A DNA stretch of 32,000 nucleotides. Source: Geobacter metallireducens GS-15. GTDB taxonomy: Bacteria > Desulfobacterota > Desulfuromonadia > Geobacterales > Geobacteraceae. The notes under the pieces were generated by a model. The model worked only from the letters and a program-made list of their open reading frames with translations, did no database searches and was not told where the DNA came from. The position numbers and the translations under genes were made by a program. Shown one piece after another: positions 1-32,000 of this stretch (positions are counted from its first letter, which is position 1; the number at the start of each line of letters is the position of its first letter). The DNA is taken from contig NC_007517.1 in NCBI RefSeq assembly GCF_000012925.1, forward strand, positions 3,450,001 through 3,482,000. The letters are read 5' to 3'.

Positions 1-168
1 CGGACAGCCTTATTTCTGGCGAGGGTAGCTTCGCTGCCTTGCTTCGCATTCCGAATGTTATGGTCAGCAACGGGACAAGTATAGTAGCCAACAGCAGCAA
101 CCGTTTGTTGCTCCCGCGTTGCGATAATCCCCCGTCTCTTTCTTCTGTCGACATCTACCCCTCCCTGG

Positions 169-825
169 TCAGCCTAAAGATCGCCCGCCCCTCGCACAGG
201 CACAAGTTCGCCCTGCCGCCACCCGTTCAAGATAGGCCGGCACTGCCTTCTTCGCCACGCCGCCGAGGGAGTGCATGAGCTCAAAGGTGACCTGCCTGAG
301 GCGATAGGTTTCCTTGAGTTCCCCGATCATCGCCGTCCAGAGCTGGGCGGTCATTTCCGCATCGGCGAGAGCCCGGTGGAAGACTCCGTCTGTCTGGAGG
401 CTGAGGTGGCTGACCAGCGTCTCCAGGCGGTGGTTTGGGGCATTGGTGTAGATCCGGCGGGCAGCGAGCATTGAGCAGGCAAAGTCCCCGGTCCGTCTCC
501 TGCCGATGCGGGAGAGTTCGGCGTCCAGGAAGCGGCGGTCGAAGCTCGCGTTGTGGGCAACCAGGTTGTGGCCGGCAATGAAGGAGGCAAACCGCTCCAT
601 CACCTGCTCCGCAGGTGGGGCCTTGGCCAGCATCTCATTGGTGATGCCGGTGTATTCCTCGATGAAACCGCTCACCCTCTTGCCGGGATTCATGAGACTC
701 TGGAATCTGTCAACAATCCGGTTGTTCCGGACCAGTACCGCACCGATCTCGATGGCCCGGTCGCCATAGCCAGGTGAGAGGCCAGTTGTCTCGAAGTCGA
801 GGATGACGGCGGTAAACTTCCCCAT
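169..825 (-). CDS. DnaQ-like DEDDh 3'-5' exonuclease (DNA polymerase III epsilon-subunit family)
   Basis: 218-aa ORF with Exo I '[10 protein letters not shown]', Exo II '[13 protein letters not shown]' and Exo III '[13 protein letters not shown]' motifs. Its ATG (823-825) shares one base with the TGA (825-827) of the upstream IHF-like ORF. Confidence 0.85.
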
Positions 826-1105
826 CAGGACTCCCCGTTGATGGAGTTCTTGAGGACCGCACTGGGCTTGAATGTCAGCACTCGCCGGGACTGGATGGTG
901 AGCGCCTCGCCGGTCTGGGGATTGCGCCCCCGCCGGTCCGCTTTCCTTTTTACTTCGAAGTTGCCAAAACCGGTGATCTTTATCCTGTCTTCCCGCTCAA
1001 GGGTCTTCTTGATTTGCTCAAGGAGCACTTCGACCATCTCGTCCGCTTCTCTCCTTGAATAGCTCCCTTGGTGCTCACCAGTTCTGCAATCTCTTCTTTT
1101 GTCAT
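825..1105 (-). pseudogene. IHF/HU-family DNA-binding protein with an apparent 1-nt frameshift (or sequencing error) near codon 15
   Basis: An ATG at 1105 opens 'MTKEEIAELVSTKG', a typical IHF N-terminus, but that frame stops after about 38 codons. The rest, '[67 protein letters not shown]', is in another frame (track ORF 825..1037). The span is 281 nt, not a multiple of 3. The switch point maps to the C3/G3 run at 1065-1067. The two parts align colinearly with the intact paralogue at 1422..1715. Confidence 0.55.
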
Positions 1106-1421
1106 GGGGTTACGCTTCCTCCCATTGCTTATCGTTTTTTAATCGCGGGAATTTACCACAAATTCATCGGGCAGAGGAAGCTTTCTGCGCAACACACCAT
1201 TGGCGTAACCGGTTGCGCTGATAGGATGTTAATCGGCATGGAACTTTGACCCACTTTGAGGGGTAATCGGCGTCCAAGAGTGACCCACCACTTAACAGGC
1301 TATCTTGTTGATATTGCGATTTTATTTATGTTGTTACCAGGGTCAACCTTGCTTGCCGATGGCGGGTCAATCCACGATGCCGATTAACAATCCACTACCA
1401 ATTCATGGAGAGGTCCGGGAG

Positions 1422-1715
1422 ATGACGAAAGCCGATTTAGCCGACAAAATTCAGGAAAGGATCTCTTGCCAGAAGAAGGAAGCCGTTGAATTGGTGGAAC
1501 TCGTCATGGAATCGCTCAAGGATGCCATTGCGACCGAAGGACTTGTGAAGATCAGCGGTTTTGGAAATTTTGTCGTTCGGCAGAAGACGGATAGAGCCGG
1601 AAGGAACCCGCAGACCGGGGAGACAATTACCATTTCATCTCGGAAGGTTCTGACGTTCAAACCAAGCGTGATCTTGAAAAATCGGATAAATTCCAGCTTG
1701 ATGTCAAGTGACTGA
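1422..1715 (+). CDS. IHF/HU-family DNA-binding protein (IHF-alpha-like), island-borne paralogue
   Basis: An internal ATG at 1422 is preceded by GGAG/GGGAG (1407-1421). The product 'MTKADLADKIQERISCQKKEAVELVELV...[37 protein letters not shown]' carries the GFGxF and R-x-GRNPxTGE signature. The 39 upstream codons of the track ORF (1305..) look non-coding. Confidence 0.85.
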   Translation: MTKADLADKIQERISCQKKEAVELVELVMESLKDAIATEGLVKISGFGNFVVRQKTDRAGRNPQTGETITISSRKVLTFKPSVILKNRINSSLMSSD

Positions 1716-1720
1716 TAGCA

Positions 1721-4702
1721 TTAGTCTCGTTGAACAAAGAACGGGGAAAGGTTTATCATTGCTTCCCGTGCCTTCATAATATCAGTCCCAACCTTCCGTG
1801 AAAGAATTTCAACAAGGTCTTCTTGATTCGGTTGACCGAGTACCATCCTATAAAGAAGACGCTGCTGCTTCAACCATTCTAATCGCTGGTGTTCCTCGCT
1901 AAGAGGAACACTGAAGATCCATCTTCTTGATTGAGCACCATTGCAAACCCACCAGGGTGACATTCCTGATTTATCGCTGAGAGTATCGTGCGCAAGACGC
2001 TCAAGCGTTTCCCACGGACTCCCAGAATTAGTCTTCCCGTAGATATCTACTTTAGATGCAATCGCCTGCCGAATACATAGTCCACCAAACCTTTGAATAC
2101 GACCCTCCCGCTGTTCCAAGTCAACAGGGTTCCTCGGAAGATCCCAATGAACCACAGTGTCGCACCAAAGGTGGAAATCCAGACCTTCCTGACCTACGGA
2201 CGTTGTTACTAAGACGTGAGGCCAGAATGGCGAATTAAAAGCCTTTTGAAGATCCTCAGTCCGCAACTGAGCTTCACCACCCTCTTGGAGGGCACCCTCC
2301 TTCATATCAATAAACGGCAGAGCAGCGTGGCAGCGCAAATTAAATGACGTTTCTCCGCTTGCAGCAGGAGCAGTTAACCTGAAAGATCCTGTTCGCAGCC
2401 TGAGAGCAGTCCGAAGCGCCTTTAAAAGATCTGATCCCTCGGCACCTCGCGTCTTCCGCAATATCCAGAAATGTTCGTCGAGAACGGCTTCAAGATTGCC
2501 ATCTTTCACCGCCTTACGTATTGCGTCCGGATAGGTATCATCTCTCGCTTCAAGTGCTGCAGCAAATACGGGGTGATCGAGGTATGACCTGAAGCCGTTC
2601 CATGACAGATCGAGTGTTTCGGCAAACCCTGATGCAGTTACCGCATCCGGCCAGTGTCTCTTCAAGGCACGCGCCAGAACAACCCCGGGCGATGAAAGAG
2701 CGTAATCTACAAGGTCTTCCAACTCTTTCGGGGTGACATGACCAACAGGTTTCCCTGCTTCATCCTCCCACTTCTTTACTGCGGCAGAAGAACCGGCCCC
2801 GAGAATGTCACGGCCTGCCGTCAGCGCTGCACGCCAGGCCGCTCCGATGAATCGCGCAGGTTTTGTATATTCAGCATCCAGGCGCGCAAGAAGTATCCAC
2901 GTTCGTCGCGCTTTTCCGCTTGATTCGACAGAAATTCCGAGATCCTTCAGTGCCTTTTTGATTTGGTCACGAACATTTTTCTTCAATCTGTCTGGGGCAC
3001 TCAATGTCACCAGAGGATCGATTTGAGAAAGAAAGATGGAGGGATGAAAGAGGCCAAGCAGTTGGGGCCGCTTCGGAGACGGTTGAAGAAGGCGCCTTTT
3101 GGAAACGCTTTCATAAACAACGTTAGTCCCACGCGCAGAAGCTACTTCCACGTCATAACTAAGTAAAGCAGCAACTGCCTGTGGAACGGCCCGGAAACGA
3201 CTGAACACCAACGCCTTGCCAGTCGTCTTTCCTTTCCATTTTCCTCGGAGGGGCCACCATGGGAATGATGGCGATACCCATGGCAAAGAGAGGGATTCCG
3301 GAGAAAGTCGTTGACGTAACGCGCGCATTTTTGGATGAGGGGGATCAAATGGCTTGAGTTTATCGCGAGATGATTTGCGGAACCAGGAAATGCCGCGTCG
3401 AGGTATGCATTTGGCATGGCGACGCGCAACGTAACGGATTGACATAGTCTGCATCGGGATTGGAATTGAGGACCAATAAGGAACCGCCCACGGATGGTGA
3501 CGCAGTTGGAAACAGTCGGCAAGATGTTTAAACGTCTTGATGTCTGCGCTGATCACTGACGAGGGAAGGTGTTCTGTTCGGAAATCATCCCAACCATCTG
3601 GATGCGCCCCCCTCTCTGTCCGAGCGACAATACACGAAAGAAGTGACTCAATTTCTATTTTTGCGACAGCTGCTTCAGATGAGGTAGGCGTACCCTTTCG
3701 AATTTCTTTTTCCAACACCCCAAAAGATTTCTGGCACCTGCCCAGACGAACTCCGCAATCATCAACATTTCCCCACAGAAATTTCAGAAGGCTGAGAAAT
3801 TCCGTATGGTGAGCGCTGCCTTCCGACTCTTCCCAACGACGGGAATACATCCTGTAGGGAGTTGCAGACAACAGCAGCAAACCAGGCCGACAAGAAGGGT
3901 CATCACCTCTCAGGACATTGATAACCCGTTTTTCTGCATTGTCGAGATCCGGCGCCAGAAGATCCCGAAAGCGTTGGAACTCGTCAAAAATTACCAGGTC
4001 GGGTGTTAATGTCCTTATTGCACATGCCGCTAGAGCATTTCGGAGGTGTGCTACAAAATCGAGTGCCTTTTTCGATTGAATTTCCAGGTTCTGAACGACG
4101 GACTGGCCTTTTCCAATGTCGAACTCCTCGCGAACAGATCGGATAAAGGACTTCAGCAGTGTGTCCGTAACTTTACTACGTTGCGTATAGACCGCAGCGC
4201 CCCAGGATCTTGAAGCTGAGCGCCGAAACACCTTTTCATCAACCAATTCAAGAAGCTCTGGCCACGCTGACTCTATAAGCGCAAAAATCAACGCCCGTTC
4301 TTCACATCGACCAGCACTTTTTCGTTTGCCACTTCTGAGAGGAATTGATGTATCCGGGGTGAGAGTGTAAATAGCAAGTTGTCTGTCCGAAGGCTTGACC
4401 GATGTCGCCATGAGGGTCAGACGATCCGTACGACTGGTGGCCGAATCTCTTCGATCATGCGGAATTACTTCCAGCAATTTGTTGCGATTCTGACGAGCTA
4501 CAGTAAGGTTACTGCAGACATAAAATACAACCAGCGGCCGAGTTTTTCCCTCCATCATCTTTTTAACAAGTGCCTGAGCAACAACAGTTTTCCCAAGGCC
4601 AACTTCATCGGCAACCAGAAACCGGCGTGATCCGTTTGGATCATGAAAGGCTTTCAGAATTCGAGCAACAGTTGCTTCCTGAAAAGGTTTCGGGTCGCTC
4701 AT
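1721..4702 (-). CDS. SNF2/SF2-family helicase-ATPase, last gene of the seven-gene defence operon
   Basis: 993 aa. Motif I is 'ADEVGLGKT' (about 4586-4600), motif II 'VIFDEFQRF', motif III 'LLLSATPY', and motifs V/VI 'LVTTSVGQEGLDF ... DLPRNPVDLEQREGRIQRFG'. The start lies 4 nt after the stop of the PLD gene. Confidence 0.85.
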   Translation of the reverse strand: MSDPKPFQEATVARILKAFHDPNGSRRFLVADEVGLGKTVVAQALVKKMMEGKTRPLVVFYVCSNLTVARQNRNKLLEVIPHDRRDSATSRTDRLTLMATSVKPSDRQLAIYTLTPDTSIPLRSGKRKSAGRCEERALIFALIESAWPELLELVDEKVFRRSASRSWGAAVYTQRSKVTDTLLKSFIRSVREEFDIGKGQSVVQNLEIQSKKALDFVAHLRNALAACAIRTLTPDLVIFDEFQRFRDLLAPDLDNAEKRVINVLRGDDPSCRPGLLLLSATPYRMYSRRWEESEGSAHHTEFLSLLKFLWGNVDDCGVRLGRCQKSFGVLEKEIRKGTPTSSEAAVAKIEIESLLSCIVARTERGAHPDGWDDFRTEHLPSSVISADIKTFKHLADCFQLRHHPWAVPYWSSIPIPMQTMSIRYVARRHAKCIPRRGISWFRKSSRDKLKPFDPPHPKMRALRQRLSPESLSLPWVSPSFPWWPLRGKWKGKTTGKALVFSRFRAVPQAVAALLSYDVEVASARGTNVVYESVSKRRLLQPSPKRPQLLGLFHPSIFLSQIDPLVTLSAPDRLKKNVRDQIKKALKDLGISVESSGKARRTWILLARLDAEYTKPARFIGAAWRAALTAGRDILGAGSSAAVKKWEDEAGKPVGHVTPKELEDLVDYALSSPGVVLARALKRHWPDAVTASGFAETLDLSWNGFRSYLDHPVFAAALEARDDTYPDAIRKAVKDGNLEAVLDEHFWILRKTRGAEGSDLLKALRTALRLRTGSFRLTAPAASGETSFNLRCHAALPFIDMKEGALQEGGEAQLRTEDLQKAFNSPFWPHVLVTTSVGQEGLDFHLWCDTVVHWDLPRNPVDLEQREGRIQRFGGLCIRQAIASKVDIYGKTNSGSPWETLERLAHDTLSDKSGMSPWWVCNGAQSRRWIFSVPLSEEHQRLEWLKQQRLLYRMVLGQPNQEDLVEILSRKVGTDIMKAREAMINLSPFFVQRD

Positions 4703-4706
4703 GATA

Positions 4707-6482
4707 TCAAACCAGCCCCTGTGTAATCATCTTCCATAATTCCTGAAATTTCTCAATTTCCGCCAGCTCCTCTGGGGTAGCATCGGTTTCATGTTGTTCA
4801 AAAGCCTTCAGAAAGGAGGTAACGCGTAGGTTTATATCGGCAAGCGTTTTTCGGTTTCTGGTCCACGCTCGAAGAATATCTTCAAGAGATGGCGCAATTA
4901 ACTCCATTTGGAATGAAACTCCGGAATCAGTTGAACCAGTTTTATCCGAAGTCCAGTCACCACCGCCATCACTCCCAGCATTATCGAGGAGAAGACTTCT
5001 CAGCCACTGAAGAAACATTCTTGGCCCAAGGTATGAAGCAAAGGCAAGCCGATCCCGTTCTTCACCAAGTGGAGGATTAACAGGAACTCGCTGGCACCAT
5101 TCCTGGGATTTTTCATTCAATGACAGGCGTATATGAATGAATTCACTATCACGCGGTCTCGGGACCAGGGGAAGAATAAGCGATGAAGCCCCCCTTGGCC
5201 ATGTATGTAATGCCTCTCCGAGAATGCCAACTTCCAGTTCGATCGCTGGCTTATGTGGATGAGGCGGGACCTTTGCGACAAGTTCATTTCTATCCGCATG
5301 AATTTGCCGCTGAACATCCCAGATTGCAGCAACCTCATTTCGAGCGTCCGCCAAATCTTTCTCGGTAGGATCGTCTGGATCGATGACCGGGGGCATGGAC
5401 GAATCAAACTCTTGAGATGAATCTGCAAAAGTGCGTAAACCTTTATAAACGGTCTCGTCCACGGTGAGTTCAGCTAATACCTCGTAATTCTCACTCCAAC
5501 CTCTTGTAGTCGCATTTGCGCTCCCAACCCACAAAGTGCGCCCCAAAGAATGCTTAACGGACAATATTTTCGCATGCAGTCCACGGGAAACATCTTCATC
5601 TGATTCCATAGCCTCGTCAAACTCAGGATGCGGTTCATCGGTAAGGGCCTCATCCAGGTACAACATTTCGGCATATGAAGAGAGTGGTTTCTTCGCTTGA
5701 GCTAGAAGTTTCGCCAGTGCAGTACCCGTTGAGAGTATTGTTCGATGAGTTTTTTCGTCTGCCCCCCAGCTTCCGAACTTTCGTACCGTGTTAGCATCCA
5801 AAAAAGGACTCACCAATAAGAGCTCGGATACACCTTTCGGTTCGGATGGGATATCGCGAAGTTCACCGGGGCAAAACAACTTGACATCTTTAACAGAAGT
5901 CCCTGCCGGCGCGTCCCATTGTACACCAGCGACCTTTAAGCGTATTATTTCAGGGAGTTCTGCGAATTCGGCGAGCTTCTTGACAAGTGGAGGTATGCCA
6001 GGAACTATGGTTCCCCGCTGGCCAGGGGTTCCAGTAAGGAGAATTCCCGTATCCCACGAAATATCTTGAGTCAGATTCCGGCTTCCCAACCAAAGCCGCC
6101 ATACCAGTCGACCATCGGCATCATTCCGATAACTGACGACTGTTGTTTTCGGATGCCACGATCTTTTTCTTTCATCAGCAGGAACCTCGCGAATGAATTG
6201 ATCACAAATGCCAATAATTCGGGAGGTCTTTCGTGGAAGGGAAACCCTTCCTCTCTGCACAACAAATCGGACACGTCGTCTCAGCATTTCGCAAGCATCA
6301 GCAAGATCCATCTTTGTGCCTGAACCACGATCATCATCCAGGCCAGCAAATGCCAGAAGTGCGGCAACTACAGCAACAAGATCGGCAGAGTAGGTAGCAA
6401 CTACTGCATACTCCACTCTCCAGCCGGGATCAGGTCTGATTGCATCTAGGTATGGCAAGCTGTCCCAATTTTGCCTGGTCAT
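4707..6482 (-). CDS. PLD-superfamily protein with two HKD motifs (single-chain nuclease-type PLD)
   Basis: The motifs are 'WHPKTTVVSYRNDADGRLVWRLWLGSRNLT' (about 6075-6155) and 'LHAKILSVKHSLGRTLWVGSANAT' (about 5514-5576). The track ORF starts at a TTG at 6527. The ATG at 6482 gives a classic ATGA overlap with the stop of the upstream ORF (6479-6481), so it is preferred. Confidence 0.8.
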   Translation of the reverse strand: MTRQNWDSLPYLDAIRPDPGWRVEYAVVATYSADLVAVVAALLAFAGLDDDRGSGTKMDLADACEMLRRRVRFVVQRGRVSLPRKTSRIIGICDQFIREVPADERKRSWHPKTTVVSYRNDADGRLVWRLWLGSRNLTQDISWDTGILLTGTPGQRGTIVPGIPPLVKKLAEFAELPEIIRLKVAGVQWDAPAGTSVKDVKLFCPGELRDIPSEPKGVSELLLVSPFLDANTVRKFGSWGADEKTHRTILSTGTALAKLLAQAKKPLSSYAEMLYLDEALTDEPHPEFDEAMESDEDVSRGLHAKILSVKHSLGRTLWVGSANATTRGWSENYEVLAELTVDETVYKGLRTFADSSQEFDSSMPPVIDPDDPTEKDLADARNEVAAIWDVQRQIHADRNELVAKVPPHPHKPAIELEVGILGEALHTWPRGASSLILPLVPRPRDSEFIHIRLSLNEKSQEWCQRVPVNPPLGEERDRLAFASYLGPRMFLQWLRSLLLDNAGSDGGGDWTSDKTGSTDSGVSFQMELIAPSLEDILRAWTRNRKTLADINLRVTSFLKAFEQHETDATPEELAEIEKFQELWKMITQGLV

Positions 6483-7696
6483 GATGCACTTCTTAAATCC
6501 GACAGAATCCTTCGGACGTTGTACCAACGGTATGAAAGCGGTTCGGCGAGAGTATTGTCTTCAATTCCCCACTCCGCTCTACGTTTCTTGGCCGCAGGCG
6601 TTGAAGGTAATCTTGACCTAGTGCCCTTACGACGTATTTCAGCCTTTTGATAAACCTCCAGAAGATCCAAATAATTGTGCCCTCCCTTATTCAGCCACAA
6701 TTGGGTCTCGCGAAGAAGTGTGGTGAATTGTGGTGGAATACCCGGGATATCTTGCTCAACGGAGCTAATATCAAGATTTTTCGCAGGAGTTATGTACTGA
6801 GGGATAGTCTTGAGAATTTGTTTCCGGTGGTGACTTGGCGTTTCATTTCCATCACGTTCTCGTAATTCTTCTACAAGTGCCGAATAGATCGCACGGCCAA
6901 TGGCAGCGAGTGCGGAAGCTCGTCCAGCTCGTCTTAGCGCTGCACGATCATCAGTATCAGCAATAGCCATGACCGTACGATCCCAAGGGGATTGAATTTC
7001 TTCCACCGGCAGGGCTCGCTCAACCAGTGATGATAGCAATGACGTTTTGTCTGGGGTTCCGGGCCTGGTAACAGCACTCAAATGTCGCCGTAGAAACGCA
7101 GCCTCGTCAGGCTGTATATCAAACGTGAGAGAAGCGCTCTTATCCGTCCACTCTTTTGGTGGTCTTGGAATGCTTGAAAATAACTCCAATCCTTCTTCGG
7201 TAGGTTCGCCATCGTCATCTACAAGTTGAGGAACCATAGTGCGCTTCACCAACATTCGATTAACAACCGCCCTTCCAGGAATAGTGCCCGACATTGTCGG
7301 GCGAAGAATCCCCCATGTCCCCAGCGCTGTCCAGTAAACCATAGAAGCAGGCTGAGAAGTCGGACCGGGGTAAGACCTCCCCCCGATAACCCCATCTTGA
7401 CCGGTTCTCTTTAAACGTCCTGCGAGGCTGATCTCCATACGGGAAATGGCACGTTCCGGTGTTTCGCTCAGGTTTCTATTCCGTGCTTCTTCGTAAAGCC
7501 ATGGAACAAAGAGGATGTATCTTAGACGTGTTTGGAGAACTGAAGTCCCAGGGAAAAAACGGTTCGCATATCCCTGGTGAAGTGCGAGGAACCCGACTTC
7601 GTCTCGTACCCCCTGCTCATCGTTACGCAGTTTCGCCTCGGCCCGCCTCAAAGCATCTCGAGATAGCACCGTCCAACCTAATGCTGGCTCCAACAT
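6479..7696 (-). CDS. Hypothetical 405-aa protein, first gene of the helicase/PLD trio, with no catalytic motif recognised
   Basis: A long uninterrupted ORF. Its ATG lies 5 nt downstream of a perfect AGGAGG within the 11-nt spacer after jetD. The stop overlaps the PLD start (ATGA). The N-terminus contains 'FFPGTSVLQTRLRYILFVPW', and the C-terminus is basic. Confidence 0.7.
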   Translation of the reverse strand: MLEPALGWTVLSRDALRRAEAKLRNDEQGVRDEVGFLALHQGYANRFFPGTSVLQTRLRYILFVPWLYEEARNRNLSETPERAISRMEISLAGRLKRTGQDGVIGGRSYPGPTSQPASMVYWTALGTWGILRPTMSGTIPGRAVVNRMLVKRTMVPQLVDDDGEPTEEGLELFSSIPRPPKEWTDKSASLTFDIQPDEAAFLRRHLSAVTRPGTPDKTSLLSSLVERALPVEEIQSPWDRTVMAIADTDDRAALRRAGRASALAAIGRAIYSALVEELRERDGNETPSHHRKQILKTIPQYITPAKNLDISSVEQDIPGIPPQFTTLLRETQLWLNKGGHNYLDLLEVYQKAEIRRKGTRSRLPSTPAAKKRRAEWGIEDNTLAEPLSYRWYNVRRILSDLRSAS

Positions 7697-7698
7697 GC

Positions 7699-7704
7699 CC
7701 TCCT
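7699..7704 (-). promoter_or_regulatory. Shine-Dalgarno AGGAGG for the 405-aa ORF, inside the 11-nt jetD/ORF405 spacer
   Basis: The minus strand reads TGA-TATAGGAGGGC-ATG across 7710..7694. Confidence 0.6.
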
Positions 7705-7707
7705 ATA

Positions 7708-8913
7708 TCATTGGGTTTCTACAGCCGGCGTGAAAGGATTAACATTTTCCTGTTCTAGTGTCTTTGGCGGGTCTGTCGAAATGATAGCAGCCGCCAATAA
7801 AGCGATAGCCGGATATTTCTCAGCCGTCCGTTTGACTTCGTCCACCCGCAGGCTGGGTTTTGGCAGACCGCACGAGGCAAGGAGATCAACAGTCATTAAA
7901 TGAGGTTGCAAGGTCCGACGTAATAACCCTTGTACGTAGACAAATATTTTCAGTCCGCCCTCGTCAATATCCCCCCAATGGAAAAAAGGCATTCCAGATG
8001 GTAGTGAGACATCAAGCATCCGAAGAAAGTCAGCAAGACCTGGGGAGGGGAAGCCGGCTGTATAAAGAACAAGCCCGTTATCTCGAATCTCGGCGGCATA
8101 ACGATTGAAGCTTGCAAGATTTTCTACAGTCAGAACGTACTCTGGCAACTTATCGGCCGAAACTCCCCGAATAGCTTGAGGTGGCAATCCCACGAAAGGC
8201 CGAATGCCTTCGCAGTCGAGGTGACGGTCAGAAAGCTTCAAAACAACCGGCCCGCTAAGCAATAATGGAGGAGGAAATCTGACCAGCCCAAGCGTTTCTA
8301 ACAGCTCTTCGCCCGTCAGCTCTGTCGGATGGTATTTTTTCCAGACTGACGTAAATCGTGCCAGCATACCCTCCATAGCCTTGGAGTCCCCGAACTCGCG
8401 AGTACTGAACGTCCGCAGATCGAGATTGAGGTGACGGCCGGCGACAACCGCCTCCAATGCCCGGACCATCAGTCGGGCTGACGCGGTATCCCCCGGAGAC
8501 ATGCCAGCGGCCGACTGGTTTCGGCTCCACTTGCCGAGAAGGTCCTCAACCCATTCATTTATCCAAGTTTCTCGCCCGCTGAGCGCCGTTTCCAGTATGG
8601 AGCGGGCATCATCTGCCTGCTTGGCAGCCAGCGGCATCCCCAGATAATTGGCTAAGCCAGGACCATCTGTCAGGGTGATTCGTTTCAGAATGTGGCTTTC
8701 ATACCCTCTCCCCCATTCGAGCGCCACTGTCCCTGCCGAGGCTGCTTCAAGGAGCCCTGCGTGAATGGCCTCCTTAGCTTCAGGAAGAGACGCTTCAAAA
8801 TATTGTGGGGCCCTGGCTTGAGTGATTGGCAGTCGAACCAATCGGGAACGGTCGGGATTAGCCTGCCAGGCATCGAGGAGTTTCCTAAGGAGTTGACGGC
8901 TAGACTGGTTCAT
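7708..8913 (-). CDS. jetD: Wadjet JetD (MksG-like, Toprim-containing nuclease subunit)
   Basis: 401 aa. The C-terminal Toprim-like motifs are 'LTVENLASF' (acidic E) and 'FHWGDIDEGGLKIF' (DxD). It is the fourth gene after jetABC and overlaps the jetC stop by 14 nt. Confidence 0.8.
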   Translation of the reverse strand: MNQSSRQLLRKLLDAWQANPDRSRLVRLPITQARAPQYFEASLPEAKEAIHAGLLEAASAGTVALEWGRGYESHILKRITLTDGPGLANYLGMPLAAKQADDARSILETALSGRETWINEWVEDLLGKWSRNQSAAGMSPGDTASARLMVRALEAVVAGRHLNLDLRTFSTREFGDSKAMEGMLARFTSVWKKYHPTELTGEELLETLGLVRFPPPLLLSGPVVLKLSDRHLDCEGIRPFVGLPPQAIRGVSADKLPEYVLTVENLASFNRYAAEIRDNGLVLYTAGFPSPGLADFLRMLDVSLPSGMPFFHWGDIDEGGLKIFVYVQGLLRRTLQPHLMTVDLLASCGLPKPSLRVDEVKRTAEKYPAIALLAAAIISTDPPKTLEQENVNPFTPAVETQ

Positions 8914-11900
8914 GAAGGAACTCCGCCGTTCCCGAAGCCTTCCGGTAAGGGTTGTCGGTTCTCAGCATTGCCCGCATGGCAGGTTTGATGGAAATCACCT
9001 CCGTCTCCACCGTGCCGCCGTCTCGCGTTACCCAGACAATAGTGTCCATCACCTCGGCCATTGTGGCGAATTTTTCGTCGGGCGCAGCGACAATAAGCTG
9101 AAGCTGGATGTTCTTCAGAAACTCGATGCAGCTGTGGCAGGTTGCGACACTGAGCTTCGAGAATGCCTCATCGAAAACTGCCAAGCTCATGCCACCGTGA
9201 TGTTTACCGTATTCTTCCTTGAGACGGTAGGCCGCTGCCAGTGATGCGCCGATAGCAACATAGAACGGGGTCTGGTTTTCGCCACCGGAACCCTTCTGGA
9301 TACGATGTTCGAGGTCGGATGTTGGGGTCCCCTCCGTATCACACATCTCCACATCAAACACCAGAAAGTTCCGGTAGTCCTGCAGCCTCTCCGCGGCCTT
9401 GGGATCCTGCAAAGCGGTGGTAATATCTTCCAATGCCTTGCGGTGCGGGCTATTGGAATCTGCAACAGGATCAAACAGTCCGCCCACTTCACGTGACGCC
9501 GGGCTATTGCAGGCCTTGGCAAAATCAATGATATGCTTAAATTCTGGGTTGGAGCTGGAACGAAACTTGTAGATTTCGCCATGGAAAGGATGCTTCTCCA
9601 GCGTCTTGTTAAGCTGGGTGATCGACCCTCTTACGGCCTCGACCTTGCCTATCAGGCGGCCTACAAACTTGGAGCGGAAGGTGTCCTCAGCTTCCTGGAG
9701 TGCTCTGGCCGATTTTTCGCGGTATTCGGCCAGAGTGGTTTCGACCAGGTGTTTTTTCTTCCGTCGGATAGTGACGGCGTACTCTTCGAAATGCTCTGGT
9801 CGGGATTCTTCGCCCTCTTCCAGAGCGAAGCGGAGATAATACTCCGTGTACTCCTTGATCATTCGAGTATTGTTTTCTTCGATTGTTTTTAACGCTGAAC
9901 CTATCTCCTTTTCAGCCCTTTCACAGATCGCCGCAAAATCCCCGGCGTTCTGCTCGCGCCACCGGTCAAGGGTATCGGCTGCCTTCGCAGGATCAAGCAG
10001 CGGATTCCCACGCTTCTCTTCCAAGACAACTTGCAGAGCGTCCATCTGAGCGTCAAGAGCCTTCAATTTGTCATCGTTTTGTGCGTACTCTTTTTCAGCT
10101 TGAAGGCGCTTTTCATCCAGATCCTTGAGACTTTTCTTTATTCCTTCTGCCTTGTCCTCAAGCTTCTTGATTTCATCTCTGAGTTTCTGCTCCCGGGCAT
10201 CAGAAGCCAAGGCTGCAAGTTTTTCCTGCATCTCCTGGATGGCTTTCTCAGAAGCTGTGCGCTGCTCTACGAGAGCGGACAATGAAATAACGGCATCGCC
10301 CGAGAACTGCCGCTTGCAATCTTCCAGCAGAACTTTCAGACTGCCGAGATTCTCCTTTTCTCCTACTACCCCCGCCTGTTTTGTCGACAGCTCGTTCAAA
10401 TCACGTTGATAAGCAACCCGCAACCCTTCTCGGGAACCTCTCCCCAAGATTGGCTGTACGTTCTTCAGCTCTGATACTGTACCACCGGAACTCAACATCC
10501 CATCGGCAGTTGCGGCCCGGTCGTGGTGAAGCAGGTCCTTCTCGGTATCGACGCAGACGATATTCCCGAGACGGCGATTGATAAACGCCCTCGCATGCAC
10601 ATCATCGGTGTTGAGGCAATCGGCTAGAGTGCCCTGCTGTTTGGAGGCCTTCCAGCGGTCGGTCTGGGTTGTATTGATGATATGACAGCCGGGAAACTCT
10701 TGCCTCCCCTCATGGCGATAGAGGTGAACTGCCTTGCGGGCCTGCTCAGGAAGCACTACCAGGGCCTCGCGGATATTGCCGAGAATGCTTTCAATGGTGC
10801 CGCGCCACGTCTCGTCGGCAACATCCACCAGATCGCACAATGGCTTGGATTCAATGCCATGTTTCTTGAAAAACTGAATCAGATTCCGAGTGTTTGGTTG
10901 AAGCGGGGCTTTACCGTGTTGTAGCTGCTTGAGTGCTTCAACGAGATTTTTCAGCCGCTTCTCCAAGTCCTTATGATCCGCACAGAAATCATCATAGCGG
11001 CTGCTCAGTTCCGGTAAAGAGCGCTCAACTGCCACCAGCAGCAATTCAAGACAGATGTCAACCTCGGAAGGATTTGACGGCCAGACCGCGGTGCTTATCA
11101 TGTCGTCACCCGGCATCAGTTTGACTATATCGGAAATGGCCACGGCCAGAGAATCATTGACCGGCACATCCTTAAGTTTTTCAAAGCGCTGCAGCAGCCT
11201 GCGGATCTCGGTAATCCTCGCCTTCACATCTCCTTCGCGCTGCCTTGCCTGATCACTTTCTAATTGCAGGCGATCCCGCTGGACTTGGACATCACAGAGC
11301 TTCAACTCCCCACGTTTCTCACCGAGTTCCTCTTGAACCTTTGCCTGCTGGTCCTCAAGAACCGTCTTGTCCTTACCCATATGCTCGCGGGCCTCTTCAA
11401 GATCGGCCAACGCGCCCCGCAAGGGGTCGGCGCTTCCCTCAATCTGCTCGATACGGGCATTCAACGAGACATACTCGGCCATCACATGTTGGGCGCGAGC
11501 ATTTTCCACCTTCTCGCAGCAAACTTCGAGGCGAGTCAAATCAGCGACCCGCCGACTAACCGATTCGGTCTTCTCCGCCATGTCACGATAATTTTTCAAG
11601 GCGCTCTGCAGCTCCTTGATCTGCAGGTCATCACGATCGAGCATGTAGCGGCGGATGAACTCGGTAGGATCGGAGATCTTCTCCAGGCGGAACGCTGCTT
11701 GGAGAGCCTTGAGAACGGTCTTGTCATTGTTGGGTGAACCTGGGTGTTCACTCAGGCAGCCGTAGAGATCCTGGGTGAATTTTCCCGGCTCGTGGTGAAA
11801 CCGGGTGGCGTGGCACCTTTTCGCCAAGCGCTCCTTGACGCGCGCCCAGGGCAGGACAATCGTGCTGTCGCCTTTGCCCTGTTCCAGGAACAGGTCCTTG

Positions 11901-12322
11901 TGCCCAACCAGGCCGGGGCAAATGAAATACCCTTCCACCTTTTCTGCCATGTCTGCCATGCAAGCATAAATGCCAAGCCCGACACAGGTGGTTTCCCCGG
12001 TCTCGACATCATGGAAGTTCAGGGCCAGATAGCAATTCGCTTTGTCTCGCGGCTTGATCTTCGTGGCAAGTTCCGGTTTTTTCGGGTCCGACATGACCCC
12101 AAGGACGTATTCCCAGAGTTTGCGGGAGGATTGTTCATTGCTCCCCCGATTTAGGACCAGGAGCCGCTTGTTTGCCCCGGTCAGCACAGTCTGGATGGCG
12201 TCAAGCAAGGCCGATTTGCCAGCGCCATTATCGCCAATGAAGGCTGTATTGCCAACGATTGGGATTTCTACGGCTTCAAGGCGGAACCATTGAATGAGAA
12301 CGGCTTTAATCAATGTCTTCAT
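8900..12322 (-). CDS. jetC: Wadjet JetC (MksB-like SMC-family ATPase)
   Basis: 1140 aa. The N-terminal Walker A is 'IGDNGAGKSALLDAI'. A very long E/K/L/Q-rich coiled-coil occupies the middle. The C-terminus has the signature 'GSGGENQ' and Walker B 'LAVFDEAFSKL'. ATGA overlap with jetB. Confidence 0.85.
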   Translation of the reverse strand: MKTLIKAVLIQWFRLEAVEIPIVGNTAFIGDNGAGKSALLDAIQTVLTGANKRLLVLNRGSNEQSSRKLWEYVLGVMSDPKKPELATKIKPRDKANCYLALNFHDVETGETTCVGLGIYACMADMAEKVEGYFICPGLVGHKDLFLEQGKGDSTIVLPWARVKERLAKRCHATRFHHEPGKFTQDLYGCLSEHPGSPNNDKTVLKALQAAFRLEKISDPTEFIRRYMLDRDDLQIKELQSALKNYRDMAEKTESVSRRVADLTRLEVCCEKVENARAQHVMAEYVSLNARIEQIEGSADPLRGALADLEEAREHMGKDKTVLEDQQAKVQEELGEKRGELKLCDVQVQRDRLQLESDQARQREGDVKARITEIRRLLQRFEKLKDVPVNDSLAVAISDIVKLMPGDDMISTAVWPSNPSEVDICLELLLVAVERSLPELSSRYDDFCADHKDLEKRLKNLVEALKQLQHGKAPLQPNTRNLIQFFKKHGIESKPLCDLVDVADETWRGTIESILGNIREALVVLPEQARKAVHLYRHEGRQEFPGCHIINTTQTDRWKASKQQGTLADCLNTDDVHARAFINRRLGNIVCVDTEKDLLHHDRAATADGMLSSGGTVSELKNVQPILGRGSREGLRVAYQRDLNELSTKQAGVVGEKENLGSLKVLLEDCKRQFSGDAVISLSALVEQRTASEKAIQEMQEKLAALASDAREQKLRDEIKKLEDKAEGIKKSLKDLDEKRLQAEKEYAQNDDKLKALDAQMDALQVVLEEKRGNPLLDPAKAADTLDRWREQNAGDFAAICERAEKEIGSALKTIEENNTRMIKEYTEYYLRFALEEGEESRPEHFEEYAVTIRRKKKHLVETTLAEYREKSARALQEAEDTFRSKFVGRLIGKVEAVRGSITQLNKTLEKHPFHGEIYKFRSSSNPEFKHIIDFAKACNSPASREVGGLFDPVADSNSPHRKALEDITTALQDPKAAERLQDYRNFLVFDVEMCDTEGTPTSDLEHRIQKGSGGENQTPFYVAIGASLAAAYRLKEEYGKHHGGMSLAVFDEAFSKLSVATCHSCIEFLKNIQLQLIVAAPDEKFATMAEVMDTIVWVTRDGGTVETEVISIKPAMRAMLRTDNPYRKASGTAEFLHEPV

Positions 12323-12939
12323 TGTCCCCCCCCTGCTTCATCGGTTCCGTTTTCCTCGCCTTCTCCTCCTTTGGTGTATTCTTCCAAAGCCTGCAAGAAA
12401 CCGTGCGTTACTATGTCACGGATCGATGGGCGAATGCGGAAGCGGATCGCCTTGTCCTCGTCTTCGTCGATCTCTAAAAGCCCTTGGCGGGAGAAGGTTC
12501 TAAGAATTTCGCGCAGCCTCACCAAGCCTGGCCGCTTTCTGCCGGTGTGCGCAACAAAGGTGTCCAGCATGACCTCGCTGTCGGTAAAGACCTGCGAAAA
12601 CTCTCCCACTCTGCACTCCTGGGCGGCTCTCTCGTAGATGACCCGCAGGACGAGGAGGAACAGAGAGTGTTCAGTGTCCAGGCCAACGGTCAGATGAGAT
12701 TCCCGGGGGACCACGCCAACATACCCTGCCGTCCGGTCGCATATCAATTCGAGATTCAGGGCATCGAACAGGTTTCGGTAATAATCCTCGGCGTCGAGGA
12801 TCTGGTGAAAAGAACGCTGGTCCCTGCTCTTGTCTCCGAAAAGGAACTGACGATCCAGGGCAATTGATGCTGCGCGACGTAAATCCTCTGCGGCCAGGTT
12901 TTCATCCTTATCAAGCATGCGACGGAGCTCGTGAAGCAT
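12319..12939 (-). CDS. jetB: Wadjet JetB (MksE-like KITE subunit)
   Basis: An acidic 206-aa protein in the canonical position between jetA and jetC. The call rests mainly on size, synteny and operon coupling. Confidence 0.7.
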   Translation of the reverse strand: MLHELRRMLDKDENLAAEDLRRAASIALDRQFLFGDKSRDQRSFHQILDAEDYYRNLFDALNLELICDRTAGYVGVVPRESHLTVGLDTEHSLFLLVLRVIYERAAQECRVGEFSQVFTDSEVMLDTFVAHTGRKRPGLVRLREILRTFSRQGLLEIDEDEDKAIRFRIRPSIRDIVTHGFLQALEEYTKGGEGEENGTDEAGGGQ

Positions 12940-12942
12940 CCC

Positions 12943-14367
12943 CTACCCCTTCCTTTCGACGATAAAATCGCTGCATTCCAACAGTGGTGTATCAAGCCGA
13001 TCCCCTGTGCGGCGAATGTTGAACAGAGGCATGTTCGGGACCGGTTTGCCCTTCATCTGGTTGAGAAAAGGGACAAAGGCAAATGCCACCAACTCATCGA
13101 CCGATTCGATCTTGAAATCCTTAGCCGCGAACGTGGCGCGCTCCCCCATCTGCCGGTCGATGAACGCAACCACTTTGGCAGGTGACATGACACGCCGCTG
13201 CAGGTAATCCTGGATAAGCCGCAGGCGCTCTTTGACTTCTGTACTGAGTTCCTGCTCCCTGGCCAGCTCGATGAATTGAGGTTGTCGGCGTCTCTGTGGT
13301 TTGCGGATGCTGCGATGACTCAACAGCGCATGAGATATCCAGCGAGGAGGTTGGGGTAAAGCGGGGAGCTCTCCATCGGGCTGCTCCAGCGATCTCCTGC
13401 CGAGCTCTTCCAGCAGCTTGATTCCTCGGTTGGTTAGATCGGGAACGTTGCGATCCATGTAACGGACCATTTCCGCCACCCGTGATTCCAGGCGCATGCG
13501 GTACAAATCGATGGCATCGAGTCGCCGATCAACTGAGCGGAACACCCTGGCGATAAAATGAAGATCGCTTATCACCTTTTCCCGCGCTGCGTCTGGCGCC
13601 AGGTTCTTGTCTTCCTGGTAGACCTTGATCAGCGCCGTCATGATTGAGTCTATATGTTCGATCTGAATCAGGAGGTTCAGGACATTGGCGCGATGACGAA
13701 AGGGGTTGTTTTCCGCCTGGAGGGACTTGTAATCGGAGATCAGCAGATTCTCGACAAAATCATCGAAAAAAGTGGACAGGGCAAGTTTAGGGTTGTGCTG
13801 ACGGGTGATGATGTCCTGAAAGCCGCGGAGGCCGGAGAAGATATTTTGCAAGTGACGGGTGAAGTCACGCGCCGCTCTAACAACCTCAATGAATGCGCGG
13901 GCATTGTCTTCAGGGTGATTGGCAATCGCCTGGAGTTGTAGATGGATAGAGGCGATGGTGCTGCCGTAGTTCTTCTTTTCTGCATGGGCGACACCTTCAA
14001 GGGCCTCCAAGAGAAGACTGGCGTGAGGTGGCATGATGACGTTGACGTGATAGCCGTCTTCTTCCTCTTCGAGCCAGCCTGTCACGACGAGGCGCTTGTA
14101 GATGTACCTGGCGGCCGGCCCTGGCGCATTGCTGATATCCTCCTCCGCGTCCCCTTCCTCATCGACGATTTGCAGCAGGCGGCCTTTGCGTTCCAGCAGT
14201 TCTTCTATCTCACGGACGACATGACCGCGTCGTGGAAAAACCGCCTCGTTGGTTATATCCTCATCCGAGAAATACCTGAAAAGGAAGAGAAGGATTTCCT
14301 CAAAGAAATATCTGTTTGCGCCCGCGAGAGGCTTGAAGATTTCGTCGGGCAGCTTGTTGAAAAGCAT
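12943..14367 (-). CDS. jetA: Wadjet JetA (MksF-like kleisin subunit)
   Basis: 474-aa first gene of the operon, with its stop 3 nt before the jetB start. The call rests on size and order matching jetA-B-C-D, and no catalytic motif is expected. Confidence 0.7.
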   Translation of the reverse strand: MLFNKLPDEIFKPLAGANRYFFEEILLFLFRYFSDEDITNEAVFPRRGHVVREIEELLERKGRLLQIVDEEGDAEEDISNAPGPAARYIYKRLVVTGWLEEEEDGYHVNVIMPPHASLLLEALEGVAHAEKKNYGSTIASIHLQLQAIANHPEDNARAFIEVVRAARDFTRHLQNIFSGLRGFQDIITRQHNPKLALSTFFDDFVENLLISDYKSLQAENNPFRHRANVLNLLIQIEHIDSIMTALIKVYQEDKNLAPDAAREKVISDLHFIARVFRSVDRRLDAIDLYRMRLESRVAEMVRYMDRNVPDLTNRGIKLLEELGRRSLEQPDGELPALPQPPRWISHALLSHRSIRKPQRRRQPQFIELAREQELSTEVKERLRLIQDYLQRRVMSPAKVVAFIDRQMGERATFAAKDFKIESVDELVAFAFVPFLNQMKGKPVPNMPLFNIRRTGDRLDTPLLECSDFIVERKG

Positions 14368-14631
14368 GAGGCGCTCCAGCAGTGTAGCTGTTTTCAGTCC
14401 AATCCATCCAAGTGCAAAGTTGATTGCAGTTGCCGGCCATGATCAATGCATTTTCTCACACAAGTGCGACAGGATACGTCTCAAACTCTATTTACTGGAA
14501 CTTCCTATTTTGTGACATGCAACTTAGCCACCTAAGGCTACCAGATCACAACCCGGGCCTGAGATGACACTTCTCATAAGACTACCAATCGAAAATCAGG
14601 AAGCTCTGTCAAGTATGTCTAAGGGGGTTGG

Positions 14632-14946
14632 TCAAGGGTGTTGGATGACGCGGAACTGTTCCTCGCTATCCGCCAGCTTCCGCTCAAGGATTCCCAACTC
14701 TTCACGAGTATAAATGCTCTCCCCTCGTGCGATCTCGCGCTTGAGGCGTTTGATCCGGCCGGGAAGACTGTCCGTCTGGAGGCGGCTGTCACCATGCAGC
14801 AGCGTCATGTCCTTCACCGCCGGGTTGCGGGATGAAGTCGACACATCAAATTCCCCTACACCACGCTTATGCGAATCATTGTCAGAGCATCCAGCAGCGA
14901 GAAGAAGAAGCATGGTGGCAACTACTGGCGATGTCTTGGCGTTCAC
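14632..14946 (-). CDS. Small putative lipoprotein
   Basis: 104 aa with a GTG start. The signal peptide has the lipobox 'LLLLAAGC'. Function unknown. Confidence 0.5.
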   Translation of the reverse strand: MNAKTSPVVATMLLLLAAGCSDNDSHKRGVGEFDVSTSSRNPAVKDMTLLHGDSRLQTDSLPGRIKRLKREIARGESIYTREELGILERKLADSEEQFRVIQHP

Positions 14947-15156
14947 GTTCTCTTGCTCTTGGCTGGGTCAAGAAGTTCTTTCAGTTCCTCAATCTCTGCC
15001 CTCATCACGGATTTTTTTCCATTTCCTTCCATAGCATAATTGTCTTCGCATGTTTTCGATACTGAGCGCCTAATTAGCGAGCAGCCATACTTCAGGGACC
15101 GCAACAACAATAAGCAACTCGTGGATCAGAGTTGCAATGGGCGAATGTCCAGATGA

Positions 15157-15613
15157 TTAATGCTTATTAGTGACCGTTCCCATTCTCGCTAGCTTTAGAG
15201 CCTGTTCGAACGTGACAGACATACCGCCATTTCTCTTCGCGAAAGCCTTGGCATTCTGCTTACTGACAAAGGCCAACTGCTCCACATTAGACATAAGCCC
15301 CTTCTGGTTACTGCCAACAATCCATGCCGCCGATTTTGCTTCTAACAGCTTCCCCGAATTGAAATCAGCCACCTTGATCGATATGGCCTGCTTACCAGTT
15401 CTCTCGTCCATCGCCATCGCAGCACAATGCAAACTGCAGGTCCCAACGGTAGTCCCATCAGTATAAACGATTAGCATTCGGCTATGGGCAAAACTTGTCC
15501 GGTTCATCCCGCACATCAGGCAAGACGCCGGGGCCTCTCACCCTCTCTAGTGCGAAGGCTGGGGAATCTACAAAAACAAGGCAAAGCATGATGCCCAGCA
15601 TAAATTTGTCCAT
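15157..15613 (-). pseudogene. NosL-like (CxxCGM motif) periplasmic protein, separated from its signal peptide by a frameshift
   Basis: The body ORF 15157..15516 has 'SCLMCGMN...YTDG...CSLHC' and a C-terminal 'AKAFAKRNGGMSVTFEQA' typical of NosL-family proteins. A signal-peptide-like ORF 'MDKFMLGIMLCLVFVDSPAFA' starts at 15613 in a different frame and stops shortly after. A TGA at 15538-15540 blocks the body frame. The shift must lie around the G4/C4 run at 15530-15533. Confidence 0.45.
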
Positions 15614-15630
15614 GATTTTCACCTACTAAC

Positions 15631-15900
15631 TCATCTGCCCCTGAACCGCTCTTGGAATAGCTTCAATAGGATAGCCATGAGAAGATTCTTGATGTTGACG
15701 CCGCACCTGGCCAAGGTGGCGTTGATTTTGTCGCCTTCTTCGCCCTTGAGGTAGTTGCGGCCAATCCGGTGGTCTTGCTTTACTTTGCCGATGATCGGCT
15801 CGATACTGCTGCGCCTTCGACGCCATTTCTAGGCGCTAGCCTTCACACTCCTCTTTTTCTTGTTGGCTAGATAGATCTCAATGGTGCTGAGTATTGCCGG
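15631..15900 (-). mobile_element. IS5-family (DDE_Tnp_1) transposase C-terminal remnant, degenerate
   Basis: A frame different from the track ORF reads 'AILSTIEIYLANKKKRSVKASA*KWRRRRSSIEPIIGKVKQDHRIGRNYLKGEEGDKINATLARCGVNIKNLLMAILL', which is the conserved 'R(R)SxIEPxIGxxKxxxRxxRNxLKGxxGDxxN' C-terminus. There is an in-frame TAG at 15829-15831. No N-terminal part and no inverted repeats were found. Confidence 0.6.
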
Positions 15901-15910
15901 TGTCCCCTTT

Positions 15911-17617
15911 TCAACCGAATGCGCAAACTGCGATGATCTCGATCAACCTGTTGCGCCAAGCCGACAGGTGTTCAACGCTATCCTTATGTGGATGATTCTT
16001 TCTTTCCAAGACGATGCCTTTACGCCTCAAGCTTTTTTGGGTCTCGTCGAATAGCTCCCTTTCCACGTAATCTCGTACAACTTCGTCGGCCAGGTCCCTA
16101 GTGACCACAGTAGATGAAATCAAAACGTACGTAGAACATCCCGATGGTAAGCCCGACTGATCAATCTCTACCAAGCAAACGTATTTTTCTCGATACCTGA
16201 ACCAGACATAAGCACATTCCCGTCGCTTCTCAGCTGTATTACCATATGTCTCCCGTAAAGACGGCTTACGAGAACCTCTCTGTCTTTGCCAGACAGGCTG
16301 CCTTGACAATGAAATACGAGTCACCGCTGCAATGCTGCTGTCCTCATTGACCAGCCTATACCCTTTCAGCCCTCTGACCAACCGCACAAAATCGTCCAAA
16401 GGCATTGAGTAGTCATCGGGCTCGGCAGCATCACCATCGTCTCGCTCCACCTTCGCCTTCGCAATGGCAATATCGTCCATGGGATAGTCTTGCTGGGTAC
16501 TCAGCTCAACATCCTTATCGCCAGGCATTAACTTGGGAACCTTTCCCTCATCCTTGCGTGGTGTAGGAATGTAGTCCTTGTTCTCCCTTATGGCACGTGC
16601 ATTACAGTTGGCGATGCTCACATGGTTCTGGAGGATCCTTCGGATGTAACGGCTGGAAGGATTGCTGGGTGCAAGGTTCTTCCCTGACTTTGCTGTCAAA
16701 GCCGGGAAAGTTTCCGTATCCCCATCAGGATCATCAATTTCATACGTTCGTCGATCAATAGTGATGCTGTCGAAAGGAAAGAGGCTGTCTTCTTCCAATA
16801 CCTGGAACACAACAAAAGTCTTGCCACCTTCAGGATTGGTGGCAAGATGCCCTCTCGCCTTGATTGTTATTTCCTGGTTGACTGGAAAATCCACCTTGAG
16901 GCGTTGAAATTGACCACTATCGGCGTTAACGCTATTCCGAACCATTCTCATGCGACTACCCGCGAATCCATTAGCCAGAAATCGGACTATGCTCTTTGCG
17001 TCAGAATCCGCAGCGCCAGGTTTCATGGTGATCTTGGCGTGTAGGGTACTATCATCCAATGAATAGTCTTCGTGGAGGCGCTTTAGGTTTTGAGAAAAGA
17101 CCGCCTCACGCAAGGAGGTGGATTTGAAATAGTAGACGCCTGCGAGAACTGCGCAAGGAATGACGATCTTCATATCGTCACAGTGAAATACCAGACACTG
17201 CTGGTTCTTGCAGATGGCCGAGTTATTTTTGGTAAAATCGCTCTGATAGCGCGTGCTGGTCAACGAAAGATCGTATTCTAAGTCAGTTAACGCGTCCTGG
17301 ATCCGTACGATTTTATTATGCTCGGAGGAGTTGACAGTAAATTTACGGACGGTACCTAGCGCTGGTTCTTTGATCAGTTTCCTGCCCTTGGCGAAATAGG
17401 AGCCTACAGTGCAATACGAAAGGAGCTCAGGAGGGATGGTGTCGGCGAGATAATAACCGGTCTTGACGTTTTTAAACAGTAGCCTGATGAGGCAACGGGA
17501 TGAACTTACGTTTAGGTTGAGGATCCAGACGAGTTGAAAGCGATTTCTGGGATCCTCGGACCTCATCTTTGGCAGGATGTATATTTTGTCGAGGTCAGCC
17601 GGCACGTTACCCCGCAC
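15911..17617 (-). CDS. Hypothetical 551-568-aa protein immediately inside the transposon-like end
   Basis: A long ORF in low-G+C DNA. The track start is a GTG at 17617 and the first ATG is at 17566. No catalytic motif was recognised. The acidic central linker contains '[14 protein letters not shown]', and the C-terminal region contains '[11 protein letters not shown]...STYVLISS'. The 3' end abuts the IS5 remnant. Confidence 0.65.
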
Positions 17618-17623
17618 CGGAGT

Positions 17624-17669
17624 TGTAGCAATAACTATTGAAATGTAGCGTTAACTTCTGAAAATGACA
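17624..17669 (-). repeat. Transposon-end-like terminus: 5'-TGT end plus two tandem ~22-bp direct repeats
   Basis: Read inward on the minus strand, the end is TGTCATTTTCAGAAGTTAACGCTACA (17669..17644), followed by CATTTCAATAGTTATTGCTACA (17645..17624). The two copies agree at about 17 of 22 positions. comM homology stops at about 17670. Confidence 0.45.
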
Positions 17670-18533
17670 GTTCCCTCCGCCGATCAATCCCACATCCGAG
17701 ATAGTGTGATGGGGTGACCTGAACGGGCGCTGCGCCACGAGCGCATTGTCCCGGTCAAGGAGCCCCATGACGCTGTAAACCTTGGTCGTTTCGATGGCCT
17801 CCTCGAAGGACATGCGGGGAAGGATGGTCGGAATCCGCCGGGAGAGCATGGTCTTGCCGGATCCCGGCGGACCAATCATAATGATATTGTGAGACCCGGC
17901 GGCCGCCACCTCCAGTGCCCGCTTGGCATGTTCCTGCCCCTTCACCTCGGAGAAGTCGTCGCCCGCGTCGGCGCTCCGTGCGAAGAACTCCTCCACGTCC
18001 ACCCGGGACGGGTCGATGGACCGGTCGCCGTTGAGAAAATCCACTACTTCGGCCAGTTCCGATACGCCGACGACCTCGATACCCTCCACCACCGCTCCCT
18101 CGCGGGCGTTTTCCAGGGGAACCACGATGCCGCGCAGCCCCGCATTCCGGGCGGCCACGGCCACGGGGAGACAGCCGCGGACCGGTTTGACGCTCCCGTC
18201 CAGGGAGAGCTCGCCGAGGAGGAGGTACTCCTTGAGCCGCTCTCCCTTGACGACGCCGATGGCGGCCAGGATGCCGATGGAGATGGGGAGGTCAAAGGAG
18301 GCCCCCTCCTTCTTCAGGTCGGCGGGGGCCAGGTTGACGGTGATCTTGCGGGGGGGAAAATCGTAACCGGAGTTCTTGAGGGCTGATTTGACCCGGTCCT
18401 TGCTCTCCTTGACGGCGCCGTCAGGAAGCCCCACGGTGGCGAACTGGGGAAGTCCCTGGGCGATATCCACCTCCACGTCGACGATGACTGCGTCGATCCC
18501 GAGGAGAGCGCTGGAGAGGGCCTTGGCTAACAT
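17670..18533 (-). pseudogene. comM: comM/yifB Mg-chelatase-like AAA+ protein, 5' fragment truncated by insertion
   Basis: The N-terminal Lon-like domain and Walker A 'GPPGSGKTM' are present. The family-typical '[19 protein letters not shown]' is followed by an unrelated tail '[21 protein letters not shown]' instead of the expected Walker B region. About 288 of an expected roughly 500 codons are present. Confidence 0.8.
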
Positions 18534-18585
18534 CAGGGGCCGTGGACCGGAGACAGGGTAGTGGCCGTGAGAAGAACCTGACCGA

Positions 18586-20683
<2,098 letters not shown>

Positions 20684-20701
20684 CAACCCCACGGAGAACC
20701 G

Positions 20702-21910
20702 ATGCTCCCCTACACCCTGATCCAGGAAGCGTCAGACCGCCTCAAAAAGCGGGTCCGGCGCACCGAGCTGATCCACTCCCACCACTTCAGCGAGCGGTTC
20801 GGCTTCCCCCTTCTCTTCAAGTGCGAGAACCTCCAGCGGACCGGCGCCTTCAAGATCCGGGGAGCCCTCAACTTCATGACCTCCCAGCCCCGGGAGGCCC
20901 TGACAAAGGGGGTCATCACCGCCTCGGCCGGCAACCACGCCCAGGGGGTCGCCTTTTCCGCCGACCTCCTGGGGGCGCAGGCCACCGTCTTCATGCCCGA
21001 GAGCACCCCGCCCCAGAAGGTGCAGGCCACCAAGGAGTATGGCGCCGACGTAGTCCTCACCGGCAGGAACTTCGACGAGGCCTATGCCGCCGCAGTCCAG
21101 GCCCAGAAGGAGACCGGCGCCCTCTTCGTGCACCCCTTCGACGATCCCCTGGTCATGGCCGGCCAGGGTACCATCGGCCTCGAAATCCTCGATGAACTCC
21201 CCGACGTCTCAGCCATCCTGGTCCCCATCGGGGGAGGCGGGCTCATCGCCGGCATTGCCACGGCGGTAAAGGAGACTCACCCCCACGTGCGGATCATCGG
21301 CATCGAATCCAAGGCCGCACCCTCCATGCACTTCTCCCTCAAGAAGGGAAAGATCGTGGAGGCCCCCCTCACGGTTACCCTTGCCGACGGGATCGCCGTG
21401 AAGAAGGTGGGACGGAACACCTTCCCCATCATCCGGGAACTGGTGGACGACGTGGTGCTCGTGGAGGAAGAGGAGATCGCCCTGGCCATCGTGGGGCTCC
21501 TGGAGCGGACGAAACTCCTCGTGGAAGGGGCTGGAGCCGTGACCCTGGCGGCCCTTCTGAACGGCAAGGCGGGGAAACTGCCGGGGAAGACGGTCTGCGT
21601 CCTCTCCGGCGGAAACATCGACGTGAAGACCATTTCCACCGTGGTGGAGCGGGGCCTTGTGGCGGCGGGGCGCTATCTGAAGCTGCAGGTGGTGCTGGAC
21701 GACATTCCCGGTTCCCTGGCGGGGCTGGCCACGGAGGTGGCTGCTGTCCGGGCCAACATCTTCCTCATCAACCACGAGCGCCGCTCCCTGGACCTTCCCC
21801 TCGGCAAGACCGAGGTCCTTCTGGAACTGGAGACCCGGGGCTACGAACACATCCAGGAGATCATCGGCCACCTGGGGCGACGGGGCTATGAGGTGGATGT
21901 CGTAAAATGA
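20702..21910 (+). CDS. ilvA: Threonine ammonia-lyase (threonine dehydratase, short form)
   Basis: 402 aa. The PLP-lysine motif is 'ENLQRTGAFKIRGA', followed by 'SAGNHAQGVA' and a single C-terminal ACT-like domain. Confidence 0.85.
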   Translation: MLPYTLIQEASDRLKKRVRRTELIHSHHFSERFGFPLLFKCENLQRTGAFKIRGALNFMTSQPREALTKGVITASAGNHAQGVAFSADLLGAQATVFMPESTPPQKVQATKEYGADVVLTGRNFDEAYAAAVQAQKETGALFVHPFDDPLVMAGQGTIGLEILDELPDVSAILVPIGGGGLIAGIATAVKETHPHVRIIGIESKAAPSMHFSLKKGKIVEAPLTVTLADGIAVKKVGRNTFPIIRELVDDVVLVEEEEIALAIVGLLERTKLLVEGAGAVTLAALLNGKAGKLPGKTVCVLSGGNIDVKTISTVVERGLVAAGRYLKLQVVLDDIPGSLAGLATEVAAVRANIFLINHERRSLDLPLGKTEVLLELETRGYEHIQEIIGHLGRRGYEVDVVK

Positions 21911-22547
21911 ACTCCCTCGTGAGGGGAGCGCCGTTGCCCGGATCCACCAACTCCGGCCGCAGGAGGTCGGCGGCCGTGTCAACATCATGCCACACCGGCA
22001 GGAGCGCCGTGGCGATGCCGGCTGACTCAGCCCGGGCCAGGGACTGCTCCAGCACCTCCGGCGTTGACCAGGCGATCCCCTCGAAGAGCTCCCGGTGGAG
22101 CCGCTTCATGGCTAGGAGATAGTAGCCGCCATCCTCCGTGGGGCCGAAGACGGCATCCACCCGAGGATCATTCAACAGATCAAAGGCCTGTTCGATGTAG
22201 TCTGGCGGGAGATGGGGCGAATCGGTGCCGATGACCGCCGCCGAGTCGTACCCCTGGCCAAAGGTCCGGTCGAAGGCCGCCGCCAACCGCGCTCCCAACC
22301 CGTCCCCCTCCTGTGGATAACTCTCCCCCTCCCCCACCGTTTCCGCGAAGAACTCAGGCACACCGTCCCCCTGTTCATAAAAGAGGAGTCTGTCCACACC
22401 TGTCATTTGGCCGGTTTTTGCGAGGACATCCAGAAGCATGCAACGGTAGAGCTTGGCGGCGTCCTCAGGAGAAAAGGGGGGGGTGAGCCGAGTTTTGACA
22501 CGGCCCGGTGACGGTCTTTTGGCAAAAACGATCAGTGCTTTTGACAT
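21861..22547 (-). CDS. DUF2064/TIGR04282-type nucleotidyl/glycosyl-transferase-like protein
   Basis: The ATG at 22547 gives 'MSKALIVFAKRPSPGRVKTRLTPP', the characteristic N-terminus of this family. Its 3' end overlaps the convergent ilvA by 50 nt. Confidence 0.6.
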   Translation of the reverse strand: MSKALIVFAKRPSPGRVKTRLTPPFSPEDAAKLYRCMLLDVLAKTGQMTGVDRLLFYEQGDGVPEFFAETVGEGESYPQEGDGLGARLAAAFDRTFGQGYDSAAVIGTDSPHLPPDYIEQAFDLLNDPRVDAVFGPTEDGGYYLLAMKRLHRELFEGIAWSTPEVLEQSLARAESAGIATALLPVWHDVDTAADLLRPELVDPGNGAPLTREFILRHPPHSPVAPGGR

Positions 22548-22705
22548 ACGGCAGAGCGGGTTTGGGGGAAGGGAGCGCAGCTGCAACGCATAGCGTTATC
22601 CACAACTTTGGCGCTTTTCAACATAGTTATCAACACCCACGGGACAAGGCGGCACAGAACTCCACGTCAAAAAAAATTAATTCGGCGACAACAATCCCTC
22701 ATGAA

Positions 22706-23491
22706 TCATGTCATTTTCTTGTCACGCTCGATGGCCGCGTAGGCCGAGTGCTTGTGGATCGACTCGAAGTTCTCCGCCTCTACGGAAAACCACGTAATAG
22801 CATCGTGGGCCAGGAGCTTCTGGGTCACCTCGCGCACGATATCCTCCACGAACTTGGGGTTCTCGTAGGCCCGCTCGGTGACGTACTGTTCGTCCACCCG
22901 CTTGAGTAGGGACCAGACCGGGCTCGACCCGCACTCCTCGATCATCGCCACCAAGTCCTCGATCCAGATGAAGTCGGTGTACCGCAGGCGCACGGTGATG
23001 TGGCTCCGCTGGTTATGGGCCCCGTAGCGGGACAGCTCCTTGCTGCACGGGCAGAGGGACGTGACCGGAATCTGCACCCCCAGCACGAAGTCGAACTCTT
23101 CCCCCAGGGAACCGCAGAAGGTGCAGGTGTACTCCATGAGGCTGCGGGCGCCGGAGACCGGTGCCCGCTTCTCGATGAAATAGGGAAACTCGATCTCCAG
23201 GTGGGCCGACGAGGCCCCCAGTTTCTCCTTCATCTTCTGGAGGATCGGCTCCATCTTGTCCAGGGCGATATCCTCACGGTAGGCATTGAGGATCTCCACG
23301 AACCGGCTCATGTGAGTCCCCTTGAAGTGGTGGGGGAGGTCCACGTACATATTGATCCGGGCCACGGTCTGCTGGAACTTCTTGTTCTTGTCCATCACCA
23401 CGATGGGGTAGGAGATGTCCTTCACCCCCACCTTGTTGATGGGAATCTTCCGGGTGTCGGAGGTTTTCTGCATGTCGGGCATGGTGGTCAT
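22706..23491 (-). CDS. folE2: GTP cyclohydrolase IB (FolE2/MptA family)
   Basis: 261 aa with 'INKVGVKDISYPIVV' and 'LPHHFKGTHMSRF'. It lies downstream of queC, consistent with queuosine/folate precursor supply. Confidence 0.85.
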   Translation of the reverse strand: MTTMPDMQKTSDTRKIPINKVGVKDISYPIVVMDKNKKFQQTVARINMYVDLPHHFKGTHMSRFVEILNAYREDIALDKMEPILQKMKEKLGASSAHLEIEFPYFIEKRAPVSGARSLMEYTCTFCGSLGEEFDFVLGVQIPVTSLCPCSKELSRYGAHNQRSHITVRLRYTDFIWIEDLVAMIEECGSSPVWSLLKRVDEQYVTERAYENPKFVEDIVREVTQKLLAHDAITWFSVEAENFESIHKHSAYAAIERDKKMT

Positions 23492-23507
23492 AACAACCTC
23501 TGGGTAT

Positions 23508-23565
23508 TCAGGAGTCAGAATTCAGGAGCCAGAAAAAACCAGGCATCTTCTATTCTGACTCCTGA
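23508..23565. repeat. 14-bp perfect inverted repeat (hairpin) spanning the queC stop and the queC-folE2 spacer
   Basis: TCAGGAGTCAGAAT (23508-23521) pairs with ATTCTGACTCCTGA (23552-23565) across a 30-nt loop. A tandem 14-mer, TTCAGGAGTCAGAA/TTCAGGAGCCAGAA, lies at 23507-23534. Confidence 0.6.
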
Positions 23566-24263
23566 CTCCTAACTTCTGGATTCTTGATGGTTGCGTACGC
23601 AACCGGGTCCGCCACCCCGGCCTCCGCAAACCCCTTGAGCCGCAGGCGGCAGGAGTCGCAGAGGCCGCAGGCAAGCCCTTCGGGCGTGGGGTCGTAGCAG
23701 GAGTGGGTCCGGCCGTAGTCGACGCCGAGGGAGAGCCCCTTGCGGATGATCTCGGCCTTGGTGAGGTGGATCAGGGGGGTGTGGATGCGGAACCGCCCCT
23801 TCCCTTCCACCCCGGCCTTGGTGGCAAGATTGGCCATGGCCTCGAAGGCGGCGATGTATTCCGGCCGACAGTCCGGGTAGCCGGAGTAGTCCAGGGCGTT
23901 GACGCCGATGAAGATGTCGAAGGCGCCGAGCACCTCGGCCCATCCCAGGGCGAAGGAGAGAAAGACCGTGTTGCGGGCCGGCACGTAGGTGACCGGGATG
24001 TCGCTCCCCACACCTTCCTTGGGGACGGCGATGTCGCTGGTGAGGGCGCTTCCCCCCACCTGGCGGTAATCGAACTCCACGACCAGATGGTCCACGGCGC
24101 CCATGGGGCGAGCGTTGCGCTTGGCCTGCTCCAGCTCAACGCTGTGGCGCTGGCCGTAGGAGAAACTCATGGCGTAGGGCTCATACCCTTCGGCCCGGGC
24201 GATGGCGAGACAGGTGGTGGAATCGAGTCCTCCGCTGTAGAGGACGACGGCTTTTTTGTGCAT
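23550..24263 (-). CDS. queC: 7-cyano-7-deazaguanine synthase
   Basis: 237 aa from the ATG at 24263. It has '[13 protein letters not shown]' (PP-loop) and the C-terminal Zn cluster '[10 protein letters not shown]'. The longer track ORF (to 24680) is an out-of-context extension across vapC. Confidence 0.9.
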
Positions 24264-24291
24264 CGGATGTAGTTCCTTCCCGAATGTCGGA

Positions 24292-24720
24292 CTAGTGACC
24301 TGCCGCGAGCAGGGCGAACCCCTCGGCCTCGGCTGCCCCGTTGAGCTTGTTGTCGAACGATGAAAAGGCGACCTCAATGGCGCCGCAGTCATTTGACAGC
24401 AGTTTTGCCGCGGCCAGATGCACGGCGTCAAACCCTCGAAGACCGTATTTCCTGACGAGATGCCCCGCCTCGATCTCATCAAAATCGAGGGCCACGAAAT
24501 GTTCCCACTCACCGGCGAAGCATTCGGCCACAACTTCGCAATCTTCGCGCGGGAGGTCGCCGCGGTTGTGCCTCCGGGTGAGGGCCGACAGCATCTCCGG
24601 ATAGGCGACGCGGCAGGTGGCGACTGCTTCGGCACTTTCCACCCACTGTCGAACGGTGTCGGAGCAGACCTCTTCCACATAAAGCTTCACCAGACTGCTC
24701 GTGTCGAGATAGAGGATCAA
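24292..24720 (-). CDS. vapC: PIN-domain toxin (VapC-type, type II TA)
   Basis: 142 aa with '[11 protein letters not shown]' (first acidic residue) and '[13 protein letters not shown]'. ATGA overlap with the upstream antitoxin ORF. Confidence 0.75.
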
Positions 24721-24977
24721 CGGCGCTCCTCCAGCACGGTATCAGAGAGGGATTCGCCCTTCAGTGTCACCCCCCGCTTCCCCGCCGGCTTCCCGCCCGA
24801 CCATTTCGCCCGCCCTTCAGTCATGAGAGTTTTCACCGCGCGGCGCTCCGGGGAGATGGGGACCACCAGCGCCACTTCCCTGCCATGGTCCGTTATCACC
24901 ACCTCTTCACCCTGCTGCACCTTTTCCACATAGCTGCTCAGACGCGCCTTCAACTCCTTGATCCCTACCGCTATCAT
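24717..24977 (-). CDS. Type II antitoxin (Phd/YefM-like)
   Basis: 86 aa. 'IKELKARLSSYVEKVQQGEEVVITDHGREVALVVPI' is the typical prevent-host-death fold signature. It overlaps the PIN gene by 4 nt. Confidence 0.7.
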   Translation of the reverse strand: MIAVGIKELKARLSSYVEKVQQGEEVVITDHGREVALVVPISPERRAVKTLMTEGRAKWSGGKPAGKRGVTLKGESLSDTVLEERR

Positions 24978-25061
24978 GGCATCACCTCACCGGAACGAGA
25001 CATACTTTAAGTAGTTACAACTCTACACAAAAAGTGGTCACTTTTCAAACACAAAACCGAA

Positions 25062-26252
25062 TCACAGAAACCAGCTCACCGAATTGCAAATCCGCTCCAG
25101 AAGCCGCACCAGCGAGCCCCGGCGCTCATGCTCCTCTAGAACGATACGGCGGGACCCCCTGAGGTCGTCGGCGAACATCTCCGCCATCTGCCGGCCGAAC
25201 TCGCGGCTGGCAACAATGGTGTTGACTTCGTAGTTGCGATGGAAGCTGCGCTGGTCGAGATTTGCCGAGCCGACCACCCCCCAGGTGTCGTCGATGAGCA
25301 TGACCTTGGCATGGAGAAACTCCCCCTGGCGCTCGTAGATCTCGACGCCGGCCCGAAGGAGGGGGGCGTAGTAACCGCGCCCCACGAGCCGGACGATGGG
25401 GACGTCACTCTTGGCGGGGAGGATCAATTGAACGTTTACCCCACGCCGCACGGCCCGCAGCAGAGAGCGGACCACCCGCGGACCCGGCACGAAGTAGGGG
25501 TTCATGATCCGGATCGATTCTCCCGCTCCGGCCATGGCGATGCGGAAGGCGTTGCGAATGAAGGAACGGGCGTGGTGGGGGCCGTCGCTCACGATCATCA
25601 CGTCGGCATCTCCCATGCCTGCCACGGGAATATGCTCCGCAAACCAGGCCGGAGAAGGGCTCCCCTTTTCCTCCAGCCAGAACTCGCGGAAGAGCCGCAC
25701 GAGGTCCGTGACGGCGGGCCCGTCGATTCTCACCCCCACGTCCCGCCAGCGGTCGGTTCCCCTCCCGAACCCCGAGTACTCGTCGCCGATGTTGATTCCG
25801 CCGGTGAAGGCGGTTTCTCCGTCGATGACCGCCATCTTCCGGTGGTCCCGCTTGTCGAACCAGGCGAGTCCCCGCCGGAATGGGGGAGGATTGAAGGCGA
25901 GGCACCGGACTCCCCCCTGCTCCAGGCGCCGGAAATAGGAGGAGGGAGTATCGAAACAGCCGATGTAATCGTAGATGAGGGAAACGTCGACCCTGCGGGA
26001 AGCGGCGGCCAGAAGCGCCTCCGCAAAGGCGGATCCGGTGGCGTCGTCGCGCACGATGTAGAACTCGGCGTGGATGTGGTGACGGGCCTCGGCCAGAGCC
26101 GACAGCATGGCCGGGAAGAACTCCGCACCGGAATCGTAGAGCTTCACCCTGTTCCCCCGGGAATGGGACGCCTCGGCATTTCTCCGGAAGATGCGGAGGA
26201 AACGGGGGGCACGGTGGGTACCGATTATCTTTTTTCGTCTCACGATGGACAT
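25062..26252 (-). CDS. Cardiolipin synthase (ClsB-like, two HKD motifs)
   Basis: It has 'HRKMAVIDGETAFTGGINIGDEY' and 'HAKVMLIDDTWGVVGSANLDQRSF'. The ATG at 26252 has an AGGAG SD, whereas the track start at 26300 is a TTG. Confidence 0.8.
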   Translation of the reverse strand: MSIVRRKKIIGTHRAPRFLRIFRRNAEASHSRGNRVKLYDSGAEFFPAMLSALAEARHHIHAEFYIVRDDATGSAFAEALLAAASRRVDVSLIYDYIGCFDTPSSYFRRLEQGGVRCLAFNPPPFRRGLAWFDKRDHRKMAVIDGETAFTGGINIGDEYSGFGRGTDRWRDVGVRIDGPAVTDLVRLFREFWLEEKGSPSPAWFAEHIPVAGMGDADVMIVSDGPHHARSFIRNAFRIAMAGAGESIRIMNPYFVPGPRVVRSLLRAVRRGVNVQLILPAKSDVPIVRLVGRGYYAPLLRAGVEIYERQGEFLHAKVMLIDDTWGVVGSANLDQRSFHRNYEVNTIVASREFGRQMAEMFADDLRGSRRIVLEEHERRGSLVRLLERICNSVSWFL

Positions 26253-26376
26253 GCCCGGGACTCCTGCATCAAGGGTAACGCAGGCGGGCAAGGAGGGCAA
26301 GGGAGATGATGGAGGGGAAAAGCGAAGAGGCGCGAAGTCTCCCCCGCGCCTCCCTGCTTGTCATCTTGCGTTCTTT

Positions 26377-26577
26377 TCAGTCTTCGTAGGCAACCACCCG
26401 GACAAGGCCGATGGTCTCACCCTTGTCGTCGGTGGTCGGCGAGTCGGAAACGGAGATGATCCGCTTCACGCCGTTGTTTGTCACGAAGTCGTTGACCATG
26501 GCGTCCAGAGAGGAAAGCTCCTTCATGGTCTTGAGGGGACGGATTTCCATGCCAAATGTTTTGACCTTGTAGCCCAT
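26377..26577 (-). CDS. Small conserved-looking hypothetical protein (66 aa)
   Basis: A clean ORF between cls and the NifU-like gene on the same strand. No motif was recognised with confidence. Confidence 0.45.
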   Translation of the reverse strand: MGYKVKTFGMEIRPLKTMKELSSLDAMVNDFVTNNGVKRIISVSDSPTTDDKGETIGLVRVVAYED

Positions 26578-26629
26578 GCCATCCTCCTTGATGTTACCTT
26601 CAGGCTGATCCGGGTAACGCGTACGTCGG

Positions 26630-26854
26630 CTACTGGACGGAAATCACTTCCTTCACGCCGGGGACCTTCTCCTTCAGGGTCCGCTCGATCCCCATCTTGA
26701 GGGTCATGGTGGACATGGGGCAGTGGCCGCAGGCCCCCACCAGCTTCACCTTCACCACGCCGTCCTCGGTCACCTCCACCAGCTCCACGTCACCGCCGTC
26801 CGCCTGGAGCGCGGGGCGCACCGTATCGAGAACCTTCTTCACTTCTTCCAGCAT
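26630..26854 (-). CDS. NifU C-terminal-domain (Nfu-type) Fe-S scaffold/carrier protein
   Basis: 74 aa with '[17 protein letters not shown]' and the 'GACGHCPMS' CxxC motif. Confidence 0.85.
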
Positions 26855-26936
26855 TGTTGTCTCCTCCTTGGGTTTGTGTGCTCTGCTTATTCTAACTTCC
26901 GCTGTCCGTCACTTCCCCTCACCCGGCCTTCGGCCA

Positions 26937-26990
26937 CCCTCTCCCCCAAGGAGAGGGTTTGAGTTCTCCCCTCGCCCTGAGGGAGAGGGG
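26937..26990. repeat. Two GC-rich hairpins (REP-like or terminator-like) between the lyase gene/IS and the NifU-like gene
   Basis: The first is CCCTCTCC-cccaa-GGAGAGGG (26937-26957). The second is CCCCTCGCCC-tga-GGGAGAGGGG (26968-26990, one mismatch). No U-tract follows on the minus strand. Confidence 0.4.
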
Positions 26991-27009
26991 CGGGGGTGAA
27001 GGGGAAATG

Positions 27010-27015
27010 CTTAAT
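27010..27015. repeat. Left copy of the 6-bp target-site duplication CTTAAT
   Basis: An identical hexamer directly abuts both IS termini. Confidence 0.75.
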
Positions 27016-28368
27016 TGTTGAGTGCCACGACATCATGGACAACTTTTTGTGCCATGACATCGTGGACACTCATCTGAATCACCGCAGTTTGTAATCGAAT
27101 TCCTCGACCTGATTTTTATCCAGGAAGAGTTTCAGTTTCTGTTCTTTGACATCGATAGTCGCCACCACGTATTCAAGCGCTGTCTCCGGTGGAACCGAGA
27201 AGCATTCGCCGAAGATGTTCAGCTTCAGGTCACTGCGGATAAGGCGGACAGCATGATATTTTCCGACTTCTGGCTTCTTCAGGCGATGCCTGGGAGGTTC
27301 ATCCTCAGTCGGGAACCTCAGTTGCACATGCGAGGTGGCCAGTGCTTTCAGCGGCGTACTCCCCTTTAGCTTGCTGTAGCGATACTTGCTGTTGTGTCGC
27401 TGCTCAAAGGTCAGTGAGCCGACTTTCAATTCCTCTTCTGAAGTCATGATGACTTTGCCGAGGAACCGTTGTTGGTACCGGTCGTTGAACTTTTCGATCA
27501 TGCCGTTTCTCCATGGTTCAGCCATGGGTATGAACCATGGTTCGACATCGTTATGCAGGCAAAGACGAATCAGTGGTCCCATGCCGCGGGGATGTGTCGG
27601 GCTGCCGAAGAATGACATGGCATTGTCAACCTGGAGTCGTTCTGGGATGCCTAGTCGTTTCCAGACTTCCCACAAACCGTCAATGACCATCTGACCAGCT
27701 TTGGACCGAGATGAGTGCAACCCGCACCTGACGGTTGCTGTATCGACAACATTCAGGCTGTAGAAGCGAATTGGCCCTGTCAGATAGCATGGACCAACGA
27801 GATCAGCTTGGTGCGTCTGGTTCGGCAACGCTGACGGCAGAACTGGGTAAAGCGTCCCTTTGGCTTCGTATTTGCCGGTGCGCCGATGTGTCAGTTCATT
27901 CCTTGCAAGAATCCGATTGATGGTTCTGGTAGAAGGCAACGGCTTGACACCCAGGTCCTCCAACTCCCACAGGATGGCCTGTGCACCACAGAACAAGCCC
28001 TTGTTGTAGAGATTGAGGCGAACCATTTTGACGATTTCTTCAATCTCTGCCGTTGTACGGTTCGGCATGGATTGTGGGCATCGGGATCGCTCGTCACTCC
28101 ATACAGGGTCATCTCCATTCTGGCGAGCAACCCATTTGTATAGCCAGGAACGAGACTTGCCGAGTGATGTGCAAATTGATTCCGGGGTTTCGCCGTTTCT
28201 GAACCGTTGAACGGCCAACACCCGAAGCTGCTTGTTTTTATCTTCCATGAACACCTCCGAGTTTGATGTGGTGTTCACAGAATGCCGTGGCGACTATTCG
28301 ATTGTCAGAGAACTTTGTCTACGATGTGCTGGCACATTTTTCTGTCCACGATGTCGTGGCACTCAACA
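27016..28368 (-). mobile_element. Intact IS element (IS481-family-like), 1353 bp
   Basis: It has 53-bp imperfect terminal inverted repeats (27016-27068 versus 28316-28368) starting TGTTGAGTGCCACGACATC (19/19 identical). Each end carries two copies of a GTGCCAnGACATCnTGGACA sub-repeat. There is a single DDE transposase gene and a flanking 6-bp direct repeat. Confidence 0.85.
27079..28248 (-). CDS. DDE (rve/integrase-core) transposase with an N-terminal HTH
   Basis: The ATG at 28248 has a GGAGG SD, whereas the track start at 28278 is a GTG. The catalytic triad context is 'THQADLVG', 'LQVDNAMSF' and 'PWRNGMIEKFN'. Confidence 0.85.
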   Translation of the reverse strand: MEDKNKQLRVLAVQRFRNGETPESICTSLGKSRSWLYKWVARQNGDDPVWSDERSRCPQSMPNRTTAEIEEIVKMVRLNLYNKGLFCGAQAILWELEDLGVKPLPSTRTINRILARNELTHRRTGKYEAKGTLYPVLPSALPNQTHQADLVGPCYLTGPIRFYSLNVVDTATVRCGLHSSRSKAGQMVIDGLWEVWKRLGIPERLQVDNAMSFFGSPTHPRGMGPLIRLCLHNDVEPWFIPMAEPWRNGMIEKFNDRYQQRFLGKVIMTSEEELKVGSLTFEQRHNSKYRYSKLKGSTPLKALATSHVQLRFPTEDEPPRHRLKKPEVGKYHAVRLIRSDLKLNIFGECFSVPPETALEYVVATIDVKEQKLKLFLDKNQVEEFDYKLR

Positions 28369-28374
28369 CTTAAT
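28369..28374. repeat. Right copy of the 6-bp target-site duplication CTTAAT
   Basis: It contains the TAA stop (28370-28372, minus strand) of the adjacent lyase gene. Confidence 0.75.
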
Positions 28375-29779
28375 CGTTATGCTTCTCTCCCGGAACCCCG
28401 GGGCTCGTAAGGGGAAGGGGGTCGAGAATCTCCGCGAGCTTGTCGGCCGTCAGCAGCTGCCGCTCCTCCACGATCTCCCGGATGCTCCGTCCCGTGGCCG
28501 TCGACTCCTTTGCCACCTCGGCGGCGGCGGCGTAGCCGACGTAGGGGGCCAGCACCGTGGCGAGCCCCACCGACTGGTCCAGGTACCGGCGGCAGCGCTC
28601 CCGGTCGGCGGTGATGCCGGCGATGCACGCCTGGACCAGCCTTGGCACCGTGTTCTTCAGGATCTCCAGGCTGAAGAGAAGATTGAAGGCGATGACCGGC
28701 ATCATCACGTTCAGCTCCAGCTGTCCCGCCTGGGCTGCCAGGGTTATGACCGCATCGGCCCCCATCACCTGGAAGGCAACCATGTCGGTTGCCTCGGCCA
28801 TGCTCGGGTTCACCTTCCCCGGCATGATGGAGGAGCCGGGCTGGATCGCCGGAAGCGCGATCTCGGCGAGCCCCGTCCGGGGGCCGGAGGAGAGGAGCCG
28901 CAGGTCGTTGGCGATGCGGACGAGGTTCGCGGCAAGCCCCTTGAGGGCCGACGAAAGAGCCACGAAGGGGTCCATGTTCTGCATCCGCTCCACCAGGTTC
29001 GTCCCGCGATGAAGAGGAAACCCGGTTTCCCGGGCCAGTTCCGCCACCACCAGATCGATGTAGGCCGCCTCGGCGTTCATGCCGGTGCCGACGGCGGTGC
29101 CGCCGATCCCCAGTTCCCGGAGCCCCGGCAGCGCGGCGTCGATCCCCGCCAGGTTTTTCTCCATTGCCACGGCCCACGCCTCGAACTCCTGGCCGAGGCG
29201 AATCGGCACCGCGTCCTGGAGGTGGGTCCGGCCGCTCTTGAGGACGGCGTCGAACTCCCGCCCCTTCCCCCGCAGGGCCGCCACGAGCCCCTCCAGTCCC
29301 GGACGCAGCTTCTCCACGAGTGAAAGAGACGCCAGCCGCATGGCCGTGGGAAAGACGTCGTTGGTGGACTGGGCCATGTTCACGTGGTCGTTGGGGTGGA
29401 CCGGCGCGTAGGCGCCGCGCTCTCCCCCCAGGAGTTCGTTGGCCCGGTTGGCGAGGATCTCGTTCACGTTCATATTGTGGGAGGTGCCGGCCCCGGCCTG
29501 GAACGGGTCCACCACGAAGTGGGGATCGAAGTCGCCGGCGAGGGCCTCGTCGGCGGCCCGGACGATGGCCTCGCCGAGCCGGGGGTCGAGCCTCCCCGTG
29601 GTCATATTGGCCCGGGCGGCGCTCTTTTTTATGACGACCGTGGCCCGAACCAGGGCCGGATGGGGCCGGAGCCCCGAGAGGGGAAAGTTGGCCACGGCCC
29701 TGGCCGTCTGGGCACCGTAGTAGGCGCCGGCCGGGACCTGCACGTCGCCGAGGGTATCCTTCTCAATCCGAAACGTCAC
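28370..29779 (-). CDS. Class II fumarase/aspartase-family lyase (aspartate ammonia-lyase-like)
   Basis: 469 aa with the signature 'GSSIMPGKVNP'. The N-terminus 'RIEKDTLGDVQVPAGAYYGAQTARA' is closer to the AspA style, so the AspA versus FumC assignment is not resolved. Confidence 0.8.
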   Translation of the reverse strand: MTFRIEKDTLGDVQVPAGAYYGAQTARAVANFPLSGLRPHPALVRATVVIKKSAARANMTTGRLDPRLGEAIVRAADEALAGDFDPHFVVDPFQAGAGTSHNMNVNEILANRANELLGGERGAYAPVHPNDHVNMAQSTNDVFPTAMRLASLSLVEKLRPGLEGLVAALRGKGREFDAVLKSGRTHLQDAVPIRLGQEFEAWAVAMEKNLAGIDAALPGLRELGIGGTAVGTGMNAEAAYIDLVVAELARETGFPLHRGTNLVERMQNMDPFVALSSALKGLAANLVRIANDLRLLSSGPRTGLAEIALPAIQPGSSIMPGKVNPSMAEATDMVAFQVMGADAVITLAAQAGQLELNVMMPVIAFNLLFSLEILKNTVPRLVQACIAGITADRERCRRYLDQSVGLATVLAPYVGYAAAAEVAKESTATGRSIREIVEERQLLTADKLAEILDPLPLTSPGVPGEKHND

Positions 29780-29818
29780 TGTTTCGCCCCTTCCCGGTCC
29801 CCGGGAACAGGTCCCCGA

Positions 29819-30910
29819 TTACCCCTTGATGGCGTTGTACTTCTCGGTAATCACCCGCAAGTGCTCGGTCTCCTCGTCCCGCAGGGCCTTGAGCATCCCC
29901 TTGCCGTCGGCGTCGGCGGTCTTCGCCATGAGGTCGTCGAAGTAGGCGATTCCCTTCTTCTCGATCTCCATAGCGATCTCCAGGGCCTGAAGGTCGTCGG
30001 TGTCGAACCCCACCTGCTTCTCCCCGGAGCCCGCCGGGTCGAGGGTAATGGTGGAGCCGCCGTAGAAGACCCAGCGCCCCCCCTCGTGGAGTGACTGGTA
30101 GAGCTCGTTCAGCTTCAGGTAGTGCTGCTCCTCGGTCTTGGCAAGCCAGCGGAAGATCCGCTTCCCCTCGGGATTGAAGGTTTTCCGCTCGGCCCTGGTG
30201 TAAAAGTCAAAGGTCTCCTTTTCGATCTCAATGGCCCGCATGATGGCGTCGAGGGTCTCTTTGGTCTGGTCGTTCATGGGCGCTCCTGACGGTAAAGTGG
30301 TTTCAATGGTCAAAAGTTCGTCAACGGTCCTGGAGTGAAATACCCGGCAGCCGAGCTCCCGCGGCAGCCGCAGGTCGATGTCGTAACGGTCCCCCACGAA
30401 GAGGCAGTGGGAGGGTTCTTGCCCGATCTCCCGGAAAATCTCTTCGAGAACCTGACGGTCCGGTTTGGGGCGCCAGGAATCCTCGATGGTAAAGATGCGC
30501 CGGAAGCACCCGTCAACGCCGAGGGCCGTCATGATCCGCGAAGAGAGGAGGCGGTTGTTGTTGGTGTAGATATGGAGATCGAACCGCTCGCCCAGCCTCT
30601 CCAGCAACTCCACCACCCGTTCGTCCCGGGTGAGGAAGGGCTCCGGTTCGATCTCGGCCTCAAAACGGCGATGGAGCTCCCGCAGGTCAATCCCCAGTTC
30701 CAGACAGACATGGCTCAGGGAGGCGGTCCGGCCGGTGCGGACGGCTATCTTTTCCCGGGTCTCCCGGATGAGGAGTCTCGCCTCCTCGGGGGAAATCCCC
30801 CGTACCGCGGCCACATGCCCCATGGCGGAGGCGTCGATCTGGCGACCGACCCCTTCACTGTCGTAGAGGGTGCCGTCCAGGTCGAAAACCAGGGCGCGAA
30901 TCCCGCTCAC
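29819..30910 (-). CDS. HAD-superfamily hydrolase fused to a ferritin-like/rubrerythrin-like four-helix domain
   Basis: The N-terminus has 'LVFDLDGTLYDS' (HAD motif I) and 'FVGDRYDIDL' (motif IV). The C-terminal roughly 150 aa has paired 'EIEKETFDFY...EEQH' and 'EIEKKGIAYF...EETEH' di-iron-type repeats. There is no stop between the halves. Confidence 0.65.
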   Translation of the reverse strand: MSGIRALVFDLDGTLYDSEGVGRQIDASAMGHVAAVRGISPEEARLLIRETREKIAVRTGRTASLSHVCLELGIDLRELHRRFEAEIEPEPFLTRDERVVELLERLGERFDLHIYTNNNRLLSSRIMTALGVDGCFRRIFTIEDSWRPKPDRQVLEEIFREIGQEPSHCLFVGDRYDIDLRLPRELGCRVFHSRTVDELLTIETTLPSGAPMNDQTKETLDAIMRAIEIEKETFDFYTRAERKTFNPEGKRIFRWLAKTEEQHYLKLNELYQSLHEGGRWVFYGGSTITLDPAGSGEKQVGFDTDDLQALEIAMEIEKKGIAYFDDLMAKTADADGKGMLKALRDEETEHLRVITEKYNAIKG

Positions 30911-30959
30911 CGTTACCCCCTCCCCTTACGGGTAGAGTCTATCATCGGAAGGCCCCGTG

Positions 30960-32000
30960 TCAAAAGAGCTTGCCCCAGTCGCGCATGCAGAGGAGCCGGG
31001 GGTTTTCGACCCCTTTCGCCTGGACGAGGACCTTGAAGGTGTCCCCCATCCCCCCCTCGGGGAGGATGAGCTTCTTGAGGGCGAGGCGGATGGCGATCTG
31101 CTCCTTTTCCGATGTGGCGGCGGCCTCCAGGGCCATGAGCTCCTCCATCATGCCGGTGGCCACCAGGAAGCGGTACTGCTCGCCGTACCAGACCTTGCGC
31201 AGCCCCAGTTCCTCCCCCCGCGCGGCAAGGGTGGTGAAGTCCACGTGGGTGGTCATGTCCTGGAGACCGATCCGGATGTAGGGGTTCTCTTCGATGGTAT
31301 GGCGGTAGTAGCAGAGGAGGGTGCCGTTCAGGCGCATGGGGCCGTAGAGCTCGGGGGCCAGGTAGCCGTAGTCGATGGTGAGGACGAAGCCCCGTTCCAA
31401 GGCAGTGGCCACCGATTCAAGCCACCGGACGGCGTTCAGGTTGATCTCGGCCCGCTGTCCCACGGCGAAGGTGATGCCGAGACGGGAGAGGTACGCCTCC
31501 AGCTCCGGCGTTGAGGGGAGGTCGAGGATTTCTGAGAACTGGTCCCCCTCGGCCGCGACAAAGACCTCGCGCAGCCCCTCGGGGCCCATTTCGACCAGGT
31601 GGGGCGGGAAGGAGTCGATCAGTTCGTTGGAGTAGAGGCAGCCGGTGAACCGGAGCCGCCCCTCGGCCAGGTCGGCGGGGGTGCTCCAGGAGACCTTGGG
31701 AAGATGCGGGGCGAGGAGCTCCCCCTGCACTGCGGCAAGGCTCGGCTCGGCCTCGATGAGGGTGAGGCGGATGCCGTCGTAGAGGGTGGGGTTCAGCTCC
31801 TGGATGGCGTCGATGACATCGGTGGCGAGACGGCCGTGGCCTGCCCCGGCCTCCACGATGTCGAAGGAGGCGGGGCGCCCCATCTCCTCCCACATGCGGC
31901 AGATCTCCCGGGCAATGAGGCGTCCGAAAACGGAGTGGACGTTGATGCTGGTGTAGAAATCCCCCTCGGCCCCCACCTTGCGGCCGGGGGAGGTGTAGTA
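30960..32000 (-). CDS. MidA/COG1565-type class I SAM-dependent methyltransferase (5' end outside the window)
   Basis: It has 'GDFYTS', 'IVEAGAGHGRLATDV' and 'NELIDSFP'. The reading frame stays open to the window edge. Confidence 0.75.
   Translation of the reverse strand, partial: YYTSPGRKVGAEGDFYTSINVHSVFGRLIAREICRMWEEMGRPASFDIVEAGAGHGRLATDVIDAIQELNPTLYDGIRLTLIEAEPSLAAVQGELLAPHLPKVSWSTPADLAEGRLRFTGCLYSNELIDSFPPHLVEMGPEGLREVFVAAEGDQFSEILDLPSTPELEAYLSRLGITFAVGQRAEINLNAVRWLESVATALERGFVLTIDYGYLAPELYGPMRLNGTLLCYYRHTIEENPYIRIGLQDMTTHVDFTTLAARGEELGLRKVWYGEQYRFLVATGMMEELMALEAAATSEKEQIAIRLALKKLILPEGGMGDTFKVLVQAKGVENPRLLCMRDWGKLF

Follow-up and report, generated by a model that had tools for sequence, protein, structure and literature searches.

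The window analysed here is a stretch of 32,000 nucleotides of Geobacter metallireducens GS-15 (NC_007517.1, positions 3,450,001 to 3,482,000). On its minus strand, jetA (12943..14367, 474 aa), jetB (12319..12939, 206 aa), jetC (8900..12322, 1140 aa) and jetD (7708..8913, 401 aa) are followed by genes for a 405-aa protein (6479..7696), a PLD nuclease of 591 aa (4707..6482) and a helicase of 993 aa (1721..4702), hereafter zacA, zacB and zacC. The ORF map confirmed these three genes and their junctions as given in a preliminary description made from the sequence alone: the TGA of jetD is followed by an 11-nt AGGAGG spacer (TATAGGAGGGC; 7697..7707, minus strand) and the ATG of zacA, zacA and zacB overlap by 4 nt (ATGA), and zacB and zacC are separated by a 4-nt gap (TGA-TATC-ATG). 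Further upstream, jetA and jetB are spaced by 3 nt, jetB and jetC overlap by 4 nt, and jetC and jetD overlap by 14 nt; the largest gap from jetA to the helicase stop is therefore 11 nt. The same seven-gene arrangement was shared by 23 assemblies with identical ZacA.

The only intergenic space of the block in the ORF map, and the presumed location of its promoter, is the 264 nt located 5' of jetA (14368..14631, minus strand). This region showed no homology to the jetA upstream regions of the Wadjet loci L085 and L089, and no consensus sigma-70 match was called in it. At the other end, the block is bounded by a convergent IHF-alpha-like gene (1422..1715, plus strand; NCBIfam NF001401, 117.9 bits versus a cutoff of 111; also present in the gene call of locus L083). 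The stops of this gene and zacC are 5 nt apart, and no terminator was visible in that gap.

By their profile matches, jetABCD form a complete, canonical type I Wadjet. JetA matched PADLOC JetA1 over its full length (3.5e-187) and Pfam JetA (1.9e-85), and JetB matched JetB1 (2.2e-45) and Pfam DUF4194/MksE. The SMC-like ATPase JetC matched JetC1 (E=0; residues 1-1138 against profile positions 1-1142 of 1146) and Pfam AAA_29 and SbcC_Walker_B; the Toprim-type nuclease subunit JetD matched JetD1 (2.5e-91; residues 6-400 against positions 9-392 of 395) and Pfam JetD_C, with E264/N265 and the HWGDIDEGG motif invariant in 24 homologues. Wadjet cleaves plasmids by means of loop extrusion (PMC10889018; bioRxiv 10.1101/2022.10.04.510915). 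The SMC-like JetABC motor would extrude DNA loops and thereby license the JetD nuclease, which would cut plasmids and other small circular DNA.

The three downstream proteins, initially left without a family, were likened in the preliminary description to Azaca (ZacABC); according to PADLOC, the resemblance amounts to full membership. Each protein was matched end to end by its model: ZacA at 3.4e-88 (residues 4-404 against positions 3-393 of 396), ZacB at 3.2e-117 (residues 1-588 against 1-579 of 586) and ZacC at 3e-271 (residues 1-988 against 10-1017 of 1019). The order unknown-PLD-helicase, previously taken as a departure from Azaca, is the canonical ZacA-ZacB-ZacC order, which was constant in 80 Azaca loci wherever the contig allowed. 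Because of these end-to-end matches in the canonical order, zacABC is identified from its sequence as a complete, ordinary copy of the known anti-phage system.

ZacA also matched Pfam DUF6361 (3.3e-23). The zacA start conserved in relatives corresponds to the TTG at 7693, which would give a protein of 404 aa; the ATG at 7696 follows GGAGGG by only 2 nt. The AF2 model of ZacA was mostly helical (pLDDT 84, pTM 0.81) and found no fold match in the PDB. ZacB, starting at the ATG at 6482, is a single-chain, double-HKD nuclease of the PLD family. Its motif 1 (H110-x-K112 ... G133-S-R-N136; 6075..6155, minus strand) and motif 2 (H303-A-K305 ... G320-S-x-N323; 5514..5576, minus strand; within the Pfam PLDc_2 match at residues 300-352) were conserved to 95% or more across 69 homologues, and the codons of H110 and H303 are located at 6153-6155 and 5574-5576, as had been claimed. 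ZacC is an SF2 helicase/ATPase (Pfam ResIII, DEAD and Helicase_C), in which motifs I (GLGKT, 35-39), II (DEFQ, 240-243), III (SAT, 279-281), V and VI (QREGR, 864-868) were conserved to 95% or more across 60 homologues; its Walker A motif, G35-L-G-K38-T39, is encoded at 4586..4600 (minus strand).

In BmAzaca, ZacA, ZacB and ZacC are each required, as is the Walker A motif of ZacC; T4 DNA is cleaved, protection against T4 exceeds 10^6-fold, and DNA cleavage in vitro likewise needs the BmZacC Walker A motif (bioRxiv 10.1101/2025.07.10.664194). A ZacA-ZacB-ZacC complex would cleave phage DNA using the ZacC ATPase and the double-HKD nuclease ZacB. The characterised Bacillus Azaca prefers glucosyl-hmC T4 DNA.

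Comparison with relatives placed the seam between the two modules at the jetD-zacA joint. In the nearest Wadjet (L085), homology stops about 4 nt or less from the jetD stop, and DNA homology with the Wadjet relative begins about 17 nt 5' of the jetA ATG and continues up to the jetD stop. In the nearest Azaca cassettes (L081, L175 and L176), DNA homology extends from the GGAG ribosome-binding site to the zacC stop codon. GC3 was 0.62-0.65 in jetABC, 0.52 in jetD and 0.41-0.45 in zacABC, compared with 0.77-0.81 in host genes. These homology ends and the GC3 step show that recombination evidently placed an Azaca cassette, trimmed to the span between its ribosome-binding site and its stop codon, immediately after the jetD stop. 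The zacA/zacB ATGA overlap and the 4-nt zacB/zacC gap are identical in L081 and are intrinsic to Azaca; the 11-nt joint is the only junction specific to this genome.

Relatives of the cassette have 138-287 nt upstream of zacA, and the copy in the window would have lost whatever promoter region existed there. With that region gone, zacABC are most probably expressed via read-through of the jet transcript, and the spacing of the seven genes suggests that they are probably co-transcribed. The preliminary description had stated that there is no room for a promoter. This holds for the intergenic space, but a promoter could lie within the coding sequence of jetD, where two minus-strand sigma-70-like matches were found (8148-8119 and 8673-8644). 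Long operons often contain internal promoters, and the two systems could be independent in transcription as well, with a promoter in the 3' part of jetD driving zacABC and the seven-gene unit being an appearance created by tight packing. We consider this unlikely. The two matches are weak, each fitting 9 of 12 positions, and the region-wide count of 17 promoter-like matches is within about 2 sd of that in shuffled sequences (11.1 +/- 3.2). The 3' end of jetD is homologous to that of relatives without a downstream Azaca, so a promoter there would be fortuitous, and a ribosome-binding site directly past the jetD stop suits translation from a shared mRNA. If read-through does occur, a single promoter would drive both an anti-plasmid and an anti-phage system.

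The block lies in an island that is visibly decayed. At its edge, a 5' fragment of comM/yifB (17607..18533, minus strand) matched TIGR00368 (1.1e-107) over only profile positions 3-284 of 499, with a host-like GC3 of 0.80. Abutting this broken comM is a TnsE-like gene (15911..17617, minus strand, 568 aa), which we tentatively take as a trace of a Tn7-like element in decay. Its homologue P0275 bears the UniRef name 'TnsE C-terminal domain' and lies near TnsA/TnsB/TniB/TniQ genes; the match of the window protein to Pfam TnsE_C was non-significant (E=0.19). From this one name, one neighbourhood and one Pfam hit, we tentatively suggest that a Tn7-like element, inserted in comM and since decayed, probably carries the whole block as its cargo. 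Decay of the island, seen in the interrupted comM, the remains of a transposase and a TnsE-like gene that lacks tnsABC, together with loss of the cassette's own upstream region, would also accord with Azaca being a promoterless, inactive remnant kept by hitch-hiking. That is very improbable: the three zac ORFs are intact and of full length relative to the profiles, all conserved catalytic residues are present, a strong ribosome-binding site has been kept, and many assemblies of G. metallireducens contain the same sequence.

We surveyed 80 Azaca loci, each from a distinct GTDB species, for jet genes within 10 kb, and 90 jetD loci, 67 of which extend 600 nt or more beyond jetD, for zac genes. 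A jet gene was found within 10 kb in 0 of the 80 Azaca loci, and zac genes in 0 of the 90 jetD loci. The same tblastn queries found JetD down to 29% identity; the sensitivity was therefore adequate. The two modules are also found separately in their closest relatives. The nearest ZacA (85% identity) is encoded 138 nt downstream of a type I RM/ATPase cluster, and the second nearest (81%) lies 287 nt from an unrelated upstream ORF. The nearest Wadjet (JetD 91% identity) stands alone, with about 550 nt between its end and a convergent GGDEF gene; so does a relative with 71% identity; in another (76%), the position after jetD is occupied by an HNH gene. Within the lineages examined, the Wadjet-Azaca pairing is confined to this one, and the link is by this count not conserved.

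The preliminary description had also considered ZacABC as an accessory processing arm of JetABCD. In such a composite system, the ZacC motor and ZacB nuclease would load on the plasmid break made by JetD and degrade the linearised DNA, or Azaca would extend Wadjet's range to DNA that escapes cutting by JetD, and the operon fusion would reflect functional coupling. DNA is the target of both systems, and the 11-nt joint is a ribosome-binding site only, with no separate intergenic promoter space. Moreover, in three other Wadjet lineages a gene is overlapped with or abutted to the 3' end of jetD, encoding HNH_2 (L089 lineage), a PD-(D/E)XK nuclease (L123) or an unknown 266-aa protein (L153), which makes a functional reason for adding DNA-degrading modules there to some degree conceivable. 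We nevertheless find a composite system quite improbable. Besides the lack of co-occurrence, in 41 of 77 evaluable Azaca loci an ORF of 150 aa or more reads in the same direction as zacA and ends no more than 100 nt 5' of it. The upstream neighbours include BrxL (gap of 3 nt), AbiEii (0), BrxC (18), HipA (11), a NERD-helicase (24) and PDC-S01 (47), and further tight ones are pAgo and a PbeA-like helicase. Because Azaca is equally welded to many unrelated defence genes, tight joining is no sign of partnership, and the novelty formerly seen in the fusion to Wadjet is small. ZacA, ZacB and ZacC carry no copy-specific features relative to the general profiles, and Wadjet and Azaca each work alone in heterologous hosts (bioRxiv 10.1101/2025.07.10.664194; PMC10889018; bioRxiv 10.1101/2022.10.04.510915).

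We therefore read the locus, with a probability of roughly 0.8, as two complete, separately evolved and already named systems that abut each other within an island of low GC, independent and probably co-transcribed. Their independence is suggested by the lack of co-occurrence and by the work on homologues in other hosts; they would act in parallel on different invaders, not as one machine. Since the pairing was seen in no other lineage examined, it is best regarded as a routine defence-island mosaic rather than a new composite machine. Of the earlier interpretation, the Azaca resemblance and the independent module riding in the Wadjet transcript are thus retained; the unusual gene order and the accessory arm are not.

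Known systems offer several comparisons, among them the SNF2-family defence helicases. The C-terminal RecA-like lobe of ZacC (about 806-880) aligns with DrmD (DISARM), DpdE (Dpd) and RapA, and its motif III, LLLSATPY, is RapA-like. However, Pfam matched no SNF2 N-terminal domain in ZacC, and all matches were partial and far below family cutoffs. The earlier designation SNF2 is borne out in part, only the C-terminal lobe showing the resemblance; ZacC constitutes its own family. Type I Wadjet (JetABCD / MksBEFG / EptABCD) shares with the window the jetA-B-C-D order at 474/206/1140/401 aa, type I profiles as top PADLOC matches and intact Toprim-type JetD motifs; the window operon differs in continuing past jetD, where the nearest relatives end.

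Azaca is reportedly the system of Millman et al. 2022. The window trio likewise consists of a DUF6361 protein, a PLD nuclease and an SF2 helicase in the same order, with full-length matches to all three profiles, both HKD motifs, all helicase motifs and the 4-nt overlap and few-nt gap also seen in relatives. The proteins themselves show no difference; the copy in the window differs in lacking its own upstream region, beginning 11 nt past the Wadjet stop codon, and in its host, Geobacter rather than the Bacillus of the characterised system. Finally, the locus may be compared with defence-island cassette stacking, as in systems inserted into or added onto BREX loci and the defence cargo of Tn7-like transposons. 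Wadjet as the upstream partner was unseen elsewhere in the data searched, and the putative carrier element here has lost its transposition genes. In common are co-directional heterologous defence modules with minimal spacers, lying in a horizontally acquired island of foreign composition beside transposon remnants, and Azaca elsewhere stands similarly behind BrxL, BrxC, AbiEii, PDC-S01 and pAgo.

The ORF map and the junction sequences confirmed the three genes of the preliminary description and the way they are joined to jetABCD. All seven genes of the block lie on the minus strand: jetA (12943-14367, 474 aa), jetB (12319-12939, 206 aa), jetC (8900-12322, 1140 aa), jetD (7708-8913, 401 aa), zacA (ORF405; 6479-7696, 405 aa), zacB (the PLD gene; 4707-6482, 591 aa) and zacC (the helicase gene; 1721-4702, 993 aa). 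The spacings inside jetABCD are +3, -4 and -14 nt. jetD is joined to zacA as TGA, TATAGGAGGGC (11 nt) and ATG, zacA and zacB share an ATGA overlap, and zacB is joined to zacC as TGA-TATC-ATG. The largest intergenic gap across the block is 11 nt, and real intergenic space is found 5' of jetA (264 nt, 14368-14631) and nowhere else. The ATG of zacA at 7696 is preceded by GGAGGG at a distance of only 2 nt. In the nearest Azaca relatives (L081, L175 and L176), zacA starts with a common TTG that matches position 7693, and in L081 this TTG is preceded by TAA. Based on this alignment, the true start of zacA is likely the TTG at 7693, which would give a 404-aa protein and a 14-nt spacer to jetD.

Employing PADLOC profiles, we identified the three proteins encoded downstream of jetD as ZacA (3.4e-88; residues 4-404 versus profile positions 3-393 of 396), ZacB (3.2e-117; residues 1-588 versus 1-579 of 586) and ZacC (3e-271; residues 1-988 versus 10-1017 of 1019), each matched over its full length. 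ZacA also matched Pfam DUF6361 at 3.3e-23, exceeding the cutoff, and an identical ZacA is on record from Geobacter metallireducens. Both HxK...GSxN motifs of ZacB are at least 95% conserved among 69 homologues, and the two HKD histidine codons pointed out in the preliminary description are those of H110 and H303. Motifs I (GLGKT), II (DEFQ), III (SAT), V and VI (QREGR) of ZacC are at least 95% conserved among 60 homologues. With three full-length matches, the resemblance to Azaca raised in the preliminary description proved to be membership. The order unknown-PLD-helicase, which had been mentioned there as a reservation, is the canonical order zacA-zacB-zacC. The three genes are contiguous and co-directional in the window, and the same order recurs, wherever the contig is long enough, across 80 species-level Azaca loci retrieved with the ZacA alignment. 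Given full-length matches to ZacABC and a conserved gene order, the trio is neither unknown nor unusually arranged.

The 993-aa protein had been labelled SNF2, and this label fits only in part. Likeness to RapA, DrmD and DpdE is confined to the C-terminal lobe (approximately residues 806-880) and is far below the family cutoffs; Pfam matches at E<=0.01 were to Helicase_C, ResIII, DEAD and AAA_22, and the SNF2 model for the N-terminal ATPase domain was not among them. The AF2 model of ZacA (pLDDT 84, pTM 0.81) showed no structural relative in the PDB by Foldseek (best E=2.4), and a ZacA profile search of PDB sequences returned short, irrelevant phycobilisome-linker matches and nothing else. For ZacB, the sole match among PDB sequences was the PLD restriction enzyme entry 2c1l (E=0.51, not significant), which is consistent with a PLD nuclease.

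The upstream system is a type I Wadjet. The PADLOC profiles JetA1, JetB1, JetC1 and JetD1 matched the window proteins at full length and in the order jetABCD, and the Pfam families represented are JetA, DUF4194/MksE, SbcC_Walker_B and JetD_C. Both the SMC-like ATPase JetC and the Toprim nuclease JetD are present in the operon.

In the preliminary description, the trio was regarded either as an accessory arm of JetABCD or as an independent module carried along by the Wadjet transcript. We found no JetA-D match (E<=1e-5) within the 10-kb flanks at the 80 Azaca loci, in which ZacA identity is 39-51%. We found no zac genes in 90 jetD-anchored loci, made up of 80 found by a metagenome scan together with the nearest relatives; in 67 of the 90, the sequence continues for 600 nt or more past jetD. 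Because the same queries detected JetD down to 29% identity, the sensitivity of the search was adequate. In the relatives with ZacA 85% identical (L081 and L082), a gap of 138 nt separates Azaca from a preceding type I RM and ATPase cluster; in L175 (81%), the gap is 287 nt and the upstream ORF is unrelated to JetD. In the nearest Wadjet relative (L085, JetD 91% identical), a convergent GGDEF gene lies approximately 550 nt beyond the end of jetD, and at L092 (JetD 71% identical) Wadjet stands alone. The arrangement is stable in G. metallireducens: 23 assemblies have the identical ZacA in the same setting. Considering that the gene sets do not co-occur in the 80 Azaca and 90 jetD loci and are apart in the nearest relatives, the idea that ZacABC is an accessory arm of JetABCD finds no support, and the independent module is favoured. 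No paper in the collection searched names Wadjet together with Geobacter; publications naming both Azaca and Wadjet only co-list them in system censuses, and the word 'Azaca' is absent from the text of the Millman preprint.

Azaca is habitually joined tightly to the gene upstream. In 41 of the 77 evaluable loci, zacA is preceded within 100 nt by the end of a co-directional ORF of at least 150 aa, and the gap is 20 nt or less in 8 of these 41. The genes directly upstream are mostly unrelated defence genes, including those for BrxL (3 nt; one locus), AbiEii (0 nt in L008; three loci), BrxC (18 nt; two loci), HipA (11 nt; three loci), a NERD-helicase (24 nt in L014; two loci), PDC-S01 (about 47 nt; eight loci), pAgo (one locus) and a PbeA-like SF2 helicase of about 1200 aa (mostly 57-58 nt; 11 loci). 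Since zacA has many unrelated tight neighbours, the 11-nt joint to jetD is not evidence of partnership. Among the loci surveyed, the Wadjet-Azaca juxtaposition is specific to the G. metallireducens lineage; it is typical of the stacking of Azaca cassettes, and the novelty once ascribed to the fusion itself finds no support. Azaca piggy-backs on many defence partners, which matters when functional coupling is inferred from tight operons.

In an alphaproteobacterial clade of Azaca, a 983-1233-aa helicase with ResIII/Helicase_C/SWI2_SNF2 domains ends 55-84 nt, mostly 57-58 nt, upstream of zacA (L057, L058, L064, L067, L069, L070, L072, L073, L076, L077, L079 and L080). Its PADLOC matches are weak and PbeA-like. 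Either an Azaca variant may have this helicase as a conserved fourth gene, or a single island may have spread widely.

Genes are also joined to the 3' end of jetD in three other type I Wadjet lineages. A 324-aa HNH_2 nuclease gene (L089:11194-12168) overlaps the jetD stop by 4 nt; behind it come a 109-aa ORF and a LigD_N-domain gene. An HNH nuclease gene overlaps jetD in both L089 and L090 (JetD 76% identical). The gene for an 884-aa protein with a C-terminal PD-(D/E)XK domain (L123:7300-9954) likewise has a 4-nt overlap, and that for a 266-aa protein with no family match (L153:11147-11947) follows jetD after a 3-nt gap. One could propose from these cases that the jetD 3' end is a preferred docking point for DNA-degrading modules acting with Wadjet (Azaca here, HNH in L089, PD-(D/E)XK in L123), in which the appended module may destroy JetD-linearised DNA or cover DNA forms that JetD cannot cut. 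If true, there would be a modular 'Wadjet-plus-finisher' architecture instead of chance stacking. We consider this very improbable, and functional recruitment, as opposed to island packing, is an equally poor prospect for the genes joined to jetD in the three other lineages.

The seam between the two cassettes can be located. Nucleotide homology of the window to the nearest Azaca cassettes extends from the GGAG ribosome-binding site to the zacC stop codon, and that to the nearest Wadjet extends from approximately 17 nt before the jetA ATG to within approximately 4 nt of the jetD stop; therefore, the crossover lies inside CAATGATATAGGAGGG. GC3 is 0.62-0.65 in jetA-C, 0.52 in jetD and 0.41-0.45 in zacA-C, and 0.77-0.81 in the flanking host genes. 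Judged by homology and composition, the block consists of two foreign cassettes of differing compositional histories joined end to end, and the Azaca cassette has apparently lost the upstream region that its relatives have. L081 also has the ATGA overlap and the 4-nt gap, so both are features of Azaca, and neither is a sign of joining to Wadjet. The seam is unusually clean: measured against its nearest relatives, each cassette has been cut back precisely to the stretch between ribosome-binding site and stop codon. It illustrates how defence islands are built from promoterless modules that borrow the transcription of an upstream operon.

The block resides in a low-GC island (approximately 826-17606; GC about 0.50-0.54, versus 0.60-0.62 in the flanks), one edge of which is a 5' fragment of comM/yifB (17607-18533, minus strand; profile positions 3-284 of 499). 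A search for the 3' half of comM with an approximate E. coli YifB C-terminal query found nothing, a soft negative result. Overlapping the fragment by 11 nt is a 568-aa ORF (15911-17617, minus strand) without Pfam, NCBIfam or PADLOC matches at E<=1e-3; its E value against Pfam TnsE_C is 0.19. Of its 42 homologues, most come from Geobacter and other Desulfuromonadales, and the closest (P0241) is 72% identical. One homologue (in L177) bears the UniRef name 'TnsE C-terminal domain' and adjoins TnsA-like, TnsB-like, TniB and TniQ genes with restriction-modification cargo. Such distant resemblance suggests that the ORF is likely a divergent relative of TnsE and would mark a decayed Tn7-like element in comM. 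A small NosL-like ORF (15157-15516) is separated from the TnsE-like gene by a C-terminal remnant of a DDE transposase (15634-15825, minus strand); the remnant aligns with positions 78-124 of the 125-position Pfam DDE_Tnp_1_6 profile at E=2.9e-4 and scores under the gathering threshold. A public short-read assembly of the locus (L083) has a contig end at about position 15746. No tnsA, tnsB, tnsC or tniQ/tnsD was found, the ORFs of at least 200 aa in 826-17617 being the seven defence genes and the TnsE-like gene, and the island boundaries showed no tRNA genes, Rfam matches or convincing terminal repeats. Tentatively, the block was carried by a decayed Tn7-like element with defence cargo, of which only a remnant can be argued for.

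At the other end, an IHF-alpha-like gene (1422-1715, plus strand; NCBIfam NF001401, above cutoff) converges on zacC. The surrounding sequence (826-1720) has a low GC of 0.50, and the gene may belong to the island. The low-GC spacer immediately 5' of this gene contains a 26-nt imperfect inverted repeat (1227-1252/1364-1389; 81% complementary, 111 nt between arms), one arm of which begins TGTTAATCGG.

Promoter-like matches inside jetD are weak, and their number is within chance. zacABC would be translated from a jet read-through transcript; a promoter inside jetD is the less likely alternative. No terminator was called after zacC, and there is no room for one before the IHF-alpha-like gene; with 5 nt between the two stop codons, jet-zac transcripts would run antisense into that gene.

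Wadjet combines a loop-extruding JetABC motor with JetD, the subunit that cleaves small circular DNA (PMC10889018; bioRxiv 10.1101/2022.10.04.510915). The characterised Bacillus system, BmAzaca, requires ZacA, ZacB and ZacC, the Walker A motif of ZacC and the nuclease site; T4 DNA is its preferred substrate, and protection against T4 exceeds 10^6-fold (bioRxiv 10.1101/2025.07.10.664194). The residues matching those required in homologues are all present in the Jet and Zac proteins of the window. The two systems probably act in parallel, Wadjet on plasmids and Azaca on phage. In G. metallireducens, an anti-plasmid and an anti-phage system would be expressed together, which has a practical bearing on how tractable the organism is genetically. 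Azaca and Wadjet are both already known and detectable with standard defence-finder profiles; recognising them here contributes little beyond annotation. Published descriptions of Azaca combine a DUF6361 protein with a PLD nuclease and a helicase (bioRxiv 10.1101/2024.10.26.620412; PMC10952713), and the trio joined to jetABCD comprises exactly the same set of three protein kinds.

Follow-up and report, generated by a model that had tools for sequence, protein, structure and literature searches.

What role does a 405-aa protein with no recognizable catalytic motif play when it is encoded directly ahead of a nuclease gene and a helicase gene? Such a protein occurs in the 32,000-nt stretch of the Geobacter metallireducens GS-15 chromosome analyzed here (hereafter the window). 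Judged by its sequence, this reading frame almost certainly encodes ZacA, the DUF6361 protein of an Azaca (ZacABC) anti-phage system that is complete and looks intact. What had been a 'hypothetical protein' with two neighbors is now a named, complete defense system. We combine this identification with a proposal that ZacA acts as an adaptor that contacts DNA, and the overall explanation is highly probable. The proposal for ZacA itself is less certain and is weighed below against its rivals.

Table 1 Coordinates of the Azaca features within the window.
Feature	Position	Strand	Description
zacA	6479..7696	-	405 aa, DUF6361 protein, non-catalytic Azaca subunit
Shine-Dalgarno AGGAGG	7699..7704	-	Read from minus-strand sequence
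zacB	4707..6482	-	591-aa PLD-family nuclease, two HKD-type motifs
zacC	1721..4702	-	993-aa SNF2-like SF2 helicase/translocase

Identification of the three proteins

ZacA matched the PADLOC ZacA model over nearly its full length (E = 3.4e-88, profile positions 3-393 of 396) and Pfam PF19888 (DUF6361) with 82.8 bits (cutoff 25, profile positions 5-259 of 388). DUF6361 was the sole family to emerge when Pfam was searched at E ≤ 10 together with NCBIfam and a PDB sequence profile. The original prediction, which was made from the DNA letters alone, had tentatively placed the N-terminal block in a DUF family linked to helicase/PLD defense loci, and DUF6361/ZacA is that family. Its statement that the protein has no recognizable catalytic motif also held, as nothing besides DUF6361 appeared even at the permissive Pfam threshold. 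The sole PDB profile match, at E = 5e-5 to the phycobilisome linkers CpcN and Glr1262 (ZacA residues 9-51) was rejected as a chance helix-hairpin likeness, being the sum of weak repeat matches that each had an i-Evalue of at least 28. ZacA homologues numbered 665, with 2433 clusters at 50% identity, and almost all were 400-410 aa long. One relative, P0005, was 85% identical.

ZacB matched its PADLOC model (E = 3.5e-117, positions 1-579 of 586) and Pfam PLDc_2 (30.6 bits, cutoff 27). Its two motifs, H110-x-K112...G133-S-R-N136 and H303-x-K305...G320-S-x-N323, were at least 97% invariant among 72 sequences, and both are present in the window's copy. ZacC matched the PADLOC ZacC model (E = 3e-271, positions 10-1017 of 1019) as well as Pfam ResIII and Helicase_C, and its copy in the window has the invariant GLGKT (35-39), DEFQ (240-243), SATP (279-282), and Q864-R-x-G-R-x-x-R871. 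Every catalytic motif of ZacB and ZacC is intact, with helicase motifs I, II, III, and VI kept. As the locus encodes both a ZacA of the canonical 405 aa and the helicase ZacC, it constitutes a full three-gene Azaca.

Gene arrangement and translation starts

The 405-aa reading frame is real and lies on the minus strand, which the original prediction did not name. The three genes are adjacent on this strand in the order A-B-C. Sequence reading places the zacB ATG at 6482-6480 and the zacA TGA at 6481-6479, so the ATGA coupling predicted for zacA and the PLD gene is borne out by the coordinates, and the PADLOC ZacB match begins precisely at the Met of this overlapping ATG. At the next junction, a 4-nt spacer separates the zacB stop from the zacC start. 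The AGGAGG was predicted to lie 5 nt upstream of the zacA ATG, but the actual distance to this codon (7696) is 2 nt; the 5-nt distance applies to TTG 7693, the codon after the ATG and an alternative zacA start. This AGGAGG is contained within an 11-nt spacer between the zacA ATG and the TGA of jetD, a same-strand gene from a complete Wadjet operon. Thus, zacA is the first gene of the trio as predicted, but with jetD 11 nt before it the trio is not a free-standing operon.

Conservation of the trio

We compared 80 related genome loci from many phyla. zacB followed zacA in 79 of these and zacC was found in 72. The locus without zacB (L070) stops at a contig end. Of the eight loci that lack zacC, seven also end in this way, and the other, L073, has 1.4 kb of sequence beyond zacB with no zacC match. 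The original prediction had made itself depend on two points, and both came out in its favor: adjacency to the PLD and helicase genes was kept in essentially every related locus, and HMM searches found no match to a housekeeping family. The full profile matches and the kept A-B-C order, with gaps mostly at contig ends, identify the trio as a standard Azaca. The novelty that the original prediction implied is not borne out, because Azaca had been named and characterized in part before, and the trio is nothing new as a system.

Mean pairwise identity across 49 loci was 0.479 for ZacA, 0.470 for ZacC, and 0.418 for ZacB, and by this measure conservation within the trio is highest in ZacA. A search for fused ZacA forms that might give clues to its partner had a sole match, one 1128-aa protein with ZacA 5-322 joined to ZacC 227-1017. 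We rejected this as a natural fusion and read it as a deletion or an assembly chimera. We also rejected the idea that a fourth gene ahead of zacA is conserved: many loci have a same-strand gene less than 100 nt away, but the families to which these genes belong are unrelated.

ZacA sequence features and predicted structure

The N-terminal block that the original prediction quoted as conserved-looking corresponds to residues 35-66 and is the family's most conserved stretch, with mean column maximum frequencies of 0.83-0.94 for residues 31-60 and the highest value at residues 46-60. Among 73 sequences, G35, F36, L37, H40, F48, P49, G50, T51, V53, T56, R57, Y60, P65, and W66 were at least 97% invariant. 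The C-terminal half (248-405) is basic, with a pI of about 10 and invariant R356, K357, R360, R362, R373, and R390, and it includes the segment correctly described earlier as basic (residues 355-376).

The AF2 model of ZacA had a pLDDT of 86, and the N-domain alone reached 90 and folds autonomously in prediction. Residues G7, S12, A15, and A19 are invariant though residues 1-30 had pLDDT values <50. For the full model and for the N-domain, Foldseek at E ≤ 0.001 found no match in the PDB, and the BFVD search was likewise empty. In VIA-align against 48,161 chains, Z peaked at 4.7 (full model) and 3.4 (isolated N-domain), below significance, and the ESM Atlas matches were all DUF6361 clusters, with other models at TM ≤ 0.26. 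The predicted ZacA structure is thus without a significant relative in the PDB, ESM Atlas, or BFVD. About half of the best 50 VIA rows for the N-domain were winged-helix DNA-binding domains, all with Z ≤ 3.4, and included ORC/Cdc6, PadR-like, ETS, histone H1, and MUS81 as well as the recognition domains of BpuJI, N.BspD6I, and PaqCI. Superposition on winged-helix domains reached at best a Z of 4.2 with the full model; with the isolated N-domain the best Z was 3.4, at an rmsd of 3.6-4.0 over 81-90 residues. Both values are below significance and suggest at most a weak winged-helix flavor in the modeled N-domain. As the most conserved subunit, with an autonomous N-domain and no significant PDB likeness, ZacA offers starting points for structural and mutational work.

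Role of ZacA

PMC10952713 credits the name Azaca to Millman et al. 2022. The biochemistry of BmAzaca and KpAzaca, together with their phage protection and cleavage of phage (T4) DNA, was described in a 2025 preprint (bioRxiv 10.1101/2025.07.10.664194) that terms ZacA uncharacterized. In that work, T4 DNA was cleaved only with ZacA, ZacB, and ZacC all present, Bacillus ZacABC degraded T4 DNA modified with glucosyl-hydroxymethylcytosine, and a ZacC Walker A mutant and a ZacB nuclease-site mutant were inactive. Mutation of highly conserved ZacA residues left complex formation and in-vitro T4 DNA cleavage unchanged. The stoichiometry of the complex could not be established, and the cut motif was highly degenerate (A-down-NT), with T4 DNA preferred and no specific sequence (bioRxiv 10.1101/2025.07.10.664194).

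That ZacA is required for in-vitro cleavage points first to a structural role. We tentatively propose that ZacA has no enzymatic activity and works as an adaptor or licensing subunit. The ATGA overlap would lead to translation of ZacA and ZacB in a fixed ratio. Residues 1-30, which are conserved and disordered in the monomer model, and the near-invariant residues 31-66 would dock to the partner proteins, while the alpha+beta N-domain (31-247) and the basic helical C-domain (248-405) might contact DNA. In this model, the SNF2-like motor ZacC would be able to deliver the double-HKD nuclease ZacB to foreign (hypermodified) DNA. Counting against DNA contact by ZacA, the fold matches behind the idea score far too low to be significant (Z ≤ 4.7), and its other basis is charge. 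Because the conserved-residue mutants cleave normally in vitro, the adaptor model also does not explain the role of the conserved ZacA block.

It is rather unlikely, though worth stating, that ZacA, with a fold that has no relative outside its own family, is a new type of reader or licensing subunit that marks foreign DNA (e.g., hypermodified phage DNA) for the PLD-nuclease/SNF2-motor pair. Its 31-66 block would then serve self/non-self discrimination in vivo and not cleavage chemistry.

We consider it improbable that ZacA is a new-fold enzyme or a small-ligand sensor in which the near-invariant polar residues D32, E33, H40, Y43, T51, S52, T56, R57, R59, and Y60 form an active or ligand site that serves infection sensing or self/non-self discrimination in vivo and not the cleavage chemistry itself. 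The conservation of 0.94 at residues 46-60 is above expectation for a simple scaffold, the lack of a fold relative in the PDB, ESM Atlas, and BFVD is consistent with such a role, and the in-vitro silence of the conserved-residue mutants leaves room for a function seen only in vivo (bioRxiv 10.1101/2025.07.10.664194). However, all HMM libraries searched lacked a catalytic-family signal, no cofactor-binding motif was seen in ZacA, and the ZacA protein is needed for cleavage in vitro (bioRxiv 10.1101/2025.07.10.664194).

The original prediction also named the protein as a candidate specificity subunit. First position in a nuclease-motor operon, the lack of a catalytic motif, and a weak VIA likeness (Z 2.6-4.2) to the recognition domains of the type IIS enzymes FokI, N.BspD6I, BpuJI, and PaqCI would suit an HsdS-like subunit that reads variable targets and diversifies between strains. 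Yet conservation is higher in ZacA than in its two partners, which does not support a variable specificity subunit, the hypervariable region typical of such subunits is not evident in it, and the degenerate cut motif and T4 DNA preference (bioRxiv 10.1101/2025.07.10.664194) also argue against this reading, making it very doubtful.

Genomic island and the Wadjet neighbor

No terminator-like site or hairpin was found between jetD and zacA, and promoter-like sites near their junction were weak and located only inside jetD. Together with the shared strand and the 11-nt spacer, this would fit a single seven-gene composite system (jetABCD-zacABC) with Azaca as an extra Wadjet effector arm, but comparative data largely refute that idea and leave it the barest chance: a Jet gene occurred within 10 kb in 0/80 related Azaca loci, tblastn at E < 0.1 yielded a single chance-level Jet fragment, upstream neighbors in other loci were mixed defense genes, and Wadjet and Azaca are each complete alone. 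These neighbors were a ResIII helicase, DUF4143 ATPase, HipA, DUF6079, UvrD-PD-(D/E)XK, HD protein, NERD-UvrD, and AbiEii.

The GC content is 47-56% over roughly 1-18 kb of the window and 60-68% in the flanks, and a truncated comM adjoins the low-GC island. Of the 11 other species in the genus, none had ZacA, and within the family 1/36 genomes had it. On this compositional and comparative footing, Azaca is cargo of a horizontally acquired low-GC defense island. Wadjet and Azaca thus lie as two full systems in one island, which helps to predict the phage and plasmid resistance of this metal-reducing host.

Comparison with known systems

The pairing of a PLD nuclease with an SNF2-like helicase is common to Azaca, DISARM (DrmC PLD nuclease, DrmD/DrmA SF2 helicases), PDC-M27, and PLD_Helicase/NCBIfam NF042964. 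ZacB had weak partial matches to DrmC and PDC-M27B, as did the C-terminal helicase lobe of ZacC to DrmD, DpdE, PDC-M27C, and RapA. The matches to DISARM/PDC-M27-type proteins were confined to common catalytic cores (e.g., ZacC 806-881) and all fell far under family cutoffs (DrmD 67 bits vs 610). Unlike DISARM, the window's Azaca has no DrmB/DUF1998 and no methyltransferase, and unlike Azaca, the DISARM, PDC-M27, and PLD_Helicase systems have no DUF6361 protein.

The window locus shares its three families, gene order, tight coupling, and protein sizes with BmAzaca and KpAzaca. Its host is deltaproteobacterium-like, whereas those systems come from Bacillus and Klebsiella, and, in contrast to them, it follows a Wadjet operon at a distance of 11 nt, in a low-GC island with a truncated comM alongside. 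The target of the window's Azaca could differ from that of the Bacillus system, and by analogy with these orthologues we predict that it cleaves DNA and protects its host from phage.

Identity of the locus

The ORF under study belongs to Azaca, an anti-phage system of ZacA (DUF6361), a PLD nuclease (ZacB) and an SNF2-like SF2 helicase (ZacC). Its product scored 82.8 bits against Pfam DUF6361 (cutoff 25). In PADLOC, it and the products of the next two genes gave full-length matches to ZacA (E 3.4e-88), ZacB (E 3.5e-117) and ZacC (E 3e-271), respectively. NCBIfam had no model for ZacA or ZacB and returned only below-threshold helicase-core matches for ZacC. The original prediction had guessed at a DUF tied to PLD/helicase defence loci, correctly, since DUF6361 is ZacA and zacB and zacC are adjacent; the N-terminal and basic peptide blocks that it quoted are ZacA residues 35-66 and 355-376. 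ZacB contained two HxK...GSxN motifs (H110/K112/G133-S-R-N136 and H303/K305/G320-S-x-N323) and ZacC contained GLGKT, DEFQ, SATP, and QRxGRxxR, all at least 97% invariant across the family and all present in the window's copy. No component of the system is missing, and it looks functional.

Features of the Azaca locus and its surroundings (window positions)
Feature	Position	Strand	Remarks
RNase T-family exonuclease gene	169-825	-	at island edge
HU/IHF-type DNA-binding protein gene	1305-1715	+	at island edge
zacC	1721-4702	-	
zacB	4707-6482	-	
zacA	6479-7696	-	405-aa ORF
jetD	7708-8913	-	401 aa, full-length PADLOC match; last gene of Wadjet
jetC	8900-12322	-	1140 aa, full-length PADLOC match
jetB	12319-12939	-	206 aa, full-length PADLOC match
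jetA	12943-14367	-	474 aa, full-length PADLOC match
NosL-like fragment	15157-15516	-	119 aa, at island edge
568-aa ORF	15911-17617	-	between Wadjet and comM stub; no Pfam or PADLOC match
comM-like (ChlI/ComM-type) ORF	17607-18533	-	Mg_chelatase domain truncated after position 95 of the 207-position profile

Gene starts and junctions

On the minus strand, the jetD stop codon (TGA) is followed by TAT, AGGAGG, GC, ATG, and TTG. The predicted Shine-Dalgarno AGGAGG is thus present, but 2 nt from the ATG and not 5 nt, which is its distance to the next codon, TTG. Two start candidates therefore lie at 7693-7696, ATG 7696 (spacer 2 nt) and TTG 7693 (spacer 5 nt), the latter giving the N-terminal length usual in the ZacA family (consensus M-x4-GW). 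The start codon is slightly uncertain because both the spacing and the family N-terminal length are compatible with TTG. The ATGA junction with the PLD gene is also present, with the zacA stop overlapping the ATG at 6482-6479. The PADLOC ZacB match begins precisely at the Met of this ATG, so zacB encodes 591 aa from there and is not the 606-aa TTG ORF. zacC starts 4 nt past the zacB stop codon.

Homologues and gene order

A word-indexed search found 665 ZacA homologues and an exhaustive profile search 2433 clusters at 50% identity. Full-length clusters were mostly about 390-440 aa and stand-alone nearly throughout, while shorter hits covered only part of the profile. We fetched 80 related loci from species genomes of Planctomycetota, Chloroflexota, Acidobacteriota, Alpha-, Beta-, and Gammaproteobacteria, and others. 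zacB was directly behind zacA in 79/80 and zacC came next in 72/80. A contig edge ended the locus without zacB (L070) and 7/8 loci without zacC; L073 had 1.4 kb of sequence beyond zacB with no zacC match. One metagenomic record (P0127, 1128 aa) joined ZacA profile positions 5-322 straight to ZacC positions 227-1017 with ZacB absent, and looks like a deletion derivative or assembly chimera of the operon.

Genomic context

Immediately upstream of Azaca, and in the same orientation, is a complete Wadjet system (jetABCD, 7708-14367) whose jetD stop is 11 nt from the zacA start. No terminator-like site was found at this junction, which makes co-transcription of the two systems plausible. The linkage is not conserved, as Jet homologues occurred within 10 kb in 0/80 related loci. 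Elsewhere, the genes just upstream of zacA were mixed defence or toxin genes: in 50/76 loci, a stop-to-stop ORF on the zacA strand, 120 aa or longer, ended no more than about 130 nt before zacA, and ten of these, when scanned, belonged to unrelated families, including a ResIII/SNF2 helicase (about 1200 aa), DUF4143 AAA ATPase, HipA, DUF6079, UvrD-PD-(D/E)XK, an HD protein, NERD-UvrD, and AbiEii. Such packing is typical of defence islands.

GC content was 47-56% across about 1-18 kb of the window and 60-68% in the flanks, and this low-GC island borders the truncated comM-like gene. ZacA was found in 0/11 other species searched in the genus and in 1/36 genomes of the family (31% identity), a rarity that fits horizontal acquisition of the locus.

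ZacA structure

The AlphaFold2 model of ZacA (51-sequence alignment; pLDDT 86, pTM 0.82) had a disordered, yet conserved, N-terminal 30 residues, followed by an alpha+beta region and a helical C-terminal half, with a poorly defined acidic loop near the conserved D160-D162. Residues 31-247 folded alone (pLDDT 90, pTM 0.86), indicating an autonomous domain. With a pI of about 10, the C-terminal half is basic, and its R356, K357, R360, R362, R373, and R390 are invariant.

A sequence search returned no solved structure of any Azaca component. Foldseek searches of the PDB and BFVD gave no match to ZacA at E<=0.001, the ESM Atlas returned DUF6361 clusters only, and VIA-align against 48,161 PDB representatives peaked at Z 4.7 (full model) and 3.4 (N-domain), below any useful threshold. 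Roughly half of the top N-domain rows (Z <=3.4) were winged-helix DNA-binding domains, from ORC/Cdc6, PadR-like, ETS, histone H1, and MUS81 proteins and the recognition domains of type IIS BpuJI, N.BspD6I, and PaqCI; we treat this model-based likeness as a lead only. Separately, a conserved helix-hairpin at residues 9-51 (7544-7672, minus strand) weakly resembled a phycobilisome linker motif repeated in every REP domain of CpcN, Glr1262, and CpcJ (summed E 5e-5, single matches each non-significant), probably by chance.

Role of ZacA

The original prediction's specificity subunit, in the sense of a variable one, is very unlikely: across the 49 loci where ZacA, ZacB, and ZacC were each close to full length, ZacA was the best conserved (mean pairwise identity 0.479, vs 0.470 for ZacC and 0.418 for ZacB), with a column conservation of 0.94 in residues 46-60. 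Divergence in each protein closely tracked that in the other two (Spearman about 0.8), a pattern to be expected of a co-inherited complex.

Among the roles considered, the likeliest for ZacA is that of an adaptor or licensing subunit, with no enzymatic activity of its own, in a ZacABC complex. The ATGA overlap would yield ZacA in fixed ratio with ZacB. For docking, ZacA may use its conserved N-terminus, which is disordered in the monomer, together with residues 31-66, and it would contact DNA by the basic C-domain and possibly by an N-domain resembling a winged helix. This arrangement could let the SNF2-like motor bring the double-HKD nuclease to foreign DNA.

Comparison with characterized Azaca systems

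Azaca is credited to Millman et al. 2022 (PMC10952713), and we found a single mechanistic study (10.1101/2025.07.10.664194), in which Bacillus (BmAzaca) and Klebsiella (KpAzaca) systems gave E. coli strong, selective protection from T4-like phages. Purified BmAzaca favours T4 DNA, which bears glucosyl-hydroxymethylcytosine, and cuts it at a degenerate A-down-NT motif (10.1101/2025.07.10.664194). T4 DNA cleavage depended on ZacA, ZacB, and ZacC being present together and on an intact nuclease site and ZacC Walker A motif, which shows the need for ZacA in an orthologue (10.1101/2025.07.10.664194). The same preprint terms ZacA uncharacterised, could not determine complex stoichiometry, and reports that conserved-residue ZacA mutants left both complex formation and cleavage unaffected (10.1101/2025.07.10.664194). 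The adaptor model does not explain this in-vitro silence, which leaves room for a sensing or discrimination role visible only in vivo. The locus itself is a textbook Azaca cassette, picked up at once by standard defence-system HMMs, and the remaining interest is in the role and orphan fold of ZacA rather than in the window's own copy.

Follow-up and report, generated by a model that had tools for sequence, protein, structure and literature searches.

The window, the whole 32-kb stretch of Geobacter metallireducens DNA analysed here, contains a truncated comM gene, a short repeat-bearing segment that abuts its interrupted end, a gene encoding a 564-residue protein, and an island of defence and other genes. 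The features are arranged as follows.

17670–18533, minus strand: 5′ fragment of comM (yifB-family AAA+ ATPase), codons 1–288, ending ...GLIGGGN (Pfam ChlI and Mg_chelatase, TIGR00368)
17670–17674, minus strand: presumed 5-bp target-site duplication, left copy, reading GGAAC on the sense strand of comM (the same five nucleotides occur at both ends of the G. hydrogenophilus element)
17624–17669, minus strand: probable transposon left end, terminal 5′-TGTCAT and then two abutting 20-nt putative TnsB-binding sites (sequence, repeats, 11-junction alignment)
17644–17663, minus strand: site 1, TTTCAGAAGTTAACGCTACA read inward (repeat search, motif comparison)
17624–17643, minus strand: site 2, TTTCAATAGTTATTGCTACA read inward (repeat search, motif comparison)
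17607–17669, minus strand: tail of the truncated comM reading frame, TAA stop at 17609–17607 (translation; the frame is open across the whole left end)
15911–17605, minus strand: predicted remote tnsE homologue, 564 aa, GTG start at 17605 (predicted fold, weak TnsE_C in homologues)
1–15910, minus strand: putative cargo, running on past the window (Pfam/PADLOC; G. hydrogenophilus homology stops at the tnsE stop codon)
15157–15516, minus strand: NosL-like gene (Pfam/PADLOC)
14367–7708, minus strand: Wadjet jetABCD (Pfam/PADLOC)
7696–1721, minus strand: zacABC (Pfam/PADLOC)
1422–1715, plus strand: HU-like gene (Pfam/PADLOC)
840–1106, minus strand: IHF-like gene (Pfam/PADLOC)
169–825, minus strand: RNase T-type exonuclease gene (Pfam/PADLOC)

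The minus-strand open reading frame from 18533 to 17607 matches the ComM/YifB family (TIGR00368) only over residues 7–288, which correspond to positions 3–284 of the 499-position model, and the residues past 288 form a tail unrelated to ComM. The homology to ComM ends exactly at 17670, placing the junction at 17669/17670. The G+C content is 0.61–0.64 on the comM side of the junction and 0.48–0.53 on the island side. The original prediction had placed a break in comM at about this position, followed by unrelated DNA of lower G+C content, and both the end of the TIGR00368 match and the drop in G+C agree with it. The comM fragment protein is 97.7% identical to the corresponding fragment of G. hydrogenophilus. 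At the DNA level, comM is 92–97% identical to its G. hydrogenophilus counterpart, the 100 nt just inside the end are 89% identical, and the adjacent gene is about 75% identical; past the stop codon of that gene no identity is left. The comM gene codes for a natural-transformation helicase and is inactivated in the G. metallireducens genome.

The divergent tail might be native comM sequence, produced by a frameshift or local divergence, with the repeats as a chance duplication. The reading frame does stay open for 20 codons past the junction, which is the sole point in favour of this explanation. However, the ComM family models match no farther than residue 288 of about 500, and in intact A. 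baumannii comM the GGG motif is followed by conserved ComM sequence (PGE...), as it is in the displaced comM 3′ fragments of the relatives described below. A comparison with an uninterrupted comM had been proposed together with the original prediction, and its outcome is that the tail is not native. The repeats are far above chance and correspond to a motif that related transposons carry at both ends. The intact comM, the 3′ fragments of the relatives, the shared motif, and the 11 aligned junctions together refute the native tail, to which we assign practically no probability. Joining the two G. hydrogenophilus comM fragments restores a continuous ComM sequence, and the sense strand of the G. 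metallireducens comM 3′ fragment is expected to begin ACGCCCCGCCCCGGCGAGGT....

Read inward from 17669/17670, the DNA is TGTCATTTTCAGAAGTTAACGCTACA TTTCAATAGTTATTGCTACA, and the TGT terminus occupies positions 17669–17667 of the minus strand. A repeat search identified 20-nt copies at 17624–17643 and 17644–17663, which are 80% identical. The spacing of the copies is also 20 nt, and therefore the repeat unit is 20 nt long and the copies abut. Tandem repeats had been predicted at this end with a period of 22 bp; the repeats are real, but the period is not, as the claimed 22-mers overlap by 2 nt. When up to three mismatches are allowed, the degenerate motif TGTAGCNNTAACTNNTGAAA occurs in the 32 kb at these two places only, against 0.06 occurrences expected from shuffles. 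Elsewhere in the window and in the adjoining 10 kb on its left, a search for further copies, which had also been proposed, found none; it found inverted copies at the far ends of the relatives. In the window and the relatives compared, the motif is confined to element ends and always points inward.

TGTC is invariant across 11 aligned junctions, including that of A. baumannii Tn6022, and the window shares with the ten other elements the succession of comM GGG codons, TGTC, and two to three tandem 20-nt sites. Three relatives are inserted at a position in comM identical to that in the window. The insertion point is located just after the GGG-motif codons, ~40–57 bp upstream of the sequence coding for Walker B. 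The related left ends contain two to three abutting sites, and the related right ends are composed of a terminal site, a gap of ~85 nt, and three sites.

A complete element of ~30.5 kb, with a nearly identical left end, occupies the same comM site in G. hydrogenophilus. Its other end has the terminal sequence TGTCATTTTTAATAGTT... and three more sites, followed by tnsA-tnsB-tnsC-tniQ, and abuts the comM 3′ fragment. The duplication is GGAAC, so that the left end reads GGAAC and then TGTCAT, and the right end reads GTTCC and then TGTCAT on the other strand. In Malonomonas rubra, two ends in inverted orientation are 42.8 kb apart, the duplication is GCTGC, and the core genes are the same. All element ends from these two bacteria start with TGTC, and both complete elements have tnsA, tnsB, tnsC (TniB), and tniQ at the far end, together with the inverted 20-nt motif and the comM 3′ fragment. 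Because the window shows only the left copy of GGAAC, we infer the duplication of the G. metallireducens element from these relatives. Altogether, tnsA, tnsB, tnsC, and tniQ are present in four related elements. The TnsB proteins of the relatives match solved TnsB structures with an E-value of 6e-41 and Tn7 TnsB with 3e-17, and they are 36–38% identical to A. baumannii Tn6022 TnsB. The hosts of the related elements belong to the Desulfuromonadales (Geobacter, Malonomonas, Citrifermentans, and Trichlorobacter).

The gene beside the end starts 64 nt from the terminus. Its start was assigned to the GTG at 17605, whereas the mechanical list of open reading frames puts it at 17617. The 564-residue protein has no match above threshold in Pfam, NCBIfam, or PADLOC, and both a profile search of PDB sequences and a tblastn search against plasmids were empty. 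Pfam TnsE_C matches the protein with an E-value of 0.19, which is below threshold, and the same family is weakly matched at the C terminus in 14 of 22 of its 42 homologues. The structure predicted by AlphaFold2 has a pLDDT of 79. Its top seven Foldseek matches in the PDB are all to the TnsE C-terminal domain, with a probability of 1.00 and TM scores of 0.60–0.66, and the structures matched by the C-terminal part of the protein are 5d17, 5d16, and 9d5l. To the A. baumannii Tn6022 protein encoded at the same position, it is marginally similar (hhalign probability 12%). Judged by its predicted fold, gene 15911–17605 encodes a remote TnsE; the assignment is based on the fold comparison and the weak TnsE_C matches of the homologues, the sequence-only searches having failed. 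In Tn6022, a remote tnsE is likewise located near the left end and far from the core genes (PMC10293859, PMC11014353). The tnsE nature of this gene had not been recognised in the original prediction.

Because the same junction is found in ten elements, two relatives are complete, and a remote TnsE is predicted beside the end, segment 17624–17669 is very probably the tnsA-distal (left) end of a Tn6022-like transposon of the Tn7 family, inserted site-specifically in comM. The terminus had initially been described as Tn7-, Tn402-, or Mu-style. Its identification as a transposon end holds, given the invariant TGTC of the 11 junctions and the tns genes of the relatives; a Tn402 or Mu affiliation is ruled out because the relatives encode TnsA, which makes the element Tn7-like. 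The Tn5053/Tn402 elements (TniA, TniB, TniQ, TniR) are similar in having a Mu-type DDE transposase, a TniB ATPase, TniQ, and 5′-TGT ends with repeats. However, they lack TnsA, employ a resolvase step, and target res sites, whereas the relatives of the window element encode TnsA and target comM.

Tn6022 and the AbaR islands belong to the Tn7 family and encode TnsA, TnsB, TnsC, TniQ, and TnsF along with a distal TnsE. A kinship of the window element to these comM islands had been proposed, and the presence of A. baumannii Tn6022 among the 11 aligned junctions supports it. Tn6022 has TGT/ACA termini, a 5-bp duplication, ACCGC, in comM, and TnsE-dependent transposition (PMC10293859, PMC11014353). 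Comparing interrupted with intact A. baumannii comM, we found GGT followed by TGTCAG at the junction and GCGGT on the sense strand, which corresponds to ACCGC, as published. The target gene and the codon position are the same in Tn6022 and the window element: the A. baumannii junction (GGG GGC GGT, then TGTCAG) is 3 nt upstream of that in the window (GGC GGA GGG AAC, then TGTCAT) and in the same frame. The orientation is also the same, with the tnsE-side end abutting the comM 5′ fragment. Both have terminal TGTCA, and the first 8 nt of the window element, TGTCATTT, are identical to those of a right end of the A. baumannii Tn6022 type. Further common features are tandem end sites, a 5-bp duplication (presumed for the window element), a tnsE remote from the core genes (PMC10293859, PMC11014353), and cargo consisting of defence and other accessory genes. 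The element is one more representative of an already known type, the Tn6022-like elements. With it, the comM-targeting Tn6022 type is seen not only in Acinetobacter but also in Geobacter and its relatives, and the insertion codon is the same across distantly related bacteria.

The differences from Tn6022 lie in both proteins and ends. The core proteins of the relatives are only 26–38% identical to those of A. baumannii, and the sequence of the end sites differs. Tn6022 requires tnsF (orf3, ~481–498 aa), which encodes a tyrosine-recombinase-like protein, is located in an operon with tniQ, and is needed for comM targeting, whereas four related elements have no tnsF after tniQ. In A. baumannii, the comM frame terminates 15 nt inside the end and tnsE starts ~100 nt in, behind an AT-rich spacer, whereas in the window the frame reaches the tnsE start codon.

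The window element and its relatives resemble Tn7 in the TGT/ACA termini and in the several short, putative TnsB-binding repeats, whose arrangement in the relatives differs between the two ends. The complete relatives further share with Tn7 the 5-bp target duplication, the core of TnsA, TnsB, and TnsC, a TniQ-domain selector, and, like the window element, a TnsE that would act as the second selector. On the side of the tnsA-side end, conserved coding sequence that is probably the anchor spans ~+13 to +57 relative to the insertion point; the footprint of Tn7 TnsD in glmS lies at a similar distance from its insertion point. Unlike the Geobacter element, which disrupts comM, Tn7 inserts downstream of glmS and leaves the gene undisrupted. 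The Tn7 tnsE closes the tnsABCDE operon, at the right end, whereas the Geobacter tnsE stands alone at the left end and reads inward. In the window-type elements, the sites abut at the tnsA-distal end and are spaced at the tnsA-proximal end; the arrangement in Tn7 is the reverse.

Tsy elements, which consist of a tyrosine recombinase (YRec), an HTH protein, and TnsF, likewise divide comM into a 5′ and a 3′ fragment with cargo in between (PMC10293859). It is nevertheless very improbable that the island is of the Tsy type or another integrase-driven island with an attachment site in comM. Tsy has neither inverted repeats nor canonical TGT-terminated ends, lacks TnsA and TnsB, inserts in the opposite direction, and has its recombinase gene next to the comM 5′ fragment (PMC10293859), whereas the junction in the window has a TGT terminus, TnsB-type tandem sites, and a tnsE gene. 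Furthermore, there is no recombinase gene in the 16 kb beside the end and no recombinase domain in the open reading frames from 1 to 17617, and relatives with the same end have TnsA and TnsB.

That the defence island is cargo of the Tn6022-like transposon, as originally predicted, is supported by the finding that the cargo is wholly different between elements that have the end and the neighbouring gene in common. In this model metal-reducing bacterium, the left end fixes one boundary of the defence island, to which Wadjet, ZacABC, and other genes belong, and cargo carriage by a site-specific Tn7-family transposon would explain how the island arrived. The 10 kb to the left of the window contain further island-type genes. 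A tblastn search for the comM 3′ fragment, a search for the second end (using the exact end and degenerate site motifs with up to four mismatches), and a search for tnsA, tnsB, tnsC, and tniQ all gave no match in the window or the 10 kb to its left. A right end inside the window is therefore rejected, as the searches for the end, the motifs, and the comM 3′ fragment were all empty there. Given these absences from the window and the adjoining 10 kb, the copy may be more than 27 kb long and intact, or it may be truncated.

It is possible, but unlikely, that the same element persists as a decayed remnant, in which the left end, tnsE, and cargo were kept, tnsABC-tniQ, the right end, and/or the 3′ half of comM were deleted or rearranged, and self-mobility was lost. 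A remnant would account for the lack of these components within 17.7 kb plus 10 kb of the end, and the break that both Logan contigs, SRR22860061 and SRR22860050, show ~17 kb left of the window hints at a repeat there, for example an IS element. According to the Peters laboratory, it is common for Tn6022 islands to be degraded and rearranged (PMC11014353). Nor does the source genome have a TnsB among the best 120 homologues of Malonomonas TnsB, which is uninformative because the homologue search also missed the source's own helicase located just outside the window: for this 1790-residue protein, encoded to the left of the window, the best homologue listed is 78% identical, and the source's own protein was not returned. 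However, the tnsE reading frame is full length, the left end is intact to the terminal TGT, and the complete relatives measure 30–43 kb, so that an element of more than 28 kb would be normal.

A scan of a genome collection with TGTCNNTTTNANNAGTTANNGCTACA detected the left end of the G. hydrogenophilus element and the two ends of the Malonomonas one. The scan returned none from the source genome, whose window region seems to be masked in the collection, and it also missed the G. hydrogenophilus right end, which exists. The right end of the source element must differ from the TGTCNNTTTNANNAGTTANNGCTACA pattern, as that of G. hydrogenophilus does. We infer that the right end and the core genes are probably still present in the G. 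metallireducens copy. There is no mention of comM or Tn7 in the G. metallireducens genome paper or its supplements, and the repeat sequences are absent from them.

By analogy with the family, which uses a heteromeric transposase of TnsA and TnsB, TnsB would bind the two abutting 20-nt sites and cleave at the terminal TGT/ACA, and TnsA would cut the other strand. TnsC and a TniQ-family selector would then direct insertion into comM, generating a 5-bp duplication, here GGAAC. The remote TnsE may serve as an alternative target selector that leads the element to conjugating or replicating DNA, as in Tn7 and Tn6022, and Wadjet, ZacABC, and everything farther in would be carried as cargo.

All elements of this Desulfuromonadales branch have one and the same insertion frame, in which the terminal TGT always becomes a Cys codon of comM. 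In the window, the stop codon of the truncated comM frame is 1 nt before the tnsE start codon. In eight of the nine related left ends with an adjacent tnsE, the frame likewise runs open through the putative TnsB sites, and its stop is located within −11 to +7 nt of the tnsE start. No promoter-like site was found between comM and tnsE. A. baumannii TnsF has no tblastn match in any related locus, two complete elements having been sampled in part. The gene after tniQ differs in each of the four related elements, Malonomonas and G. hydrogenophilus included, and its 672-residue G. hydrogenophilus product is unrelated to TnsF. We tentatively propose, as a possibility that still has the odds against it, that the left end doubles as an expression adaptor, and that this branch finds the comM site without TnsF. 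Transcription of tnsE would then start at the host's comM promoter, its translation would be coupled to that of the ComM stub, and TnsE would appear only after the element has settled in comM, with TnsB at the end possibly gating its expression. Recognition of the comM site without TnsF implies that TniQ would be the protein that reads comM directly. If both the lack of tnsF and the coupling of tnsE hold, they would add an alternative mode of comM-site recognition and a switch, dependent on the host promoter, between the two Tn7 targeting pathways.

The comM gene of the window is broken off at 17669/17670. The open reading frame running from 18533 to 17607 on the minus strand matches the Pfam families ChlI and Mg_chelatase and the NCBIfam family YifB/ComM, and its family-model match is limited to residues 7–288, which correspond to positions 3–284 of a 499-position model. 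The encoded protein ends in a 20-residue tail unrelated to ComM, and the G+C content drops from 0.61–0.64 to about 0.50 at the junction with the transposon. The DNA identity to Geobacter hydrogenophilus is 92–97% in comM, falls to about 75% across the tnsE-like gene that adjoins the transposon end, and is nil past the stop codon of this gene. This step in identity places the boundary between comM and the element exactly at 17669/17670, and it identifies the genes downstream of the tnsE-like gene as exchangeable cargo. The cargo includes a NosL-like gene, the full set of type I Wadjet genes (jetABCD), zacABC, two genes of HU/IHF type, and a gene for an exonuclease.

The tnsE-like gene and the defence genes, from the comM junction inwards
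15911–17605, minus strand: 564-residue tnsE-like reading frame, GTG start at 17605, 64 nt inside the end
12943–14367, minus strand: jetA, type I Wadjet
12319–12939, minus strand: jetB, type I Wadjet
8900–12322, minus strand: jetC, type I Wadjet
7708–8913, minus strand: jetD, type I Wadjet
6479–7696, 4707–6527 and 1721–4702, minus strand: ZacABC, PADLOC E-values from 3e-88 to 3e-271

Read inwards from 17669, the element begins with TGTCATTTTCAGAAGTTAACGCTACA TTTCAATAGTTATTGCTACA. The repeat search identified two copies of a 20-nt repeat (17624–17643 and 17644–17663) that are spaced by 20 nt and are 80% identical; the tandem repeats of the original prediction are therefore present, with a period of 20 rather than 22. 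The degenerate repeat motif does not occur elsewhere in the 32-kb window at up to three mismatches (0.06 occurrences expected from shuffles). In the alignment of 11 junctions, TGTC directly after the GGG region of comM is invariant and is followed by two or three tandem sites. Throughout the loci compared, the motif is confined to the ends of the elements and always points inwards. Left ends contain two or three abutting copies; at the tnsA-side ends (L009, L015, L027), one copy is terminal and three more follow after a gap of about 85 nt. The end architecture is thus asymmetric, spaced on the tnsA side in these three loci and abutting on the tnsE side in the window, L013, and L011. This distribution of abutting and spaced sites is the reverse of that in the left and right ends of Tn7. 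The sole match to a promoter-like consensus in the end region (17638–17665, plus strand) points outwards into comM antisense, and consists of TTGAAA, a 16-nt spacer, and GAAAAT, with agreement at 9 of 12 positions.

A tblastn search with the comM fragment of the window showed that comM is cut at residue 287/288, directly upstream of a homologue of the 564-residue gene, in a Geobacter sp. MAG, G. hydrogenophilus, and three metagenome contigs; the same arrangement was then found in Citrifermentans bremense, a Trichlorobacter MAG, and one more contig. The cargo past the tnsE-like gene is different in every related locus compared. Together with the end of homology at the tnsE-like stop codon, this supports the proposal that the defence island is transposon cargo. 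A scan with a degenerate end pattern, covering one genome per species, located two matches in inverted orientation on a single contig of Malonomonas rubra; they are separated by 42.8 kb, and both are flanked by GCTGC. The first end abuts a 3' fragment of comM and is followed by tnsA, tnsB with a Mu-transposase C domain, TniB-type tnsC, and tniQ; the second abuts a 5' fragment of comM. The left end of the G. hydrogenophilus element differs from that of the window at 3 of 46 positions and occupies the same site, GGAAC/TGTCAT. On its far side, about 30.5 kb away, are tniQ, tnsC, tnsB, and tnsA, then the end TGTCATTTTTAATAGTTCGTGCTAC..., flanked by GTTCC (the reverse complement of GGAAC) and a 3' fragment of comM. 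When the element is removed together with one duplication copy, comM becomes continuous again, and its two fragments sum to about 510 residues. The TnsB proteins of the relatives match solved TnsB structures with an E-value of 6e-41, and Tn7 TnsB with 3e-17.

Tn6022 forms the backbone of the AbaR islands in Acinetobacter. It sits in comM, has TGT/ACA termini, and generates the 5-bp duplication ACCGC; the anchor of its TnsF is the Walker B coding region, and its TnsE supports transposition into conjugal plasmids (PMC10293859, PMC11014353). For comparison, we used A. baumannii chromosomes filed among plasmid records. Intact comM reads ...GTT GGG GGC GGT TCA CAC CCT AAA CCG GGT GAA..., and interrupted comM reads ...GGG GGC GGT/TGTCAGTTCCACAAATAAATCAGAG..., followed by a 598-residue reading frame oriented inwards. 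The five bases preceding the junction, GCGGT, correspond to the published ACCGC. The insertion point of Tn6022 is exactly that of three Geobacter-type elements and lies 3 nt upstream of the one in the window; the orientation agrees in both comparisons. TGTCATTT starts both an A. baumannii Tn6022-type right end and the window end, and the core proteins of the Geobacter-type relatives are 26–38% identical to those of A. baumannii Tn6022. Based on the comM site, the orientation, the terminus, and the core proteins of the relatives, the window feature is very probably the left end of a Tn7-family transposon that resembles Tn6022 and carries defence genes as cargo. The original prediction of a terminus akin to AbaR/Tn6022 is supported by the TGTC and tandem sites of the 11 junctions, the relatives with complete tnsA, tnsB, tnsC, and tniQ, and the A. 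baumannii site. The genome paper of G. metallireducens GS-15 does not mention comM or Tn7 (PMC2700814).

The island continues to the left of the window, as shown by the gene content of the adjoining 10 kb (L001 10672–20657): a 144-residue gene, an SNase-domain gene, a 772-residue trypsin-TPR protein, a T5orf172/GIY-YIG-like protein, and a 1790-residue AAA_11/AAA_12 helicase with an MTES_1575 domain. If intact, the element is more than 27 kb long. The 32-kb window contains no transposase, recombinase, TnsA, TnsB, TnsC, or TniQ genes, and neither tns core genes, nor the opposite end, nor the 3' fragment of comM were found in the window or the 10 kb to its left, as would fit a remnant that has lost its core module, a reading we consider rather unlikely. 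Both of the Logan contigs from which L001 and L002 derive break off some 17 kb to the left of the window, suggestive of a repeat at that position.

The 564-residue protein adjoining the left end has no match in Pfam, NCBIfam, or PADLOC searches, and has 42 homologues, chiefly from Geobacter, other Desulfuromonadales, and metagenomes. Weak co-linear C-terminal matches to Pfam TnsE_C occur in 14 of 22 aligned members (best E-value 5e-4; 0.19 for the window protein). An AlphaFold2 model built on the homologue alignment has a mean pLDDT of 79. The seven top-ranked PDB structures in a Foldseek search with this model are exclusively TnsE C-terminal domains (5d17, 5d16, 9d5l; probability 1.00, TM-scores 0.60–0.66), and OB-fold proteins follow with much weaker scores. 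In Malonomonas (L003 10001–11656) and L033 (5001–6677), the tnsE-like gene lies within the element and is not accompanied by an end motif. In Malonomonas, about 32 kb separate it from the left end, which is instead adjoined by the gene for an outward-reading 488-residue DUF2971 protein. The internal position suggests that cargo was gained between the end and tnsE, or that the elements are composite.

The element belongs to a known transposon family, and two points are worth pursuing: tnsF appears to be lacking in its relatives, and the stop codon of the comM frame is placed close to the start codon of tnsE. A. baumannii TnsF had no tblastn match in any of the fetched loci, a negative that concerns the relatives, with the two complete elements sampled in part; judged by these sequences, the relatives apparently lack tnsF. 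Strict membership of Tn6022 becomes less likely on this result, whereas a Tn6022-like mode of working does not. The gene after tniQ differs in each of four related elements. In G. hydrogenophilus (L015 14303–16486), reading frames of 54 and 672 residues without a family match lie directly downstream of tniQ, at the position of tnsF in Tn6022. BLASTP shows no relation between the 672-residue protein and TnsF, and the other three elements lack this protein. The TniQ proteins of the relatives can be aligned to Tn6022 TniQ over the N-terminal TniQ domain only, from which it is reasonable to infer that they may read comM directly, in a TnsD-like manner.

The junctions are of two types exactly 3 nt apart and the insertion point is fixed, so that the comM frame always reads the terminal TGT as a codon. 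The window has this frame open through both putative TnsB sites to a TAA stop at 17609–17607, 1 nt before the GTG of tnsE (17605). In eight of the nine left ends with an adjacent tnsE (the window, L013, L031, L019, L034, L004, L017, and L020), the comM frame terminates close to the tnsE start codon, at most 7 nt upstream of it or 11 nt inside, even though the distance from junction to tnsE start ranges from 64 to 146 nt. The other two frames contain one to three stops each. By mononucleotide shuffling, the probability of an open comM frame is 0.09–0.27 per element, and these values are not independent because the elements are related. The frame is closed within 12–15 nt in C. bremense, in A. 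baumannii Tn6022, and in Malonomonas, the left end of which lacks a neighbouring tnsE. A search of the minus strand from comM to tnsE gave no sigma-70-like site. Given the open frame, the stop/start proximity, and this negative search, it is possible that tnsE is transcribed by read-through from the comM promoter and that its translation is coupled to that of the ComM stub. The two papers on Tn6022 make no mention of such an arrangement (PMC10293859, PMC11014353).

Wadjet and ZacABC adjoin one another, both on the minus strand (1721–14367). Between tnsE and Wadjet are the NosL-like gene (15157–15516, minus strand; 119 residues, apparently short at the N terminus; Pfam NosL E-value 6.5e-10) and a small putative lipoprotein gene (14632–14946, minus strand), which are unusual cargo beside defence genes. 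Positions 1227–1389 contain four copies of TAATCGGC(A/G)T-N8-TGACCC, two direct (1230–1254, 1264–1288) and two inverted (1340–1360, 1364–1384), which did not turn up in the supplements on multicopy sequences that accompany the genome paper of G. metallireducens. The array is located between a divergent IHF-like gene (840–1106, minus strand) and HU-like gene (1422–1715, plus strand), and its repeats look like sites to which a regulator or the HU/IHF proteins might bind.
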